Below the pieces are notes generated by a model that saw only the letters and a program-made list of their open reading frames with translations, was not told where the DNA came from and searched no databases. This document shows, in pieces, positions 1 to 64,000 of a stretch of 64,000 bases of DNA. The number at the start of each line of letters is the position of its first letter. Within the stretch, counting starts at the first letter, position 1. Position numbers and translations under genes: made by a program. The stretch lies in contig JAOUEV010000003.1 of NCBI GenBank assembly GCA_029858565.1, forward strand, positions 80,074 to 144,073. The letters are read 5' to 3'. This stretch comes from Nitrospirota bacterium (GTDB taxonomy: Bacteria > Nitrospirota > UBA9217).

Positions 1-1
1 C

Positions 2-115
2 GCCGGCGTAAAGGACTCGGGAGCGCTCATCCCCGGACATGGCGGTATCCTGGACCGCATGGACAGCATGCTGTTCGCCGCGCCGGTGCTCTATTATTAT
101 CTCAAGATGAGGTGA
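2..115 (+). CDS. cdsA: phosphatidate cytidylyltransferase, 3' end (partial)
   Basis: Frame 2 reads [28 protein letters not shown]..., the CTP_transf_1 signature [19 protein letters not shown]; lies upstream of dxr as usual. Confidence 0.93.
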
Positions 116-120
116 AACAG

Positions 121-150
121 TGTGGAGTGCGGAGTGCGAAGTGCGGAGTA
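121..150. repeat. 7-nt tandem repeat (GAGTGCG-like)
   Basis: tgtggagtgcggagtgcgaagtgcggagt between cdsA and dxr; the same unit recurs at 22991-23045. Confidence 0.7.
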
Positions 151-157
151 AAAAGAC

Positions 158-1315
158 GTGAAGCGGATATCCATCCTCGGTTCCACCGGGTCCATCGGAA
201 CGTCGACGCTCGCGGTCGCGGAGCAGTTCCCTGACCGGTTCAAGGTCGTTGCCATTGCCGGCGGGAACAACAGCGAACTGCTCGAAGCGCAGATCAGGAA
301 ATTCCGGCCTTCCCTGGCGGCGATCGTGAGCGAACGGTCCGCTGCTGATCTCCGTGAACGGTGCAAAGACCTGCCGGTGCGCATCCTCTCGGGCGTCGAG
401 GGCATGATCGCGGTCGCGGCAGCCGACGAGGCGGACATCACGGTCTCGGCCATCGTGGGGACCGCGGGGCTTGTGCCGACCATGGCCGCGGTCCAGGCGG
501 GCAAGGATATCGCGCTGGCGAACAAGGAAGTGCTGGTCACGGCGGGCGAACTGGTCATGGAAGAATGCCGGACCCGCAACGTCCGCCTGTTCCCCGTGGA
601 CAGCGAGCACAGCGCCATATTCCAGAGCCTCCAGGCCGGTGAGCGGAAGGACGTGAAACGCCTGGTCCTCACGGCCTCGGGAGGCCCGTTCCGGAACCAC
701 TCTGCCGCGGACCTGGCAAAGGTGACGCTTCAGCAGGCCCTGAAGCACCCGAACTGGAACATGGGCAAGAAGATCACGATCGATTCCGCCACGCTCATGA
801 ACAAGGGGCTCGAGGTCATTGAGGCGCACTGGCTCTTTGGCGTGCGGCCCGAACAGATCAGCGTGCTGGTCCACGCACAGAGCATCATCCATTCGCTCGT
901 GGAGTTCCAGGACGGCTCCGTGATCGCCCAGCTCGGCATGCCTGACATGAAGGGGCCCATTGCCTATGCGCTTTCGTGGCCCCACCGGCTTCCCGACGTT
1001 TCACCGGGCCTCGATCTGGCGTCGATAGCGACGCTCACCTTCAAGGAGCCGGACCTCGAACTCTTCCCGTGCCTGGGATACGCATACGACGCCATCCGCA
1101 CCGGCGGAAGCATGCCCGCGGTCCTGTCGGCGGCGAACGAGGTGGCGGTCAAGTATTTTCTGGAAGAGAAGATCGGGTACCATGACATCGCGAGGACGAT
1201 CAAAGCGACCATGGACGCCCACCGCCCCGTGCAGTTCAAGACCGTGGAGGACGCGCTGAAAGCGGACCTCTGGGCACGGGGAGAAGCGGAGAAAATCATA
1301 GCAAGCAAGGATTAA
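158..1315 (+). CDS. dxr: 1-deoxy-D-xylulose-5-phosphate reductoisomerase
   Basis: LGSTGSIG, LANKE, PVDSEH, LTASGGPF, HPNWNMGKKITIDSATLMNKGLE motifs. Confidence 0.98.
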   Translation: MKRISILGSTGSIGTSTLAVAEQFPDRFKVVAIAGGNNSELLEAQIRKFRPSLAAIVSERSAADLRERCKDLPVRILSGVEGMIAVAAADEADITVSAIVGTAGLVPTMAAVQAGKDIALANKEVLVTAGELVMEECRTRNVRLFPVDSEHSAIFQSLQAGERKDVKRLVLTASGGPFRNHSAADLAKVTLQQALKHPNWNMGKKITIDSATLMNKGLEVIEAHWLFGVRPEQISVLVHAQSIIHSLVEFQDGSVIAQLGMPDMKGPIAYALSWPHRLPDVSPGLDLASIATLTFKEPDLELFPCLGYAYDAIRTGGSMPAVLSAANEVAVKYFLEEKIGYHDIARTIKATMDAHRPVQFKTVEDALKADLWARGEAEKIIASKD

Positions 1316-1387
1316 AGGAGTAAAGGATTAATAGGATTAAGGTGATGTACCGGTAATCCTCGTAATCCTCTAATCCTGTAATCCTGG
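1308..1387. repeat. inverted-repeat element of AGGATTAA / TAATCCT tandem units
   Basis: Left arm aggattaaaggagtaaaggattaataggattaagg (contains the dxr stop), right arm taatcctcgtaatcctctaatcctgtaatcctg; relatives at 50921-51011 and 58968-59040. Confidence 0.75.
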
Positions 1388-1402
1388 TTTTCTGGAGGTT
1401 TC

Positions 1403-2686
1403 ATGACTTTAGTCTATTTTCTTATTGTGATCGGCATTCTCGTGTTCGTGCATGAGCTGGGACACTTCATCACCGCCAAGCGCGCAGGCGTGCGGGTGGA
1501 GAAGTTCTCGCTCGGCATGGGGCCGAAGCTTTTCGGATACAAGAAGGGCGACACGGAGTATGTGCTGTCCGCGCTGCCGCTGGGCGGGTACGTGAAGATG
1601 GCTGGCGAGAATCCCGATGAAGAACCGACCGGCGCGCCTGACGAGTTCCACTCCAAGACCGTATGGCAGCGCGCCAAGATCGCCGCGGCGGGGTCGCTCA
1701 CGAACATCGTGCTCGCGTTCGTCCTGATGCCGCTGGTTTATATGGTCGGCACCTATGCCGAGGGACCTGCCAAGGTCGGATTCGTGGAAAAGGGTTCACC
1801 TGCCGCCAAGGCGGGATTCCTGGCCGGCGACGTGATCACCGAGATCAACAACCGGACCATTTCCGACTGGACCAAGGCGTTATCCCTCATAGCCGTGAAT
1901 CCCGACACCGATGTGACCGTAACACTTGAGCGGGGGAGCGAGAAGAAGGTGCTGACGCTCAGACCGGAAGCGGCAACAGAGCTCAGGATCGGCACCGCGG
2001 GTCTCATGCCGGACATGCCGGCCGAGATCGGCAGGCTGCGGTCAGGTTTGCCCGCTGAAAAGTCCGGCTTGAAGGTGAATGACAAGATCCTGGCTGTCGA
2101 CAATGTCACGATCTACCACTGGAACCAGTTCTCCCTTGCGGTAAAGGAGAGCGGGGGCAAGGCGCTGAACCTCAGGATCGAGCGTGCGGGGAAACGGCAG
2201 GATATGACCATTATCCCGGTCATGGATAGCGGAAGATACGTGATCGGTGTGGAGCCCTATATCCGCTATGTGTTCAAGAAGTTTGGCTTCTTCGAATCCA
2301 TCCGGCTCGGATTCACCAAGACGCTCGAGACCGCGGACCTGACGTTCATCACCCTCAAGAAGCTCCTGTCCTTTGGACTTTCGATCAAGACCCTGGGCGG
2401 TCCGGTGATGATAGCCCAGATGTCCGGAGCTGCCGCAGCGGCCGGTCTTTCGGCCTTTATCGCCCTCATGGCGACCATCAGCCTGTCGCTCGGCATGCTG
2501 AACCTGCTTCCGATCCCGGTGCTGGACGGCGGCATGCTGCTGTTCCTGGCCATCGAGGCCGTGCGCAAGAAGCCCATGAGCCAACGGGTCATGGAAGTGA
2601 GCCAGGGGATCGGCGCCGCGCTCCTGATCACGCTGATCGCGGTGGTATCGTACAATGATGTGATGCGGTTGTTCTTCAATAAATAG
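1403..2686 (+). CDS. rseP: RIP metalloprotease RseP
   Basis: HELGH zinc motif, two PDZ-like segments, NLLPIPVLDGG; dxr-rseP synteny. Confidence 0.96.
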   Translation: MTLVYFLIVIGILVFVHELGHFITAKRAGVRVEKFSLGMGPKLFGYKKGDTEYVLSALPLGGYVKMAGENPDEEPTGAPDEFHSKTVWQRAKIAAAGSLTNIVLAFVLMPLVYMVGTYAEGPAKVGFVEKGSPAAKAGFLAGDVITEINNRTISDWTKALSLIAVNPDTDVTVTLERGSEKKVLTLRPEAATELRIGTAGLMPDMPAEIGRLRSGLPAEKSGLKVNDKILAVDNVTIYHWNQFSLAVKESGGKALNLRIERAGKRQDMTIIPVMDSGRYVIGVEPYIRYVFKKFGFFESIRLGFTKTLETADLTFITLKKLLSFGLSIKTLGGPVMIAQMSGAAAAAGLSAFIALMATISLSLGMLNLLPIPVLDGGMLLFLAIEAVRKKPMSQRVMEVSQGIGAALLITLIAVVSYNDVMRLFFNK

Positions 2687-2692
2687 AGGCAG

Positions 2693-3781
2693 ATGAATCC
2701 CATTCCCCGAAAAAAAACCCGTCAGATCAGCGTAGGCCCGGTGAAGATCGGCTGGGGCGCGCCGGTGGTCGTGCAGTCCATGTGCAACACCGACACGCGC
2801 GATGCCGCTGCCACGATCGGTCAGATCAACCGGCTGCAGGCGGTCGGGTGCGAGCTTGTGCGGCTTGCGGTCCCTGATGAGGATGCTGCACGGACGCTCG
2901 GAAGGATCAAGCAGGGTACGACCATGCCGCTGATCGCGGACATTCACTTCAGCCATACGCTGGCTTTGGAAGCGATCAAGCAGGGCGTGGACGGGCTCAG
3001 GATCAATCCCGGGAACATCGGCGGCAAGGACAAAGTGAGCGAGGTCGTTGCAGCATGCAGGGACCGGAACATCCCGATCCGGATCGGCGTGAACGCGGGC
3101 TCGCTGGAAAAACATCTGCTCGAAAAATACGGCCATCCCACGCCCGAGGCAATTGTTGAGAGCGCCTTCGGCCATATCCGCATCCTTGAAGAGCTTGATT
3201 ATCAGAACATCAAGGTCTCGCTCAAGGCATCGGACGTGCTGACCACGGTTGAATCCTACCGGTTGTTCTCGAAACGATCCGATTATTCGGTGCATATCGG
3301 CATTTCCGAGGCAGGCACACTTCACTCGGGAACGATCAAGTCCAGTGTCGGTCTGGGCATTCTCCTGTCCGAAGGCATCGGCGACACCATGCGGGTATCG
3401 CTTACGGCCGATCCGGTCGAGGAGGTCCGCGTTGCTTACGAGATCCTGAAGTCACTCAGGATCCGGCAGCGGGGCGTGAACATCATCTCCTGCCCCACCT
3501 GCGGCAGGACGGAGATCGATATTATCGGCCTGGCCGAGACCGTGGAAAAGCGGCTCAGCCATATCACCGAACCGCTCACCGTGGCGGTAATGGGCTGCGT
3601 GGTGAACGGGCCGGGCGAAGCGCGCGAGGCCGACATCGGCATCGCCGGCGGCAAGGGAACCGGTCTCCTGTTCAAGCATGGGGAGATCGTGAAGAAGTTC
3701 GATGAGAAGGAACTGGCGGATGTGCTGGTGAGGGAAGTGGAAAAGATCGTGAGGGAGAAAGAATCGTCTCGTTGTGATTGA
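2693..3781 (+). CDS. ispG: 4-hydroxy-3-methylbut-2-en-1-yl diphosphate synthase
   Basis: VQSM, ADIHF, RINPGNIG, RIGVNAGSL, CPTCGR, VMGCVVNGPGEA. Confidence 0.98.
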   Translation: MNPIPRKKTRQISVGPVKIGWGAPVVVQSMCNTDTRDAAATIGQINRLQAVGCELVRLAVPDEDAARTLGRIKQGTTMPLIADIHFSHTLALEAIKQGVDGLRINPGNIGGKDKVSEVVAACRDRNIPIRIGVNAGSLEKHLLEKYGHPTPEAIVESAFGHIRILEELDYQNIKVSLKASDVLTTVESYRLFSKRSDYSVHIGISEAGTLHSGTIKSSVGLGILLSEGIGDTMRVSLTADPVEEVRVAYEILKSLRIRQRGVNIISCPTCGRTEIDIIGLAETVEKRLSHITEPLTVAVMGCVVNGPGEAREADIGIAGGKGTGLLFKHGEIVKKFDEKELADVLVREVEKIVREKESSRCD

Positions 3782-3813
3782 CAGGAATCGGGGCAACTCG
3801 GATAATAACTGCC

Positions 3814-4104
3814 ATGGGAATCGACGAACTTATAAAAGATAAACGAACTGAAATCCTCCGCATCGCCGAGAAGCACGGTGCCTACAATGTCCGTATTTTC
3901 GGGTCAGTAGCCCGCGGCGAAGCAGGCCCTGCCAGCGACATTGACATCCTGGTCGAGGTGGGGCAAAAGCATTCGTCCTTTTTCCCCGGCGGTCTTGTCG
4001 CTGATCTCGAAGAGCTCCTCGGCCGGCGTGTGGATGTGGTCACCGTGAAGGGATTGAACAAGTTTCTCCGCGATCGGGTGCTGAGGGAGGCTGTGGCGCT
4101 TTGA
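3814..4104 (+). CDS. minimal nucleotidyltransferase (MNT) antitoxin
   Basis: FGSVARGE...SDIDILV and LEELLGRRVDVV; about 96 aa from the ATG at 3814; followed by a HEPN remnant. Confidence 0.9.
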   Translation: MGIDELIKDKRTEILRIAEKHGAYNVRIFGSVARGEAGPASDIDILVEVGQKHSSFFPGGLVADLEELLGRRVDVVTVKGLNKFLRDRVLREAVAL

Positions 4105-4305
4105 AGGACGATCGTATCTACCTTTAAACTCAAACACCCTGAAATCGATTGGAGAAACATCTCGGGATTTCGCAACGTAGTAGTTCACGACTATCTCGGC
4201 ATAGACGTTGAGCAAGTCTGGGATATTGTCGAACGTGATTTGCCGAAGCTGAATGCCGCGGTTAACGCAATGATCAGCGAATTAGGCGATCCTGCCACGA
4301 AGTAA
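4101..4305 (+). pseudogene. DUF86/HEPN (HepT-like) RNase toxin with internal deletion and frameshift
   Basis: TTG start gives MKDDRIYL then TAA (4125-4127); a shifted frame from 4126 gives KLKHPEIDWRNISGFRNVVVHDYLGID..., with the HEPN RxxxxH motif, ending TAA 4303-4305. Confidence 0.85.
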
Positions 4306-4347
4306 AGCCATTCATTGATAATGAAATAAGCTGGAAGTGGAGGTTGT

Positions 4348-6042
<1,695 letters not shown>

Positions 6043-6091
6043 GGACGTGACACGTGATGCGTATGACGTGGAGCGTAAGGGGTACGGGGAA

Positions 6092-6346
6092 ATGCAGGAG
6101 CAGGACCTAGCGAAGATCAGAGCAATCATAGAAGAGCGGAACGTCCGTTATGCTCCCAAGGGAGGCAGCGTTACCCTTGCGGGTATCGAGGGCGGGACCG
6201 TGAAGATCGCGCCTGCGGGATTCTGCTGGCGGTGACATGTGACCCGTATAGCCCTGGTCGAGGGCTTGCAGGAAAAGTTGAAAAAGGAGTTTCCCTGGGT
6301 TGAACAGGTCATTGTGATCAACCTGGATAAGACAAAAAAAGCTTGA
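6092..6346 (+). CDS. NifU/Nfu-like domain selenoprotein (in-frame UGA at 6233-6235, CWRU motif)
   Basis: Reading through the TGA gives ...GGSVTLAGIEGGTVKIAPAGFCWR-U-HVTRIALVEGLQEKLKKEFPWVEQVIV, which matches the Nfu pattern GGxVxL...V.V...GAC..C..S..TL..GIE..L...FP.V..V; SECIS-like hairpin directly downstream. Confidence 0.75.
6250..6266 (+). promoter_or_regulatory. putative bacterial SECIS hairpin
   Basis: AGCCCT-GGTCG-AGGGCT stem-loop; the loop starts with G and begins 20 nt after the UGA. Confidence 0.6.
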
Positions 6347-6400
6347 ATTTCAAGGACAAAGTTCCTATAATTAAATTCGTCATCGGAGGGAGCGCAACCC

Positions 6401-6628
6401 ATGGACGAGTCTATCAAGATCTCGCTTACGCCCCAGCAGAGCGCGGAGATCAAGAAACAGATCGGATTCGAACTTACCGAGATATACCTCACCAAACGTT
6501 CACTGAACAAGCTTCGTGTCTTCCGGCTGCGCCTGAGCGAGGAACAGCAGGAGCAGATCACCGAGGCTTGGGGTCAAAAGGTGAAAGAATTGACCGTGAC
6601 CCGCTCAGTCGCCACCCGGATAATGTAA
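6401..6628 (+). CDS. small hypothetical protein with internal duplication
   Basis: GGAGG RBS, TATAAT upstream at about 6366; two similar halves (ISLTPQQSAEIKKQIG / LRLSEEQQEQITEAWG). Confidence 0.65.
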   Translation: MDESIKISLTPQQSAEIKKQIGFELTEIYLTKRSLNKLRVFRLRLSEEQQEQITEAWGQKVKELTVTRSVATRIM

Positions 6629-6707
6629 TTGAGAGAATGATCGCGCCGCGCAAGGGGCGCGCAGGTTTATTGTTGGTCCAGACCGAATGCGAAGGGAGGT
6701 GATTCCT

Positions 6708-6908
6708 GTGAAAAAGGCATTTTCGCTCCTGCTTTCATTGGTTATTGTTGCTACATTTGTCATGATCGGCTGTGAGAAGAAGCCCGAACCCCCGAAGCCG
6801 GCCCCGGCTCCGGCGGTAACGCCTCCTCCACCGCCCCCGGCTCCGGCACCTGCTCCGGCTCCCGCGCCGAAGCCTGCCCCGGCCCCCGCAAAACCGGCAA
6901 AGAAGTAG
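6708..6908 (+). CDS. small Pro/Ala-rich lipoprotein
   Basis: GGGAGGTG RBS, GTG start, signal peptide ending in MIGC lipobox, then PAPAPAP tract. Confidence 0.75.
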   Translation: MKKAFSLLLSLVIVATFVMIGCEKKPEPPKPAPAPAVTPPPPPPAPAPAPAPAPKPAPAPAKPAKK

Positions 6909-6942
6909 CGGTCCGCGGGATGTACAGTATGGCGATCAGCTC

Positions 6943-6970
6943 AAGGCCCCCATATGGGGGCCTTTTCTTT
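6943..6970 (+). terminator. intrinsic terminator
   Basis: AAGGCCCCC-ATAT-GGGGGCCTT followed by TTCTTT. Confidence 0.8.
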
Positions 6971-7090
6971 CGATGGTGTCGGTGGGAGTCCGACTTGGAA
7001 GCAGTGGAAACCGGGATGCCGGAGGGTGTGATGCTCCGGGACCACGGTGTCCCTTGCTGGCAGTCTCTACGCGAACGTGCGGGAATCCCT

Positions 7091-8887
7091 ATGAACAAAC
7101 TGACAACGGACATTCTGTGCGATATCCTGCTCAAAGCCAAGGAGATCACGGCCGAACAGGCGCGGGAGATCAAGCTCAAACAGGACCATCAGCGCATGAA
7201 GATCCTGCGCTCCCGGGGCGAATCGGTCCACCGCGGCAGGGTGCATCTCGAGGAGGAGGTGTCGGCCATCGAGGTCGCGGCATCCTTTGAATTTCCGTCA
7301 GCGGCTGCAGCAGGAAGGGTGCTGAACGAGGACACGGTGACCGAGATCGTGGCTCGCCACGCGGGCCTGCCCTTTCGCAAGATCGACCCCCTGAAGCTCA
7401 ATCCGGAGATAATCACCCAGATCCTGTCCCGGGCGTTCGCCCGAAAGAACACCGCCGTTCCCATCGAGCGGACCGACGACCAGCTCGTTGTTGCCGTCGC
7501 CGATCCCTACAACCTCGAAGTGGTCGAGAACATCGGGCGCATGGGCTACAAGGTGGCGCGTGTCATGTCGCCCAAATCGGACCTGGTCAAGATCATCACC
7601 GAGTTCTACGGATTCCGTTCGTCGGTGAGCGCCGCCGCCAAGGAGATCTCCGGCGAGGTGGACCTGGGAAACCTCGAGCAGTTCGTCAAGATGAAGGCCG
7701 TGTCCGAGATCGAGGCCACGGACAAGCATATCGTGAACGCCGTGGAGTTCCTGTTCCGGTACGCTTTTGACCAGCGGGCAAGCGACATCCACATCGAGCC
7801 AAAACGGGAGACCTCGGAAGTGCGCCTCCGGATCGACGGAATGCTCCATTCGATCCACAAAGTGCCCCGCCAGATCCACCCGGCGCTCGTTTCCCGCGTC
7901 AAAATGCTGTCGCGCATGGATATCGCCGAGAAGCGCAGGCCCCAGGACGGACGCATCAAGACCGAGTACAAGGGCAGGGAGGTCGAGCTTCGCGTGTCGA
8001 CCATGCCGGTCGCGTTCGGCGAGAAGGTCGTGGTCAGGATCTTCGATCCCGATGTGCTGCTCCAGGACCTGGAAGAGCTGGGATTCGCGCCCCGGGAATA
8101 TGAGCTTTTCCGTTCGTTCATTGCCCGGCCCCACGGCATCGTGCTGGTGACCGGGCCGACGGGAAGCGGCAAGACCACGACGCTCTACTCGGCGCTCAAG
8201 ACCATTGCCGTGCCGGAAGTGAACGTGGTCACCATCGAGGACCCGATCGAAATGGTCCATGACCGGTTCAACCAGGTGGCGGTCCAGCCCCAGATCGGGG
8301 TGACCTTCGGCAGCACGCTCAGGACGATCCTCCGCCAGGACCCGGACATCATCATGGTGGGCGAGATCCGGGACCTGGAAACCGCAGAGAACGCGGTGCA
8401 GGCAGCCCTGACCGGCCACCTGGTGTTCTCCACGCTGCATACGAACGACGCGGCGAGCGCTGTGACACGGCTCCTGGACCTCGGTCTCCCCGCCTATCTG
8501 ATAGCATCGACCGTGATCGGGATCATGGCCCAGCGGCTGGTCCGCAAGGTGTGCAAACATTGCGAGCGGACCTATGAGCTGCTGCCCGAGGAGGCTGAAG
8601 CGGTCGGGCTCACGTCGGACTCGCGCAAGCCGGTGACGGTGAAATACGGCGAAGGATGCGCGCAGTGCCGGGGAACGGGCTACCTGGGCAGAAGCGGCAT
8701 CTACGAAGTCATGGAAGTGAACGAGAAAGTACGCCCGCTCATCACCGAGAAGGTGGATGCAGACCGCATTAAAAAGACCGCTGTCGGCGACGGCATGGTT
8801 ACCCTGCGCGCGGCGGCGGTGCACAAGATGATTGAGGGTGAGACCACCTTTGACGAGGTCATCCGGGTAACAGGGGAGAAGATTTGA
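7091..8887 (+). CDS. GspE/PulE/PilB-family secretion ATPase
   Basis: ASDIHIEP, RRPQDGR, Walker A GPTGSGKTT, LRQDPDIIMVGEIRD, STLHTN, tetra-Cys zinc motif; start placed at ATG 7091 because the longer ORF crosses a terminator. Confidence 0.93.
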   Translation: MNKLTTDILCDILLKAKEITAEQAREIKLKQDHQRMKILRSRGESVHRGRVHLEEEVSAIEVAASFEFPSAAAAGRVLNEDTVTEIVARHAGLPFRKIDPLKLNPEIITQILSRAFARKNTAVPIERTDDQLVVAVADPYNLEVVENIGRMGYKVARVMSPKSDLVKIITEFYGFRSSVSAAAKEISGEVDLGNLEQFVKMKAVSEIEATDKHIVNAVEFLFRYAFDQRASDIHIEPKRETSEVRLRIDGMLHSIHKVPRQIHPALVSRVKMLSRMDIAEKRRPQDGRIKTEYKGREVELRVSTMPVAFGEKVVVRIFDPDVLLQDLEELGFAPREYELFRSFIARPHGIVLVTGPTGSGKTTTLYSALKTIAVPEVNVVTIEDPIEMVHDRFNQVAVQPQIGVTFGSTLRTILRQDPDIIMVGEIRDLETAENAVQAALTGHLVFSTLHTNDAASAVTRLLDLGLPAYLIASTVIGIMAQRLVRKVCKHCERTYELLPEEAEAVGLTSDSRKPVTVKYGEGCAQCRGTGYLGRSGIYEVMEVNEKVRPLITEKVDADRIKKTAVGDGMVTLRAAAVHKMIEGETTFDEVIRVTGEKI

Positions 8888-8924
8888 GAAGCGTGAGGCG
8901 TAAGTGGTAAGGGGTAAGGGGTAA
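8885..8924. repeat. 7-nt tandem repeat (GCGTAAG/GGGTAAG family)
   Basis: tgagaagcgtgaggcgtaagtggtaaggggtaaggggtaa; relatives at 6036-6089, 12098-12152 and 53337-53372. Confidence 0.7.
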
Positions 8925-8969
8925 ACAGGATCGACCCCCCGCAGCTCGGCAGGATCGACCGTATAATTT

Positions 8970-10253
8970 ATGATTGAATCTTTGATCTCAGCCCTTTCCG
9001 GCCAATGGCCGATGCTCGCCGGGGCGTTCGCGAGCGTTCTGCTCGCGGCGTTCTTCGCTGCGTCGGAAACGGCCATGCTTTTCGCGAACAAGGCGCGCCT
9101 GCACCAGCTGGCCGAACAGGGAAATACGCGGGCGGACGCCGCACTGAAGCTTTCCCACGAACGGAACAATCTGCACAGCACTCTCCTGCTGATCGAGAAT
9201 TTCTTCCTCGTCCTCTCCGTTGTGCTGGCAACCGCGGTGCTGCTCCGCATCTTTGCCGGGAAACTGTCAGCGGTCGCCCTGACAGCGGTCACCATGAGCC
9301 TCATTATCGTCCTGTTCGCGAAACTGGCGCCCAAGGGACTTGCGTCGCGCGACCCCGACCGGCTCGCGCTGGCTGTTGCCTATCCCATGCTCCTGCTGGT
9401 GAAGCTGGTCGCGCCGGTCTCGGGAGTTGTCGCGGCGACCGCGGAATTCTTTGCCGGGCCCGCTTCCGCGAGGCCGCTGTCCTGCACCGCCGTAGTGACG
9501 GAAGAGGACATCAAGGCAATGATCAATCTCGGCGAGGAAGAGGGCGCCCTCAAAGAGGAGGAGAAGGAACTGCTGCACAAGGTCTTCGAGTTCGGTGATA
9601 CGCTGGCGGTGGAAGCCATGCGGCCGAGGACCGAGATCGTCAGCGTGCCCACGGCGGCGACGGTCCATCAGGTACTGTCGCTGGTGTCCCAGTACGGCTA
9701 CTCCCGGTACCCGGTGATCGATAAGTCCGTCGACTCCGTGGTCGGCATCCTCTATATCAAGGACATCCTGGTCGCCATGGCCGAGGACGATGTCAAGCGC
9801 GAGGACCCGATCCAGCCGTTCATACGCCAGGCTTACTTCATTCCCGGGAACAAGCGGGTGAGCGAACTGCTGACCGAAATGCAGCGGGACAAGTTCCAGA
9901 TCGCGATCGTCATCGACGAGTTCGGGGGGACCGCGGGACTGGTGACCCTGGAGGACCTGATCGAGGAGATCGTGGGGAGCATCCATGACGAGCTGGATGC
10001 CGTGGACAGGGACGTGCAGATCGTTGACGAGAAGAACCTGGTGGTGGCGGGCCAGTCAGCGATCGACGAGGTGAACGAGCTTCTGGGCTCGCAACTGCAG
10101 TCCAAGGATTTCAACACCATCGGAGGCCTGTTGTTCGGGCTCTTCGGCAGAATGCCGCGGGTAGGCGAGCAGCTCCGGTACAAGGACCTTAAATTCGAGG
10201 TCCTGGAGCTGGACGGAAGGAAGATCGATAAGATCAAGATAACGAAACTGTAA
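8970..10253 (+). CDS. HlyC/CorC (hemolysin family) CNNM-CBS-CorC membrane protein
   Basis: N-terminal DUF21-like helices (FFAASETA), CBS pair (YSRYPV, DEFGGTAGLVTLEDLIEEIVG), CorC C-terminus (TIGG). Confidence 0.92.
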   Translation: MIESLISALSGQWPMLAGAFASVLLAAFFAASETAMLFANKARLHQLAEQGNTRADAALKLSHERNNLHSTLLLIENFFLVLSVVLATAVLLRIFAGKLSAVALTAVTMSLIIVLFAKLAPKGLASRDPDRLALAVAYPMLLLVKLVAPVSGVVAATAEFFAGPASARPLSCTAVVTEEDIKAMINLGEEEGALKEEEKELLHKVFEFGDTLAVEAMRPRTEIVSVPTAATVHQVLSLVSQYGYSRYPVIDKSVDSVVGILYIKDILVAMAEDDVKREDPIQPFIRQAYFIPGNKRVSELLTEMQRDKFQIAIVIDEFGGTAGLVTLEDLIEEIVGSIHDELDAVDRDVQIVDEKNLVVAGQSAIDEVNELLGSQLQSKDFNTIGGLLFGLFGRMPRVGEQLRYKDLKFEVLELDGRKIDKIKITKL

Positions 10254-10254
10254 T

Positions 10255-10331
10255 CGAGAGTGACGAGTGACAAGAGACGAGATACGAGAAGAAGGCAAGG
10301 CTTCTCGCTTGTCACTTGTCTCTTGTCGCTG
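10255..10331. repeat. inverted-repeat element of GTGACAA/GAGACGA 7-mers
   Basis: gagtgacgagtgacaagagacgagatacgaga ... tctcgcttgtcacttgtctcttgtcgct; sister element at 61033-61113. Confidence 0.75.
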
Positions 10332-10349
10332 AATTTACGGAGGTAGACT

Positions 10350-11273
10350 GTGCGGAAGAAAGTGACTATTGCAGGAGCAGGGAATGTGGGCGCCACGCTG
10401 GCGCAGCGGATCACCGAACGGGACCTGGTGGATGTGGTGATGATCGACGTGACCGAGGGCGTGCCGCAGGGCAAGGCGCTTGATCTGCTGGAAGCGGGCC
10501 CGGTGCTGGGGTACGACACCTGCGTCACCGGGACCAATAACTATGACGACACGGCGAATTCCGACATGATCGTGATCACCGCAGGCCTGGCGCGGAAGCC
10601 CGGCATGAGCCGTGACGACCTGCTTGCCGCGAACGCGGGCATCGTGAAGGAGGTGGCCGCAGAGACCGCGAAGCGGTCGCCGAACGCGGTCATGATCGTG
10701 GTGACCAATCCCATGGATGTGATGGCCTTTGTGGCCATGCAGGCCAGCGGATTCCCCAAGGAGCGGGTGATCGGTATGGGCGGGGTGCTCGATTCCGCCC
10801 GCTTCCGGACCTTCATTGCCACGGAGCTTGCCGTATCCGTCGAGAACGTGCATGCTTTTGTAATGGGCGGCCACGGGGATACCATGGTGCCGCTGCCGCG
10901 CTATTCCTCGGTGGCGGGGATCCCGCTTCCGGAACTGCTTCCGGCGGACCGGATCAACGCGCTTGTCGAGCGGACCCGGAACGGCGGCGCCGAGATCGTG
11001 GCACTGCTCAAAACCGGCAGCGCCTACTACGCGCCCTCTGTCGCGACCCTGGAAATGATGGAGTCGATCCTCCAGGACAAGAAAAAGATCCTTCCCTGCT
11101 CCGTGCGGCTCGACGGCGAATACGGCGTGAACGGCGTTTTTGCCGGCGTGCCGGTGAAGCTGGGCGCGAAGGGCATCGAACAGATCATCGAGGTCAAGCT
11201 GAACGCTGATGAGAAAGCTGCGTTCATGAAGTCCGTGGAGGCGGTGCGGTCAGGATGCGCGAAATTCACGTAG
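10350..11273 (+). CDS. mdh: malate dehydrogenase (LDH-like)
   Basis: [41 protein letters not shown]. Confidence 0.97.
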
Positions 11274-12094
11274 AAGAGATCCGCGACAATGTCGCGCGCA
11301 TGTGCGTCGAGGCGTCCTGCGACCTCTCCGAGGATGTGGAGACCGCTTTTGACCGGGCGCTCGAAGCGGAGACCGCGCCGACAGGCAGGGAGATCATCGG
11401 CCTCCTGAAGGAGAACGCGCGGATCGCCCGGGAGGACCGCATCCCGATCTGCCAGGACACGGGTATTGCCGTGTTCTTTGTCGAGATCGGACAGGACCTG
11501 AGGATCAAGAACGGTTTCATCACCGACGCGATCAACGAAGGGGTCCGGAAGGGCTATAGGGAAGGATATCTCCGCAAGTCCGTTGTCGAACCCCTGACGC
11601 GCAAGAACACCGGGGACAATACGCCGGCGGTCGTCTACACGGAACTGGTGCCCGGGGACAGGCTCAGGATATCCTTCATGCCCAAGGGCGCGGGAAGCGA
11701 GAATATGAGCGCCATCCGCATGCTGCGGCCGACCGACGGCGTGGAGGGCATAAAGGAATTCGTGGTCGAATGCGTCAGGAACGCAGGGGCCAATCCCTGT
11801 CCTCCTATTGTTGTCGGCGTCGGCATCGGCGGGACCTTTGAGAAAGCGGCGCTTCTGGCGAAAAAATCGCTTCTCCGATCCATCGGGAGCCCGAATTTGA
11901 AACTTGAGCTGGCTTCCCTGGAAGAGGAACTGCTGAAGGCGGTGAACCGGACCGGCATCGGACCCGAGGGCCTTGGCGGCAGGGTAACAGCAATGGCGGT
12001 TCACGTGGAGACCTTCCCCTGTCATATCGCGAGCCTGCCGGTGGCGGTGAACATCAACTGCCACGCGGCGAGACATAAAACAATAATTCTTTAA
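11255..12094 (+). CDS. Fe-S fumarate hydratase, alpha subunit
   Basis: [40 protein letters not shown]; next to mdh. Confidence 0.93.
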
Positions 12095-12097
12095 GAG

Positions 12098-12152
12098 CCG
12101 TGAGGCGTGAGGCGTGAGGGGTAAGGCGTAAGACGTGAGACGTGAAATGTGA
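12098..12152. repeat. 7-nt tandem repeat (CGTGAGG family)
   Basis: cgtgaggcgtgaggcgtgaggggtaaggcgtaagacgtgagacgtgaaatgtga. Confidence 0.75.
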
Positions 12153-12200
12153 AGAACCAGTGACCCTGTGTTCATTTGCTGTTAAGGAACGTGATCTGAT

Positions 12201-12761
12201 ATGTCTTCTCCAATAAAAATAGCATCCCCCTTGACCGACGAGGCCGTGTCCAAGCTCCGGGCCGGTGACCGCGTGCTGATCACCGGGACCATCTATACGG
12301 GCAGGGACATGGCTCACAAGTACATGGTCGAGGGACATCAGAAAGGCGAGAAAGTGCCTTTTGATCTCAAGGGACAAGTCCTTTACTACACCGGTCCGAC
12401 GCCGGCGCCTCCGGGCAAGCCGATCGGTGCGGCCGGCCCTACCACGAGCTACCGCATGGACAAATACGCGCCCTACCTTCTCGATCTGGGGCTCAAGTGC
12501 ATGATCGGCAAAGGTCCTCGCGGCGCAGCGGTGCGGGAGTCGATCAAAAAGAACAAGGCCCTGTATCTTGCCGCCATCGGCGGGGCAGGCGCGCTCATAT
12601 CAAAGTCCATCAAAAAGGCCGAAGTGATCGCTTATCCCGAGCTTGGGACCGAGGCGGTGATGCGGCTCGAGGTCGAAGACTTCCCCGCTATTGTCGTGAA
12701 CGATATTGTCGGCGGGGACCTGTATGAGCTGGGCGTGGCGGAGTACCGGGAAGAGAAATAA
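12201..12761 (+). CDS. Fe-S fumarate hydratase, beta subunit
   Basis: TGRDMAH, YYTGPTP, AGPTTSYRMD, MIGKG, ELGTEA. Confidence 0.93.
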   Translation: MSSPIKIASPLTDEAVSKLRAGDRVLITGTIYTGRDMAHKYMVEGHQKGEKVPFDLKGQVLYYTGPTPAPPGKPIGAAGPTTSYRMDKYAPYLLDLGLKCMIGKGPRGAAVRESIKKNKALYLAAIGGAGALISKSIKKAEVIAYPELGTEAVMRLEVEDFPAIVVNDIVGGDLYELGVAEYREEK

Positions 12762-12773
12762 CTGCTATTTGTC

Positions 12774-12843
12774 GACGCTGAGGACACTGAGAAAGCTTAT
12801 GAAAATTCGCTTTTTTCATAACTTCGTCTGTGTCCTCAGTGTC
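12774..12843. repeat. inverted-repeat element of GACACTGAG 9-mers
   Basis: gacgctgaggacactgag ... tctgtgtcctcagtgtc around an AT-rich spacer; sister at 19860-19933. Confidence 0.7.
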
Positions 12844-12871
12844 AAAGAATATTTACTGTCAAGGAGAAGTC

Positions 12872-13405
12872 ATGTCGATCAAATCAAAGATCAGAACCGT
12901 ACCGAACTACCCGAAAAAAGGCATCATGTTCCGCGATATCACCACGCTCATCAAGGACCCCGTCGGATTCCGTCTGGTGATCGATACGATCACGCAGCGC
13001 TATATCCATGACGATTATAACTTCAACGTCATCGTTGGCATCGAGTCCCGGGGCTTCATCATCGGCGGAGCCCTGTCCTACACGCTCGGAAAGGGTTTTG
13101 TGCCGATCCGGAAGAAGGGCAAGCTTCCGGCTGAGGTCGTTTCCCAGGAATACGAACTTGAGTACGGCACGGACAAGATCGAGGTGCACAAGGACGCGCT
13201 CAAGCAGGGGGACCGCGTGCTGTTGATCGACGATCTGCTCGCTACCGGCGGCACTGCCATGGCGGCAGCCGCGCTTATCGAGAAGCTGGGCGCCAAGGTC
13301 GTGGAGATGGCATTTATCGTGGATCTGCCTGATGTGGGAGGGCGGAAGAAGCTTGAAGCAAAGGGATACAAGGTCTACGCTCTTACGGAGTTCGAAGGTG
13401 ATTGA
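12872..13405 (+). CDS. apt: adenine phosphoribosyltransferase
   Basis: FRDITTL, GIESRGF, RKKGKLP, YELEYG, PRPP-binding LIDDLLATGGT; AGGAG RBS before ATG 12872. Confidence 0.97.
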   Translation: MSIKSKIRTVPNYPKKGIMFRDITTLIKDPVGFRLVIDTITQRYIHDDYNFNVIVGIESRGFIIGGALSYTLGKGFVPIRKKGKLPAEVVSQEYELEYGTDKIEVHKDALKQGDRVLLIDDLLATGGTAMAAAALIEKLGAKVVEMAFIVDLPDVGGRKKLEAKGYKVYALTEFEGD

Positions 13406-13436
13406 TACGGTTTGATCGGATTAATTATCCTGATGG

Positions 13437-13477
13437 AAAAGGCGAAGCATGAAACGCATGCTTCGCCTTTTTTGTTT
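13437..13477 (+). terminator. intrinsic terminator
   Basis: AAAAGGCGAAGCATG-aaacg-CATGCTTCGCCTTTT plus T tract. Confidence 0.85.
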
Positions 13478-13520
13478 GAAAATTCAATTGGTTGGATAGG
13501 CCGGGTGTAATGGGAGGCAA

Positions 13521-13586
13521 AGAATTGTTGACAATTGTCAATTATTCTAACATCTACTTGACAGATAATCTAACTCATGGTATGGT
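13521..13586 (+). promoter_or_regulatory. sigma70 promoter with upstream palindromic operator
   Basis: Perfect palindrome TTGACAATTGTCAA (13528-13541) inside AGAAT...ATTCT; -35 TTGACA (13558-13563), 17-nt spacer, -10 TATGGT (13581-13586). Confidence 0.6.
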
Positions 13587-13609
13587 GGCTCCATGGTAGG
13601 AGGGCTGCT

Positions 13610-14398
13610 ATGAGTGTTTCCAATAAAATAGGCCGGCGGATCAAAGAGTTGAGGGAAAAGGCCGATATGAGCCAGGATGCGTTGGCGATCGCGATGAAAC
13701 TGCCGCGACCCGCGATTGTTCTCATCGAGAAAGGATCGAGAAAGGTGTCCGCCGATGAACTTGTCGGTTTTTCCAAGTTGTTCCATGTGGCAGTGGATGA
13801 GCTGTTGAATCCCGGGAAAGAACCGGATGTTCGGCTGCCCGAGGAGAGGGCAGAAATAGCTGCTAAACCGGGTCTGCGGATCAGTGTGCCGCAGAAAAAC
13901 CTCGTGAAGTTCAAGGAAGTGCTGCTATACATCCTGAACAAGGTCGGCGCCAAGGAGAATATCGGCGAGACGGTCATCTATAAGCTGCTTTATTTTATCG
14001 ATTTCGACTATTACGAGAAATACGAAGAACAGCTGATCGGCGCCACGTATATCAAGAACAAGTTCGGACCAACGCCGGTCGAGTTCGTCAAGATCGTCGA
14101 GAAGATGATCAAGAACGGGGAGATCGAAAAGGTCAAAAGCGAGTACTTCAAGCTGCAGCAGACCAAGTATCTGCCCCGTAGAAAAGCGGACCGCGCGAAA
14201 CTCACGGCTGGAGAGGTCGAAGTGATCGATGACGTGCTGAACCGGCTCTCGGACATGAATGCCAACCAGATCAGCGCATATTCGCACAGCGACGTGCCCT
14301 GGATGTCAACAAAGGATGGCGAGACCATTGATTATGAATCGGTCTTCTATCGCACACCGCCCTATTCCGTGCGGGCTTACGCGGAAGAGAACGGATGA
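13610..14398 (+). CDS. XRE-HTH fused to Panacea (DUF4065/SocA-like) antitoxin domain
   Basis: N-terminal IGRRIKELREKADMSQDALA...IEKGSRKV; C-terminal KLLYFIDF, YIKNKFGPTP, ISAYSHSDVPW, IDYE. Confidence 0.88.
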   Translation: MSVSNKIGRRIKELREKADMSQDALAIAMKLPRPAIVLIEKGSRKVSADELVGFSKLFHVAVDELLNPGKEPDVRLPEERAEIAAKPGLRISVPQKNLVKFKEVLLYILNKVGAKENIGETVIYKLLYFIDFDYYEKYEEQLIGATYIKNKFGPTPVEFVKIVEKMIKNGEIEKVKSEYFKLQQTKYLPRRKADRAKLTAGEVEVIDDVLNRLSDMNANQISAYSHSDVPWMSTKDGETIDYESVFYRTPPYSVRAYAEENG

Positions 14399-14760
14399 GC
14401 GGTCCGTTCTACAGAGAATTCTCCGGCACACTGTTTAAAAAGATCACCCATGTGCCGGAGTTCGAAAAGGACCTGAAGAAGTTGCTGAAACGCTTCTCTT
14501 CTCTGGAAGAGGACCTGCAGACCTTCATCAAGGTTGCAATGAGCCTGTTCCATAAGCAGAAGATCGACAGCAACGCCATCTTTCACGTATCCGATCTCGG
14601 GATTAAATCTCCGAAAATATATAAAGCTAAGAAGTTCGCCTGTAAGGCGCTGAAAGGCAAGGGCGCACAATCGGGGATCAGGGTCATTTATGCGTATCAT
14701 GAGGAAGAGGATTGGGTGGAGTTTGTGGAAATCTACTGTAAAGAGGATAGGGAAAGATGA
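14395..14760 (+). CDS. RelE/HigB-like toxin
   Basis: PEFEKDLKKLLKRFSSL..., KGKGAQSGIRVIY, VEIY; ATGA overlap with the antitoxin. Confidence 0.72.
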   Translation: MSGPFYREFSGTLFKKITHVPEFEKDLKKLLKRFSSLEEDLQTFIKVAMSLFHKQKIDSNAIFHVSDLGIKSPKIYKAKKFACKALKGKGAQSGIRVIYAYHEEEDWVEFVEIYCKEDRER

Positions 14761-14761
14761 T

Positions 14762-14803
14762 GAGAATAACTTCCTCAGAATAATTTCATCAGAATAATTT
14801 CAT
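14762..14803. repeat. 14-nt tandem repeat, 3 copies
   Basis: gagaataacttcct cagaataatttcat cagaataatttcat at the left edge of the AT-rich island. Confidence 0.75.
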
Positions 14804-14858
14804 CCGATTGAATGTTTTGCATATAAATGATATACTCTTTCATTCGTTAGGAGTCGTT

Positions 14859-15767
14859 ATGAATTTCCCTCCACCTACAGCTGAAGATATCAAGGTGCTG
14901 TTTCCTCAGTTCCAGGAAGTCCGCTTCCTTAAAACTGGCGGTTTTAAAGCAGTTTACAAGGCTGTTGTAAAGGACAGACCAGAAGCCTTCAAGCTTGTTT
15001 ACGTTCCGGAAGTGAATGGAGTCGATCCGGAAGTTGCTAAGGAAATCCGAAAAGAATCGCTCGGAAGAATTACGCGAGAAATAAAAATACTTAATAACTG
15101 CAAGTCCCCAGAAATAGTGAAACTCGGTTCTATGCAACCATCTCCCGTCTCAATTGGGGGGCGTGAATATATCGCGTACTCTGAGGAGTATCTTGATGGG
15201 AATGCGCTGAGGGAGTTAATTAATCAATCAACAAAACCGACAGAAGATGATATTCGAGCCCTATTTCTGAGTCTGCTTAAAGCTATTCGTGAACTTTGGT
15301 CTTTCAATGTTATCCATCGAGACATAAAACCTGATAACGTTATGAAGCTAAATCAAAAAGATAGACGATTTGTGGTTCTTGATCTGGGGATTGCATTTTC
15401 CCCTGCCGATACTCCACTTACCTTCGATGCATCGCATCGTTTGCCACCGGGAACGTTTCGCTATATTGCACCCGAAATGCTCCAGCCGGGATTCCGCGAT
15501 TCAATAGATTTCAGAAGCGACATTTATACCGCAGCAATGACTGTTTATGAATATGCTGCTTGGCAACACCCGCTTGCTAAGGATAAAGATGATCTTATCG
15601 CAACACTATCGCGAATCGTTCGCGAGTCTCCTAAGTCACTAAAAGAACATAGGCCAGATCTTTCTCAGTTGGTTATAGGAACGGTAGATCAAATGCTAAA
15701 AAAGATACCAGCATTAAGGCCTTCAAACATAAATATGCTAATCGATAAATTAGAGAGAAACATATGA
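14859..15767 (+). CDS. Hanks-type serine/threonine protein kinase
   Basis: TGGFKAVY, AFK, REIKIL, HRDIKPDN, DLG, GTFRYIAPE, SDIY; AGGAG RBS before ATG 14859. Confidence 0.92.
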   Translation: MNFPPPTAEDIKVLFPQFQEVRFLKTGGFKAVYKAVVKDRPEAFKLVYVPEVNGVDPEVAKEIRKESLGRITREIKILNNCKSPEIVKLGSMQPSPVSIGGREYIAYSEEYLDGNALRELINQSTKPTEDDIRALFLSLLKAIRELWSFNVIHRDIKPDNVMKLNQKDRRFVVLDLGIAFSPADTPLTFDASHRLPPGTFRYIAPEMLQPGFRDSIDFRSDIYTAAMTVYEYAAWQHPLAKDKDDLIATLSRIVRESPKSLKEHRPDLSQLVIGTVDQMLKKIPALRPSNINMLIDKLERNI

Positions 15768-16945
15768 AACTATATGCGCAACACGGATATGGGGAAGGTG
15801 AAAAAATAAGCCAAGGACTGCAAAAAGGATTAATTTCTGGTGTTGTCTATGGCGCAAAGGATATAAACCCAGACCGGCTTAGGGAACGACTAGGTGGGAT
15901 TGCCACTAGTATGCCAACTGCCGGTAGAGTATTAGATCCCCAATATTATGTTAGTTTAATCGGGTCTGACCCAAATATTAGGCTCGGCAAACTGGAGGAA
16001 TATCCCTATTTTACTGTCAGACGCCGGAGTCAATTAGAATCAAACGACTTGATAAAAGAAGAAATACGCAAAGTAATAGAATTTCAAGCAGGTTTGCCAG
16101 TTTCAGCTATCATTGCTCCTAATATATTGATCTCTCGGTCTTTTGATTCCGTTGAGGCAGTTATTGCGAAGAATTTTATTCGACAAGCGAAGGGGATATA
16201 TGAGGAGTACTCGGATAAAAGGCCACTGTATGTAACACTAGCAATATCAAGAGAAGCCTTAATCGATTTTACCGAATTAGAGGCTTTTCTGAACGATGTT
16301 ACACTCCTAGATAAACAGCCGGACGGATTTTACCTCCTAGTCGGAGCACGCAGCGTTGAAGCGAGGACGGACCTTTATAATGCAGATGTTATTGCCGCTT
16401 GGATGTTGCTTAATCATTCTCTAAAAATAAACGGGTATGAAATTATTAATGGTTATTCCGACCTCATATCGCCTTTTCTCGGCGCTGTAGGCGGTGATAT
16501 CGGCTGTACTGGCTGGTGGTCGAATCTAAGGACATTTTCAATGGATCGTTTTGCTCCTGAATCCACGGGGGGGCGACAGCCTGTACAGCGATACCTATGC
16601 ACTAAATTACTCAATCGCATTACTTTTTATGAATTAGACGCTTTGCGTCGGATCTTCCCAGAGGTGGTAAACGGGCTATCTGTGGACACCGAGTATCTAG
16701 GTGAACCGGAGCGCTCTATTGAGGTTCTCCAGTCATGGGAAGCCTTAAACAGTTTATTATCTACCCTTACCGCTAGTAGTGATCCATCCAGAAATGTTGG
16801 AAAATGCACAGATGCCATCAATTATGCAAACGACTTATACATATCAATCAGGGCTCGCTATCGGTTAGACCCAAAGTCTGATGATAGCCATCTGGAAGCG
16901 CTTCAAGAAGGGATGAGTCTTTTTAAGAAGCGGGCAGAGTTGTAA
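15764..16945 (+). CDS. hypothetical protein, translationally coupled to the kinase (possible beta/alpha barrel)
   Basis: 393-aa ORF in AT-rich DNA; ATGA overlap with the kinase; alternating strand/helix pattern; no recognised family. Confidence 0.85.
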   Translation: MKLYAQHGYGEGEKISQGLQKGLISGVVYGAKDINPDRLRERLGGIATSMPTAGRVLDPQYYVSLIGSDPNIRLGKLEEYPYFTVRRRSQLESNDLIKEEIRKVIEFQAGLPVSAIIAPNILISRSFDSVEAVIAKNFIRQAKGIYEEYSDKRPLYVTLAISREALIDFTELEAFLNDVTLLDKQPDGFYLLVGARSVEARTDLYNADVIAAWMLLNHSLKINGYEIINGYSDLISPFLGAVGGDIGCTGWWSNLRTFSMDRFAPESTGGRQPVQRYLCTKLLNRITFYELDALRRIFPEVVNGLSVDTEYLGEPERSIEVLQSWEALNSLLSTLTASSDPSRNVGKCTDAINYANDLYISIRARYRLDPKSDDSHLEALQEGMSLFKKRAEL

Positions 16946-17453
16946 GTTGAAGACCCAGAAGGGATAACGCTTTTGTATATGCAGTCTCGCTTATGGGTTT
17001 ATCCTTCTTTGGGCTATAAATTTTGTTAATGATGCCACTTTCAGCATCAAAGGCCCAAAGACCCACATTGAAAGTCCGAAAATCCGATAACGCTTGTTTC
17101 GCCTTATCTGCTTCATCCGGAGGCAGGACCACATATACGGAATCCGCGAAGTATTTGTACCGATACGATTGAGCCAGAGCTTTTCGCCAATCCCTGATTT
17201 TCATCTCAAATGCTTGAAGAGTCTTTTTCCTGGGGCTAATGCATACAGACACGATATCCGCTATTCCGAGGCCGGGAACATGAAGTTCGCGAGCCATGTC
17301 GAAAGCATGGCATCGGGCTGTTGATTTCCCCTGTTCTTCACGTTGGTAGGTACGTCCGAAGGCCAAAACAAAATCAGCTTCTTGCCGCTTTCTTGATGTA
17401 TTTATCGGCAAGTTTCTCCTCGGATGTTTATTGAAAGGGATTAAATATCTCAT
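16923..17453 (-). CDS. PD-(D/E)XK nuclease-like protein
   Basis: REL...GIADIV...AFEMKIRDWRKALAQSYRY...VYVVLP; start placed at ATG 17453 after an extended -10 element. Confidence 0.75.
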   Translation of the reverse strand: MRYLIPFNKHPRRNLPINTSRKRQEADFVLAFGRTYQREEQGKSTARCHAFDMARELHVPGLGIADIVSVCISPRKKTLQAFEMKIRDWRKALAQSYRYKYFADSVYVVLPPDEADKAKQALSDFRTFNVGLWAFDAESGIINKIYSPKKDKPISETAYTKALSLLGLQLTTLPAS

Positions 17454-17553
17454 GTTTCTATAATAGCACACGGTTGAAATCATCGCCAATGAATTTCGAT
17501 AAAGATAAAACCTAGTCAAAGTTGGAGGCGGGCATGCTTGCAGAGAGCATCAC

Positions 17554-18828
17554 TCAATGCACCGAGCAGGAAATGCAGGGATCATAAGACCGGACCAGCA
17601 TCTGGGCCAATAGCTCGATGTCCCGGTCCTTCTTTCCTTCCTTGGCGTACTTCTCCGCTAATGCAGCCAGGTCATGCTGGATGTTCGCATGGTTCTGGCT
17701 CGTGGGGATCACGCAGTCGCTCTTGACGATCCTGCCGTCCTTGTCGAACTCGTAGCAATGATAGAGGATCCCCCTCGGCACTTCCACGGCGCCCACACCG
17801 GTCCCTGCCTTTGGCTCCACCGTTTGTCTTGGCTCTTTCCATTCCATATCAAGCATACTGTTGATCATATCGATCGATTCCAGAACCACATGTACGCATT
17901 CCACAAGCTGGGCAATGTTGTTCATGTAGGGGTTGTGATTCACCGGCTGAAGGCCGAAGGACCGGGCGATATCCTGTGCTGCCGGATGGAGGGCCGCGAA
18001 GTTGTTGTTGATCCGCGCCAGGGCTCCCACGGCAAAGGATTGACGTGAGAGCTTGCTCCATTTGGATGTGGACTGGTCAACCAGGTACTCGTTCGTCATC
18101 AGCCTGTATTCGCTCTCCTTTTTTACCACGCCGTCGGTCGAGACCAGGTCCCCGCCGATGAAGGGATACGAACCGGCGGCCTTCAGGGAAACGAACTCGG
18201 TCTCGCGCTTAAAATCAGGGATCGTGAACACGCGGAAAAGCTCCGCGGTCTTGACCAGGTCATCGACCACATCCTGGAGCCGGTACTTGTAGCGCACCAG
18301 ATCGTTCTTCTCGGGCAGCATGGTGAATCCGCCGATAACGGTACGCGTGGGATGCATGCGCCTGCCGCCGATGCCGTCGCAAAGATCGTTTGCCAGGAGT
18401 TTTACCTTTGCCGCCCGTTTGACCACATCGGGATGGGAATCGATCAGCGGGAACACGCTGCCGACGTTCAGGAAGTCCGGCGCTGCGAGGAAATAGAGGT
18501 GGAGTACATGGCTCTGGAGCGTCTCCATGTGCTTGAGCAGGAGGCGGAGCTTCTGCGTCTGTTCAGAAGGCACGAATCCGAAGGCATTCTCCACTGCGCG
18601 GATGCTGGCCAGGGTATGGCCGATGGAACAGATGCCGCAGATCCTGGCGCAGATCCAGGGCGCGTTCTCCCACTTCTTGCCCACGAGCATTGCTTCGAAG
18701 AACCGGGGAGTCTCGACCACTTCCCACCGGGCCTGCTCGACCTTGCCGTCCTTGATCGAGATCTTGATGTTGCCGTGGCCTTCGACCCGGGTGAGGTGTT
18801 TGATATCGATCGTTTGGTTGAGCTTCAT
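17554..18828 (-). CDS. group 3b [NiFe]-hydrogenase large (alpha) subunit
   Basis: TRVEGHG, RFFE, L1 motif RICGIC, EVPRG, L2 motif DPCISCSVH. Confidence 0.96.
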   Translation of the reverse strand: MKLNQTIDIKHLTRVEGHGNIKISIKDGKVEQARWEVVETPRFFEAMLVGKKWENAPWICARICGICSIGHTLASIRAVENAFGFVPSEQTQKLRLLLKHMETLQSHVLHLYFLAAPDFLNVGSVFPLIDSHPDVVKRAAKVKLLANDLCDGIGGRRMHPTRTVIGGFTMLPEKNDLVRYKYRLQDVVDDLVKTAELFRVFTIPDFKRETEFVSLKAAGSYPFIGGDLVSTDGVVKKESEYRLMTNEYLVDQSTSKWSKLSRQSFAVGALARINNNFAALHPAAQDIARSFGLQPVNHNPYMNNIAQLVECVHVVLESIDMINSMLDMEWKEPRQTVEPKAGTGVGAVEVPRGILYHCYEFDKDGRIVKSDCVIPTSQNHANIQHDLAALAEKYAKEGKKDRDIELLAQMLVRSYDPCISCSVH

Positions 18829-18865
18829 GAATTCCTCATTTTATAGTCACTTTTAAAAGCAGTTT

Positions 18866-18953
18866 TCTCACGAAGCCACGAAGTCACGAAGAACGGCTTA
18901 TAATCAGATACTTGTCAGTGTCATTCTTCGTGTCTTCGTGCCTTCGTGTGAGA
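18866..18953. repeat. inverted-repeat element of CACGAAGN 8-mers
   Basis: tctcacgaagccacgaagtcacgaagaa ... ttcttcgtgtcttcgtgccttcgtgtgaga, inside the hydrogenase operon. Confidence 0.8.
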
Positions 18954-18972
18954 CAACGTTGCCGTTCGGAAG

Positions 18973-19797
18973 TTATGCTTTTGTTTTGATCGCTTTTCTC
19001 ATTTCGCCAGCATGCTGACTGAACCCTCCGAAGCACTCCAGGCGGTCGAGCATGGTCTCCTCGGAGAAGCCGTTCTTCTTCATGATCTCCTTCATCTGTT
19101 CGATGTTCGCGTCCACCGCCGGTCCGCGGCAGCCCCAGCAGCCGAACCGGTTATTGGGACACCAGGAATCGCAGCCGCCGCGGGTGATCGGGCCCAGGCA
19201 GGGTTCGCCGAGGTCGTAGAGGCAGGTGTTCTCATTTGCCTTGCACTCCATGCAGACCGGATACTTGGGCTGCACAATGGCCTTGCCGAGGACCACGTTC
19301 GTAACGATTTTCTCGACCTCTTCCTTCTTTACCGGACAGCCGAATATCTGGAGGTCCACTTTCACATGGGCATCGAGCGGCTGGGCAATATCGTTCGTCT
19401 CGATCGCATGAGAGCCGTAAACCTCCTTTTTGACCCAGGTCGGATCGTTGAAACGGTTCTTGAGCTGGTTCACGCCGCCAAAACAGGCGCAGGAACCAAA
19501 AGCAACAAGCACCTTGGCCCGCTCGCGGATCGTCTTGATCCGGTCGACCTCGTCGGAACGGGTTACACTTCCTTCAATGAACGCGATATCGTAATCTTCG
19601 TTCTTCTCGGTCATGGCCTCGCGGAAGGCGCGCACATCCACGAGCGACAGGAAGTCCAGAAGCGATGCCTCGTTGTTCACGATCTGGAGCTGGCATCCTT
19701 CGCAGGAGGACAGCTCGAAAAAGGCCACTTTCGGCTTTGAAACTGGAATCCCCAGGTAGGTCCGCTGTACTGTCTGGTTCGCGCTCAAGTTGATCAC
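18973..19797 (-). CDS. group 3b [NiFe]-hydrogenase small (delta) subunit
   Basis: SSCEGC, IEGSV, GSCACFGG, GCP, VCMEC, CLGPITRGGC..CP....CWGCRG; the TTG at 19788 is an alternative start. Confidence 0.95.
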   Translation of the reverse strand: MINLSANQTVQRTYLGIPVSKPKVAFFELSSCEGCQLQIVNNEASLLDFLSLVDVRAFREAMTEKNEDYDIAFIEGSVTRSDEVDRIKTIRERAKVLVAFGSCACFGGVNQLKNRFNDPTWVKKEVYGSHAIETNDIAQPLDAHVKVDLQIFGCPVKKEEVEKIVTNVVLGKAIVQPKYPVCMECKANENTCLYDLGEPCLGPITRGGCDSWCPNNRFGCWGCRGPAVDANIEQMKEIMKKNGFSEETMLDRLECFGGFSQHAGEMRKAIKTKA

Positions 19798-19818
19798 CTC
19801 AAAGGCAAAACAATATTA

Positions 19819-19977
19819 GCCACGGAAGATGCGGATAAAAACAAATCTAAAATAAATTATGACACTGAAGACACTGACAAAGCTATGAAACATCTTTTGA
19901 TCGTTCTTAGTATTTTTTAGTGTCCTCAGTGTCTAATTCCTCCGCCTCTTCAGGCCGTTATCCGCATCTTCCGTGGC
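19819..19977. repeat. nested inverted-repeat elements (GCCACGGAAGA family enclosing GACACTGA family)
   Basis: Perfect 20-bp IR gccacggaagatgcggataa (19819-19838) / ttatccgcatcttccgtggc (19958-19977) encloses tgacactgaagacactga ... ttagtgtcctcagtgtc (19860-19933). Confidence 0.85.
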
Positions 19978-19987
19978 AAAAGAAATT

Positions 19988-20893
19988 TCAAATTGCCTCT
20001 TTCAGGTTCATAACGGTCCAGTAATCGAACACCGGCCCCTTGAGGCAGGTGTAGGTGGAGCCGACGTTGCAGCGACAGCATTTGCCCATGCCGCAGTGCA
20101 TGCGCCGCTCCAGGGAAACGAACATCTTCTGCATGGGCACGCCGCGTTCGGCCAGCATGGTGCAGACAGACTTGAACATCACCGGCGGGCCGCAGACAAT
20201 GGCGTAGGTCTGCTCGATGAAGGTATCGGGCCTGCTCTTGATGATATCCTCCAGGATCTTCGGAATGTACCCCACCGGGCCGTCCCAGCCGTTGTCGGTT
20301 TTTTCGAGGATAACGTGAAGGTTGATATCGTCCTTTTTCCACATTTCATACTGGAACTTGAAAAGCATCCGGGACTGGTCGCGCGTGCCGTACACGATGT
20401 CCACGTGCTCGAACATGCTGCGGTGCTCCTGCACATGGGCGATGGGAGACCGGAGCGGGGCAAGGCCCAGACCGCCGGCGATCAGCAGGATGTTGCCGCC
20501 GTGCATCCGTTCCATGGGGAAGCTGGTGCCGAAAGGGCCGCGAATGCCGACCCGCGCGCCCCGGGCAGCGCGGGACAGGACGCCGGTGAGATTTCCTGCG
20601 GTCCTGATGCAGAGCTCCATGTCCTCGTGGTTGCTTGGCGATGAAGAGATCGAAAAAGGCGCTTCGCCGATGCCCGGCAGTTCGAGCATGATGAACTGGC
20701 CGGGCCGGAAGGAGAAGTGCCTGCGGTCCTCGGCGTCAATGATGCGGATGCGGTAGAGGTTCTCTAATTCCGTAAGCTTGTACACACTGGTGATCTCAGC
20801 CTTGTAGGTGTACTCGAAACTGCCGAGGTCGGAGATGCGGTGGTACTTATGATGGCGGGGCACGACATCGTGAAATGCCAGACGGTGGTCCAT
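19988..20893 (-). CDS. group 3b hydrogenase gamma subunit (FAD/NAD(P)-binding, 2Fe-2S)
   Basis: [56 protein letters not shown]. Confidence 0.93.
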
Positions 20894-20895
20894 GT

Positions 20896-21939
20896 TTACT
20901 GCTCCTCTCCCCGGACGCTGGCGATCACCTCGGGTACGGTGATCCCTGCGAGACAGGCTTCGCCGCAGCGGCCGCAGCCCACGCACAGCGACTCCTCATA
21001 GGCCTCAACGAATCCGCGGTGCTTGTGGTAGTAGCGGTACTTGAGACGGCTGCTCCTCTCGGGCCGGAAGTTGTGGCCGCCGGCGACCTCGGCAAAGTCC
21101 ACGACATTGCAGGAATAGAGCGTCTTGGTCTTGACCGCCTTCTGGAGCGACGGGTCAACGGATTCCTCGACCCCGTAGCAGTAGCAGGTGGGGCAGACAT
21201 TGGCGCAGGTTCCGCAACCCAGGCATTTGTCGCCCCACTGCTTCCAGACCGGGGACTGGAACTCCATGTCCAGAATCTTGGTCAGGTCCGTGGTGTCCAC
21301 ACGCGCGGTGAACTTCCGGTTCTTCTCCGCGATGGTCTTCATGTACTGCACGTGGTCGTCCTCGGAAAGGTCAGCGGTCCGGAGGTCCTTCACCATCTCA
21401 AAAGCCTCGGCGGACTGGATCTCGATGAAGTACTTGTCGCCGATGTCAGTGATATTCAGATCAAAACCGTGATGGACCGTGTCGGCGCCCATGGACCTGC
21501 AAAAGCAAAAAGGCTGGGGCTCGCATCCCGTGCCGATGATGAACATGTTCATCCGCTTTGCCGCGTAGTAAGGCATGGGATAGACCGGCCCCATCAGCAC
21601 CTTGTCGAGTTTATTGAGCGCGTTGATGTCACAGGCATGGAGCCCGAAGAACACCAGCGGCTTGTCGATGTTATAATCGATGGTCTTGGTCCAGTCGTCG
21701 TCCTTCATCCGGAATGTGGCAAGTTCCTCGCGGAAGGGAAGGAAGTAGCGCTTTGCCGGAAGCTTGGTGGTGGTGTAGTCAAGCCGGAGGATCTTGAAAT
21801 CCTTTACTTCCTCAAAAGCATAGAGCGGCCTGCCGTTGCGGTCTTTGCCTGTTTCAACCGGTCCCACGACAGTGTTCTTCTCAGCGAGCATATCAAAAAG
21901 CGATCTGAGCTCAGGCTTGTCAATAACGCGGAACAGCAT
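20896..21939 (-). CDS. group 3b hydrogenase beta subunit (4Fe-4S dicluster)
   Basis: [40 protein letters not shown]; GAGGT RBS before ATG 21939. Confidence 0.93.
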
Positions 21940-22061
21940 GGCGACCTCGTTCAATGGATGCTGATGTGATGGCGGTGCGTGTTACAAAGTAATTATAGCA
22001 GGAGATATTACGTGGGAGTGCAATTTACTGTTCTTTGGCAGGTCAGAAAGGGCGTGGGGGC

Positions 22062-24029
22062 CTACAAGGATTGCGCAAGTCGGTGAAGCGTCGGAAAAGA
22101 GTCAGCGACCGCCGCAGTTTCTTCCTTCAAAAGCCTGATTGCTTCGGGAATGTGTTTCCTGAAATATGCTTTGCCTTTCACCATGGTCAGGAATCCATAG
22201 GCGCCGAGCGCCTGCATGTGCCTCTGGAGACGGCAGGGGATCAGGCTTCGGCGGAAGATCTGCTCGTCGAATCCAAGAGCAGCCTTCTTCATCTCTTCTA
22301 TATAGTAAACAAGCAGCCGGTCGCGCAGGAGGTCATGCAGCCGGTAATAAGGGTCCCAGAGGATCGATGCGATGTCGTAGGCAGGCGGGGCCATGCGCGC
22401 TCCCTGGAAATCGATCACCTGAACGGTGTGATCGCTGATCATGATGTTCTGGGACTGGAAGTCACGGTGGATGATGGTCCTGGGACAGTCATCAACGGTC
22501 CTGGCAAGCCTGTGGAACTCCTCTTCCAGCTCCGGCCTGTTCTTGAGATCGATCCCTAGATATCCCTGAACAAACCGGTCGAGAAAATAGTTCGTTTCCC
22601 ACCGCAGATACTCGTAATCAAAGATCCGCGCCTGGAGCAGGGGGCAGGAACCGACACCCTCCGTTGCACGGGAGTGGAGCTTGACCGCAACATCCAGTAC
22701 GCTTTTGTAAATGTTCCTGATCTGATCAGCTGTGCGCGGGAGCTTGAGATAAGCGTACAACGACCGGTCTCCCAGGTCCTCGAACAGTGCCCGTTTTGCA
22801 GTGTGGTGAGACGCGAGCAGCTTCGGCACCGGCACGGCATGGGATTCGAAGAACCGCGTATAGACCAGGTGCCGCTCGAAGTCCGGATCATCGGGCCGGC
22901 ATTCCATCAGGACTGCGGAACGCTCCCCCTGCCTGATGCGATAGTAGCGGCGGTCCGAGCCGCCGAGACCGATCAAGAAAGCAGGGACAGGAAGTGCGGA
23001 GTGCGGAGTGCGGAATGCGAAATGGGAGTCGGAAGCGAAATGCGGGGCAAAAAGAGGGTCCGACAGGTGCACGGTTATTGTTTCAGCAGCGGTTTTCGCT
23101 GGCTGCATTTCCGATTCGTGAAGATCGATCGCATAGTCCGGTCCGATGATCCGGTTCCGGTGTTCGCCGGTCACGATGGCGCCGGGCATGATAATGCAGT
23201 TCCTGAGCTTCGCGCCTGCTCCCACGGTGCTGTAGTTCTCCGCCGCGAGGTAGCCGTCGGCCTCGATGTCTCCGCAGGACGCGGAAGGGGAAATATAGAT
23301 CGTCTCGCCGTCCTTTGCAAGCGCATCAAGCACTGCCCTGCTGTAGGTCGCGGGATTGCCCACGTCGTTCCAGTATGCTCCGGTGACGTCATAGGCCCGG
23401 ACCTTGTGGCCGGCCCTTGACGCGGCGATCCAGGCAACGGTTGCGTGGGAAACGCCGTCGGGCAGGAACTTCAGAATTTCAGGCGAATACACGGCGATGC
23501 CGGTATAGGCAACCTTGTCGGCAACCTTCGTGGGGTCGGGTCTAGATGCGCCGGGATTCTCGACATCGATTATCTGGTCCTGTTTGTCGATGACCACATT
23601 GCTCAGTTCCGGCAGCCTGTGGCAGACCAGCGTTGCCATATTGCCTGAAGATAAATGTGTCTCGATCAGCTTGGCAAAATCGATATCCAGCAGGATGTCC
23701 GAGTTGTGGACAATGAAGTGGTTGCCCAGGAGAAAGCTTTCAGCGTTCTTGAGCGCTCCGCCGGTGCCGAGGATCGGGTCCTCAGGAAAGAAGGTGAAGC
23801 GATCCCGCCAGGGAGACATGGCAGCCCAGTTCATGAGCATCCGGGGCTTCCAGTGCAAATTCATGCCGATCTTGTTGTCGCAGACCTCGGTCAGTTTCTC
23901 GGCAATGCCCTGGATGATAGGCTTGCCCAGGACAGGAAGGAGCGGTTTGGGGATATGGTTCGTGGCCGGCCGGAGCCGTTCGCCGAGCCCGGCAGCGGGG
24001 AGGAAGATGTTGATGGGGAATTTATTCAT
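22062..24029 (-). CDS. fused sugar-phosphate nucleotidyltransferase (MurU-like) and anomeric sugar kinase (AmgK-like)
   Basis: N-terminal AAGLGERLRPAT..PKPL, LGTGGAL, NSD; C-terminal GGSDRRYYR, EDLGD, HRDFQSQN, IDFQGAR, YDIASIL.D, QRHMQALGAYGFL. Confidence 0.88.
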   Translation of the reverse strand: MNKFPINIFLPAAGLGERLRPATNHIPKPLLPVLGKPIIQGIAEKLTEVCDNKIGMNLHWKPRMLMNWAAMSPWRDRFTFFPEDPILGTGGALKNAESFLLGNHFIVHNSDILLDIDFAKLIETHLSSGNMATLVCHRLPELSNVVIDKQDQIIDVENPGASRPDPTKVADKVAYTGIAVYSPEILKFLPDGVSHATVAWIAASRAGHKVRAYDVTGAYWNDVGNPATYSRAVLDALAKDGETIYISPSASCGDIEADGYLAAENYSTVGAGAKLRNCIIMPGAIVTGEHRNRIIGPDYAIDLHESEMQPAKTAAETITVHLSDPLFAPHFASDSHFAFRTPHSALPVPAFLIGLGGSDRRYYRIRQGERSAVLMECRPDDPDFERHLVYTRFFESHAVPVPKLLASHHTAKRALFEDLGDRSLYAYLKLPRTADQIRNIYKSVLDVAVKLHSRATEGVGSCPLLQARIFDYEYLRWETNYFLDRFVQGYLGIDLKNRPELEEEFHRLARTVDDCPRTIIHRDFQSQNIMISDHTVQVIDFQGARMAPPAYDIASILWDPYYRLHDLLRDRLLVYYIEEMKKAALGFDEQIFRRSLIPCRLQRHMQALGAYGFLTMVKGKAYFRKHIPEAIRLLKEETAAVADSFPTLHRLAQSL

Positions 24030-24131
24030 GTGCTAGTATCAATAAGCCTTAAAAGTCAACTGCATTCTCGCGCGGAGGCGCAGAGGCGCAGGGGACGTCA
24101 AAGGCAATTTCTTGGGTTAGAAACTAAAAAA

Positions 24132-24515
24132 TCAATCTTCAAGTCCATTTACGCAGCGAGTTATCCCGTTCTTCATTAGTTCTTCGCCGAAGTTCAGAAG
24201 GTATCCGAGTTTAAGGCCGGTCAAACGGATATGTGTTTGAACCTGCTTTTTGTGCGCTGCGGATGCGTGTTCAACTGATTTCAGCTCGACGATAACTTTA
24301 CTTTCAACAATAACGTCAGCCCGGAATCCCTCATCGAACTGTATCCCTCGAAACTGTATCGGAATGGGTATCTGGCGGTCAACAGTCAAGCCCTGTTCTC
24401 GCAAGACATGAACCAAGGCAACCTCATAGACGCTTTCCAGCAAGCCCGGTCCCAATTCTCGATGGACTTCAATCGCCGCTTCGACAATGATCGTCCCGAT
24501 CTCGTTCTCTGTCAT
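24132..24515 (-). CDS. GxxExxY protein (PD-(D/E)XK nuclease superfamily)
   Basis: LGPGLLESVYE motif, FRADVIVESKVIVELKSV, GYLLNFG; 127 aa. Confidence 0.95.
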   Translation of the reverse strand: MTENEIGTIIVEAAIEVHRELGPGLLESVYEVALVHVLREQGLTVDRQIPIPIQFRGIQFDEGFRADVIVESKVIVELKSVEHASAAHKKQVQTHIRLTGLKLGYLLNFGEELMKNGITRCVNGLED

Positions 24516-24609
24516 TCAGGTTCCCTGTGTCTATTCTTGGCACCCGAAACATGTTTTTTGGTTCCAATAGAGCAAATTCGATTACGAAAAGCCAAAACAA
24601 GAAAAGCTC

Positions 24610-24707
24610 TCTCGCGCAGAGGCGCTGAGGCGCTGAGTATTGCTTTGAGACCAGGACCTGATTCTAAGATTGTGCCTTCCCTGCGAGCTCTGCGCCCCTG
24701 CGCGAGA
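24610..24707. repeat. empty CGCAGAGG inverted-repeat element
   Basis: tctcgcgcagaggcgctgaggcgctgag ... ccctgcgagctctgcgcccctgcgcgaga. Confidence 0.85.
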
Positions 24708-24819
24708 CCGTTTCGAGGTTCGCTTCTTCCTTCCATGACAGCGTCAAGTTGTTTGCGTTCTTGAACTAGATTGGCTTTCCCCTGCGGCTCCGCGCCTCTG
24801 CGGGAAAACCGGTTTTGTT

Positions 24820-26004
24820 CTATTTATACAACAGATAATGCTTCCGAATCTTCTCGAATTCCCTCGCCTCTTCTTTCCACCATGCCTCCATCTCCTTCAC
24901 ATCCTTCCACGCCTCGATGTCCTTTCGCAGACGGTCGGTGCCGGCGAGGATGTCAATGGGCATGTTGATCTCTTCATATTCATAGGGCGGCTGTTTCCAG
25001 GCGAACTCCCGGGGCCAGGTATTGTGGATCGCTTTCAGGATCGCCACGCCGGTCCTGAAAGGCAGGAACTTCTCCCGGTCCGTGATGTGGATCTGGGCTC
25101 CGCCGCAGAGCCTGCCGCAGTGCTTCTGGAACGTGGGCTGGAAATACATGGGGCGGAACACCACGCCAGGCAGCTTGAACTCCTTCAACAGGTTGACGAG
25201 GGTCTCGGGATGGATAAAAGGCGCGCCGAAGATCTCAAAAGGACGCGTTGTGCCGCGGCCTTCGGAAAGGTTCGTGCCTTCGAGCAGGCACATGCCCGGG
25301 TACACGATCGCGCTGTCGAGTATCGGAATGTTCGGCGACGGCAGGACCCAGGGAAGGATTGTTTCGTCGAACCACATCTTCCTTTTCCATCCCTCCATGG
25401 GCACCACCCGATAATGCATGCCGGGATAGAAAGCGTCTTCCAGGTAATGGCCGATCTCGGCAATGGTCATTCCATGGCGCACAGTGATGGGACGGAGTCC
25501 GACAAAGGAGGCAAAACCGGGCTTCAGGACCGGTCCCTCGGTAAAGCGACCGGTGATCGGATTCGGCCGGTCAAGGACCACCACGGCTTTGCCCGCCTCG
25601 TGGCAGGCCTGCATGCAGAGATCAAGGGTCCAGATAAAGGTGTAGTACTTGCTGCCGATGTCCTGCATGTCAATGGCCAGGACATCGATATGCTTCAGCA
25701 TTTCCAATGTCGGCTTCCGCACTTCCCCGTAAAGGCTGTAGACCGGCAGGCCGGTGGCGGGATCGCGGAAACCCTGCCACTCGACCATGTTGTCCTGGGT
25801 CTGGCCAAGGATGCCGTGCTGGGGGCCGAAGAGCGCTGCAAGCTTGAACTTCTTCGATCTTCTGAAGACGTCAACAGCATGCTCAAGCTTGCTGTTCACG
25901 CTCGCAGGATGGGCAACGAGCCCCACACGGCTGTTTTTGAGGTCTTTGGGCCAGAGTTTCTCGACAAGGTCGAGTCCGGTAAAGGTTTTCCTAGGTGACG
26001 GCAT
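24820..26004 (-). CDS. namZ: exo-beta-N-acetylmuramidase NamZ (DUF1343/YbbC)
   Basis: VGLVAHPAS, LFGPQHG, VYSLYG, DMQDIGSKYYTF, LDRPNP, RHGMTIAE, PSPNIP, EGTNLSEGRGTTRPFE. Confidence 0.9.
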   Translation of the reverse strand: MPSPRKTFTGLDLVEKLWPKDLKNSRVGLVAHPASVNSKLEHAVDVFRRSKKFKLAALFGPQHGILGQTQDNMVEWQGFRDPATGLPVYSLYGEVRKPTLEMLKHIDVLAIDMQDIGSKYYTFIWTLDLCMQACHEAGKAVVVLDRPNPITGRFTEGPVLKPGFASFVGLRPITVRHGMTIAEIGHYLEDAFYPGMHYRVVPMEGWKRKMWFDETILPWVLPSPNIPILDSAIVYPGMCLLEGTNLSEGRGTTRPFEIFGAPFIHPETLVNLLKEFKLPGVVFRPMYFQPTFQKHCGRLCGGAQIHITDREKFLPFRTGVAILKAIHNTWPREFAWKQPPYEYEEINMPIDILAGTDRLRKDIEAWKDVKEMEAWWKEEAREFEKIRKHYLLYK

Positions 26005-26039
26005 GGACGGATTATAGTTGCTCACTCCGGGAAGTGCAA
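26005..26039 (-). promoter_or_regulatory. sigma70 promoter of namZ, leaderless spacing
   Basis: On the minus strand TTGCAC-17 nt-TATAAT-6 nt-ATG, with no Shine-Dalgarno. Confidence 0.65.
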
Positions 26040-26045
26040 CAGGAA

Positions 26046-26106
26046 ATTCCGGGAAACCCATTCCGGGAAACCCTGCTTGACAGGCTTTGAACATGGATGA
26101 TACACT
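26046..26106 (+). promoter_or_regulatory. 14-bp direct repeat followed by a sigma70 promoter
   Basis: ATTCCGGGAAACCC twice (26046-26073), then TTGACA (26077-26082), 18 nt, TACACT (26101-26106). Confidence 0.5.
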
Positions 26107-26161
26107 GAAGCTGTTTTGATCATCATGTCGGTGTCGCGAGTTCCTGCCTAAAGGGGATACC

Positions 26162-26938
26162 ATGAAAAAAGCGTTCTTCCTGCTCTTTCTCTGTGGCTTG
26201 ATCCTTGCCCTGAACAACACTGCCCTTGCCCTGTATCAATGGGTAGATAAAGAGGGCAATCTCCATATCTCTGATTATCCTCCGGGGGAGAGTAAAGCGG
26301 CAGAGGAACAGGCTGCTCCGGAACCGGAAAAACCGCGAGCTGTTCCGCAACCATCACCAGCTGTGATACCGCCTCCACCATCGCCGGTTAAAGCATCTCC
26401 AGCGCCAGCACCCGCTGCACCAGGACCGACCCAGCAGGCGCCTGAGGCGGTAATTCCCCAGCCCGCATCGGTCCCGACGATCACCATGCAAGCTGCTCCA
26501 GTGACGCAGCCTGCGCCGATAGAGACCCAGCCGCAACCCATGCCTTTCAGCGCGCCACAACCGGGGCAAAACCCTCCGCCAGGGCTGGTAGCTGCTGTAG
26601 TCGGCGGTTTTTTAATGGTGATCATGGTCATCGGTTTAGCGGTATATATCTATTCTTCGCTCTGCCTGTATCTGATCGCCAAGAAGCGGAACCTTGACGA
26701 GGCCTGGGCAGCCTGGATCCCGCTCCTGCAGATGTGGCCTCTCATGAGCGCAGCGGGAAAACCGCTCTGGTGGATCATCCTGTTGTTCATTCCCTTTGTC
26801 AACGCCGTTATCGGCATCTATCTCTGGATGTGTATTGCCGAGAACCTGGGAAGGAACAAGTGGCTCGGCCTGCTCATGCTGATACCTGTCGTGAACTTTG
26901 TGTTCATGGGCGTGTTGGCGTTTTCCAAGTCGGAGTGA
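26162..26938 (+). CDS. secreted DUF4124-like domain, Pro-rich linker and C-terminal DUF5684-like membrane domain
   Basis: Signal peptide, LYQWVDKEGNLHISDYPP, P/A/Q linker, AWAAWIPL..GKPLWWIILLFIPFVN helices. Confidence 0.82.
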   Translation: MKKAFFLLFLCGLILALNNTALALYQWVDKEGNLHISDYPPGESKAAEEQAAPEPEKPRAVPQPSPAVIPPPPSPVKASPAPAPAAPGPTQQAPEAVIPQPASVPTITMQAAPVTQPAPIETQPQPMPFSAPQPGQNPPPGLVAAVVGGFLMVIMVIGLAVYIYSSLCLYLIAKKRNLDEAWAAWIPLLQMWPLMSAAGKPLWWIILLFIPFVNAVIGIYLWMCIAENLGRNKWLGLLMLIPVVNFVFMGVLAFSKSE

Positions 26939-26952
26939 TCTTGAGTCGGCGG

Positions 26953-27063
26953 GTGGGTTGGGTAGAACGTCCTTATGTAAAATCCGACGTCGATTTGGCA
27001 GAATACTCGTAGTAGCGCAAGGGACCGAAAATCTCGGGCTTTAATGCGTTACATCCGACTTAC
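26953..27063. repeat. degenerate GTAG-type REP doublet (left flank of R-M cassette)
   Basis: gtgggttgggtagaacg...atccgac and atctcgggc...atccgacttac; homologous to 29144-29290. Confidence 0.55.
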
Positions 27064-27187
27064 CGACTAACTCCAGCGTGCAATTCTAGGATTTTGTAGA
27101 GATTTATTCCCCACCTAATAACATTCGCTGTTTTCTTATAAATCCGTTGACAAGGAATCAATTCCGTGTGAAATTAGCTAGCAAACT

Positions 27188-28117
27188 ATGACTAAATCAA
27201 TACATCGTAAGAAACACAGCATAACAAAGGCGAATGTAGTAAGAGAAACAGCTCGCCAGTATTTGCCTCCAATCAAGTTGGTGGACTCTGTGATTTTTCA
27301 GGGCGACGCGCAGCACATTTTAGCTCGTTTACCGAAAGAATCTGTTCAATGCGTTGTAACATCTCCTCCCTATTGGGGACTTAGGGACTATAACATCGAC
27401 GGTCAAATTGGGCTTGAAGAGACCCTTCCGCAGTTCATTAATAGGCTTGTGACGATATTCCGGGAAATCCATCGTGTTCTTAAACCTTCAGGTACTGTAT
27501 GGCTTAATATCGGAGACGGATATACGAGTGGCAATCGAGGTTGGCGTGCTCCCGATAAGAAGAATCCAGCGCGGGCTATGTCTGTGAGGCCAAATACCCC
27601 CGAAGGCCTGAAGCCGAAAGATCTTATAGGAGTTCCTTGGAGATTAGCTCTTGCTTTGCAACAGGATGGCTGGTTTTTGCGTAGCGACATCGTCTGGAAT
27701 AAGCCAAATGCCATGCCCGAGAGCGTCAAGGATCGTCCAACGCGCGCGCATGAGTATATCTTCATGTTTTCAAAGAATGAGAAGTACTACTACGATTATG
27801 AAGCTATAAAGGAGCCACGTGACGACGGAAAGGGGCAGCGGAACAAGCGAAGTGTATGGGACATCAATACGGAACCGTTCAAAGAAGCTCATTTCGCAAC
27901 CTTCCCTTCTAAATTGATTGAGCCTTGTATTAGCGCTGGAAGTCGAGCTGGCGATTTTGTGCTTGATCCCTTCTTTGGCTCGGGCACAGTCGGTGTCGTC
28001 TGCAATCGGCTCGGTCGGAAGTATATAGGCATTGAATTGCATCCGGCGTACATTGCTCTCGCAGAAAAAAGGATGGCATCGAATAATGGGACGAATGGTG
28101 ACAATAAGTCTAAGTAA
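27188..28117 (+). CDS. beta-class site-specific DNA methyltransferase (N4-cytosine type)
   Basis: VTSPPYWGLRDY (motif IV) precedes VLDPFFGSGT (motif I); HFATFP. Confidence 0.93.
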   Translation: MTKSIHRKKHSITKANVVRETARQYLPPIKLVDSVIFQGDAQHILARLPKESVQCVVTSPPYWGLRDYNIDGQIGLEETLPQFINRLVTIFREIHRVLKPSGTVWLNIGDGYTSGNRGWRAPDKKNPARAMSVRPNTPEGLKPKDLIGVPWRLALALQQDGWFLRSDIVWNKPNAMPESVKDRPTRAHEYIFMFSKNEKYYYDYEAIKEPRDDGKGQRNKRSVWDINTEPFKEAHFATFPSKLIEPCISAGSRAGDFVLDPFFGSGTVGVVCNRLGRKYIGIELHPAYIALAEKRMASNNGTNGDNKSK

Positions 28118-29096
28118 TCCGGACCTACAGGTTGATTTTGCTGCAGCATTAGTGCAACTGCGAGATACGTATCTTCAAGAGGCACTCTTTACTACAGTGA
28201 AGAAGATAACGTTGCGATTAGTAGACAGGGATCTGGCGGAATTCGCGACAGATTCTGATTTGGCACTACTTGCCTCGAAAGGACTTCGCGGGGAAATCAT
28301 CTTTGCAACTCCTACGATTCTGCGCGCCAACCCGTATTTGCTGGGTTACTATCGGTTGCTCCTGGGCTACAGTCAAAAACAGTTCTATACGGCTAGTACA
28401 GGGTGTGGCAAATTTAAAGCAATGGAGGCGGACGGTCAGTTGTCATCGACTTGTGAAACTTCGCTTAAAGACTTGTGTAATGGGCTAAACAAGGCCTCAT
28501 CCTACCTATTGAATTCGATGCTCGCTACTTCTCTAACGAGATCATTTCTAGATGATCTGACTCTCCTGACGCTCGGGCCTCAATTAAGAGGTGGGACAAA
28601 CGTAAAGATTGGCGCACGTGGTATTGTGCTCGTATTTGATGCGATAAAGGCTATTGTTGAGGATAATGTCACTCGAACTTCCACAAGAGTCATTGAGATA
28701 GTTAATGCAGCCTCTCGGAAAGTATTGATTGAGTTTGCATCGGACCCAGATATTGTCATTCGGGAACAGCTCTGCTCTCGCAAAGAGGATTACAGAAATA
28801 TCATCGCTATTGAGATAAAAGGCGGAACGGATTTTTCTAACATACATAACAGAATTGGTGAAGCTGAAAAAAGCCACCAAAAAGCGAAGGCACAAGGTTT
28901 TGCCGAATGCTGGACGGTTGTAAATGTCGATCGGATTGATATTCCTACTGCGATGCGAGAATCACCCTCTACTAACAGGTTCTATCGTCTGTCTCAAATA
29001 GTTAGTGGGGAAGGTGCTGAGTACAGTGATTTCGAAGGTCGAATACGATCACTAACAGGAGTGCCAAGCAAGTCGAAAAAACGAAAGAAGAAGTAA
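28095..29096 (+). CDS. type II restriction endonuclease, XcyI/XmaI/Cfr9I-like family
   Basis: GYYRLLLGYSQKQFY, LGPQLRGG, FASDPDI, AIEIKGGTDFSNIHNRIGEAEKSHQKA, ECWT; overlaps the methyltransferase. Family recognised from memory. Confidence 0.82.
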   Translation: MVTISLSNPDLQVDFAAALVQLRDTYLQEALFTTVKKITLRLVDRDLAEFATDSDLALLASKGLRGEIIFATPTILRANPYLLGYYRLLLGYSQKQFYTASTGCGKFKAMEADGQLSSTCETSLKDLCNGLNKASSYLLNSMLATSLTRSFLDDLTLLTLGPQLRGGTNVKIGARGIVLVFDAIKAIVEDNVTRTSTRVIEIVNAASRKVLIEFASDPDIVIREQLCSRKEDYRNIIAIEIKGGTDFSNIHNRIGEAEKSHQKAKAQGFAECWTVVNVDRIDIPTAMRESPSTNRFYRLSQIVSGEGAEYSDFEGRIRSLTGVPSKSKKRKKK

Positions 29097-29143
29097 TGCA
29101 ATTGTTCCAATCAGTGTGCTCCTACCCCCGGTTTGGTCAACTC

Positions 29144-29290
29144 GTAGGTTGGGTCGAACGGTTCATATGGAGCCCAACGAATCATGATTGAGAGATGTTG
29201 GGCAAGATGAATCCTTTTACCAAACCTACCAACTCAGGGTATCGCAAGAGACCGAAGATGTCGGGTCTCGTTGCGCTCTACCCTACCTAC
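29144..29290. repeat. GTAG-type REP cluster (right flank of R-M cassette)
   Basis: GTAGGTTGGG...CCCAAC, GTTGGG...AAACCTAC and GTCGGG...CCCTACCTAC palindromic units. Confidence 0.7.
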
Positions 29291-29441
29291 GAATCCTGCT
29301 CATCAGAACCACCCCACCTAACCTCCCCTTATTACCAAAAGTAGGCGCCTCTAGGGGGAGGGAGGCATCTGCCCCTACCTTGACACCTGCCCGCCGCTCT
29401 CCTACAATTGAACCAGAGATACCCGTCACGTGGAGGATTCC

Positions 29442-31919
29442 GTGAACATCAAGGATTTCGAGGTCGCACTTGCTGATCTTCGCCGCACTGCCGATCCCGC
29501 GGAGTTTCCCTTTGCTACGACCGCGGAACTGTCCACACGCGAGGATGTGATCGGCCAGCAGCGCGCGGTGAGCTCTTTGGAGTTCGGCCTGGGGATCAAG
29601 AACCACGGCTACAATATCTACGTGTCCGGCGTGCCGGGTACGGGCAGGAACAGCATTGTCCGGTCCATTGTAAAGCGGATCTCCCTGGGACGGCCGGTGC
29701 CCGAGGACTGGTGCTTCATAAACAACTTCAAGGACGCAGACCGGCCCCACTCGATCAAGCTCGCGCCGGGCAGGGGGCGGGAGTTCCAGCATGACATGGA
29801 AAAGTTCATAGAGCTCATGCTGGCCGAGATCCCCAAGGTATTCGAATCCAAGGAGTATGAAGAGCAGAAGACCGGGGTCCAGGAACAGCTTGAGCACGCC
29901 AAGGAGGTCCTGTTCGAGGACACAGCGCACCGGGCGCAGGACCTGTCCTTCCAGCTTACGGTGACGCGGACCGGGATCGTGAAGGTCCCGCTGTTCAAAG
30001 GCAAGACCTTGCAACCCGAGGACGCGGAAAAGTTCACGCCCGAGCAGCGGCTCGAGATCGAGGACCGCGAAAAGAAGGTCGATGCCGAGATCCGCGATTT
30101 CCTGTCCAAGGCGCGCCTGCTCGACAAGGAGGCGCAGGAGAAGATCCGCGAGCTGAACCGCAAGATCGCCCACTTTGCCATGGGTCACCAGCTGGATGAC
30201 CTGAAGGTGAAATATCGGGATAATCCGCGCATACCCGACTATCTGAGCGAGGTGGAGGAGGACATTCTCGGGAATCTGAAGGAGTTCCTTGGCCAGACGC
30301 CGGAACTGCCGTTCCATATCGAGGGAATGGACCGCCAGGCCCTGCTGGAACGCTACCGGGTAAACGTGCTCGTTGATAATTCCAGGACCAGGGGCGGGCC
30401 GGTCGTGGAAGAAGCGAACCCGACCTACAATAACCTCGTCGGCAGGATCGAACGGAAAGCGCGGTTCGGCGCGCTGTTCACGAACTTCACCATGATCAAG
30501 TCGGGCTCCGTGCTCCAGGCGAACGGCGGATATCTGATCATGAACGCGCTGGACGTGCTGCGGAACCCCTTTTCCTGGGACGCGCTCAAAAGGATCATCA
30601 AGAAGAGCGAAGTGAAGATCGAGGATATCGCCGAGCTCTACGGCGTTTCCACGGCCGGGATCAAACCCGAACCGATCCCGGTTTCGGTCAAGGTCATCAT
30701 GCTCGGCAGTCCCTGGCTGTACTACCTGCTGTACTCCTATGATGAGGACTTCCGGAGCATCTTCAAGGTCCGGTCGGATTTTGACACACAGGTAAATGAT
30801 TCGGCCGATGAAAAGCAGCGGTACGCGAATTTCATAGGAAACATGGCGGCGGAGGAGAAACTGCTGGCATTCACCCGCGAGGCGGTCGCGGGGATCGTGG
30901 ACCACGCGGCCCGGCTTGCGGAGAAGAAGGGTAAGCTTTCCCTGCGCTTCAGCGATATTTCCGATATTGTGCGTGAGGCATCGTACTGGGCAGGAGAGGG
31001 CGGAGCAGCGGTTGTCGGAGCGGATCATGTGGACAAGGCGCTTGATGCCAGGATCTACCGGGGAAATCTTCTTGAAGAACGCATCCAGGAACTCCTGACC
31101 GACGGGACCATCCTGGTGGATGTGAGCGGCGCGGTAGCCGGCCAGGTGAACGGCCTGTCGGTCTACGACCTTGGGGACTTTTCCTTTGGCAAGCCGTCGC
31201 GGATAACCTGCAGTGTTCATCTGGGGAAGGCCGGCGTGGTGGACATCGAGCGGGAGGCCAAGCTCTCCGGCCGGATCTACAACAAGGGCGTGCTGATCCT
31301 GTCAGGCTATCTTGGCGGAACCTATGCACGGGACAGGCAGCTTTCCCTTTCCGCGAGCATTGCCTTTGAACAAAGCTACGGAGATATTGAAGGCGACAGC
31401 GCCTCGATCGCCGAGCTGGTCGCGCTTCTGTCGGCGGTCACCGGCGTCCCGGCGCGGCAAGACTTCGCGATCACGGGATCGATCAACCAAAAGGGAGAGG
31501 TCCAGCCCATCGGCGGAGTGAACGAGAAGATAGAAGGATTCTTCGCAGTATGCAAGGCACGGGGGCTTACCGGCGACCAGGGCGTGGTGATCCCCCGGAA
31601 GAATGTCATGCACCTCATGCTGAAAAAAGAGGTCGTCCAAGCGGTCAAAGAAGGGAAGTTCCGTATCTACGCGGTCTCGACCGCGGATGAGGCGCTCTTC
31701 CTCATGACCGGAGTCGTTGCTGGAGAGCGGAAGACCGACGGGACCTGGCCTGAGGGGACGTTGAATTATCTTGTGGACAAGCGGCTGAAGGAAATAGCGA
31801 AGAAGCTTAAGGCCGATGAAAAGGCCGAGGCCAAGGATAAGGAAAAGGAAAAAGAAAAGAAGGAAGAGAACAACGAGACACCGCCGCCCAAGCCGACCGT
31901 GCCGGGTGGACCGGGATAA
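29442..31919 (+). CDS. Lon-family (LonB/LonC-like) ATP-dependent protease
   Basis: IGQQRA, GVPGTGRNS, ANGGYLI, GQVNGLSV, catalytic GDSAS and GGVNEKIEGF; GGAGG RBS before GTG 29442. Confidence 0.93.
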   Translation: MNIKDFEVALADLRRTADPAEFPFATTAELSTREDVIGQQRAVSSLEFGLGIKNHGYNIYVSGVPGTGRNSIVRSIVKRISLGRPVPEDWCFINNFKDADRPHSIKLAPGRGREFQHDMEKFIELMLAEIPKVFESKEYEEQKTGVQEQLEHAKEVLFEDTAHRAQDLSFQLTVTRTGIVKVPLFKGKTLQPEDAEKFTPEQRLEIEDREKKVDAEIRDFLSKARLLDKEAQEKIRELNRKIAHFAMGHQLDDLKVKYRDNPRIPDYLSEVEEDILGNLKEFLGQTPELPFHIEGMDRQALLERYRVNVLVDNSRTRGGPVVEEANPTYNNLVGRIERKARFGALFTNFTMIKSGSVLQANGGYLIMNALDVLRNPFSWDALKRIIKKSEVKIEDIAELYGVSTAGIKPEPIPVSVKVIMLGSPWLYYLLYSYDEDFRSIFKVRSDFDTQVNDSADEKQRYANFIGNMAAEEKLLAFTREAVAGIVDHAARLAEKKGKLSLRFSDISDIVREASYWAGEGGAAVVGADHVDKALDARIYRGNLLEERIQELLTDGTILVDVSGAVAGQVNGLSVYDLGDFSFGKPSRITCSVHLGKAGVVDIEREAKLSGRIYNKGVLILSGYLGGTYARDRQLSLSASIAFEQSYGDIEGDSASIAELVALLSAVTGVPARQDFAITGSINQKGEVQPIGGVNEKIEGFFAVCKARGLTGDQGVVIPRKNVMHLMLKKEVVQAVKEGKFRIYAVSTADEALFLMTGVVAGERKTDGTWPEGTLNYLVDKRLKEIAKKLKADEKAEAKDKEKEKEKKEENNETPPPKPTVPGGPG

Positions 31920-31952
31920 AGAATCCTTGAAACTACAAAGGCGAGGCCCTGT

Positions 31953-32143
31953 TTTCGCGCAGAGACGCGGAGACGCAGAGAAAAGCAGATCAGGAACCTT
32001 TAATTCAGCCACGGAAGACGCGGAAGAAGCAAAGCATTTCCTCCGTTGGTTTTAAAGCCGAGATTAAGGCTTTTGATTTTTCCGCCTCTTCCGTGGCCAT
32101 TTTTCTTTTGCCGTTCCCTGCGCCTCTGCGTCTCCGCGCGAGA
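31953..32143. repeat. composite element: CGCAGAGA arms enclosing a GCCACGGAAGA element
   Basis: Outer arms 31953-31980 and 32116-32143; inner arms 32008-32027 and 32078-32097. Confidence 0.85.
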
Positions 32144-32241
32144 ATGGTTTTGTTTCGATGTTTCTCCAGGATCTATGCCCCTATAACCGGCCTTCCATGG
32201 TATAATGCTTCCGCTGTTGGTCATGGGGACAGCAACACTTC

Positions 32242-33300
32242 ATGTACGAATCCATCATTTCCTCGTTCCAGATACCCGGCAGGCTCCTTTCCGCGGAGCG
32301 CTTTGGTGCCGGTCTGATCAACGACACCATCCTCTGCGAGTACTCAGCCGATGGCGAGGTGCGCAAGTATATTCTCCAGCGCATCAATGGACAGGTATTT
32401 CTCCATCCCGGGCAGGTGATGCAGAACGTTGAGCTCGTGACCGGACATATCCAGGACCGGATGCGGCAGGAGGGGATCGCTGATCCCGAGAGCCTGACGC
32501 CGGCCCTGATCTGGACCCGCTCAGGAGGATCCTGTCATGTGGACCAGGGCGGCGGTCACTGGCGCATGTTCCACTTCATCGAGAGCGGAGAGGTATTCGA
32601 CCGCGTCAGGGACGGGAACCACGCGTACGAGGTCGGAAGGGCGCTCGGACGGTTCCAGGCGCTCGTTGCCGATCTTTCTCCTGAAAAGCTTCACGATACA
32701 CTTCCGGGTTTTCACGAAACACCCCGTTATCTCGCGGAGCTTGACCGGGCCGTGAAGACCCATGGAGAACATGCGTCCGCAGTCGGTCCGGAGCTTGCTT
32801 TTGTTGCGGTCAGGAGGTCGCTTGCGGACAGCCTTCTTGATCCGCTTCGCTCGGCCGCGATCCCGCTCCGGGTCGTGCATAATGATCCCAAGGTGAACAA
32901 CATCCTGATCAGCAAGGTCACGGGCAAGGCGCTCTGCATGGTGGACCTGGACACGGTGAAGCCGGGTATCGTGCATTTCGACTTCGGCGACTGCGTCCGC
33001 TCGGCAGCGAATCCGGCGGGAGAGGATGCGGAAGACCTGAACAGCGTGGCTTTTGAGACGGGCTGGTACGAAGCCCTGACCCGGGGATACCTTGAAGAAG
33101 CAAAGTTCCTGACCACGGCCGAGATCGAACTCCTCCCCCTGTCCGTGCGTGTCATAACCTTTGAGCTTGGCATCAGGTTCCTTTGCGATCATGTTCAGGG
33201 AGACACCTATTTCAGGACACGCTATCCCGGGCACAATCTGCACAGGGCGCGGGTGCAGTTCCGGTTGCTGGAGAAGATGGAAGAGGCGTTGAATAAATAA
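32242..33300 (+). CDS. aminoglycoside-phosphotransferase-family kinase (N-acetylhexosamine 1-kinase-like)
   Basis: GLINDT, YILQRIN, FHETP, RVVHNDPKVNN, DLDTVKPG, DFGDCVRS, HNLHRARVQ. Confidence 0.85.
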   Translation: MYESIISSFQIPGRLLSAERFGAGLINDTILCEYSADGEVRKYILQRINGQVFLHPGQVMQNVELVTGHIQDRMRQEGIADPESLTPALIWTRSGGSCHVDQGGGHWRMFHFIESGEVFDRVRDGNHAYEVGRALGRFQALVADLSPEKLHDTLPGFHETPRYLAELDRAVKTHGEHASAVGPELAFVAVRRSLADSLLDPLRSAAIPLRVVHNDPKVNNILISKVTGKALCMVDLDTVKPGIVHFDFGDCVRSAANPAGEDAEDLNSVAFETGWYEALTRGYLEEAKFLTTAEIELLPLSVRVITFELGIRFLCDHVQGDTYFRTRYPGHNLHRARVQFRLLEKMEEALNK

Positions 33301-33313
33301 GTATCAAGACCTG

Positions 33314-33410
33314 TTTCGCGCAGGGACGCAGAGCTCGCAGGGAAGACAAGTATCAAAGAACATGACCACGTCTTTGAGGTTTTCCCAGCGTCTCAGCGCC
33401 TCTGCGCGAG
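33314..33410. repeat. empty CGCAGAGG inverted-repeat element
   Basis: tttcgcgcagggacgcagagctcgcagggaa ... ttcccagcgtctcagcgcctctgcgcgag; reverse-orientation homologue of 24610-24707. Confidence 0.85.
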
Positions 33411-33458
33411 GACGGTTTTGGTGTGTCAGCCTTGTCTCATAATAAAGGAGCAGCCATC

Positions 33459-33833
33459 ATGCCGACCAAGATCGTGATCACCGTGAACCGCGTAAAGCTC
33501 GACGGGGAACTGTACGATACCCCCTGCGCTCAGGCGATCGCTAAACTGCTGCCGCTGTCCGAGCGGCCGTCCGAGTGGGGCGATGAGTTCTACTTCGAGA
33601 TCCCGGTCACCTGCGCGTCAGATCCCACTGCGACCACGAAAGTGCGGGTAGGGGACATCGGGTACTGGCCCCAGGGAAAAGCTCTTGCCATCTTCTTCGG
33701 CCGTACGCCCATGAGCACCGGGCCGGAACCGGTGCCTGCGGGACCGGTGAATTCCGTTGGGAGGATCATCGGAGACGCAGCGGTTTTGCAAAAGGAAAAG
33801 GGAACACGGAAGATCAGGATCGAGAAGGCGTGA
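33459..33833 (+). CDS. cyclophilin-like fold protein (TM1367/DUF369-like)
   Basis: WGDEFYFEIP, GDIGYWPQGKALAIFFGRTP; AAGGAG RBS. Confidence 0.88.
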   Translation: MPTKIVITVNRVKLDGELYDTPCAQAIAKLLPLSERPSEWGDEFYFEIPVTCASDPTATTKVRVGDIGYWPQGKALAIFFGRTPMSTGPEPVPAGPVNSVGRIIGDAAVLQKEKGTRKIRIEKA

Positions 33834-33840
33834 TGAGCGG

Positions 33841-33990
33841 ATCAAGAACCTTTTTCTGCCACGGAAAATGCGGAAGAAGCAGGGCGATTGCTCCAGGGTT
33901 TAAAACCCAAGGGTAACGTCTTTGAATTTTCCGCTTTTTCCGTGGCTATCGTTTTTGCCGTCCTCCGCGCCTCTGCGTCTCCGCGCGAGA
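33841..33990. repeat. second copy of the composite element (left outer arm missing)
   Basis: Colinear with about 31989-32143 including the spacer; ends ctctgcgtctccgcgcgaga. Confidence 0.8.
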
Positions 33991-34003
33991 TAAGGATTTT
34001 GAT

Positions 34004-34819
34004 GTGATCATTTTGAATACTTGTCGAAAGACAGCTTATCTTGGTTGCCTGATCGCATTGCTCTCCGCTTGCGGCACCATGCAGAACGGCCGGGGCTGGG
34101 GCCAGGATGCGACCCTCACGCCGGGATGGGACCGTGTGGGCAGGGCCGCGCTGAACGCCATGGCCGCACCCGAGACCTGGGCGCCTGCCGCGGGTGCCGC
34201 GGCATTTCAGATAGGCCACGCTGACCAGCGGGTGTCTGACCGGGCAATGAGGAGCAATCCGGTATACGGCTCCCGCCATACCGCCGACCGCGTGAGCGAC
34301 CAGCTGCTGTATGCCAGCGGAGCGGTCTGGGTCATTTCCGGGGCAGCGGCGCCGAGCGGAGAGGGGGCGGGCGAATGGACCCTGAACAAGATCAAAGGAT
34401 TCACCATCGAGGCCGGCGGCGGGCTTGCGGCACTGGGCCTGGTCGAGATCACGAAAAAGGGAACGGACCGGGAACGGCCGGACCATACCGACCGGGAAAG
34501 CTTTCCCTCGGGCCATGCAGCGGGCGCATCCTACTTTCTCACCCTGTCGTCGCGCCATGTTGACACCTTTGGGTGGTCGCCCGCTGCGGTGACCGCGAGC
34601 CGCATCGGTCTCGGCACGATCACGGCTGCGACCGCCTGGGCACGCGTCGAGGCAGGCCAGCATTACCCGTCAGATGTGCTGGCCGGGATCGCCGTAGGTC
34701 ATTTTTTCGGAGCTTTTGTGACCGACGCGTTCATCGGGGCTGATAATCCCCTGAATGCCCTGGTCCTGTTTGAACCGGCAAAAGGCGGAGGAGTGGCGAT
34801 GGTGCGGTTCGATTTCTGA
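34004..34819 (+). CDS. PAP2-family phosphatase, probable lipoprotein
   Basis: LSAC lipobox; K..TDRERP, SFPSGH, ARVEAGQHYPSDV. Confidence 0.88.
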   Translation: MIILNTCRKTAYLGCLIALLSACGTMQNGRGWGQDATLTPGWDRVGRAALNAMAAPETWAPAAGAAAFQIGHADQRVSDRAMRSNPVYGSRHTADRVSDQLLYASGAVWVISGAAAPSGEGAGEWTLNKIKGFTIEAGGGLAALGLVEITKKGTDRERPDHTDRESFPSGHAAGASYFLTLSSRHVDTFGWSPAAVTASRIGLGTITAATAWARVEAGQHYPSDVLAGIAVGHFFGAFVTDAFIGADNPLNALVLFEPAKGGGVAMVRFDF

Positions 34820-34844
34820 TACAATCGAAATCAAAAGGCATGTG

Positions 34845-34939
34845 TCGCGCAGTGGCGCAGAGTACGCAGGGAAGTCTAGGTCCCGGGACTGAATTTCGGT
34901 TTCAAGAACTCCTCTGCGCCTCAGCGCCTCTGCGCGAGA
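34845..34939. repeat. empty CGCAGAGG inverted-repeat element
   Basis: tcgcgcagtggcgcagagtacgcagggaag ... ctctgcgcctcagcgcctctgcgcgaga. Confidence 0.85.
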
Positions 34940-34982
34940 TAAGTCGCTTATCTGCCTTGCCTTTGAAAAAGGAGCTCCCTTC

Positions 34983-36170
34983 ATGGTAACCCTTGCAGAT
35001 ATCCAGCAGGCCCGGGAAAAGATCTCACCCTACATCCACCGAACGCCCCTGATCCGGTCCAACTCCCTGAGCACGATGACCGGCGCTGACGTCCATTTGA
35101 AGCTTGAGAACCTCCAGAAGACCGGGTCCTTCAAGGTCCGGGGCGCATTCAATAAACTGCTCCGCGTTCCTGAAGGCCGGGTGATCGCGGCATCCATGGG
35201 CAACCATGCCCAGGCGGTCGCCTATGCAGCCGCGTCCCTGGGAAAACGCAGCGTGATCGTGATGCCTGAGAGTGCCGCCATTGTGAAGCAGGAGGCTACG
35301 CGGGGATATGGAGCGGAGGTCGTGCTGAAGGGGGAGCGGTTCCAGGAAGCGCTCGATCTCGCCCGTTCGCGGACCGATGCGGTCTTTATTCATCCCTTTG
35401 ATGATGACGACGTGATCGCAGGCCAGGGTACCATCGGAATCGAAATCCTCGAAGACCTGCAGAACATCGATGCGGTGCTTGTGCCGGTCGGCGGCGGCGG
35501 TCTGATCGCGGGCATCGCAGCGGCAGTCAAGGCCCGTTCACCGCGCACCCAGGTCGTCGGCATCCAGACCGAGTCCGCGACCTCCGCGTGCCGTTCGTTC
35601 CGGGGAAAGCGTCTGTGCGAGCACGTGCCGGGAAACACGATCGCCGACGGCATCGCCGTGGGCCTGGTGGGAGAGCGGACCCTGGAGGTGATCACGGCCC
35701 AGGTGGACGATATGGTGACCGTGACCGAGGACGCCATAGCGCGGGCGATCCTGCTCTTCCTGGAGCGCAAGAAGCTCGTGGTCGAGGGTGCGGGCGCGGT
35801 GACGCTCGCGGCGCTCCTGGAGCATGGTGACCGGTTCCGCGGAAAGCGGGTGGTCCTGGTGCTGAGCGGCGGGAACATCGATTTCACGCTCGTGGACAGG
35901 ATCATCCTGAAGGGCCTTGTATCGAGCAACAGGATCAGCGTGTTCAGCATGGTCCTCGACGACGTTGCGGGCAGCCTGCACCGGGCCACGGGCCTCATCG
36001 CGGAAGCCCGTGCGAACATCGTTGATGTGGTCCATGACCGTCTTGCCGGAGGCGTCCCTGTGGGCAAGACACGTGTGCTGTTCACGGTAGAGGTCCGGAA
36101 CAGCGGCCACCTGTCGGACCTCTTTGCGCTGCTGCGCGCACAGGGGCTCTCGGTAAGCGCTGATACCTGA
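34983..36170 (+). CDS. ilvA: threonine ammonia-lyase with C-terminal ACT domain
   Basis: KLENLQKTGSFKVRGA, SMGNHAQ, HPFDD, VPVGGGGL, TIADGIAV, SGGNID. Confidence 0.93.
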   Translation: MVTLADIQQAREKISPYIHRTPLIRSNSLSTMTGADVHLKLENLQKTGSFKVRGAFNKLLRVPEGRVIAASMGNHAQAVAYAAASLGKRSVIVMPESAAIVKQEATRGYGAEVVLKGERFQEALDLARSRTDAVFIHPFDDDDVIAGQGTIGIEILEDLQNIDAVLVPVGGGGLIAGIAAAVKARSPRTQVVGIQTESATSACRSFRGKRLCEHVPGNTIADGIAVGLVGERTLEVITAQVDDMVTVTEDAIARAILLFLERKKLVVEGAGAVTLAALLEHGDRFRGKRVVLVLSGGNIDFTLVDRIILKGLVSSNRISVFSMVLDDVAGSLHRATGLIAEARANIVDVVHDRLAGGVPVGKTRVLFTVEVRNSGHLSDLFALLRAQGLSVSADT

Positions 36171-36228
36171 CCGCCGGGAACACAAGAGACCTCTTCTTTT
36201 TCCCCGGCTGCTGTGCTATTATGCGACC

Positions 36229-37686
36229 GTGAACGAACAACCGGCCATCTTCCGCAGATCAGAACATTCCCTTTCCCGCTCGTGGATCAGTCCCAATGCC
36301 CTCCGTGTTCTCTACCGGCTCAAGGAAAGCGGGCATTATTCCTATCTTGTCGGCGGCGGTGTGCGCGACCTCCTTCTGGGCCGCGAGCCCAAGGACTTCG
36401 ATATCGCGACCGACGCCCGTCCGAACGAGATCAAGAAGATATTCCGGAACTGCCGGCTTATCGGCCGCCGGTTCCGGCTCGCGCACATCCATTTCCATGA
36501 CGAGATCATCGAGGTGGCGACCTTCCGGTCCAATGCGCCGGAACCGGAACCGGAAGCAGCGATGCCTGCGTCTTCGGCTGAGAGCGTGGCTGCGGAGGCG
36601 GCACCTGAAGCAGAGACCTCCGTACCTTCGACCGATATGCAGGGTCCTGAGTCTCCGCCGCCGGCTCCCGAAGCTCCGGTCGAGCGTCCCCGGCCCCCCC
36701 GGCACCTGAAAAACGAGGACGGGATGATCCTCCGGGACAACCTGTTCGGCACACCGGGAGAGGACGCGCTCCGCAGGGACTTTACGGTCAATGCCCTGTT
36801 CTACAATATCGCGGACTTCAGCGTCATTGACTACGTCGGCGGCATGGACGATCTCAAGAAGGGGCTTATCCGCATTATCGGCGACCCGAGAGTGCGTTTC
36901 ACCGAGGACCCGGTCCGCATGGTGCGGGCGGTGCGATTCGCGGCAATGCTGGGATTCGAGATCGAGGACGAGACCTATTCCGCGCTGCTGGAGCTCCGGG
37001 ACAAGGTCGCGCTGGCGTCGAATGCCCGGATGTACGAGGAGATACAAAAGCTCTTCCTGCTCGGTGAAGGCGAGAAAGTGTTCCAGCTGCTCCGGAAGAC
37101 CGGGCTCTTCGGCGTCATCTTTCCCCATATCGATGCATGGCTCAATACCGAGGACAAAGGCTATCCCCGCACCTCTGTGGGCAAGGCGCTGGAATGGGTC
37201 GATGCGTGCGTGCAAACAGGGCGGAAAATACAGCCCCATATGCTTTTCGGCCTCATGTTCGGCCAGTATGTTGAAGAGAAATGGGGACGACTGGCGAAGT
37301 CCGGGATGATCCCGCTCGAGGCACTTGACCTGGCCGTTGCCGAGTTCCTTGCTGAGCAGGTCCCGAGGGTCCAGATACCGCGCAAGGTGGCGTTGGCGAT
37401 CAGGGACATGCTCTGGAACCAGGGCAGGTTCGAAAAGACCCGCGGCAAGACCCCGCTTTATTTTCTCAGGAGGCCGGGATTTCAGGACGCTTTTGAATAT
37501 CTCCGGTTCACCAGCGAGCTGTCCGGCGAACGGATGGAGCTCCGGATGTGGTGGAAGGAGTTCATCAGGACGAACGCATCCATCCCGGTTCCGGGTGCGG
37601 GTCCGCAGGCGATCCCGCCGCGTGAATCGCGGCCGCCGCGGCGTCGCAGACGGAGAAAACGGCCGGGAAGGGACATTGTTAAGTGA
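36229..37686 (+). CDS. pcnB: poly(A) polymerase I
   Basis: VGGGVRDLLLG.EPKDFDIAT, PAP-specific LIGRRFRLAHI, RRDFTVNAL, EDPVRMVRA, Arg-rich tail. Confidence 0.93.
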   Translation: MNEQPAIFRRSEHSLSRSWISPNALRVLYRLKESGHYSYLVGGGVRDLLLGREPKDFDIATDARPNEIKKIFRNCRLIGRRFRLAHIHFHDEIIEVATFRSNAPEPEPEAAMPASSAESVAAEAAPEAETSVPSTDMQGPESPPPAPEAPVERPRPPRHLKNEDGMILRDNLFGTPGEDALRRDFTVNALFYNIADFSVIDYVGGMDDLKKGLIRIIGDPRVRFTEDPVRMVRAVRFAAMLGFEIEDETYSALLELRDKVALASNARMYEEIQKLFLLGEGEKVFQLLRKTGLFGVIFPHIDAWLNTEDKGYPRTSVGKALEWVDACVQTGRKIQPHMLFGLMFGQYVEEKWGRLAKSGMIPLEALDLAVAEFLAEQVPRVQIPRKVALAIRDMLWNQGRFEKTRGKTPLYFLRRPGFQDAFEYLRFTSELSGERMELRMWWKEFIRTNASIPVPGAGPQAIPPRESRPPRRRRRRKRPGRDIVK

Positions 37687-37804
37687 GCGTCCGGTTCATG
37701 TTGCCCGAATCACGTGGTGGTGGTTGCGGAAGATCGAACATTTAGTATGGGCGATCCTTGATTAATCAAATGGTTGCGGCAGAATAAATATTTTTCTCTT
37801 TCCC

Positions 37805-37832
37805 TTGACGTCCTGCCTTTTTGCGCTATACT
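37805..37832 (+). promoter_or_regulatory. sigma70 promoter upstream of the structured RNA
   Basis: TTGACG-16 nt-TATACT. Confidence 0.6.
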
Positions 37833-37869
37833 CAGAACATTAGAACCAACCACGTTATCTCAAAGAGAT

Positions 37870-38024
37870 TACCTTGGGTTTTGGGGCAGAGGTAACAAGT
37901 TTATAGAAGCCTGGATGCACGGTGCGGTGTGCACGCCCTCAGCGAGCAGCAGAGAGGGAAGCCTGAAACACCTGCCAAGGCAATGAAACTGACCCAGCCT
38001 CTCCGATGCACAAGACCCAAGGTA
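37870..38024 (+). ncRNA. ssrS: 6S RNA-like rod-shaped non-coding RNA
   Basis: Closing stem TACCTTGGGTTTTG/CAAGACCCAAGGTA, internal stems, and an apical GTGTGCACGCCC...GGGAAGCCTGAAA segment resembling 6S RNAs; own promoter; no credible ORF. Confidence 0.6.
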
Positions 38025-38221
38025 CGCTTTTCCCTCCAGTAACCTTTCTGTTCATTTCCCCTGAGAAGCGCGATCGTCATGGTATTGCAATTGCTGCTGT
38101 TCCGGGCCGCGTTATGTGGCTTTCTGCCGGCTTTTGCATCTCTTGACCGGGAAAGCCGTTCTTGTGAGGCAGGGGGATATGGCAGAACCGCGGGCAAGAT
38201 CTTACGAATCTTCGAACACTG

Positions 38222-39511
38222 CTATTCGCTCCGCACCATCTCTGCCACGCATTCTATGTGGTAGGTCCAGGGGAACATGTCAACCGGCTGGAGGCGGTCC
38301 AGGCGGTATCCGAAGAGGTGAAGGAATTTCAGGTCCCGGGCCAGTGTCGAGGGATTGCAGGATACATAAACGATCTTTTTCGGCAGAAGCGCCAGGATGC
38401 GCTCAAGGGTCGTGAGCGTGGCGCCGGCGCGCGGCGGATCGAGCACGATCACCTGCGGACGGAGCTTTCGCTCGATCAGCGGCTTCAGGCCCTTCTGCAG
38501 GTCGTCGGCGATGAATTCCGTGTTGTTGAGTCCGTTCAGTGTCGCGTTGCTCCGCGCATCATCGATAGAGGAGAACCCCGACTCGATGCCGATCGCGCTT
38601 TTTGCCCTTTTTGCCAGCGGGAGGGTGAAATTGCCGATGCCGCAATAGAGATCGAGCACCGTTTCCCTTCCGCTGAGGTCCGCAAAATCCAGCACGGTCC
38701 TGAGCATGTTCTTGTTCTGGTCCCAATTCACCTGAAAGAAGTTGCCTTCCGTGGCATGCAACGTCATGCCGTCAACGTCGAGCGAAAGTCTGTTCCTGCC
38801 GAGCGAAAAGGCCCTTTTCTTCCGTGCAAAACCGGTGATGCCGATGACCTGGGGGAGCAGATCCTTGAGTTTTGCAAAGAAACTCTCTGCCGGGCGGAAG
38901 CTGTCGCCTTCGCTAAAGAGCAGAAGATGGACTTCTCCTGCCGGACTCGCGTTCACATGCATCTCCGCGAGCGGGGGCAGCGATTCAGCGATCTTCCGGA
39001 CAGCGTCAAGCGTGCTGTTGATCAGCGGATGGAGCAGAAAGCCGTTCTCGACCTCCACGAGGTCATAGGAACCCTGGCGAAAGAATCCGAACCGCTGGGT
39101 CCCGTCCTTCATCCTGGCGGTGAACTGGGTGCGGAGCCGGTAATGGTCCTTATGGGGCGACGAAAGGATGGGAAGGGTGCGCATCGCATGAAGTCCGGCG
39201 CTTCGCGCGATGGTCTCGAGCAGGATCTCCTGCTTCAGCCGGAGCTGGGCAGGGTAGGAAATAAATGGCCAGGTGGCGCCGGTGCACTGCTTCTCTCCGC
39301 CGCAGGGCGGATCGACGCGGTCCGGGGACGGTTCAAGGACCTCGAGCGGTTTTGCCGCAAAAATGCCTTTTCGTTTGCTGACCACGGCGATCCGGACAAG
39401 CTCGCCGGGCAATACGCCGGAGACGAAGACAGCCTTGCCGTTCTCCAGGTGCGCGAGGCCTTCTCCCCCATGGACCAGCTTTTCGATGCGGACGCGGGCG
39501 GATTCGATCAT
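38222..39511 (-). CDS. rlmD: 23S rRNA m5U1939 methyltransferase RlmD (TrmA/RumA family)
   Basis: TRAM-like N-terminus, FFQVN, DLYCGIGNF, LDPPRAG, YVSCNPSTLARD, DMFP.T.HIE. Confidence 0.92.
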   Translation of the reverse strand: MIESARVRIEKLVHGGEGLAHLENGKAVFVSGVLPGELVRIAVVSKRKGIFAAKPLEVLEPSPDRVDPPCGGEKQCTGATWPFISYPAQLRLKQEILLETIARSAGLHAMRTLPILSSPHKDHYRLRTQFTARMKDGTQRFGFFRQGSYDLVEVENGFLLHPLINSTLDAVRKIAESLPPLAEMHVNASPAGEVHLLLFSEGDSFRPAESFFAKLKDLLPQVIGITGFARKKRAFSLGRNRLSLDVDGMTLHATEGNFFQVNWDQNKNMLRTVLDFADLSGRETVLDLYCGIGNFTLPLAKRAKSAIGIESGFSSIDDARSNATLNGLNNTEFIADDLQKGLKPLIERKLRPQVIVLDPPRAGATLTTLERILALLPKKIVYVSCNPSTLARDLKFLHLFGYRLDRLQPVDMFPWTYHIECVAEMVRSE

Positions 39512-39858
39512 CCGAGGATCTTCTTGATCGTATCCCGGAGGGATGCGAAATCGGCTGATTTGACGATATAGGCTTCTGAGCACCAGCTGCCGAAATCGTT
39601 CTTGTACTCCTCGTATGCTGACGAAATAATGACCGGCAGAGCGTTGTCCTTTTCCTTCATTTTGCGCAGGGTCTCGATGCCGTCCATGCCTTTCATGCGC
39701 ATGTCGAGCGTCACCAGGTCGAACCGGGATCCTTCCATGGCGGCAAGGGCCGAGGCCCCGTCCAGGGCGGTGGTGACCGAATACCCCATGTCTTCCAGCT
39801 CTTCCTTGTAGAGCATGCAGATATTCTCTTCATCATCAACGACCAGGATCTTTTTCAT
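39508..39858 (-). CDS. single-domain response regulator
   Basis: ILVVDDE, DLVTLDMRM, SSAY, YIVK. Confidence 0.93.
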   Translation of the reverse strand: MKKILVVDDEENICMLYKEELEDMGYSVTTALDGASALAAMEGSRFDLVTLDMRMKGMDGIETLRKMKEKDNALPVIISSAYEEYKNDFGSWCSEAYIVKSADFASLRDTIKKILG

Positions 39859-39985
39859 ACGCAGACCTCCTGTTCCAAATCTAGTATAGCACAGAGCATC
39901 CCGTCCGGAAAGGGAATAGGCGAAAACGTTCTGCGCACAGCACGCTGTCAGGCAGACGGCCGTCCGGTTCGCTGATCGCCTGGGA

Positions 39986-42361
39986 TCATGCGTTCGGCCA
40001 CGGAAACCGGATAGTGAAGAGGGCCCCTGCTCTTTCCTTGTTCCGGCAAAGAATGGTGCCGCGATGGGCCCGCACGATGCGGTGGGTGATCGGCAGGCCC
40101 AGTCCGGTGCCGTGCACCTTGGTCGTATAGTAGGGATTGAACAGGTTCTGCATGGCTTCGGGAGTGATCCCGGGACCTGTGTCCCCGACCTCCAGGATGT
40201 TCTCCTTCCGATCGGGCAACATGGCGGTCCGCACTGTCAGTACGCCGTCCTTCTCCATTGCCTCCATGGCATTCGTGATCAGGTTCACGACCGCCTGTTT
40301 CATCTGGCGGGCGTCGAGGTCGATCTCGGGCATGTCCGGACCGAGCTCCCGCTCCAGACGGATCCCTCGCTGCCGCAGCTCGTCCTCGTAGACTGGCAAG
40401 ACCTCTTCGAGGACGGCATTCAGGCCGCCCCGCGTCATCTGGGGGGCGGCATTCTTGATGTACGCGAGGTTGTCGTGGATGATGTCCTCGAGGCGGGCTG
40501 TTTCGCTCAGAATGATGTCGAGATACTTCTTCATGTCGGGATCGCTCACCTTGCGCAGAAGGCGGCGGGTGAACCCGCCGATGGATACCAGCGGATTTCT
40601 AATCTCGTGGGTGATCTCGGCCATCATGGTGCCGAGGGCAGCCATTTTCTCAGACTGGGCAAGCTGTTCATGCATGATCCGTATGTCCTTGTTCATGGTC
40701 TCCATGTTGGAATGGATCATGGCATTGTCGATCGCCAGCGCAGCCTGCTGGGCGAACATGGTGAGGAATCGGATGTCGTTGTCCGTGATCGGCCTGGCGG
40801 TGAACATGTTGTCGACCAGGATCACGCCCAGGACCCGTCCCTTGGCAACGAGCGGGACCGTCGCGAAGCTGTTCACTTTGAGCAGGTCGCGGAGTTCCTG
40901 TTTGACCAGCGCATCGGTCGCGGCGTCGAGAACATTGAAAGCGCGTTTCTGCTGCACCGTGGTTGCCAGAACGCCGTCGGCAGGATGGAGATGCACGCGG
41001 ATACTGCGTGCGACCGTGTTGATCTCGGTGTCCCGGGACTCGAAGAGCTCTCCGGTCTGAATCCACTCCATAAGGCTTTTATGCTTTCTCGCCACCTCGG
41101 TCCATGCCCTGCTGGCCTCGTCCCAGGAGGAGGGGCCGACACCCATCATGCCCTGGAGCACGTTGGTCCGCTCGTTTACCAGCAGCAGGATGGCCCGATT
41201 GAATCCCAGGCCGCTGCCGCCCATGGTCGCTGCGGTCAGGATGATCCGGAGCAGCCGGTCGAGGTTGAGGGTCGCGCTCATTGCCGTGCCGATATCGTAG
41301 AGGATCGAGAGCTCCTGTGCCCGGCTCCGCGACTCCATGGCGAGCCGCTCCGAGCGTTCGAACATGGCGGCATTCTCGACCGCGACCGCGGCCGAACTTG
41401 CGATGGTCGTGAGAAAACGGAGGTCGTCCTCGGAGAAATGCACGCCGTCGCGTTTGTTGAAGAGGGTGATGATCCCGGTGATCCGGTCGTGAAAGAAGAG
41501 AGGCACGCTCAGGACGGAGGACCGCGGTCCGCCGGAAGAGGCGGTGAGGTCATGCCGGCTGCCGGTGTCGCTGATCAAGAGAGCCTTTCTCTCCCGCATG
41601 ACGAGATCGAAAAGCTGCATGCCAAACGCCGCATCCAGGTCCCGCACCGGGTCCTCCACGAAGACCTTGGTCACTTCGATGCGGTCGGTCCTGCCCGAGG
41701 AAAGGTTCGTGAGACGGATCGTGCAGCCCTGGGCGGAAAGCGCGCGGGTCGCGCTCTTCGCGATCAAGGAAAGAAGCTGATCAAGATCAAGGATCGAGGT
41801 GAGCGCCATCCCGATCTCGTGGATGGTCGCCAGCTCCGAGAGCCGCGACTGGATGCTCTGGAAGAGCTGGGTGCTTCTGATGACCCCGCTGATCTGATTT
41901 GCCGTGGTCGTGAGGAGGGTGATCTCGGATCGGGTCGCGCTCCAGGGGGATGCTGAAAGAACGAACAGGACGCCGAGACACCGGTCACCATCCATGATCG
42001 GCGCGGCGACCAGGGATTTGAACCGCTCGATGCCGGTCTCGGGGACATACTGGAACCGCGGATCGGTGAAAGGATCGGCGAGCGCGAGCGGGACCTTCTG
42101 CTGGGCGACCCAGCCCGCGATGCCCATGCCCAGCGGGAACGTGAGCTTGCCCACGGTCTCCTGGTTCAGTCCCAGGGCCGCTGTGAGCGTGACCGTTGTT
42201 CCCTCGGGATCAAGCAAAAACACCGACGCGCCGTTACGGCCCATGCCCCGCATGACCACGTCGAGGATGCGCGACAGCTTGTCCGTCAGGTCCGCCGAGG
42301 AGGTCGATATCCTGCCGATCTCGCTCAGGATGCTCAGTTCTGTACGTTCGACGGGCTCCAT
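39986..42361 (-). CDS. cytoplasmic histidine kinase with three GAF domains
   Basis: Three GAF-like repeats, HEIRNPL H-box, NLITNA, DTGPGI, GTGLGL. Confidence 0.93.
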   Translation of the reverse strand: MEPVERTELSILSEIGRISTSSADLTDKLSRILDVVMRGMGRNGASVFLLDPEGTTVTLTAALGLNQETVGKLTFPLGMGIAGWVAQQKVPLALADPFTDPRFQYVPETGIERFKSLVAAPIMDGDRCLGVLFVLSASPWSATRSEITLLTTTANQISGVIRSTQLFQSIQSRLSELATIHEIGMALTSILDLDQLLSLIAKSATRALSAQGCTIRLTNLSSGRTDRIEVTKVFVEDPVRDLDAAFGMQLFDLVMRERKALLISDTGSRHDLTASSGGPRSSVLSVPLFFHDRITGIITLFNKRDGVHFSEDDLRFLTTIASSAAVAVENAAMFERSERLAMESRSRAQELSILYDIGTAMSATLNLDRLLRIILTAATMGGSGLGFNRAILLLVNERTNVLQGMMGVGPSSWDEASRAWTEVARKHKSLMEWIQTGELFESRDTEINTVARSIRVHLHPADGVLATTVQQKRAFNVLDAATDALVKQELRDLLKVNSFATVPLVAKGRVLGVILVDNMFTARPITDNDIRFLTMFAQQAALAIDNAMIHSNMETMNKDIRIMHEQLAQSEKMAALGTMMAEITHEIRNPLVSIGGFTRRLLRKVSDPDMKKYLDIILSETARLEDIIHDNLAYIKNAAPQMTRGGLNAVLEEVLPVYEDELRQRGIRLERELGPDMPEIDLDARQMKQAVVNLITNAMEAMEKDGVLTVRTAMLPDRKENILEVGDTGPGITPEAMQNLFNPYYTTKVHGTGLGLPITHRIVRAHRGTILCRNKERAGALFTIRFPWPNA

Positions 42362-42440
42362 AGGGAATCCAATGATTAAGTGGTAGAGTGGTAAGTGATA
42401 AAGCGGTCAAAGGACGGGCTGGTTATTGTCTGCCGTTCGC

Positions 42441-43892
42441 TTACCGCTTGTGTTTTTCTATTGCTGCTTTATACACGTTCACGTATTCCTGCGCTGAATG
42501 CTTCCAGGAAAAGTCCACACCCATGCCGTTCTTAACAAGTCTGGCCCATTGGGCCGGCTTCCGGTGGACAAGCACTGCCTTGCGCAGGCTTGCAGCGAGC
42601 GCTGGAGCCGAGTAGTCATCGAACAGGAACCCGGTCCCGGTTCCCTTGCGGGGATTGAACTGCGCCACCGTGTCCGCCAGTCCGCCGGTTCGCCGCACGA
42701 CCGGTACGGCGCCGTACCGCAAGGCGTGCATCTGGCCGAGGCCGCAGGGTTCGTATCGGGAAGGCATGAGAAAGATATCAGCGCCTGCGTATATCCTGCG
42801 CGCGAGCCCGTCATCGTACTTCAGCATGACCCGCATCTGTTCAGGGTAGCGTCCGCACATATCCGCGAGCAGGCGGTGATAGCGTTCATCGCCGCTGCCA
42901 AGAATGACAAGCTGGATCCCCAGCGACATGATCTCCGGCAGCGCGTCGGTCAGGATGTCCAGCCCTTTCTGGTCCGAGAGCCGGGTGACCATGCCCGCGA
43001 CAGGGACCTGCCCCTCCGGCAGGCCGAGCTCCGCGCGGAGCGCGGCAGTGCAGTGCTTTTTGCCCGCCGGGTGCTCCGCGCTGTAGTGCCTTGCAAGCGC
43101 CGGGTCGTGCAAGGGGGCCCATGCCGCCGTATCGATGCCGTTCACGATGCCGGTGAGTTCCGCGGACCTGCTGAGGAGCACGCCGTCGAGCCCATGTCCG
43201 TATTCGGGGGTCTGCACCTCCCGGCTGTAGGTGGGGCTTACCGTGGTGAGCGCGTCGGAATAGACCAAGCCCGCTTTCATGAGATTGATGTTGCCGAAAT
43301 ATTCGATGCCCTGGGGCGTGAACACATCCCACCCGAGGCCGGTGAGCTTCATGTCCCAGTGCCAGAAGATTCCCTGATAGCCCAGGTTGTGGATGGTGAA
43401 GACCGTTGCCGCATGCCGAAGGAGTTCGTCCTGTCCGTGGAACAGGCGGCAGTAGAGCGGGACCAGTCCCGTCTGCCAGTCATTGCAATGGATGATATCG
43501 GGCGAGAATCCGACAGCACGGCAGACCTCGGGGACGGACCGTGAAAAGAAAATAAAGCGTTCGGCATTGTCCGGATAGTCGCCGCGCATGGTGCCGTACA
43601 GCTCCGGCCGGTCGTAATAAACATCCTTGTTGATGAAATAGGCCGTGACATTGCGGTCCAGCCTGCCTTCGAGCACGTCGCCGCGCTCCTTCCAGGAAGC
43701 GAGGGGGACCGTATAGGAAGCGACGGGACGAAGGCCGTGTTCTTTCGGATTTATGCGGCGGTAGCGGGGAAGTACCACGCGGACATCGTGGCCAAGGTCC
43801 GCGAGCGCCCGGGGAAGGCTCCCTGCGACATCCGCGAGGCCGCCGGTCTTGGCAAAAGGGGCGACCTCGGACGCAGCGAACAAAATCCTCAT
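42441..43892 (-). CDS. glgA: glycogen synthase
   Basis: ASEVAPFAKTGGLADV, HCNDWQ, TIHNLGYQG, RLSDQKG, MPSRYEPCGL, TGGLADTV. Confidence 0.97.
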   Translation of the reverse strand: MRILFAASEVAPFAKTGGLADVAGSLPRALADLGHDVRVVLPRYRRINPKEHGLRPVASYTVPLASWKERGDVLEGRLDRNVTAYFINKDVYYDRPELYGTMRGDYPDNAERFIFFSRSVPEVCRAVGFSPDIIHCNDWQTGLVPLYCRLFHGQDELLRHAATVFTIHNLGYQGIFWHWDMKLTGLGWDVFTPQGIEYFGNINLMKAGLVYSDALTTVSPTYSREVQTPEYGHGLDGVLLSRSAELTGIVNGIDTAAWAPLHDPALARHYSAEHPAGKKHCTAALRAELGLPEGQVPVAGMVTRLSDQKGLDILTDALPEIMSLGIQLVILGSGDERYHRLLADMCGRYPEQMRVMLKYDDGLARRIYAGADIFLMPSRYEPCGLGQMHALRYGAVPVVRRTGGLADTVAQFNPRKGTGTGFLFDDYSAPALAASLRKAVLVHRKPAQWARLVKNGMGVDFSWKHSAQEYVNVYKAAIEKHKR

Positions 43893-44884
43893 AGTTTGAT
43901 TTCCCGGAGGAACTTGGATGCTTCCTCGGGAGGGGTGGGATTGATGTAGAAACCCGATCCCCATTCGAAGCCGGCAATGTTCGTCAGCTTCGGCATGAGC
44001 TCGATATGCCAATGATAGTAGTCGTTCACTTCCTCGCGGAAGGGCGAGGTATGGATGACGAAGTTGTAGGGCGGGAAGGACAGGGCCTTGTCGATCCGGC
44101 GCAGCGTGTCCTGGAGCAGGAACGCCAGGTCGCGGAAGTCGTCCCTGGTGGAGCAGGCGTAGCAGGAAATGTGCTTCTTCGGCAGTATCCAGGTCTCAAA
44201 GGGGAACCGCGGCGCGTAAGGGGCCAGGGCCACGAACAGCGATGTTTCCGCGACCAGGCGGGTCCGCGACTGCAGTTCCTGGCGGATGATGTCGCAATAG
44301 ATGCAGCGCTCCTTCAGGTCATAATGTTTTTTACAGCCGTCGATCTCCTCCTGCACCTGGATCGGCACGATGGGCAGGGCGATGAGCTGCGAATGGCTGT
44401 GCTCAAGCGTGGCCCCGGCGGCAAAACCCTCGTTCTTGAAGATCAGCGTGTATTGGAAGCGTTTGTCCTTTTTCAGGTCCTCCATGCGCTCACGGAAGGC
44501 CCAGAGCACCTCTTCCACTGCCTTGCCGGTCATGGTCGCCAGAGTGGCGTTGTGATCGGGGTTCTCAATGAAGACCTCGTGGGCCCCGATGCCGTTCATC
44601 TTGTCGAAGATCCCCTCGCCCTGCTTGTTCAGGTCGCCTTCGATCTGGAGCGCAGGGAACTTGTTCGGCACCACCCTGAGACGCCAGCCCGCCTGGTTCG
44701 GCTGTCCGGCATCGCGGAAGGCGAGGATCTCCTGAGGGGTCGTACGCTCGTTGCCCGCGCAAAAAGGACAGAACCCGCCGCGTTTCTTGGCACGCTGGTC
44801 CTGAAAATCCGCCGGCTTCTTGCCGCGGTCCGATGATATGATGACCCACCGTCCGGTGATGGGATCTTTCCGTAGTTCAGGCAT
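43889..44884 (-). CDS. galT: galactose-1-phosphate uridylyltransferase family protein
   Basis: ELRKDP, CPFCAGNE, VVPNKFP, AGATLEHSHSQ, YHWHIE, AGFEWG. Confidence 0.93.
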   Translation of the reverse strand: MPELRKDPITGRWVIISSDRGKKPADFQDQRAKKRGGFCPFCAGNERTTPQEILAFRDAGQPNQAGWRLRVVPNKFPALQIEGDLNKQGEGIFDKMNGIGAHEVFIENPDHNATLATMTGKAVEEVLWAFRERMEDLKKDKRFQYTLIFKNEGFAAGATLEHSHSQLIALPIVPIQVQEEIDGCKKHYDLKERCIYCDIIRQELQSRTRLVAETSLFVALAPYAPRFPFETWILPKKHISCYACSTRDDFRDLAFLLQDTLRRIDKALSFPPYNFVIHTSPFREEVNDYYHWHIELMPKLTNIAGFEWGSGFYINPTPPEEASKFLREIKL

Positions 44885-45134
44885 GCTTGCTCCTCTCGCC
44901 GCGGTACCGATAGTAAGGACTGTTCACGAATTCCCTAATTATAACGTTCCCCTCCCGCCTTGTCAAAACAACTTCGGAGAATCGACTTTGCTTTTCCCCT
45001 GTTTTGGGCTAAGATTGGTTCAGCTAGAGGGGTCGAAAGAAGCAGGATCGGACACGTGGATACCGCGCAACGGCCATGAACATTATGATATTTCACGGCC
45101 TTTTCATGGTCCTCAGTGTCGAATAAGGAAACGT

Positions 45135-45614
45135 ATGCGTTCCAGGAAGATCGAGCTTGTGTCCCGCACCATCGAGAAACTGCTCGCGGCCCGTGGGTGG
45201 TCATCGAGACTGAAAGAATATCGTGTCCTCGGCATCTGGGACCGATGCGTCGGCGCAAGCATTGCGGCGCATGCGCAGCCTGTCATGATCCGGGGAAAGA
45301 AGCTGACCGTGATCGTGGACAGTTCGGCGTGGATGCAGCAGATCTCCCTTCTCCGGCCGGAGATCATGGAGAAGTTGAACAGGAGCCTGGGGGAAGAGGC
45401 AGTGGAGAGCATTGCGCTCAAGCTCGGGGAAATGAAATCATCGGGATCCGGTAACGAAGGGCGGAAGATCGCACGGCGGAGCCTGAATGCCGAGGAACGC
45501 AAGCGGATCGAAGAATATGTTCAGGGGATCGGGGATGAAGATGTCCGTGACCGGCTGAAACATCTCATTGAAAAGGACCTGGCCAGCAAGAAACCATCCT
45601 CTTCGCGCAACTGA
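45135..45614 (+). CDS. DUF721/DciA-family protein
   Basis: WDRCVGASIAAHAQP, LTVIVDSSAWMQQI, IMEKLN. Confidence 0.85.
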   Translation: MRSRKIELVSRTIEKLLAARGWSSRLKEYRVLGIWDRCVGASIAAHAQPVMIRGKKLTVIVDSSAWMQQISLLRPEIMEKLNRSLGEEAVESIALKLGEMKSSGSGNEGRKIARRSLNAEERKRIEEYVQGIGDEDVRDRLKHLIEKDLASKKPSSSRN

Positions 45615-45621
45615 CCTTCAA

Positions 45622-46350
45622 TCATTTCATGTCGTAGATATCCTTCATCTCGCGAGAATATGCGCCACCCGGCTCATGTACCACCAAAGGCGGAAGCATT
45701 TCAACGCCTGTTCCGCCTTCTTTTACCGCTTCCAGAAGCACCAGTGCTGCGGGCTTGTCCTGATAAGGATGGACCAGCCTGGCGCGTTTTGGCTCAAGTC
45801 TCCTCTTCCGCATCAGGGCCATGAGTTCCGCCAGCCGGGACGCAGGAAAGACGATATTGTACCTTCCTCCCTGCTTCAGATGCTTCCCCAGGTCAAACCA
45901 GAACTCGATCCGTGCGAGCATATCCTGACGGGAGATCTTCCGTCCAGTATCAGGACTGGAACGTCCTGTGCCGGACCGTAGGTACGGTGGATTGGTCACC
46001 AGTACGTCAACGTGGCCGAAGTCGACCGGCCGGGAAAGCCTGCGGATATCCCGGTGGAGGGGATCGACGTTCCCGAGCTCGTTGATCATGTAATTCCGTA
46101 TGCAGAGAGAATGAAGATCATCCTGGACCTCGACGGGAAAGAAGAAGGAGCGCGCGTGTTTTTTTGCAAGGAGCAGGGAAATGATCCCGGTGCCTGCTCC
46201 GGGTTCGAGCACGCGTTCCCCGGGCTTGACCCGGCAGAAATCAGCGAGCAGGATGCTGTCGAGCGTGAAACGGTGACCTGTGGAAGGTTGTGCAACGTGC
46301 ACGATCCCGGCGCCCCGCATCGCGATGCTGTCCCGTGTGACGCTTTTCAC
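45622..46350 (-). CDS. tRNA1(Val) A37 N6-methyltransferase-like SAM methyltransferase
   Basis: GHRFTLDSILLADF, LEPGAGTG, VEVQ, TNPPY. Confidence 0.85.
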   Translation of the reverse strand: MKSVTRDSIAMRGAGIVHVAQPSTGHRFTLDSILLADFCRVKPGERVLEPGAGTGIISLLLAKKHARSFFFPVEVQDDLHSLCIRNYMINELGNVDPLHRDIRRLSRPVDFGHVDVLVTNPPYLRSGTGRSSPDTGRKISRQDMLARIEFWFDLGKHLKQGGRYNIVFPASRLAELMALMRKRRLEPKRARLVHPYQDKPAALVLLEAVKEGGTGVEMLPPLVVHEPGGAYSREMKDIYDMK

Positions 46351-46736
46351 CGGCCCCGGTCCTGGAGCTCTGCAGGGATGCGCTTGATCTTGCCTGAAGG
46401 GTCCACGCAGACGAGCCGTGCTGTTGCTTCAGCGATGAGCCGCTCCGTTGCCTTGTCGGTCATGATGGTGGTGAAGAGGATGGAGGTGCGGGTCATTTCG
46501 GAGATCGAGGTCTTGACCACGATGGTCTCTCCGAGGCGGGCGGAGGAACGGTAGTCGATCTCGACACGGGCAACCACGAATACCGTGCCCTGGGCAGCAA
46601 GTTCGCTCACGATGAAGCCGTGGTCCGCGAGAAATTCGGTGCGGCCTCGCTCCATATATTTAAGGTAGTTGGCGTAGTAGACCACGTTGCCGCAGTCCGT
46701 GTCCTCGTAGTAGATCTTGACTTCGATGGTATTCAT
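46347..46736 (-). CDS. YbgC/FadM-family acyl-CoA thioesterase
   Basis: IYYEDTDCGNVVYYANYLKYMERGRTEFL hotdog-fold motif. Confidence 0.92.
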   Translation of the reverse strand: MNTIEVKIYYEDTDCGNVVYYANYLKYMERGRTEFLADHGFIVSELAAQGTVFVVARVEIDYRSSARLGETIVVKTSISEMTRTSILFTTIMTDKATERLIAEATARLVCVDPSGKIKRIPAELQDRGR

Positions 46737-46899
46737 GGCTATTCATGCTCCCGGTGATTTGCTCTTGATTTGCTTTCAGCGTCGCGTGTGTTGCATATGG
46801 TTTTTCGTATGTATATGGGAAGCGTTGATAAAGGTTACACCTACAAACCTGCAGTTTCTGCCTGATGAAACGATAAACAATTACGGATCGTAACTGACA

Positions 46900-46952
46900 T
46901 ATGAACGCCGCCGTGAGGGACCGTCAGGTTCCTCTCGACGGCGTGGATGGAG
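46900..46952 (-). mobile_element. degenerate integron attC site
   Basis: Minus strand CTCCATC...GTTCATA ends; imperfect palindrome gccgtgaggg / cctctcgacggc with one extrahelical base. Confidence 0.55.
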
Positions 46953-47011
46953 CTGGCTCTATTGCTTTGATCCACTATGGTTGTTGTGTATTAGATAACC
47001 GCACCATAAAG

Positions 47012-47596
47012 TCATGACCGCTTATCGCTTTTTTGGACAAGGCGCTCCATGTCTGATTTGAATTTCATTAGTTTCATAATTAGAGCATCTTCGGGATAAT
47101 TTACAAAAAGAAAATAAACGAGAAATATCCATATTGCAATTGGCAATTCAATCGTCCACATAGAATTCAGAACCGCAGATGCGGATATCGAATACATCAA
47201 ATGGTGAATAAAAATTACCGGCAGCAGCAATAAAATGGCGTGAAGCGATGCAAAGATTCCCCCGATTACATAATTACTCACGTTTCTCAATCGCGCACGA
47301 TACAGTATGGAGCGAGAGTATAAAAAAAGTACTGCGAGAAATGATCCGAACAGCAGTATCGGATTTTCATAGGGGCTGAGCCAATTCAAATCATGCGATA
47401 TCTTCGCGAATAAGTGAGTGTAAAGCTGTACGGGGACTACGATACTCAAAACTAATTGACTCATAGAGACGATGGGATTTATGTAATTCCGATTATAAAC
47501 ACCCCACATCACGAAGAACACAGGGAAGTAAAACACACTCAGCATAAACGACAAACCCATAGCAACCGCAATAAGAATCATAGACAATTGCGACAT
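47012..47596 (-). CDS. hypothetical membrane protein (gene cassette)
   Basis: AT-rich ORF with several hydrophobic helices; GGGAG RBS right after an attC core site. Confidence 0.75.
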   Translation of the reverse strand: MSQLSMILIAVAMGLSFMLSVFYFPVFFVMWGVYNRNYINPIVSMSQLVLSIVVPVQLYTHLFAKISHDLNWLSPYENPILLFGSFLAVLFLYSRSILYRARLRNVSNYVIGGIFASLHAILLLLPVIFIHHLMYSISASAVLNSMWTIELPIAIWIFLVYFLFVNYPEDALIMKLMKFKSDMERLVQKSDKRS

Positions 47597-47607
47597 ACTA
47601 TCTCCCT

Positions 47608-47663
47608 CTCTAACGCGGAGTTCACGCACCGCGAAACGGTCCGCGTGGAACGACTCGCTAAAT
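47608..47663 (-). mobile_element. integron attC site
   Basis: Minus strand ATTTAGC (carries the upstream gene's TAG stop) ... GTTAGAG; stem GTTCACGC/GCGTGGAAC with an extrahelical base; 56 bp. Confidence 0.7.
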
Positions 47664-48260
47664 ATGTGATATACGTAGGGCCATTAGATTTTTCAAAGTT
47701 GTTTCGATCTTTTCAGTATCTAGTTCTGGTTGTGGTTTCTTGTCGAGAGCATAAACAACAGCCCTGCTGCCAGTAATTGCAGGTAATTTCCAACCATTAA
47801 CACTCATTTCCTGGATATTTGATCGACGGGAATTATCAGATAAGTAATGGATCGCTTCTTCTGGCATATTTGAGTAAATGTAATATTTATCGAAGTCATC
47901 GCCACGAACATAGATTCTTTTTGCAAACAATACTGTTCCGGGATCATCATTATACATGAAGATCTTTAACTTACTTGAAGATGTGAAATAGCATCCGACC
48001 CGTAGACCAAATACGAAACCGGTTCTTCCGTCCCCTATAAATGTCACTTCAAATTTATAATCTGAATAGTGACCGATAAAAGAAAGTTCGCCGAGAAAAA
48101 ATAGCTTCGCCTTCGAATATTTTCCTGGAAACTTCTTTGATAATTTATCCATTGTGTCATAATAAGGTTGAAGCCGGTGGTGTCTTATATTCATCATAAA
48201 CACAATAAATAGGACCGATCCAGCAACAAAAACCAATATGATAAGAGTGCTGTTTGTCAT
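47658..48260 (-). CDS. hypothetical single-pass membrane protein (gene cassette)
   Basis: AT-rich 200-aa ORF with an N-terminal TM helix, ending inside the attC. Confidence 0.75.
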   Translation of the reverse strand: MTNSTLIILVFVAGSVLFIVFMMNIRHHRLQPYYDTMDKLSKKFPGKYSKAKLFFLGELSFIGHYSDYKFEVTFIGDGRTGFVFGLRVGCYFTSSSKLKIFMYNDDPGTVLFAKRIYVRGDDFDKYYIYSNMPEEAIHYLSDNSRRSNIQEMSVNGWKLPAITGSRAVVYALDKKPQPELDTEKIETTLKNLMALRISHI

Positions 48261-48290
48261 TTAAGATTTAACCAGTGTGCGTCGAGTTCG

Positions 48291-48310
48291 CTCTAACTCT
48301 GTAAGAACAG
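48291..48310 (-). mobile_element. putative attI-like core site
   Basis: GTTAGAG core on the minus strand upstream of the first cassette, with no attC palindrome; AT-rich upstream region. Confidence 0.4.
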
Positions 48311-48590
48311 ATTTTCGTACTTAAAGAGGTTGGCAAGAATAATACCTGAGATTCTTCTGACCACGTAATCTTCACTAATATTTTGCAGCTGTAACCTGCA
48401 TCTGCTAGGAACTTTCTGAAATCTCAACTTCAGGAAGTAAGTTTCTCGACAAGAATATATCACAATTTGTCTAGTTCATACACAATTATGTAAGCTGGAT
48501 GAGCATACGGAACCGGAAGGGTGAACTATGGCGAGTGGGAGGGTACGCGTTGGTGTCGTGACGACGTGATGTGGGGAGATCGGTGTTCTC

Positions 48591-48639
48591 TTACGATTTC
48601 AGGATCTTTTCCGCCGCGATCTGGGCTTCGTGTACGCAG
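48591..48639 (-). repeat. duplicate of the hemY 3' end
   Basis: 43/49 identical to 49480-49528; encodes CVHEAQIAAEKILKS* versus CVHEAQIAAEKILKA*. Confidence 0.9.
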
Positions 48640-48645
48640 CTCCCG

Positions 48646-49212
48646 CTACCTCTTCAACGCCTGCGCTATCGATTGGAAAAGTTCAAGATACCGTGTGTCC
48701 AGCCCCTTGTCGAATTCCTCCAACCACGAAGAGATATATTTGGCATCATAGGCATGATTCTTGAGCAGGATCGACTTAATGTCTTCCATGTCCCGGGGTC
48801 TGCCTGCGATGATCTTATGAATCACAATGTCTTCAAGAGAGGCGAAAAAGACCGGGGCGGCATTCTCGATGCCGAAGGTGATGCTCTTTGCTCTCTTGAT
48901 GGCTTCCTGTTCGTAAGGCGAGAACGAAAACACGAAATCGATCCGTATGCCGCTCTTTTCCTCCAGGAGCGGGAGGACCATCGTTTTTCTGACAAAGGCC
49001 TCCGTATCATCGGTGAGCACCTTTAGATGAAGACGGCTGGCGAGTGCAAGAACGTTCCTGAACTTGTCCGGACCGATGCCGAGCGTTATATCGATGTCGC
49101 GGGTCAGCCTGGGCTCTCCATAGAGAAGGACCGCCTGGCCGCCGATGACCATGTAGGGGATGTCTGACGCCTTGAGTTCGCGGGCGAGGCTAGTGAGGAG
49201 TTCCTGGAACAC
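48646..49212 (-). CDS. nucleotidyltransferase (DUF6036/AbiEii-like)
   Basis: YMVIGGQAV..YGEPRLTRDIDI, RIDF, EDIVIHKIIAGRPRDMED. Confidence 0.88.
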   Translation of the reverse strand: MFQELLTSLARELKASDIPYMVIGGQAVLLYGEPRLTRDIDITLGIGPDKFRNVLALASRLHLKVLTDDTEAFVRKTMVLPLLEEKSGIRIDFVFSFSPYEQEAIKRAKSITFGIENAAPVFFASLEDIVIHKIIAGRPRDMEDIKSILLKNHAYDAKYISSWLEEFDKGLDTRYLELFQSIAQALKR

Positions 49213-49402
49213 TGTTCACGACCTTTGCGATCTGCACGATATTGTCGATGCCTTCGAAGGGATCCCCGGGCTGAAACAGGCCGAGCTGGAGGGCTTCCTG
49301 ATAGAGTGCGTCAACGATCCGGAAGTTCTGCTCGATATCGACCCGGCTGTTACTGATCAGGTCCCTCTCGAACGCCTCAAACGCTTTCGGATCTCGTATC
49401 AT
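49190..49402 (-). CDS. small hypothetical partner of the nucleotidyltransferase (putative antitoxin)
   Basis: 70-aa ORF overlapping the NTase start; GAGG RBS and TATAAT upstream. Confidence 0.75.
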   Translation of the reverse strand: MIRDPKAFEAFERDLISNSRVDIEQNFRIVDALYQEALQLGLFQPGDPFEGIDNIVQIAKVVNSVPGTPH

Positions 49403-49479
49403 ATGTCCAACCTCATGTTCATCGATGATCTGCGATGAACATATTATACCCTCTCTGGCGGAGGATTGCAGTCAAGACA

Positions 49480-50904
49480 TTACGCCTTCAATATCTTTTC
49501 CGCCGCGATCTGGGCCTCGTGCACGCAGTCGCCGATGCCGATGCCTTTGTAGGAGCAGCCGATCAGGTGTATCCCCGGGTGCTCCGCGACCTTCCGGTCA
49601 AGCAGGAACATCCGGTCCAGGTGGCCCACGGTGTACTTGGGCATGCCGTTGAACCAGCGATAGACCTTCGAGAACTGCGCGTCTGCTTTGAGCCCCAGGA
49701 CCGTGTCCAGCTCTTCCAGCGCCATGCTGATTATCCCGGCGTCATCCAGCTCGTGCACCAGTTCCTCGTGATGCCCGCCGCCGACGAACACGCGCACCAT
49801 GACCATGTCGTCGGGCGCGCGGTAGGACCATTTGATCGAACTGTAGGTCGTGGCGTTGATCCTGCGGTTCTCGACGCGGGGAATGATGAAGCCGAATCCT
49901 TTGAGCGGGACACTGACGTCGTTGCGCTTGAACGCGAGGGTCACGGTGCCTGAAGAGGACCACTGGATCGCCCGCAACTGTGACGCCAGGCCCGGATCGA
50001 AGTTCTTGATCATTTCCGCGGAGTCGTAGGCTGATGACGCGAACATGACATGGTCCGCATCAAGCTTCTCACCGCTGTCCAGTATGACCACATAGCCTTT
50101 GCCCTTCGGCTCGATCGATTTTACGACAGCGCCAAGGCGGATAGAGTCCTTTCCAATGGCATCGGCGCAGGCCTGCGGCAGGGTCTCCATGCCCTTCTTG
50201 AAGCTCATGAAGTAGGTCATGCGCGCCTGCCCGGGTTTTGGCGGCGGGCCGCTCAGCGTGGCATGGGGCCGGCTCTTCATGGCATCGACCATGCCGCGGA
50301 TCAGGCTGCCGCTCTTTTGCTCCATCTGGACAAAACGCGGGAAGGTGGCCAGAACGCTCATGTTGTCGGGATTCGAGGTATGGATGCCCGCGACGAGCGG
50401 TTCCGCAATTTTCTCGAGGCATTCACGGCCGAGACGGCGCGTTACAAAGGATGCGAGGCTTTCGTCACCGCGCTCTCTCCGGCGCGGCATGAACATCTCC
50501 ATGCCCATGCGGAGCTTGCCGGGCCACGAAATGAGGCTTGATTTTGCCATGGGCCAGAACGAGGTGGGGACCATCAGCATCACGCCCTCGGGAAGGGAGT
50601 GGAGCCTCTTCCTGGAGTAAATGAATGTCCCTTTGAACTTGTCGTTGGACGGGAGCATCTCCGGCTCAAGACCGAGATGCCGCGCGAGATTCACGGTCCA
50701 GACCTTTTCCGGGAGGAAGCTGTCCGGTCCGCCTTCGACAAGGTAGTCGCCGATCTTTTCGGTGAGGATCTTGCCGCCGATGCGCTGGTTCCGTTCAAGC
50801 ACCAGCACATCCACGGTTTTGTCATGGGCCTTGGCGCCGGCCTTCAGGTGGACCGCAGCAGCCAGGCCGGCGATCCCGCCGCCGACGATGATGATTTTTG
50901 GCAT
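49480..50904 (-). CDS. hemG: HemY-type protoporphyrinogen/coproporphyrinogen oxidase
   Basis: IVGGGIAGL, EGGPDSF, DESLASFVTRRLG, GFGFIIP, MPKYTVGH, GIGIGDC. Confidence 0.93.
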   Translation of the reverse strand: MPKIIIVGGGIAGLAAAVHLKAGAKAHDKTVDVLVLERNQRIGGKILTEKIGDYLVEGGPDSFLPEKVWTVNLARHLGLEPEMLPSNDKFKGTFIYSRKRLHSLPEGVMLMVPTSFWPMAKSSLISWPGKLRMGMEMFMPRRRERGDESLASFVTRRLGRECLEKIAEPLVAGIHTSNPDNMSVLATFPRFVQMEQKSGSLIRGMVDAMKSRPHATLSGPPPKPGQARMTYFMSFKKGMETLPQACADAIGKDSIRLGAVVKSIEPKGKGYVVILDSGEKLDADHVMFASSAYDSAEMIKNFDPGLASQLRAIQWSSSGTVTLAFKRNDVSVPLKGFGFIIPRVENRRINATTYSSIKWSYRAPDDMVMVRVFVGGGHHEELVHELDDAGIISMALEELDTVLGLKADAQFSKVYRWFNGMPKYTVGHLDRMFLLDRKVAEHPGIHLIGCSYKGIGIGDCVHEAQIAAEKILKA

Positions 50905-50920
50905 AGTGATTTTACAAAAA

Positions 50921-51011
50921 AGGATTAGAAAGGAAGAGAAAGGATTACAGGATCAGAGGATTAGCAGAAAACAGCTGCTTAATCCTTAATCCTCCAGCCC
51001 TTTAATCCTTG
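50921..51011. repeat. AGGATTA/TAATCCT inverted-repeat element
   Basis: aggattagaaaggaagagaaaggattacaggatcagaggattag ... ttaatccttaatcctccagccctttaatccttg. Confidence 0.7.
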
Positions 51012-51012
51012 T

Positions 51013-52311
51013 TCAGCTCCGCAAGTATTCGCTGATCTTGTCCCGCAGCGTGGTGAAGACCCACTCGAACTTCTGGTCGTCAGATTCGAGGAGTGTGACC
51101 CGGAACCCCTGCAGGCTGCAGTTGAATCCGGTGAGCGGTACGACGCAGATGCCGGTTGCCGCAAGGAGGTAGTAGACGAACCGTTTGTCCAGGGCAACGT
51201 CCTTGACGAGTTGCTCGACCCTGATCTTTGCTTGTCCATTCGGGACCGGAAGCTTCTGATCCGGCCGGAGGGATCCGTTCTCGAACATGACCGTGAGGTA
51301 GAAGGCGCCGTTCGTCTGGTTCACCAGGATGCCCTTCACGTCCTTCAACAGGTCATAGGCGAGACGGGACCTTTTTTCATAGGCGGTGTTCCTCTGTGCA
51401 ATATGACCCGGATACCTGCTGTCCCCCATGATGGCGGGGATGACCTTCTGCGGCAGGGTGGTGGAACAGACCTCAAGCATCTTGTCATCCACGATGCTCT
51501 TGATGTACTTGGAGAAGACCGGGTCCTTGGCCGAGTTGTAGACCTCGATCCAGCCGCAGCGGGCGCCTGGCCAGGGCAGTTCCTTGGAGATCCCCTTCAT
51601 GGACATGCCGCAGACGCCGTTGATCACGTCTGCAAGTGGCGTGGACTTCTTGCCGTTGTAGGTCAGATTGATATAGATCTCGTCACAGACCACGAACAGG
51701 TCGTATTCCCGGGCGATGGCAACGATCTCCTGGAGCACGTCCTTGGGATACACTGCGCCCGTGGGGTTGTCCGGATTGATGACCAGGATGCCGGAGATGG
51801 CGGGGTTGTACTTCACCTTCATCCGGAGGTCGTTCAGATCAGGATACCAGTGATTGTGCGGATCAAGATTGTAGGAAATGTACTCGGCCCCGGCATGGGA
51901 AGCCTCGGCGGACGAGTGGGTGCTGTACGCCGGGCTCGGTCCGATGACGCGGTACTCTTTCCGCAGCTGGCCGTAGATCTTGCTGATGGCGTCGCCCAGG
52001 CCGTTGAAGAAGATGATGTCCTCTTTTGTGATCTTGACCACGCCGTTCTTGTTCGCCCGCTGGGCAAGGAACTCCCGCGTCGCATCCAGTCCCTTGGTGG
52101 GGGAGTAGGCGTAGGAAAGGTCTTCTTTCATGGCGCCGGTGATCAGCTCCTTGATCCAGTCGGGCAGCTTCTCGCCCTTCTGAACAGGATCGCCGATGTT
52201 CTCCCAGGTAATGTCGATGCCGAACTGCTGGAATTCCTTGGCAACGGCGACGATCTCGCGGATCTCATACTTGAGTTCGTCGGCGCCGAGGGATACGATA
52301 TTGTTTCTCAT
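51013..52311 (-). CDS. class I/II PLP-dependent aminotransferase (AlaA-like)
   Basis: NIGDP, YSPTKG, INPDNPTG, DEIY, GISKELPWPGARCGW. Confidence 0.92.
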   Translation of the reverse strand: MRNNIVSLGADELKYEIREIVAVAKEFQQFGIDITWENIGDPVQKGEKLPDWIKELITGAMKEDLSYAYSPTKGLDATREFLAQRANKNGVVKITKEDIIFFNGLGDAISKIYGQLRKEYRVIGPSPAYSTHSSAEASHAGAEYISYNLDPHNHWYPDLNDLRMKVKYNPAISGILVINPDNPTGAVYPKDVLQEIVAIAREYDLFVVCDEIYINLTYNGKKSTPLADVINGVCGMSMKGISKELPWPGARCGWIEVYNSAKDPVFSKYIKSIVDDKMLEVCSTTLPQKVIPAIMGDSRYPGHIAQRNTAYEKRSRLAYDLLKDVKGILVNQTNGAFYLTVMFENGSLRPDQKLPVPNGQAKIRVEQLVKDVALDKRFVYYLLAATGICVVPLTGFNCSLQGFRVTLLESDDQKFEWVFTTLRDKISEYLRS

Positions 52312-52426
52312 GTGTGGGTACCCTACCAGTGGATTTCAACGAAAAAGGTGCAGGAACGTGATGTCCGGTGATGAACCGCGACTCCCGACACCAGGTTTCA
52401 CTTATTCGTCCGAGGCGGACCTTCCG

Positions 52427-53326
52427 TCAGCAGGCTTTCCTGACTATGTCCGCGAGCGCCTTGATGAAGAAAAGCGATGAGTTCAGCGACTCTGCGCGTT
52501 CGAAAATGAGTCCCAGGGATTCGGCATGTCTGCGGTGCACGATGTCGATGTCGTAGAGCGTCTCCATGTGATCGCAGGTGAAGCCCAGCGGTACTTCGAG
52601 CACGAATTGGCTCTTCTTCTCCGCGGAGATCATTTCGATGATGGTCTCGACCTCCGGCTCGAGCCAGGGCTCGGTCGCCCGGGCTCCCTTGCTCTGCCAG
52701 GCGATATACCAGCGCTGGAGCGCCATGTTCCTGGCGATGCGCTGGGCTGTCTCCTCGATCTGGCTCCGGTAGGGATCTCCGGCCTGAATATAGCGTACCG
52801 GGATGCTGTGGCTGGTGAAAATGATCGCTGCGTGCTTGCGCAATGTTTCGCGATAGCGCTTCAACCCGTGGAAGATCCTATCCTGCCAGGCTTCGATGAA
52901 AAGCGGGTGATTGTGCCAGCTGGGGATGAACTTCTTCGCGACCTTGCCGTCACCCAGGGGTGTAAAGGATTCACGGTACAGGCCGGTGGTCACGACGGTC
53001 TCGTAGGGCGACATCGAAAGGCCGATGACGCTGGTGGCTCCGTTGGTCATGGCCGTGTCGAATGCTTCCGCGATCGAGGGCGATGAATATTGGAATCCCG
53101 GGTAGACCCAGAATCCGCTGCCCAATTCGCGCTGGAGCGCGGCCGCCTGGGCGGCGACGAGCTCGGGAAGCGGCGACCTGCCGCCGATGAGCTTGTAGCG
53201 CTCGGTAATGGCGTCGATGACCGGCTGCGGCGCGGGCTTGCCCATGAAGGCGCTCATGAACGGCCCGATCTCGTTCAGATGCCTCGGTCCTCCGAGGGCT
53301 ATGAGTATGACGGCGGTATGGGACAT
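52427..53326 (-). CDS. hemH: ferrochelatase
   Basis: LGGP, YKLIGGRSP, FTSHSIP, AWQS, WLEP, GFTCDHMETLYDID. Confidence 0.94.
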   Translation of the reverse strand: MSHTAVILIALGGPRHLNEIGPFMSAFMGKPAPQPVIDAITERYKLIGGRSPLPELVAAQAAALQRELGSGFWVYPGFQYSSPSIAEAFDTAMTNGATSVIGLSMSPYETVVTTGLYRESFTPLGDGKVAKKFIPSWHNHPLFIEAWQDRIFHGLKRYRETLRKHAAIIFTSHSIPVRYIQAGDPYRSQIEETAQRIARNMALQRWYIAWQSKGARATEPWLEPEVETIIEMISAEKKSQFVLEVPLGFTCDHMETLYDIDIVHRRHAESLGLIFERAESLNSSLFFIKALADIVRKAC

Positions 53327-53407
53327 ATAAAGTCAGTCGTAAGGGGTAAGCGAGAAGCGCTTGGCGTATGCTCTTAACTCCAGCCCTTTAAACTCTCCAG
53401 CCCTTCC

Positions 53408-54439
53408 TTATCTTTTGCTGAGTTCGTGCGTCGCGTTGATGAACTCCGCCGCGTTCTCGAGCGGTGTTTGCTGCAGGATGCCATGGCCGAGGTTCATGAT
53501 GTGGCCGTTGCGGTTGCCGGCGCGGTCAAGGATGTCCTTGGTGCGTTTCCTGATGAACTCCTTGGACCCGAAGAGCGAAATGGGGTCGATGTTCCCCTGA
53601 ACGGCCTTGTCCTCGCCCACGCGCTTCCATGCCTCGTCGAGGTTGCAGCGCCAGTCGAGTCCGATCACATCGCCGCCGGCCTCGGATACCATCTCGAGGA
53701 GGTGGGTCGCGCCATGGGCGAAATGGATGAGCGGGACGGTCTTCTTGATTCCGGCGATCACGTTCTTCTGATGGGGAAGAACGAACTCGCGGTAGTCCTG
53801 CGGCCCGAGCGCCCCGACCCAGGAGTCGAAGAGCTGGACCACCTGCACACCCGCGTCGATCTGGGCGTTCATATAGTTGATGATCACTCCGGTCAGATGT
53901 TCCATGAACTTATGCCAGGTCTTGGGTTCGGCGAACATCATGGCCTTGGCATGCTCGTAGTTCCGCGAGCCGCCGCCTTCGATGATATAGCTCGCCAGGG
54001 TAAAGGGGGCGCCTGAGAAGCCAATGAGCGGCACCTTGCCGTTCAGTTCCTTCAGCACGATCTTGATGGCCTGCATAAGGTAGCTGATCTGGGTCGCGGC
54101 ATCGATGGGCTTGAGCTTCTCCACGTCGGCCATCGAACGCACGGGATTGTGGATCACCGGTCCCTCGCCCTTGGCGAACTCAAGACCGATGCCCATGGGT
54201 TCGAGCGGCAGCAGGATATCGGCGAAAATGATCGCTGCATCGATCTCATAACGCCGGACCGGCTGGACCGTGACCTCAGCGGCAAGCTCCGGTGTCTTGC
54301 ACATCTCGAGGAACGTGTGCTTCGCGCGGATCTCGCGGTATTCCGGAAGGTACCGTCCTGCCTGGCGCATCATCCAGACGGGCGTGCAGTCCACAGGCTT
54401 CCTGCGGCAGGCGTTCAAAAATCTATCAGCTCTCGACAT
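53408..54439 (-). CDS. hemE: uroporphyrinogen decarboxylase
   Basis: PVWMMRQAGRYLPEY, DAAIIFADIL, LIGFSGAPFTLASY, QLFDSW, NLGHGI. Confidence 0.98.
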   Translation of the reverse strand: MSRADRFLNACRRKPVDCTPVWMMRQAGRYLPEYREIRAKHTFLEMCKTPELAAEVTVQPVRRYEIDAAIIFADILLPLEPMGIGLEFAKGEGPVIHNPVRSMADVEKLKPIDAATQISYLMQAIKIVLKELNGKVPLIGFSGAPFTLASYIIEGGGSRNYEHAKAMMFAEPKTWHKFMEHLTGVIINYMNAQIDAGVQVVQLFDSWVGALGPQDYREFVLPHQKNVIAGIKKTVPLIHFAHGATHLLEMVSEAGGDVIGLDWRCNLDEAWKRVGEDKAVQGNIDPISLFGSKEFIRKRTKDILDRAGNRNGHIMNLGHGILQQTPLENAAEFINATHELSKR

Positions 54440-54546
54440 CCTCTATCTCCCTGAATAAACAAAGTAAATATAGCACAATTATCGGCAATATGAGTTGTTA
54501 TAATAGTCTTTTGTACGCGAAAAGACAAGGGAATTTTGGCGGGGAG

Positions 54547-55062
54547 CTACAATCTCAGTGCCATCCGGAAATCATCCATCACAAAGCCGTTTCCGATGTC
54601 ATTGGCCACTGCTTCGGCCTTGAAGAATCCGAATCTCTCGTAAGCAGTAATGGCCTTGGTATTGTTCTTGTTCACGAAAAGGTAGATCAGCACGGCCCCC
54701 ATCTTCTGCGCGTCATCTTTTACGCAGCCGAGCATCTGTTGTCCGAGACCTTTGCCATGCAGTTCCGGAAGGAGATAGAGCTTGCTGATCCTGACGGCCT
54801 GCTCTGCCGGTTCGTGCGCATAGGCGATAAATCCGACCGGCCGGTCCTCTTCCTGGGCGATGATATAGCGGTATCCCTGCGCGCCGATCTCCCTGCGAAG
54901 AACGTCGGCTGTGTACATCTTTTCGAGCATGTAATCGATCTGGCTGCGGGAGATGATGCCGGGATAATGGTCGCGCCAGATGCGGGTTGCAAGGTCCCGG
55001 ATGAGCGGGATATCCCGGATGTCAGCAGGTCGAAAGGCGATGGGCGAGCGGTTTCGCATCAT
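54547..55062 (-). CDS. GNAT N-acetyltransferase
   Basis: QIDYML, ISKLYLLPELHGKGLG, VNKNNTKAITAYERFGF. Confidence 0.9.
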   Translation of the reverse strand: MMRNRSPIAFRPADIRDIPLIRDLATRIWRDHYPGIISRSQIDYMLEKMYTADVLRREIGAQGYRYIIAQEEDRPVGFIAYAHEPAEQAVRISKLYLLPELHGKGLGQQMLGCVKDDAQKMGAVLIYLFVNKNNTKAITAYERFGFFKAEAVANDIGNGFVMDDFRMALRL

Positions 55063-55068
55063 GCCGCC

Positions 55069-55836
55069 TTACTCTTTCTGACGGAAGGACAGGGCGGCCA
55101 GGATGATCATAATGAAGGCAAGGATTGTCACGACAAGAAGGTCGACCGCAAGGGGGAACTCGGGGCCAAGGGGTGGCGCTGAGTTGCGGAGCAGCACATG
55201 CTTGAAGGCGTCAATGCCGTAGGTAAGCGGATTGACATGGGTCAGGTAGCGAAGTGCTGTCGGCAGGGAGGTGACCGGATACATGGCGCCCGACAGGAAC
55301 AGCATGGGCATCACCAGGAAGTTCATAATGATGTTGAACCCGTCAAAAGAGGTCAGGCGCGCCGCGATCAGTATCCCGAGCGAGGTAATGCAGAAGGAAA
55401 CGAGGATCGACACCAGCACGACCTCGATGAACTGCAGGACCGTCAGATGGATCCCGAGAAAGGGGATCAGGACCATGATGATGACGGCCTGGGCAACGGA
55501 GATGAACGTTCCGGAGATGGCCTTGCCGATGACGATCGAGACGCGGGAGATCGGCGCCACGAGCATCTCTTTCATGAACCCGAACTCGCGGTCCCAGACA
55601 ATGGAGATGGAAGAAAAGATCGACGAGAACAAAATGGTCATGCCGATCATGCCGGGAAAGATGAACTGGAGGTAGGAGAACCCCACCTGGGGCCTGATGA
55701 GCGAGTTCATCCCGTTCCCGACAACAAAGAGCCAGAGCACCGGCCGGGCGAGCGTGCCCAGGAGGCGGCTCTTCTCGCGGAAGAACTTTTTGAACTCCCT
55801 GAGGCAGATGACGTAGATGGGCCTGAACTGGATCAT
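55069..55836 (-). CDS. ABC-2 type exporter permease (DrrB-like)
   Basis: YLQFIFPG, DREFGFMKEMLVAPISR, FLSGAMYP, NPLTYGID. Confidence 0.92.
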   Translation of the reverse strand: MIQFRPIYVICLREFKKFFREKSRLLGTLARPVLWLFVVGNGMNSLIRPQVGFSYLQFIFPGMIGMTILFSSIFSSISIVWDREFGFMKEMLVAPISRVSIVIGKAISGTFISVAQAVIIMVLIPFLGIHLTVLQFIEVVLVSILVSFCITSLGILIAARLTSFDGFNIIMNFLVMPMLFLSGAMYPVTSLPTALRYLTHVNPLTYGIDAFKHVLLRNSAPPLGPEFPLAVDLLVVTILAFIMIILAALSFRQKE

Positions 55837-56816
55837 CGCTGGGCCCTCCGGTGGCTGCGTACGAACTCGCGCGTTACCTCCTTGTCGTCGGAGAGCACGT
55901 CGTCACGGATGGTGCGGCCCGTGAGCTTCAGGAACACATCATTCAAGGTCGGCTTCCGGAGGTTCACGGACTTTACCTGGATCGACAGGCTGTGGATAAG
56001 GCGGGGGATGAACTCTTCTCCTTTTTCGGTCTCGATGAAGAGGCCGCCGTTCTCGGCATGACAGAGGATGTCAAAGGTCTTCGCGATCTCGGCGCAGGCC
56101 TTTTCATTGTCTTCGGTCACCAGATGGATCGTGTCGCCATGGACCAGTCGTTTGAGATTTTCCGGCGTGTCCAGGGCGATGATCTTGCCATGGTCCATTA
56201 TGGCGATGCGGTCGCAGTTCTCCGCCTCTTCCATGTAATGGGTGGTCATGAACACAGTGATCTTTTCCTGCTTGCGCAGGGTGGTGATGAAGTCCCAGAT
56301 GGTGTTCCGGGTCTGGGGATCGAGGCCCAGGGTGGGCTCGTCCAGGAACAGGACCCGGGGATAGTGGAGGAGCCCCCGGGCGATCTCAAGCCTCCGCTTC
56401 ATGCCGCCGGAGAAGTTCTTGATGAGGTCGTGCTTCCGATTGGTCAGTTCCACGACCGAGAGCATCTCATCGATGCGCTTTTCGGTCAGCTTCCTGTCGA
56501 GATTATAAAGATAGGCGTGGAACTTGAGGTTCTCATAGGCGGTAAGGCCCGTATCGAGTGTGGTGTCCTGAAAAATGAGGCCGATGGAGGAGCGTACCTC
56601 GTCGGGCCGCTTCACACAGTCATATCCCGCGATGGATGCTTCGCCGCCCGTGGGCAAATGCAGCGTGCAGAGGATGTTGATGGTCGTGGTCTTGCCCGCG
56701 CCGTTCGGACCGAGAAACCCGAAAACCTCGCCCTCGTTCACCGAGAACGATACGCCGTCAACGGCCGTGAGGGTCTTGAATTTCTTGGTCAGGTTGTTGA
56801 CGGAAATAATTGACAT
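55833..56816 (-). CDS. ABC exporter ATP-binding protein (DrrA-like)
   Basis: GPNGAGKTT, FSGGMKRRLEIA, LFLDEPT, TTHYMEEA, PTLNDVFL. Confidence 0.94.
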   Translation of the reverse strand: MSIISVNNLTKKFKTLTAVDGVSFSVNEGEVFGFLGPNGAGKTTTINILCTLHLPTGGEASIAGYDCVKRPDEVRSSIGLIFQDTTLDTGLTAYENLKFHAYLYNLDRKLTEKRIDEMLSVVELTNRKHDLIKNFSGGMKRRLEIARGLLHYPRVLFLDEPTLGLDPQTRNTIWDFITTLRKQEKITVFMTTHYMEEAENCDRIAIMDHGKIIALDTPENLKRLVHGDTIHLVTEDNEKACAEIAKTFDILCHAENGGLFIETEKGEEFIPRLIHSLSIQVKSVNLRKPTLNDVFLKLTGRTIRDDVLSDDKEVTREFVRSHRRAQR

Positions 56817-56837
56817 TATTAATTTTGAAAAAAGGTT

Positions 56838-58526
56838 TTACCAGTCGATTTTGTTTTTCGGCACGTACCACTTGTTGAAGTTGTACATGATCCCGAGCGG
56901 CGCGACCGCAATGCCCTTGAACCGCTTGTGCACGATCGGCGTTGCATCGGGCACGTACAGGAACGCGTAAGGCTGCTCGTCCGCCAGGATCTCATGGATC
57001 CGGTAGTAGATCTTTTTTCGTCTTTCGATGTCAAAGGTCCTGCGACCTTCCACCAGTAACCGATCGACTTCCGGATTTTTATAGCCGATGAAATTATATT
57101 CACCTTTTCTGGTCTTGCTGGAGTGCCAGATGTCATACAAGTCAGGATCCCGGCCCATGCTCCAGCCGAGGATGATGGCATCAAAGGTGTGCTTGTCGAT
57201 CTGCTCCAGGAAGGCCTGCCATTCCATGACCCGGATGTTCACTTCGATGCCGACCTTCCGGAGGTTCTGCTGGATGATCTCCGAAGCGCCGATGCGTTCC
57301 TTGTTCCCCTGGTTCGTCAGGATCGTGAACCGGAAAGGCCTGCCGTTCTTTTCCAGCACGCCGTCATTGTTCTCATCCTTCCACCCTGCTTCGGCAAGCA
57401 TGCGTTTCGCCCGCTCCGGATCATAGGGATAGGGCTGGATCTTCGGGTTGTATGCCCAGGATACATGGGAGAACGGTCCGGTGCAGGGCTGACCGATGCC
57501 GAGGAGTACACCTTCGATGATGCTTTTCCGATCTATGGCATAGGCAAGAGCCTGCCGCGTACGGGTTTCCGAAAAGAGCGGACTCGACAGATTGTATGAC
57601 ATATAGGTATAGGCGTTTGCAGGATAACGGAACTTGCGGTAGTTCTCCCTGATGCGTTTAGTCTCGCTTTTTCTCAGATACTGGAGCGGGTTCAGGCCCA
57701 TGAAATCCACTCCGCCCGACAGCAGTTCCTGGAACATGGTTGAAGAATCGGGAATGATCCTGTAGATGTACTGGTCGATTTTCGGTCTTCCTTCGAAGTA
57801 GCGCTCGTTCGCCTCGAGTACGATCTTCTGGCCGGCGACCCATTCCTTGAACCGGTACGGTCCCGTGCCCACGGGCTTGCGGTTGAACTCGTCGGTGTTG
57901 AGGTCCTTGCCCTCCAGAACATGCCTGGGGATCATGCCAATAGCCCAACTTTCAAGGGCCGGCGAAAAAGGTTCTTTGTAGATCACCCGGAATGTGTATC
58001 GGTCCAGTACTTCTGCTTTCGCGACATCCATGTACTGGCTGCTGAAAGGTGTTGCGACCTTGGGGTCCATCAATTTTTGGTAGGTGAAGAGGCAATCTTC
58101 GGCGGTGAACGGGGCGCCGTCGTGCCACTCGACACCCTTACGGAGATGGAAGGTGACGGTCTTGCCGTCAGGAGATATAGTCCACCTCTCGGCGAGGTCG
58201 CCGATTAGCTTGATGTCCTTGTCGTACTTGACGAGCCCGTTGAAGACCTGGTCGTTGATCGTCCCCGACGCACTGTCGGTGGCGATAATGGGGATCAGTC
58301 TTCGTGCGTCGCCGATGGAGCTGACAACAAAGGAATTGGGGTTCCGCTCGGGTTTTTGCACGCATGCGGGGAGAAAGAGCGCGGTAAGAAGAAGCAAAGC
58401 AAGGCCATTGAACCACAGAGGGCGCAGAGGACGGCATAAAGAAACAACAAAAGAAAGGTCCGGTTTTTTGGTTTTCCTCTGCGTCCTCTGCGGTGAAAAC
58501 AGGTTTTGCTCTTGTCTGGTCTTCAT
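56838..58526 (-). CDS. peptide ABC transporter substrate-binding lipoprotein (family 5)
   Basis: LPAC lipobox, GDLAERW, TFHLRKGVEWHDG.PFTAED, PVGTGPY; start uncertain because a repeat element lies in the 5' region. Confidence 0.9.
   Translation of the reverse strand: MKTRQEQNLFSPQRTQRKTKKPDLSFVVSLCRPLRPLWFNGLALLLLTALFLPACVQKPERNPNSFVVSSIGDARRLIPIIATDSASGTINDQVFNGLVKYDKDIKLIGDLAERWTISPDGKTVTFHLRKGVEWHDGAPFTAEDCLFTYQKLMDPKVATPFSSQYMDVAKAEVLDRYTFRVIYKEPFSPALESWAIGMIPRHVLEGKDLNTDEFNRKPVGTGPYRFKEWVAGQKIVLEANERYFEGRPKIDQYIYRIIPDSSTMFQELLSGGVDFMGLNPLQYLRKSETKRIRENYRKFRYPANAYTYMSYNLSSPLFSETRTRQALAYAIDRKSIIEGVLLGIGQPCTGPFSHVSWAYNPKIQPYPYDPERAKRMLAEAGWKDENNDGVLEKNGRPFRFTILTNQGNKERIGASEIIQQNLRKVGIEVNIRVMEWQAFLEQIDKHTFDAIILGWSMGRDPDLYDIWHSSKTRKGEYNFIGYKNPEVDRLLVEGRRTFDIERRKKIYYRIHEILADEQPYAFLYVPDATPIVHKRFKGIAVAPLGIMYNFNKWYVPKNKIDW
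58411..58497. repeat. CGCAGAGGA 9-mer inverted-repeat element inside the 5' end of the SBP gene
   Basis: aaccacagagggcgcagagga ... tcctctgcgtcctctgcggtgaa. Confidence 0.75.
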
Positions 58527-58531
58527 AATCG

Positions 58532-58560
58532 AAAAAAAAGAGGTAGGCAATGCCTACCCC
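58532..58560 (-). terminator. intrinsic terminator after secG
   Basis: Minus strand GGGGTAGGC-att-GCCTACCTC followed by T8. Confidence 0.8.
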
Positions 58561-58593
58561 TGATCAACGTCAGCGATTAAAGTCCTCTGCAGC

Positions 58594-58926
58594 TTATTTC
58601 TGAGCAGGCGCTGCCGGCGCTCCGGACGGGGGCGCAAGCGGAACAGCCGGGGCTGACTGCTGGGTCGGCTCGGGTTTCACGCTTTCCATGATCGAGCTTT
58701 TCCTGGCCGAGGTTATTGCCAGGGTGAAGGACGTGATCATGAAGATGATCGCGGCCGATGTGGTGAGCTTTGCAAGGAAACTCTGCGCCCCCCGGGGGCC
58801 GAAGACCGTGTTCGATGCCCCGCCGAAGGCCGCGCCGATGTCAGCGCCTTTGCCTTTCTGCAGAAGCACCATGGTGATCAGAATGGACGAAACGATGACA
58901 TGAAGTGAAACCAGTACATACCGCAT
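58594..58926 (-). CDS. secG: preprotein translocase subunit SecG
   Basis: VLLQKGKGADIGAAFGG, FLAKLT; downstream of tpiA. Confidence 0.95.
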   Translation of the reverse strand: MRYVLVSLHVIVSSILITMVLLQKGKGADIGAAFGGASNTVFGPRGAQSFLAKLTTSAAIIFMITSFTLAITSARKSSIMESVKPEPTQQSAPAVPLAPPSGAPAAPAQK

Positions 58927-59058
58927 TGCAACTACCTCCTTGGATTGGAACGCTGAAGCTGGAAAAGAAGGATTAAGGGACGAAGGAGTATGCAGGATGA
59001 TTTTGCGATCCTTTTGATCCTTGGCCGCTTCCGATCCTTATGCTGTTTCTTCTTCCGC

Positions 59059-59820
59059 TTATTTGAAATTCACCAGTGCTGCAAAGGACTCCGGTTTCAG
59101 GCTGGCGCCGCCCACGAGCGCGCCATCGATGTCCGGCATGGCCATGAGCTGGGAGACGTTCTCAGGCGTCACGCTTCCTCCGTACTGGATGCGGAGACCT
59201 TCGGCTGTATCCGCGCTGTAGAGCGATTTCACCTTGTTCCGGATGAGGGCGTGGACCTCGTTCGCCTGCTCGGGCGTCGCTGTTTTGCCGGTGCCGATGG
59301 CCCATACCGGTTCGTAGGCGATGACGACCTTCTTCATATCGTCGGGAGAGAGGTCTTTCAGTCCGCCGGTCACCTGGCGGCCGATGATCTCGTTCAACTT
59401 GCCGGCCTCACGCTCCGCAAGGGTTTCGCCCACGCACATGATCGGCAGGAGTCCCTTTTTGAGCGCCTGTTTTACCTTCTTGTTGACACTTTCGTCGGTC
59501 TCGCCAAAATACTGGCGCCGTTCACTGTGCCCGATGATAACATATTTACATCCAGAATCCAACAGCATATCAGCCGATATCTCTCCGGTGAACGCGCCCT
59601 TTTCCTCCCAGTGGAGGTTCTGGGCAGACAGGCCGATGTTCGAGCCCTTGATCGCCTCTGCAACCGCGGAGAGTGACGTGAAGGGCGGGCCGAGCACGAT
59701 GTCGCGGTCCTTGACAGCGGATACAAGCGGGATGAGCTTTGATGCCAGCTCCCGAGCCTGGGTTGCGGTCATGTTCATTTTCCAGTTGCCGGCAAGTATC
59801 GGTCTTCGTTTGGGATGCAT
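59059..59820 (-). CDS. tpiA: triosephosphate isomerase
   Basis: AGNWKM, GAFTGEIS, IGHSERR, AYEPVWAIGTG, YGGSV, LVGGASL. Confidence 0.98.
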   Translation of the reverse strand: MHPKRRPILAGNWKMNMTATQARELASKLIPLVSAVKDRDIVLGPPFTSLSAVAEAIKGSNIGLSAQNLHWEEKGAFTGEISADMLLDSGCKYVIIGHSERRQYFGETDESVNKKVKQALKKGLLPIMCVGETLAEREAGKLNEIIGRQVTGGLKDLSPDDMKKVVIAYEPVWAIGTGKTATPEQANEVHALIRNKVKSLYSADTAEGLRIQYGGSVTPENVSQLMAMPDIDGALVGGASLKPESFAALVNFK

Positions 59821-59823
59821 ATT

Positions 59824-61017
59824 CTACTCCTTATCGTCCGTAAGCGCGGCCAGGCCCGGCAGTTCCTTGCCCTCCAAGAGCTCGAGCGACGCGCCGCCGC
59901 CGGTGGAAATGAACGTGATGCTGTCGGACACGCCCGCTTTATGCACGGCTACGTCGGTATCTCCGCCGCCCACGATGGTTGTTGCGTAGGAATCCGCCAC
60001 AGCCCGGGCAATGGCAAAAGTGCCGCGGGAGTAGGCGTCCTTCTCGAACATGCCCATGGGGCCGTTCCAGATGATGGTCTTGGCGTCCTGGATCGCCTCC
60101 GCAAAGAGCCGCACGGTGGCCGGGCCGATGTCGAGGCCCACCCAGCCCTTCGGGATCTCCTGGGAAGTGACGATCTTGGTCTCGGCGCCGTCGTTCATGT
60201 TCTCGGCCACGACAAAGTCCACGGGAAGGTAGAACTTGACGCCCTTCTCGCGGGCGCTGTTCCGGATGCGCATCGCCGTTTCGAGCATGTCATTCTCGAC
60301 GAGGGAGTTGCCGCATTCCTCGCCCCAGGCTTTGTTGAACGTAAAGGCCATGGCGCCGCCGACGATCACCTTGTCCACCTTGTCCTTCAGGTTCTCGATC
60401 ACGCCGATCTTGCCCGAGACCTTGGCCCCGCCGAGGATGGCCACGAAAGGCCGCACCGGATTCGCCACGGCTTTCTGGAGATAGGTGATCTCCTTCTTCA
60501 TCAGGAAGCCGGCCACCGAGAGCATCACGTGTTTGGTGATGCCATGGGTCGAGGCATGGGCACGGTGGGCCGTGCCGAAGGCGTCGTTCACGTACACATC
60601 GGTGAACGCGGCAAGCGCCCTGGAGAAGGCATCGTCGTTCTTTTCCTCTTCAGCGTGGAAGCGCAGGTTCTCCAGAAGCAGCACGTCGCCGGGACGCATG
60701 CCCTGTACCTGGTGCTCCACGTCAGGGCCGATACAATCCTTGGCGAACTGCACCTCCTTGTTCAGGAGACGCGATAAACGGGTCGCAACAGGCGCCAGGC
60801 TGTACTTGGGCGACGGTTTTCCCTTGGGCCGGCCCAGGTGCGAGGCAAGGATGACCTTCGCGCCCGCATCCAGTGCGTAATTGATCGTCGGCAGGGTGGA
60901 GCGGATGCGGGTGTCGTCGCTGATGTTGCCGTTCTCGTCGAAGGGCACGTTGAAATCAGCGCGGATGAAAACCCGTTTGTTCTTGAGATCGATCTTGTCG
61001 ATGGTCTTTTTGCCCAT
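59824..61017 (-). CDS. pgk: phosphoglycerate kinase
   Basis: [49 protein letters not shown]. Confidence 0.98.
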
Positions 61018-61032
61018 GATGAACCTCGGAAT

Positions 61033-61113
61033 AAGCGACAAGTGACAAGCGACAAGTGACAAGCAAGGGCTAGCCTCAAACCACTCGTCACTCGTATCTC
61101 GTCGCTCGTCTCT
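61033..61113. repeat. inverted-repeat element of GTGACAA 7-mers
   Basis: aagcgacaagtgacaagcgacaagtgacaag ... actcgtcactcgtatctcgtcgctcgtctct between gap and pgk. Confidence 0.78.
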
Positions 61114-61116
61114 GTT

Positions 61117-63467
<2,351 letters not shown>

Positions 63468-64000
63468 GGGTTGAAATCCTTGGAAAAAAGGGGCTTTGCA
63501 AGACTTCACGTTATAGCACAAGCCCTGTTTTCATGTCAACATTTTTTCAGGAGGAACCGGCTTGGTGAACATGCTTGGAATCGGCGAATATCCTTTGAAA
63601 GCATTGGGTTGAGCGCTTGTTTTATGCCGGGCGAGCGTCAGACAATGTGCAGGATTTTTCATGTCCCGACGGCCTCCGTATCGATTATTCTGCTGCCGGA
63701 GGTATCGATGCCTGCTTCTGGCGGCAACTCCCGGCCAGAAATATTCAAGCAGGAAATCCATGGGGCGTCTTCCGGAAGAGGAAGGTGCGAGGTGATTCGG
63801 GAATTCGTCCTACTTAGTAATGTAGAAATGAGCATGCCCGCATCCCTTCCGTTCAAGTATAACACCGATCCCGATTTCCTGCGGCGAAGGCACCCCAATC
63901 CCGCGATAGAAAGATGCCGTGAGAAACAAAAAAACCTTGCTGGCCGCTGTAGAAGCGGATATAAAAGGATTGCCGCCAAGCAAATCCTTTCACCAACAAG

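Follow-up and report, generated by a model that had tools for sequence, protein, structure and literature searches.

Nfu proteins bind a [4Fe-4S] cluster that bridges a dimer and serve radical-SAM enzymes as their clients. To our knowledge, the HesB-like protein is the sole catalogued selenoprotein recognised as a relative of Fe-S carriers, and it is a precedent for the gene described here, being likewise a small selenocysteine (Sec) protein from the world of Fe-S biogenesis and transport. It is listed as experimentally verified (PMC13188914, Table 1), is related to the A-type carriers and has a UxGP motif; its fold and family are unrelated to the present protein, which gave no match to the HesB-like model (TIGR01911) at E ≤ 1 in an NCBIfam scan. 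SelW-like and AhpD-like proteins and glycine reductase protein A share the C-x-x-U arrangement, in which Sec comes second (PMC13188914, Table 1), but these have unlike folds, and our sequence matches none of them in Pfam or NCBIfam. More broadly, no Nfu or NifU entry is found among the 119 prokaryotic selenoprotein families catalogued in 2026 (PMC13188914), which agrees with the first-pass annotation of this DNA, where the gene was not counted among the textbook selenoprotein families. NCBIfam holds no model for it, and a literature search for an Nfu or NifU selenoprotein, which covered titles and the opening parts of abstracts, returned no paper on such a protein.

Within the window (the whole 64,000-nt stretch of a Nitrospirota contig that was analysed), positions 6092–6346 very probably encode an 84-residue selenoprotein with the Nfu/NifU C-terminal-domain fold, a judgement based on sequence comparison and modelling. 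The family to which it belongs, hereafter Sec-Nfu, is absent from the 2026 catalogue. Our best explanation as a whole, that of a Sec-Nfu selenoprotein acting as an Fe-S carrier, has in our estimation a probability of roughly 0.55.

The complete coding sequence (6092–6346, forward strand, as are all features of the gene given below) comprises 84 codons and a terminal TGA in read-through translation. Its ATG start at 6092 was placed by alignment with 14 orthologues, and a G-rich SD-like run is visible by eye upstream. Codons 45–48 (TGC-TGG-CGG-TGA, 6224–6235) give the motif C-W-R-U (Cys45, Trp46, Arg47 and Sec48), invariant at all four positions in 15 of 15 clade-A orthologues; the in-frame UGA predicted to be read as selenocysteine occupies 6233–6235 and is conserved among orthologues. 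Past this codon the frame stays open for 36 further codons, up to a second TGA (6344–6346) that serves as the terminal stop, and in the orthologues a stop codon (TGA, TAA or TAG) comes at a similar point. Both the open frame and the peptide FCWR-U-HVTRIALVEGLQEKLKKEFPWVEQVIV had been given in the first-pass annotation, and coordinates and peptide proved exact. Its expectation that standard gene callers would truncate the gene also held: the table-11 ORF list contains the two halves as separate ORFs (6047–6235 and 6239–6346), a GTG at 6239 follows the UGA, and both kinds of fragment are found among public gene calls. Exactly these pieces would be expected if the UGA were a true stop and the Nfu gene split or decaying, with an N-terminal peptide of 47 residues and perhaps, from its own start, a C-terminal one of 35. 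We consider this highly improbable in view of the fold of the joined product and of the constraint on the codons that follow the UGA.

Taken singly, the halves of Sec-Nfu are incomplete as folds, whereas the joined product is complete, which argues against termination at the UGA. Read-through completes an Nfu-like domain, as first proposed: the translated protein matches Pfam PF01106 over profile positions 2–67 of 67 (38.2 bits, cut-off 27), and its AlphaFold model (pLDDT 80) has an alpha-beta-beta-alpha-beta layout whose best Foldseek match is the C-terminal domain of human NFU1 (PDB 2m5o, TMq 0.81, rmsd 1.8 Å), with Nfu or NifU-like domains making up the top four PDB matches. Fold and motif place are thus those of the Nfu/NifU C-terminal domain proteins (PF01106). 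The match is confined to that domain region and the multidomain architecture of NfuA and NifU was not found, the scores against NifU proper (TIGR02000) and NfuA (TIGR03341) being 19.5 and 18.1 bits vs. NCBIfam cut-offs of 273 and 269, respectively. The same genome also encodes an ordinary Nfu paralogue (GACGSCPMS), a single-domain protein of similar size; identity between Sec-Nfu and ordinary Nfu is only about 21–35%. When aligned with ordinary Nfu, the UGA codon falls on the second Cys of the CxxC motif, where the initial reading had put it, and of the just four columns that are invariant in a 30-row alignment including ordinary Nfu proteins, two are C45 and position 48. Sec-Nfu retains the CxxC spacing and the first Cys, with Sec in place of the second; where the canonical motif has Gly, Pro and Ser nearby, Sec-Nfu has Arg, His and Thr (G-A-C-x-G-C-P-x-S becoming G-F-C-W-R-U-H-x-T-R).

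The TGA is found at codon 48 in 15 of 15 orthologues of the clade A alignment, and is kept in all 20 matches of a genome contig scan, which required the motif H-x-T-R-x-A-L-V and had clade B outside its reach. It is also present in 27 of 30 metagenome loci, the three exceptions being one frameshifted copy, one truncated where its contig ends and one that is an ordinary Cys Nfu. Across 401 genomes of the phylum, every one of the 32 matches scoring 104–128 bits has an in-frame TGA, and the next scores (≤87 bits) belong to ordinary Nfu. Among 60 relatives, 14 genomes have a 52–70% identical match running across one TGA, with a 15th copy frameshifted, while the near-length database matches (17/17) are fragments of 46–63 aa ending in C-W-[RKGQ]. 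All named Sec-Nfu records are Nitrospirota MAGs. The possibility that the TGA is a singleton was thus checked and dismissed, since all close homologues carry it and Cys is aligned there only in distant ordinary Nfu. Because the UGA, the downstream frame and a hairpin described below recur in dozens of independent assemblies, the feature is beyond chance. A few damaged copies do exist (with frameshifts in L030/L061 and L091 and a shifted tail in P0020), as might be expected if the TGA came from faulty sequencing or assembly, or from a nonsense mutation that a pseudogene had recently acquired; the same TGA nevertheless appears in independent assemblies from many samples, with purifying selection on either side, and we see next to no chance that this is the explanation.

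At the sequence level, the codons downstream of the UGA are under purifying selection. The ratio pN/pS is 0.29 over codons +1 to +28 (pS 0.59) and 0.14 over codons +1 to +4, compared to 0.42 upstream of the UGA, and 13 residues past the UGA are invariant in the 15-row alignment A1, so that conservation of the downstream frame, also checked here, is at the protein level. His+1, Thr+3 and Arg+4 are invariant in spite of synonymous variation in their codons. These residues bear directly on whether a C-terminal peptide might start at the GTG after a true stop: His+1 lies between the UGA and the GTG and yet is invariant despite codon variation (CAT in 8 sequences, CAC in 7), and codon +2 in several orthologues is ATC, ATA, ATT, GTC, GTA or CTG, none of them a common start. 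The low pN/pS over the first four codons and the retention of the UGA across two clades just 36–49% identical are also at odds with a stop, and favor uninterrupted translation into a single Sec-Nfu protein.

A hairpin (AGCCCU-GGUCG-AGGGCU, 6250–6266) follows the UGA, with a 6-bp stem (6250–6255 paired with 6261–6266) and the apical loop GGUCG (6256–6260). It had been described as lying 20 nt downstream; the hairpin is there and this distance is correct for its loop, but the stem begins 14 nt after the UGA. The published model of the bacterial SECIS (bSECIS) has a loop of 3–9 nt, a stem of 4–16 bp, a G in the first two loop positions, a UGA-loop distance of 16–37 nt and an MFE ≤ -7.5 kcal/mol (PMC13188914, Fig. 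2 legend). The hairpin, with its 5-nt G-first loop, 6-bp stem, 20-nt distance and -10.0 kcal/mol when folded alone, lies within all these bounds, and the bacterial SECIS check suggested for this locus therefore came out in its favor. The same structure is the RNAalifold consensus of 15 orthologues, with 96.7% standard pairs among its pair cells, a closing pair that is AU (8), GC (5) or GU (1), and compensatory pair changes. Synonymous divergence drops to 0.185 at the hairpin vs. 0.65–0.76 in its flanks. Of five further selenoprotein genes of the genome that were examined, three (selD1 and two fdh-like genes) have a similar, GGUC-type loop at nearly equal distance.

Folding energy gives a mixed picture. 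Folded alone, the hairpin has z = -3.3 (1 of 200 shuffles folds as well), but the stability of the 76-nt stretch around it is ordinary (z = 0.12), and a control by synonymous recoding, which applied the proS codon usage of the window throughout (a poor fit for clade B), left just 9 of 40 sequences above 95% of their recodings in stability. Given this low global signal, the case for a SECIS rests on where the hairpin lies, its loop sequence, the frozen synonymous sites and the changes at paired positions, and not on energy. We also compared the hairpin to the E. coli fdhF-type bSECIS. Both are small, intragenic, located just 3' of the UGA and capped by a G-first loop with GGUC; the Sec-Nfu element differs by its short (6 bp) upper stem and by a register that is one position off in part of clade B. 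An alternative register (pairs 22–28 with 35–41) was rejected, as 66.8% of its cells pair vs. 82.9% for the main register over 40 sequences, and it fits just part of clade B. An Rfam scan of the window had no match at the gathering score.

The genome is equipped for Sec insertion. The machinery that the first-pass annotation had suggested looking for (selA, selB, selC and selD) is all present: selA (604 bits) and selB (389 bits) are adjacent on one contig (C101), two selD genes each include one in-frame TGA, and ARAGORN predicts a tRNA-SeC with anticodon tca, with the selA, selB and selD proteins all exceeding curated cut-offs. In addition, fdhA and two fdh-like genes have one TGA each, as Sec-type formate dehydrogenases. 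Considering Sec-Nfu holders more widely, selA was found in 29 of 32 genomes, and the three in which it was not found are 96%, 89% and 77% complete. The proposal of a selenocysteine-containing Nfu-like protein is thus supported jointly by machinery, conserved UGA, downstream selection and bSECIS. These data also speak to the idea that near-cognate decoding or an altered code puts an ordinary residue, Trp or Cys for example, at the UGA. The frame would be open under any code with TGA as a residue, an observation specific to none of them, but Sec-Nfu itself ends in TGA and long table-11 ORFs are intact nearby. The full Sec machinery here, the occurrence of selA in most holder genomes, and a conserved SECIS-type hairpin at the right distance with frozen synonymous sites also run against a standard residue, which we judge very unlikely. 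If the UGA is recoded as Sec, the decoding would be carried out at 6233–6235 by SelB and tRNA-Sec, with the intragenic hairpin and its GGUCG loop directing insertion.

Phylogenetically, 32 Sec rows and 20 Cys rows are separated by a branch with 99/94 support, a topology compatible with a single origin of Sec-Nfu. We looked for a Cys form of this clade through an exhaustive HMM search of 1.84 billion representative proteins, which yielded 110 matches at E ≤ 0.001, 27 of which were inspected. Among the best 14 matches, 13 are N- or C-terminal fragments breaking at the UGA, and the exception, a 1184-aa protein outside the 27 inspected, matches in 11 stretches; the best full-length match is an ordinary CxxC Nfu (46 bits). 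No Cys form of the Sec-Nfu clade was seen among the 1.84 billion representatives (27 of the 110 matches inspected) or the 32 phylum matches. As every member found is thus the Sec form, without Cys orthologues, the family makes a good test case for selenium vs. sulfur at a metal-ligand or CxxC position.

What might such a protein do? In the Fe-S carrier reading, Sec48 would take the position of the second CxxC cysteine at the N-terminus of helix 2, and Sec-Nfu, presumably as a dimer, would bind and deliver a cluster in the manner of Nfu proteins, with a selenolate replacing one thiolate ligand per subunit. It would work beside the genome's ordinary Cys-Nfu and serve Fe-S client enzymes. We put this function at about even odds or marginally better. 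The family itself would bring selenocysteine use to the Nfu branch of Fe-S cluster trafficking.

The replacement of the canonical small residues, Pro and Ser by Trp, Arg and His could mean a chemistry other than cluster binding. Sec-Nfu might be a genuine selenoprotein that is no cluster carrier, its C-x-x-U acting instead as a thiol/selenol redox centre (in disulfide, persulfide or polysulfide reduction, or in a S/Se relay) with the Nfu fold as scaffold, and we rate this as a substantial, if lesser, possibility. Most predicted prokaryotic selenoproteins have UxxC or CxxU redox motifs and are seen as redox proteins (PMC13188914, section 7). The remodelled motif surroundings (Trp, Arg, His, Arg), invariant in clade A, could tune the selenolate, and the ordinary Nfu kept in the genome would remain available for cluster transfer. 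In the AlphaFold model C45 is within a loop and U48 starts helix 49–66 (helix 2), a geometry that we take to resemble thioredoxin-type motifs. On the other hand, Sec-Nfu keeps both Nfu ligand positions and a complete Nfu domain fold, and its neighbors include no evident partner of the kind of thioredoxin reductase or peroxiredoxin. The neighborhood of the gene in clade B is a further point in favor of the carrier reading.

In clade B, a gene for the radical-SAM Fe-S enzyme MnmL/YtqA (TIGR01212, 313–319 bits) lies upstream of Sec-Nfu on the same strand. This arrangement was observed in every clade-B metagenome locus whose upstream sequence reaches 790 nt or more (19/19), and in 9 of 9 clade-B genome loci. 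At one clade-B locus that was examined, L096 of family f24, an opposite-strand ORF stands between mnmL and Sec-Nfu, and the linkage there is therefore one of synteny and not of an operon. The position of Sec-Nfu just downstream of mnmL/ytqA in this sister clade points to a radical-SAM client. In the clade of the window, Sec-Nfu is located between proS and a small conserved ORF, with no adjoining Fe-S enzyme, and the mnmL of this genome is on another contig. It is tempting, if decidedly speculative, to imagine Sec-Nfu as the first Nfu-type carrier to ligate its bridging cluster by selenolate, and as a factor, specific to Nitrospirota, that is dedicated to maturing or repairing particular radical-SAM enzymes, for example the tRNA-modifying MnmL/YtqA. 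The supply of selenium would then directly affect how Fe-S enzymes mature and how tRNAs are modified. A link to tRNA selenouridine was considered and rejected, as this genome has no selU above cut-off (best 20.8 bits vs. 219.75).

For genome annotation, public gene calls currently split the members into "hypothetical proteins" of ~47 and ~35 residues, or name the first half "NfuA", and a family model with Sec at the UGA column would correct this in Nitrospirota MAGs. The gene would also be a sign of selenium dependence in these uncultured Nitrospirota.

The small ORF downstream of Sec-Nfu (75 aa, 6401–6628) was considered as a dedicated partner and rejected, as it is present in 61 of 64 genomes of the bacterial family with or without Sec-Nfu, and in all eight genomes picked from those without a Sec-Nfu-level match it lies 117–230 nt from proS. 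A Sec-Nfu relic in these gaps was likewise set aside after only weak, non-significant matches (E = 0.16–0.36).

Sec-Nfu, an 84-codon gene for a predicted selenoprotein with a NifU/Nfu domain (6092–6346, + strand), starts at ATG 6092, and its frame runs to a TGA at 6233–6235 (codon 48), after which 36 further codons stay open up to a second TGA, the terminal stop, at 6344–6346, exactly as the first-pass annotation had it. Standard ORF calling splits the gene in two (6047–6235 and 6239–6346). When scanned as one 84-residue read-through product, Sec-Nfu matches Pfam PF01106 across profile positions 2–67 of 67 (38.2 bits, cut-off 27, E = 1.6e-9), so that the whole NifU domain exists only in the joined product, and the proposal that read-through completes an Nfu-like domain holds. 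The NCBIfam scan returned no dedicated model, with weak sub-threshold matches only, to NifU proper and NfuA.

Near-length matches in a 5.8-billion-protein index were all fragments (17 of 17; 46–63 residues, 53–55% of the query covered) terminating in ...C-W-[R/K/G/Q], and were thus cut at the same codon as the Sec-Nfu UGA. A six-frame search of 60 related genomes found 14 with a 52–70% identical match that crosses one TGA and extends to query residue 76–84, whereas other, weaker “TGA” matches were ordinary Nfu genes with TGA as the terminal stop. With matches in 14 relatives running across the same TGA, this codon is not a singleton nonsense mutation, the case that the first-pass annotation had held against its own reading. 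A 15th related genome, G031, carries a frameshifted copy, which was excluded from the alignment of 15 orthologues. Residues C45, W46, R47, U48, H49, T51, R52, A54, L55 and V56 are invariant in that alignment. Coding constraint persists beyond the UGA: pairwise comparison of all 15 genes gave pS 0.59, pN 0.17 and pN/pS 0.29 for codons +1 to +28, with 0.14 for the four codons directly 3′ of the UGA and a weaker constraint upstream (0.42). His+1 is invariant but encoded by CAT eight times and CAC seven times, and the codons of Thr+3 and Arg+4 also vary synonymously. A separately initiated second gene after the UGA is ruled out as the main reading because codon +2 is often no usual start codon among the orthologues. 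A few Sec-Nfu copies are frameshifted within the N-terminal half or at the Sec codon (L030/L061, on contig C3 of G031; L091; and protein P0020), and are either decaying genes or assembly errors.

Beyond these relatives, an HMM built from the 15 rows and searched exhaustively against 1.84 billion representative proteins yielded 110 matches at E ≤ 0.001, of which 27 were inspected as sequences. Twelve were N-terminal fragments that stop immediately ahead of the UGA (including divergent C-Y-R, C-R-R and C-H-R forms), five were C-terminal fragments beginning just after it, one was a frameshifted variant, one ended earlier, and eight were full-length ordinary CxxC Nfu proteins (best 46 bits); none of these 27 was a full-length Cys form of the Sec-Nfu clade. 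A degenerate DNA pattern for G-x-C-x-x-UGA-H-x-T-R-x-A-L-V, scanned over 185,579 species genomes, recovered 20 stretches, all from records titled as Nitrospirota, Nitrospirae, Nitrospiria or Nitrospiraceae MAGs; read-through gave a complete C-terminal half in every one, and one, already seen, had an upstream frameshift. A metagenome scan with the divergent N-terminal fragments as query added 30 loci, of which 27 carry the TGA in frame at the shared codon, with H-x-T-R-[M/I]-D-L-V... and then the final strand after it (the other three being one frameshifted, one cut by a contig end and one ordinary Cys Nfu). These loci define a divergent sister group (clade B), 36–49% identical to the window protein, which itself belongs to clade A.

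Among 401 genomes spread evenly over the phylum, 32 had a match of 104–128 bits, each with the in-frame TGA, and the next-best scores (≤87 bits) were ordinary Nfu. In the family to which the window belongs, 22 of 64 genomes are holders (its own genome included), as are 7 of 14 in a second family (f24) and 3 of 5 in a third (f13). The selA gene was also present in 29 of the 32 holders, compared with 191 of the 401 genomes overall; the three holders in which it was not found are 96%, 89% and 77% complete. In a maximum-likelihood tree of 52 rows (21 from clade A, 11 from the 19 distinct sequences of clade B, and 20 Cys Nfu; 88-column alignment, arbitrary root), one branch separated the 32 Sec rows from the 20 Cys rows with support 99/94, and each Sec clade likewise fell on one side of a branch. 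All Sec-Nfu members found are Sec forms, and the holders with named records are Nitrospirota MAGs.

The hairpin with a G-first loop that had been claimed 3′ of the TGA is real: AGCCCU-GGUCG-AGGGCU lies inside the Sec-Nfu coding sequence at 6250–6266 (+) and is of SECIS type. It fits the published bacterial model (loop 3–9 nt, stem 4–16 bp, spacing 16–37 nt, MFE ≤ −7.5, G at loop position 1 or 2; PMC13188914, section 5 and Figure 2 legend) with a 5-nt loop GGUCG, 6 bp, 20 nt and −10.0 kcal/mol for the isolated hairpin (z = −3.3, equalled by one of 200 shuffles). RNAalifold returns the same hairpin as the consensus structure for the 15 orthologues, with standard pairs in 96.7% of pair cells. Its closing pair (A-U in eight, G-C in five, G-U in one, broken in one) links the third base of codon +5 with position 1 of a Leu codon, where TTG and CTG are synonymous alternatives. 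Across codons +5 to +10, synonymous divergence is down at 0.185, compared with 0.65–0.76 on both flanks, and codons there are frozen (Ala+6 GCC in 14/15, Leu+7 CTG in 15/15, Gly+10 GGC in 13/14), whereas comparable residues elsewhere in the gene use three or four codons. Two results speak against the SECIS: whole-region folding energy around the UGA was unremarkable, and the synonymous-recoding control was weak (9/40). A hairpin occupies the corresponding position in clade B, with A-U as the second stem pair in part of the clade vs. C-G in clade A; when 40 sequences from the two clades are taken together, 82.9% of cells pair, with compensatory change at two pairs, and the covariation score was reached by none of 500 shuffles, a figure that is not a probability because the sequences are related. 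As an internal control, we took five other genes from the window's genome and folded the sequence 3′ of each Sec codon: two fdh-like genes present the loop GGUCU from +21 and selD1 AGGUC from +22, compared with GGUCG at +23 in Sec-Nfu, while fdhA and selD2 look unlike these.

The selA, selB, selC and selD genes for which the first-pass annotation had proposed looking were all recovered from this genome (3.9 Mb in 144 contigs, the window being part of contig C62). selA (604 bits) and selB (389 bits) adjoin on C101, selD occurs twice (C3:2376-3290, L010; C14:90529-91446, L011) with one in-frame TGA in each copy, and a tRNA-SeC with anticodon tca is present; fdhA and the two fdh-like genes have one TGA apiece, and no selU scored above cut-off. 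The predicted SECIS hairpins of the two selD genes are unlike each other. Judging from this gene content, the genome should be able to insert Sec. Because the UGA and the hairpin are conserved, the machinery is complete and constraint acts on both sides of the UGA, we consider that SelB would decode UGA as Sec at codon 48 of Sec-Nfu, with a probability of about 0.93. The recoding mechanism is the standard bacterial one.

The 2026 catalogue of 119 selenoprotein families or subfamilies includes HesB-like, several entries that bind Fe-S or 2Fe-2S, and many CxxU proteins (PMC13188914). No NifU, Nfu or PF01106 entry appears in its Table 1, which agrees with the initial remark that this was no textbook family; the underlying survey supplements could hold an unlisted candidate. 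Neither “nifu” nor “nfu” occurs in the main text of the 2026 review or of a 2022 review (PMC9312934), and no publication was found whose title or opening abstract lines take an Nfu or NifU selenoprotein as topic. Sec-Nfu is well supported as a real selenoprotein gene, belonging to a family outside the 2026 catalogue. Within the Nfu family it represents a new variant that uses Sec, of interest to selenoprotein and Fe-S specialists alike.

An AlphaFold2 model from the 15-row alignment (mean pLDDT 80.1, pTM 0.64) comprises helix 2–23, strands 26–33 and 36–42, helix 49–66 and strand 72–75, which places C45 in a loop and U48 just before the second helix. The four best Foldseek PDB matches (2m5o, 2z51, 1veh, 2jnv) are all Nfu or NifU-like domains, and the model resembles the human NFU1 C-terminal domain (2m5o; TMq 0.81, rmsd 1.8 Å). 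Since both ligand positions are retained along with the entire fold, Sec-Nfu may, by a slight preference, be an Fe-S carrier of the Nfu type in which Sec ligates the cluster. The main alternative, a CxxU protein of redox or persulfide-handling function, is possible though less probable: the canonical small residues at the motif are replaced by invariant Trp, Arg, His and Arg, and CxxU selenoproteins are generally of redox character (PMC13188914).

The Fe-S carrier reading also draws on the sole informative gene linkage of the family, to a radical-SAM enzyme. In clade B, a TIGR01212 gene (NCBIfam “tRNA modification radical SAM protein MnmL/YtqA”; 313–319 bits against a cut-off of 180) lies upstream of Sec-Nfu on the same strand, and Nfu-type carriers supply radical-SAM enzymes. 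This mnmL was found in all 19 metagenome loci whose upstream sequence reaches 790 nt or more (in the 10 loci lacking a match it is ≤602 nt) and in all nine loci from f24 and f13 genomes, at ~30–80 nt in f13-type loci. In one f24 locus, L096, an opposite-strand ORF intervenes (2522–3025, −; 167 aa, nitroreductase-like), and a 180-aa ORF (3287–3829, +) overlaps the Sec-Nfu end by ~25 nt, its start at 3287 lying within the last Sec-Nfu codons; both ORFs were assessed by eye from their translations. In the window's genome, mnmL is on a contig other than that of Sec-Nfu. This genome also encodes an ordinary Nfu (motif GACGSCPMS); at C74:114558-118117 this Cys-Nfu is followed by three same-strand ORFs whose first residues, by eye, resemble those of Rnf-complex subunits.

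Clade-A loci keep the order proS (4348–6042 in the window), Sec-Nfu, a 75-aa ORF without Pfam or NCBIfam family (6401–6628, +), a small Pro/Ala-rich ORF (6687–6908, +) and a GspE/PilB-type ATPase, an arrangement that gives no clue to what Sec-Nfu does. The 75-aa ORF occurs in 61 of 64 genomes of the window's family, and the gap from proS to it is 358 nt in the window vs. 117–230 nt in all eight chosen genomes without a Sec-Nfu-level match; Sec-Nfu is therefore present or absent at one fixed site. The 75-aa ORF lay downstream of proS in every locus examined and is 73–89% identical across the family, exceeding the conservation of Sec-Nfu. The 6687–6908 product has a hydrophobic N-terminus, then a Cys and a long Pro/Ala-rich tail, lipoprotein-like by eye, with conservation in relatives limited to the N-terminal ~30–60 residues. 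Elsewhere in the window, the ORF list includes a 108-aa ORF at 3778–4104 (+) with a GSxxRGE...DxD-type stretch, like a small (MNT-like) nucleotidyltransferase.

What the first reader, a model, noticed from the sequence alone, without database searches (positions are those of the whole stretch)
24066..24807. GxxExxY nuclease gene enclosed by tandem-unit inverted repeats whose empty copies are scattered through the window: candidate REPIN-like mobile system
Seen: the GxxExxY gene (24132-24515) sits inside a 29-bp imperfect IR (24066-24094 and 24779-24807) made of three CGCAGAGG-type 8-mers capped by T(C/T)TCGCGC...GCGCGAGA. The same arms, with only a short variable spacer and no gene, occur at 24610-24707, 31953-32143, 33314-33410 and 34845-34939, and as a lone right arm at 33963-33990. 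The unit interrupts an otherwise co-oriented namZ / murU-amgK pair. Known: GxxExxY proteins are small PD-(D/E)XK-fold proteins with no function I know of, and RAYT/REPIN systems show this autonomous-gene-plus-empty-palindrome layout with a different enzyme. Inference: the GxxExxY protein recognises or propagates these elements.
Basis: partly seen in the sequence, partly recalled or inferred. Interest (0 to 1): 0.88.

Follow-up and report, generated by a model that had tools for sequence, protein, structure and literature searches.

The report
Nuclease gene cassette inside repeat hairpins
A small nuclease gene of a very large family with no known function sits inside a long DNA hairpin built from repeated 8-letter units; gene-less copies of such hairpins litter the same genome, and the same gene-plus-hairpin unit recurs in many bacterial phyla, so it looks like a so far undescribed kind of mobile repeat system.

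Summary
The GxxExxY (PDDEXK_3) gene at 24132-24515(-) lies between inverted arms made of tandem CGCAGAGG-type octamers. Gene-less hairpins with the same arms lie at the stated coordinates.

All 7 GxxExxY genes of this genome are bracketed in this way, each by its own unit type. Each type has 17-66 further arm copies in the genome. The genome holds about 125 such hairpins.

The window protein's closest relatives (65-80% identity) sit in more than 10 phyla. Most carry the same TCTC(G/C)CGC-AGAGNCGC arms, often abutting the start and stop codons. Four genomes of other phyla that hold the gene with such arms also hold 13-198 matching arms.

In a 101-genome sample of the phylum, the hairpin pattern occurs in 13 of 18 GxxExxY-positive genomes and 4 of 83 negative ones. 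The orthologous namZ|murU spacer in 4 relatives lacks the gene and holds other hairpins.

Best reading (0.5): a horizontally mobile cassette with MITE/REPIN-like gene-less derivatives, in which the nuclease acts on its own arms.

Against an exclusive role:
- Unrelated four-helix-bundle genes sit in the same kind of hairpins.
- Four genomes have the hairpins but no GxxExxY gene.

My literature searches found no description of this link.

The parts
24065..24095 (.). 3' arm of the cassette in gene orientation: cap TCTCGCGC plus three CGCAGAGG-type octamers. The inverted-repeat homology to other copies runs 24063-24107.
   Evidence: (I1, I3, D15)
24132..24515 (-). GxxExxY / PDDEXK_3 nuclease gene, 127 aa. 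E27, D67, E77 and K79 are conserved.
24516..24609 (-). 94-nt leader. It holds GGTTCCAA (24560-24567), which matches the outer TTGGAAC motif of related cassettes. No intact arm abuts the start codon here, unlike most relatives.
24610..24707 (.). Complete gene-less hairpin of the same family, directly upstream of the gene.
24778..24808 (.). Outer 5' arm, 26 of 31 complementary to 24065-24095. Its cap is degenerate (GCGGGAAA).
   Evidence: (D1)
31953..32143 (.). Gene-less CGCAGAG-type hairpin whose loop holds a nested GCCACGGAAG-type hairpin (32007-32097).
   Evidence: (I1, I25)
33314..33410 (.). Gene-less CGCAGAG-type hairpin.
33953..33990 (.). Lone arm of the CGCAGAG type, next to a GCCACGGAA-type hairpin (33858-33946).
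   Evidence: (D1, I3, I7)
34845..34939 (.). Gene-less CGCAGAG-type hairpin.
24820..26220 (-). namZ (NamZ_N + NamZ_C), the upstream host neighbour, co-oriented with the gene.
22062..24029 (-). murU/amgK-like fusion (NTP_transferase + APH), the downstream host neighbour, co-oriented with the gene.
19816..19986 (.). Hairpin of another tandem-unit family (GCCACGGAAGATGCGGA) with a nested GACACTGA-type hairpin (about 19861-19935). It is the same arm family as the one flanking the paralogous GxxExxY gene at G000:C14:144546.
   Evidence: (I5, I17, I23)

Best explanation
The gene and its arms are one copy of a horizontally mobile, single-gene cassette. The cassette is a PD-(D/E)XK (GxxExxY) nuclease gene bounded by terminal inverted repeats, each made of about three tandem octamers behind a TCTC(G/C)CGC cap. 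It sits in sense orientation in a short spacer between co-transcribed host genes. The gene-less hairpins with the same arms are its non-autonomous relatives, in the way MITEs relate to IS elements or REPINs to RAYTs.

Shown:
- the architecture;
- its generality across the family and across phyla;
- the match between gene-flanking arm type and the gene-less hairpins of the same genome;
- co-occurrence of gene and hairpins;
- turnover at orthologous sites;
- near-identical recent copies in some genomes;
- purifying selection and an intact catalytic motif.

Inferred, not shown:
- The nuclease, probably as a dimer, binds the octamer arrays of its own arms on DNA and cuts at or near the hairpin or cruciform.
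- Host repair or replication then copies or moves the element, with a preference for nearby sites and for the loops of other hairpins.
For: - Own genome: 7 of 7 GxxExxY genes lie between tandem-unit inverted repeats, each of a different unit type. Their scores are 29-50, against 5 of 1500 random pseudo-genes at >=29.
- Arm copies: each of the 6 arm types has 17-66 arm copies in the genome. The genome holds 125 hairpins of the CRCNRA type. There are 208 three-unit arrays against 12 in the reversed genome, and 64 convergent pairs against 0.
- Relatives: 23 of 25 loci score >=25, the random 99th percentile.
- Horizontal spread: the 80 best relatives of the window protein (65-80% identity) lie in more than 10 phyla, whereas the in-genome paralogs are 32-50% identical.
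- Cross-phylum flanks: 47 of 68 loci with full flanks have IR >=30, against 0 of 59 mock flanks. Most have the window's own arm sequence.
- Commonest layout: the arm ends 1 nt before ATG and the other arm starts 2-13 nt after the stop codon.
- Same arm pattern in the four genomes of other phyla that hold the gene with such arms: 198, 89, 18 and 13 copies, often clustered round the gene. There are 2 copies in the Bacillota genome where the gene lacks arms.
- Relatives sample (21 genomes): hairpin pattern 2-74 hits in 12 of 12 GxxExxY-positive genomes and 0-1 in 9 of 9 negative ones; reversed control 0-1.
- Phylum sample (101 genomes): >=3 hits in 13 of 18 positive and 4 of 83 negative genomes.
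- Arm type follows the protein tree: 30 changes against shuffled 41-49. The same type is shared by 63-86% of pairs at 70-90% identity and by 3-13% below 60%.
- Site turnover: the namZ|murU spacer is 107-224 nt without the gene in 4 of 4 relatives, each with other hairpins. The lexA-downstream site holds different cassettes in G000 and G001.
- Recent bursts: many copies in G009 and G098 share the loop as well as the arms.
- Local clustering: 10 of 22 strict arms lie within 11 kb of the gene.
- Other enzyme excluded: Y1 (RAYT-like) genes of this genome have other flanks; 0 of 10 examined have tandem-unit arms.
- Catalytic E27/D67/E77/K79 are conserved. The AF2 model has pLDDT 96.7 and a PD-(D/E)XK fold.
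- Purifying selection: 14 of 19 listed in-gene differences in a 96%-identical contig of another study fall at third codon positions.
- Hint of a dimeric unit: 15 of the top 150 representatives are tandem double domains.
- DNA rather than RNA level: mismatches in the arms show no G:U bias on the sense strand, 30 against 30.
Against: - Four genomes (G033, G051, G092, G098) have 14-36 hairpin-pattern hits but no PF13366 match at E<=0.01. Their completeness is 92, 100, 78 and 70%.
- Five GxxExxY-positive genomes have 0-2 hits.
- Four Bacillota loci at 75-80% identity have no arms, and about 6 further loci are weak.
- Unrelated, non-nuclease four-helix-bundle genes (TIGR02436) sit in the same kind of tandem-unit hairpins, including in GxxExxY-less genomes. 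One of them, in G033, has GGCACAGAGG-type arms. So neither the architecture nor the arm type is exclusive to this nuclease.
- The genome holds only one gene per arm family, and the paralogs are old (32-50% identity), so nothing indicates recent movement of the gene inside this genome.
- Loops of gene-less hairpins in this genome are mostly unrelated to one another and hold no gene remnants.
- No target-site duplication was seen by eye.
- A hydrolytic PD-(D/E)XK nuclease has no known strand-transfer chemistry (established knowledge of the fold).
- Genomes in the samples are kin, so the counts overstate independence.
- Arm-type/clade co-variation is partly expected from simple linkage of arms and gene.
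Confidence: 0.5

Rival explanations
1. Cargo model. Tandem-unit hairpins are REP-like elements spread by something else, either a host process or an unidentified enzyme. Small selfish genes (GxxExxY, four-helix-bundle) merely live in their loops. GxxExxY could, for example, be a homing-type endonuclease that copies itself into hairpins of its family, or a gene that benefits the element without moving it.
For: - Two unrelated gene families share the architecture, and a four-helix-bundle gene has CACAGAGG-type arms.
- Hairpins occur without any GxxExxY gene in 4 genomes.
- Hairpins nest in the loops of other hairpins, so loops are favoured landing sites.
- There is one gene per family but tens of empty hairpins.
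- Loops are unrelated to one another and hold no gene remnants.
Against: - The junctions are tight and conserved across phyla: the arm ends 1 nt before ATG and the other arm starts 2-13 nt after the stop codon. This argues that arms and gene are inherited as one unit rather than joined repeatedly.
- The same arm sequence appears, with many empty copies, in distant phyla that hold the same gene clade. That needs a spreading agent present in all of them, and the co-transferred gene is the simplest candidate.
- The genome's Y1 transposases are not associated with these arms.
Confidence: 0.3
2. RNA-level device. The arms form a long-range stem in the host operon transcript, as in 23S rRNA intervening sequences. 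The stem is cut by RNase III or hides the ribosome-binding site, so that the inserted gene is expressed or silenced without harming its neighbours. Empty hairpins would act as mRNA stabilisers or processing sites.
For: - Strong sense co-orientation with neighbours: 72 same against 15 opposite among the callable neighbours of 80 loci, and 7 of 7 in this genome.
- The purine-rich arm carries GAGG/GGAG 8-10 nt before ATG in the minimal cassettes.
- The predicted fold pairs the outer arms.
- An RNA-library contig spans the namZ end into the hairpins at 24647-24866, though DNA carry-over is not excluded.
- Four-helix-bundle relatives are known from rRNA intervening sequences (passages of PMC11270868; abstract start of PMC4990558).
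Against: - Arm mismatches show no excess of G:U-compatible pairs on the sense strand: 30 against 30 in 38 cassettes.
- The arm sequence, not just the pairing, is conserved across phyla.
- This model does not explain spread, site turnover or bursts.
- It can coexist with the best explanation.
Confidence: 0.08
3. Host regulatory sites. The paired tandem-repeat arrays are binding sites of a host DNA-bending or global regulator, as proposed for similar paired octa- and heptanucleotide arrays in Geobacter metallireducens. On this view the GxxExxY gene is only a neighbour.
For: Paired inverted sites of 3-5 tandem 7-9-nt repeats at variable distance were described in G. metallireducens and ascribed to IHF/HU-type regulators (PMC2700814, passages seen). 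In this genome the hairpins lie in many intergenic spacers.
Against: - There are many unrelated unit sequences per genome.
- Orthologous spacers hold different families in close relatives.
- The same arms travel with the same gene across phyla.
- Near-identical bursts occur in some genomes.
Confidence: 0.07

Closest known systems
REP/REPIN elements with their RAYT transposase (recalled from the literature: Nunvar 2010, Bertels & Rainey 2011, Ton-Hoang 2012; not read here)
   Same: A single small gene is flanked by inverted copies of the very repeat that is dispersed, gene-less, as roughly 100-bp hairpins through the intergenic spacers of the same genome. Each gene copy goes with its own repeat family. 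Clusters of alternating arms occur, as in BIMEs.
   Different: - The enzyme has a PD-(D/E)XK fold, not a Y1/HUH one.
- The arms are tandem 7-10-nt units, not self-palindromic REPs with a GTAG head.
- The gene clade is spread across phyla by horizontal transfer, which differs from RAYT inheritance as I recall it.
- The genome's own Y1 genes carry other repeats.
MITEs and their parent IS elements, e.g. Correia elements of Neisseria (recalled)
   Same: Terminal inverted repeats, short gene-less derivatives in high copy, intergenic location, and co-transcription with neighbours.
   Different: - No recognised transposase.
- No target-site duplication seen.
- In this genome only the arms are conserved between copies, not the interior.
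23S rRNA intervening sequences with the four-helix-bundle ORF (PF05635 / TIGR02436)
   Same: A small ORF lies in the loop of a long stem formed by inverted flanks, inserted in a transcribed region. In this genome and its relatives, TIGR02436 genes sit in tandem-unit inverted repeats of the same design.
   Different: The gene family is different, and the location is between protein genes rather than in rRNA. No processing was shown here.
Paired tandem octa-/heptanucleotide 'global regulator binding sites' of Geobacter metallireducens (Aklujkar 2009, PMC2700814; passages seen)
   Same: Pairs of sites on opposite strands, each of 3-5 tandem 7-9-nt repeats (for example TCTCCGTS), at variable distance, in tens of intergenic places, sometimes next to IS elements.
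   Different: They were interpreted as IHF/HU sites. The passages I saw mention no link to a GxxExxY gene.
Free-standing and intron-borne homing endonuclease genes, including PD-(D/E)XK ones such as I-Ssp6803I (recalled)
   Same: A small selfish nuclease gene with patchy cross-phylum distribution, inserted without harm between or within host genes.
   Different: No intron or intein. The flanks are tandem-unit inverted repeats, and there are many empty copies that the gene has not invaded.

Membership tests
GxxExxY protein family (TIGR04256 / Pfam PF13366 PDDEXK_3) | Profile match above the curated cut-off over the full length | tested here: met
   TIGR04256 135.9 bits (cut-off 35), positions 3-115 of 116. 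PF13366 134.1 bits (cut-off 22).
GxxExxY protein family (TIGR04256 / Pfam PF13366 PDDEXK_3) | GxxExxY motif and the PD-(D/E)XK catalytic residues | tested here: met
   G24-L-L-E27-S-V-Y30. D67, E77 and K79 are invariant or nearly so in 7 paralogs and in 46 sequences.
PD-(D/E)XK nuclease fold | Restriction-endonuclease-like alpha-beta core | tested here: met
   AF2 model pLDDT 96.7. Best matches are all PD-(D/E)XK nucleases: BpuSI Z 8.0 (rmsd 3.2, 93 aligned), Cas4 SSO0001 Z 7.8, NucS 6.8, Hjc 6.1. No single subfamily stands out.
REPIN/RAYT system | The associated gene is a Y1 (HUH) tyrosine transposase | tested here: not met
   The gene is PD-(D/E)XK. The genome's 12 Y1_Tnp matches have other flanks; 0 of 10 examined have tandem-unit arms.
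REPIN/RAYT system | The gene is flanked in inverted orientation by the same repeat that is dispersed gene-less in the genome | tested here: met
   7 of 7 genes. Each arm type has 17-66 copies.
REPIN/RAYT system | Each repeat unit is itself a short palindrome with a conserved 5' tetranucleotide (recalled definition) | tested here: not met
   The arms are tandem direct units and are not self-complementary.
MITE / IS-type transposon | Terminal inverted repeats | tested here: met
MITE / IS-type transposon | Target-site duplication | tested here: inconclusive
   None seen by eye in 38 empty hairpins and 14 minimal cassettes. The true ends are uncertain because the inverted repeat continues weakly outward.
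MITE / IS-type transposon | A recognised transposase in the autonomous copy | tested here: not met
   The only ORF is the 127-aa PD-(D/E)XK protein.
Homing endonuclease gene | Filled and empty alleles of the same site, with cleavage of the empty allele | not testable with these tools
   The orthologous spacers of 4 relatives lack the gene but hold other hairpins, so there is no clean empty allele. Contigs of other runs gave no empty allele.
Known anti-phage defence proteins (PADLOC) | Profile match | tested here: not met
   0 families for the window protein at E<=0.01. Two paralogs gave only weak Cas4/REase-domain matches.
Rfam RNA families | Covariance-model match of the hairpins | tested here: not met
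   Window 19000-36000 gave only 4 sub-threshold chance matches to microRNA/snoRNA models.

The most novel reading that the evidence does not exclude
GxxExxY proteins, with 17,741 clusters at 50% identity and no assigned function, are the nucleases of a previously unrecognised, pan-bacterial class of mobile element. The element is a single-gene cassette bounded by tandem-octamer inverted repeats. It spreads between phyla, seeds REP-like hairpin families in each host, and moves by structure- and sequence-specific cutting of hairpin or cruciform DNA rather than by any known transposase chemistry. A sister class built on four-helix-bundle proteins would explain the long-puzzling mobility of rRNA intervening sequences.
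Probability: 0.3. Interest if true: 0.92.

Novelty: new variant of a known kind. Interest (0 to 1): 0.8.

Why it matters
PDDEXK_3/GxxExxY is one of the large protein families of unknown function. The table row seen in Steczkiewicz 2012 lists its function as 'Unknown' and notes multiple transfers.

Tying the family to a defined DNA partner, its own tandem-octamer arms, turns it into a directly testable system covering binding, cleavage and mobilisation.

It would also:
- give an origin for a class of abundant intergenic hairpin repeats that had been read as regulator binding sites in Geobacter;
- add a non-RAYT, non-transposase route to REP-like repeats;
- suggest, through the parallel four-helix-bundle cassettes, how rRNA intervening sequences and their ORFs move.

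Sequence-specific small nucleases with modular 8-bp unit recognition could also be of practical interest.

Tried and rejected
- The search for related loci with the 7-paralog alignment failed because no conserved stretch was found. I used the single protein instead.
- Sequence search of solved structures with the paralog profile gave 0 hits at E<=0.01.
- The Foldseek PDB search had no match at E<=0.001. VIA-align gave only generic PD-(D/E)XK matches, so no subfamily (Hjc, Cas4, restriction enzyme) could be assigned.
- The homodimer prediction gave no verdict (score 0.00, mark 0.42). It counts neither for nor against dimerisation.
- The built-in reversed control of the genome search is void for CGCNGAGNCGCNGAGNCGC, which reads the same backwards. 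The same holds for two rows. There I rely on the number of specified bases (15).
- The TRF-based unbiased census found only part of the hairpins. Its long-gap 'pairs' turned out to be neighbouring independent hairpins round ordinary genes (murA, lexA, hisC and so on), not genes enclosed by one hairpin.
- The G017 arrays (CACCGATT, GGCACAGA) are solo direct arrays, not hairpins.
- The degenerate hairpin pattern also matches some non-complementary array pairs in G033.
- Loops >=60 nt of 45 empty hairpins hold no GxxExxY remnant (no hit below E 2), so 'empty hairpin = cassette with the gene deleted' gained no support.
- Laying contigs of 4 runs gave no empty allele of the site. The 'joints' had sides under 30 nt and probably come from other copies of the repeat. 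Parts without cover in X2, X3 and X6 are not evidence.
- The small word shares of runs X3-X24 say nothing about habitat.
- Phage records: 0 of 50,697 hold a relative. Plasmids: 8 of 72,556, all large non-mobilizable replicons.
- Literature: the searches 'GxxExxY', 'PDDEXK_3/PF13366' (14), 'multicopy nucleotide sequences + Geobacter' (16), IVS/S23p terms (32), three 16-nt repeat strings (41), TIGR04256/TIGR02436/IVS-protein names (72) and PDDEXK+palindromic+intergenic+mobile (93) found no paper linking GxxExxY genes to flanking repeats. The library lacks most subscription journals, and supplements were closed (Aklujkar's Table S4 and Figures S3-S5 may bear on this). The curators' free text for TIGR04256 was not visible.
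- The careful tree search did not finish. The quick tree was used. In the tree analysis, 6 rows with short flanks were dropped, exact duplicate proteins were collapsed (130 to 123), and 35 rows without a typed arm were left out of the change count.
Full report
**What is at the site**

The ORF 24132-24515(-) encodes a 127-aa protein. It matches TIGR04256 'GxxExxY protein' (E 7.4e-40, 135.9 bits against a cut-off of 35) and Pfam PDDEXK_3 (E 3.7e-39).

It lies between namZ (24820-26220, -) and a murU/amgK-like fusion (22062-24029, -). Both are on the same strand as the gene.

The arms:
- The 3' flank carries TCTCGCGC followed by three CGCAGAGG-type octamers (24065-24095).
- The far 5' flank (24778-24808) is complementary to it at 26 of 31 positions.
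- A complete gene-less hairpin of the same type lies between that arm and the gene (24610-24707). Its distal arm pairs with the 3' flank about as well, 25 of 28.

A fold of the sense strand pairs the outer arms and closes the inner hairpin, in both the MFE and the centroid structure.

- The right outer arm has a degenerate cap.
- The 31953-32143 copy holds a nested hairpin of a different family.

A strict arm regex finds 22 arms in the whole 3.9-Mb genome, and 10 of them lie within window 24066-34939.

**The same design round every paralog**

The genome has 7 GxxExxY genes. All 7 lie between inverted repeats made of tandem 8-10-nt units, but each has its own unit sequence: CACAGAGA, CACGGATA (two genes), GCCACGGAAGAGGCGGA, CGCTAAGC, CACGAAGG and CGCAGAGG. 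All 7 are co-oriented with neighbours inside operon-like spacers such as nuoF|nuoG, a pilus-assembly pair, and downstream of lexA.

Their inverted-repeat scores are 29-50. Of 1500 random pseudo-genes, 5 reach 29, and the 99th percentile is 25.

The paralogs are only 32-50% identical to the window protein. E27, D67, E77 and K79 are invariant among them.

Each of the six arm types has 17-66 further arm copies in the genome. With a generic unit motif:
- There are 208 three-unit arrays, against 12 in the reversed genome.
- There are 64 convergent pairs, against 0.
- There are 125 hairpins with at least two units per arm, with loops mostly 30-45 nt.

**Relatives**

In 20 related genomes plus this one, 12 have GxxExxY genes. 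Of 25 loci fetched from relatives, 23 score 25 or more, and the arms are visibly tandem units in 22 of them (the L025 arms are not). One low scorer (L007) proved on inspection to have arms abutting the ORF.

A hairpin-specific pattern (two units, 20-50 nt, two complementary units) gives 2-74 hits in the 12 GxxExxY-positive genomes and 0-1 in the 9 negative ones. The reversed-pattern control gives 0-1.

**Across phyla**

The 80 best relatives of the window protein in the species-genome collection are 65-80% identical. They lie in MAGs labelled Bipolaricaulota, Bacillota, Thermotogae, Desulfobacterota, Verrucomicrobiota, Lentisphaerota, Planctomycetota, Nitrospirota, Acidobacteriota, Bacteroidota, Chromatiales and others. 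That is far closer than the paralogs in its own genome, which is a strong signal of horizontal transfer.

Of 68 loci with full 250-nt flanks, 47 have an inverted repeat scoring 30 or more. Of 59 mock flanks displaced by 700 nt, none does.

Most carry the window's own arm sequence, TCTC(G/C)CGC-AGAGNCGC-NGAGNCGC-AGAG. A sub-clade carries TCTCACAC-(A/G)(A/G)AGGCAC arms.

Layouts:
- The commonest layout has the arm ending 1 nt before ATG and the other arm starting 2-13 nt after the stop codon.
- The window's layout (hairpin, gene, arm) also recurs.
- So do clusters of alternating arms.

Exceptions: four Bacillota loci have no arms, and about six others are weak.

Named, annotated examples show the same thing:
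- In Sphingomonas parapaucimobilis the 'GxxExxY protein' gene sits between fabD and fabG, flanked by CGCGAAGG-type arms.
- In Bernardetia sp. it sits between ade and a guanylyltransferase gene, flanked by CACAGAGA-type arms.

**Gene-less copies travel with the gene**

The window-type arm pattern (15 specified bases) was counted in five genomes that hold a window-clade gene:

| Genome label | Arm copies |
|---|---|
| Acidobacteriota | 198 |
| Verrucomicrobiae | 89 |
| Thermotogae | 18 |
| Desulfatiglandales | 13 |
| Bacillota (gene has no arms) | 2 |

The copies are often clustered round the gene. The other GxxExxY genes of those genomes again have their own tandem-unit arms.

Among the 21 relatives, the window-type pattern is frequent only in G010 (68), G009 (30), G000 (17) and G001 (7). 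These are also the only four genomes with a protein at least 70% identical to the window's. However, the G001 and G009 orthologs carry CAC-type arms, and in G010 a 41%-identical paralog also has CGC-type arms. The match of arm type to clade is therefore good but not strict.

On a quick tree of 123 cassette proteins, the 88 rows with a typed arm need 30 changes of arm type, against 41-49 in 300 shuffles. Pairs at 70-90% identity share the type in 63-86% of cases; pairs below 60% share it in 3-13%. Part of this is expected from simple linkage of arms and gene.

**Turnover and recent activity**

The orthologous namZ|murU spacer is 107-224 nt in G001, G003, G004 and G007, against 790 nt here. It has no gene there, and in each genome it holds hairpins or arrays of other families, sometimes nested.

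Downstream of lexA, G000 has a CGCTAAG-armed paralog. G001 has, at the same place, a CACGAAG-armed gene 73% identical to the window protein.

In G009 and G098, many hairpins share not only the arms but also the loop. This points to recent copying of whole gene-less elements.

A contig from another study's run is about 96% identical and bridges the gene to namZ. Of 19 listed in-gene differences, 14 fall at third codon positions, which indicates purifying selection.

**The protein**

The AF2 model is confident (pLDDT 96.7). It shows a PD-(D/E)XK core, and the best structural matches are all nucleases of that fold (BpuSI Z 8.0, Cas4 7.8, NucS 6.8, Hjc 6.1). None stands out.

The family is huge: 17,741 clusters at 50% identity at E<=0.001. 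Fifteen of the top 150 are tandem double domains, which hints at a dimeric working unit.

There is no PADLOC match for the window protein and no Rfam family for the hairpins.

**What argues against a simple 'nuclease moves its hairpins' story**

1. Four-helix-bundle genes (TIGR02436, the family known from rRNA intervening sequences) are also enclosed by tandem-unit inverted repeats, mostly of other unit types. This holds in this genome, in relatives, and in genomes without any GxxExxY gene. One such gene, in G033, has GGCACAGAGG-type arms.
2. In a 101-genome sample of the phylum, the hairpin pattern reaches 3 or more hits in 13 of 18 GxxExxY-positive genomes but also in 4 of 83 negative ones. 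Those four (G033, G051, G092, G098) have no PF13366 match at E<=0.01, at completeness 92, 100, 78 and 70%. Five positive genomes have 0-2 hits.
3. In this genome the loops of gene-less hairpins are mostly unrelated to each other and hold no gene remnants.
4. No target-site duplication was seen.
5. The genomes compared are kin.

**RNA or DNA?**

The genes are strongly co-oriented with their neighbours: 72 same against 15 opposite among callable neighbours. The purine-rich arm offers a GAGG/GGAG at Shine-Dalgarno distance. Expression therefore probably rides on host transcripts.

But arm mismatches show no G:U bias on the sense strand, 30 against 30, and the arm sequence itself is conserved across phyla. 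The constraint therefore looks DNA-level or protein-binding rather than RNA pairing alone.

The genome's 12 Y1 (RAYT-like) transposase matches carry their own, different inverted repeats; 0 of 10 examined have tandem-unit arms.

**Prior knowledge**

Steczkiewicz 2012 lists PDDEXK_3 with the function 'Unknown' and notes multiple transfers (table row seen).

Aklujkar 2009 described paired inverted arrays of tandem octa- and heptanucleotides in Geobacter metallireducens as putative IHF/HU sites. The passages I saw make no link to a gene, and the supplements were closed.

Seven literature searches found no paper that connects GxxExxY genes with flanking repeats. The RAYT/REPIN, MITE, Avd and homing-endonuclease comparisons rest on recall.

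**Verdict**

The most likely reading (0.5) is a mobile single-gene cassette with REPIN/MITE-like gene-less derivatives, whose PD-(D/E)XK nuclease acts on its own tandem-octamer arms. The main rival (0.3) is that the hairpins spread by other means and the gene is cargo.

Either way this is a new variant of the 'autonomous gene plus dispersed palindromes' kind. It gives a concrete, testable DNA partner to a very large family of unknown function.

Noticed in passing
G000:C123:4340-4663, C7:9221-9535, C94:188-508, C93:8503-8826, C47:36026-36220 (not in the window): Four-helix-bundle genes (TIGR02436, the rRNA intervening-sequence protein family) are each enclosed by tandem-unit inverted repeats of other unit types (GGATTAAG, GACGAGAG, TTAAGAA, GTGCGAAG). 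They are co-oriented in operon spacers. The same holds in relatives, including genomes without GxxExxY.
   Followed up: partly
G000, e.g. C47:20519-20590, C122:1417-1614, C76:9985-10022, C14:127946-129306: Abundant hairpin families built of heptamers (AGTGCGG, ATTGCGG) flank many ordinary genes. The AGTGCGG type matches the arms of the four-helix-bundle gene on C93.
   Followed up: partly
G000: 12 places, e.g. C88:30680, C123:6489, C82:36954: Twelve Y1_Tnp (IS200/RAYT-like) matches. Several are about 280-325-aa genes flanked by their own non-tandem inverted repeats, one of which starts GTAGGTCGGG, like a classical REP. This is a second, separate repeat system in the same genome.
   Followed up: partly
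window 12766-12851; 8883-8924 and 12090-12145; 10304-10330 and 61041-61067: Further tandem-unit repeats of other families lie in the window: a GACGCTGAGGACACTGAG hairpin, GTGAGGCGTGAGG arrays, and CTTGTCACTTGTC / GACAAGTGACAAG arms 50 kb apart.
   Followed up: no
G009 (e.g. C8:83-148, C12:5190-5255, C39:11208-11273) and G098 (e.g. C5:2022-2095, C68:2784-2857): More than ten near-identical gene-less hairpins (arms and loop) per genome, several at contig ends. They look like recent bursts. No cassette with matching arms was found in the assembled contigs.
   Followed up: partly
G000:C142:57080-57430 versus G001:C115:21975-22346 (L118): The spacer downstream of lexA holds different GxxExxY cassettes in two genomes of one genus (CGCTAAG arms versus CACGAAG arms). 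This may be a hot spot, or a case of cassette replacement.
   Followed up: partly
L046, L052, L057, L058, L075, L077 and others; window 24560-24567: A second, outer inverted repeat (TTGGAAC ... GTTCCAA) lies about 20 nt outside the octamer arms of many minimal cassettes. There is also a recurrent G.G mismatch in the cap (5' TCTCGCGC against 3' GCGGGAGA), so the two ends are distinguishable.
   Followed up: no
representatives P0002, P0003, P0004, P0007, P0009, P0010 and 9 more: Proteins of about 250-295 aa with two GxxExxY domains in tandem.
   Followed up: no
L162 (Sphingomonas parapaucimobilis plasmid NZ_CP155749.1, 482837-483265): An annotated GxxExxY gene sits between fabD and fabG. Its annotated ORF runs through the 3' arm. 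This is a cultured organism in which the system could be tested.
   Followed up: partly
window 27188-28117 and 29430-31919: A CcrM-like adenine methyltransferase and a LonB-like protease lie between the gene and the downstream cluster of gene-less hairpins.
   Followed up: no
G017 (L157-L161): Solo direct arrays of octamers (GATTCACC x5, GGCACAGA x4) without an inverted partner, in a genome that lacks GxxExxY but has 8 four-helix-bundle genes.
   Followed up: partly
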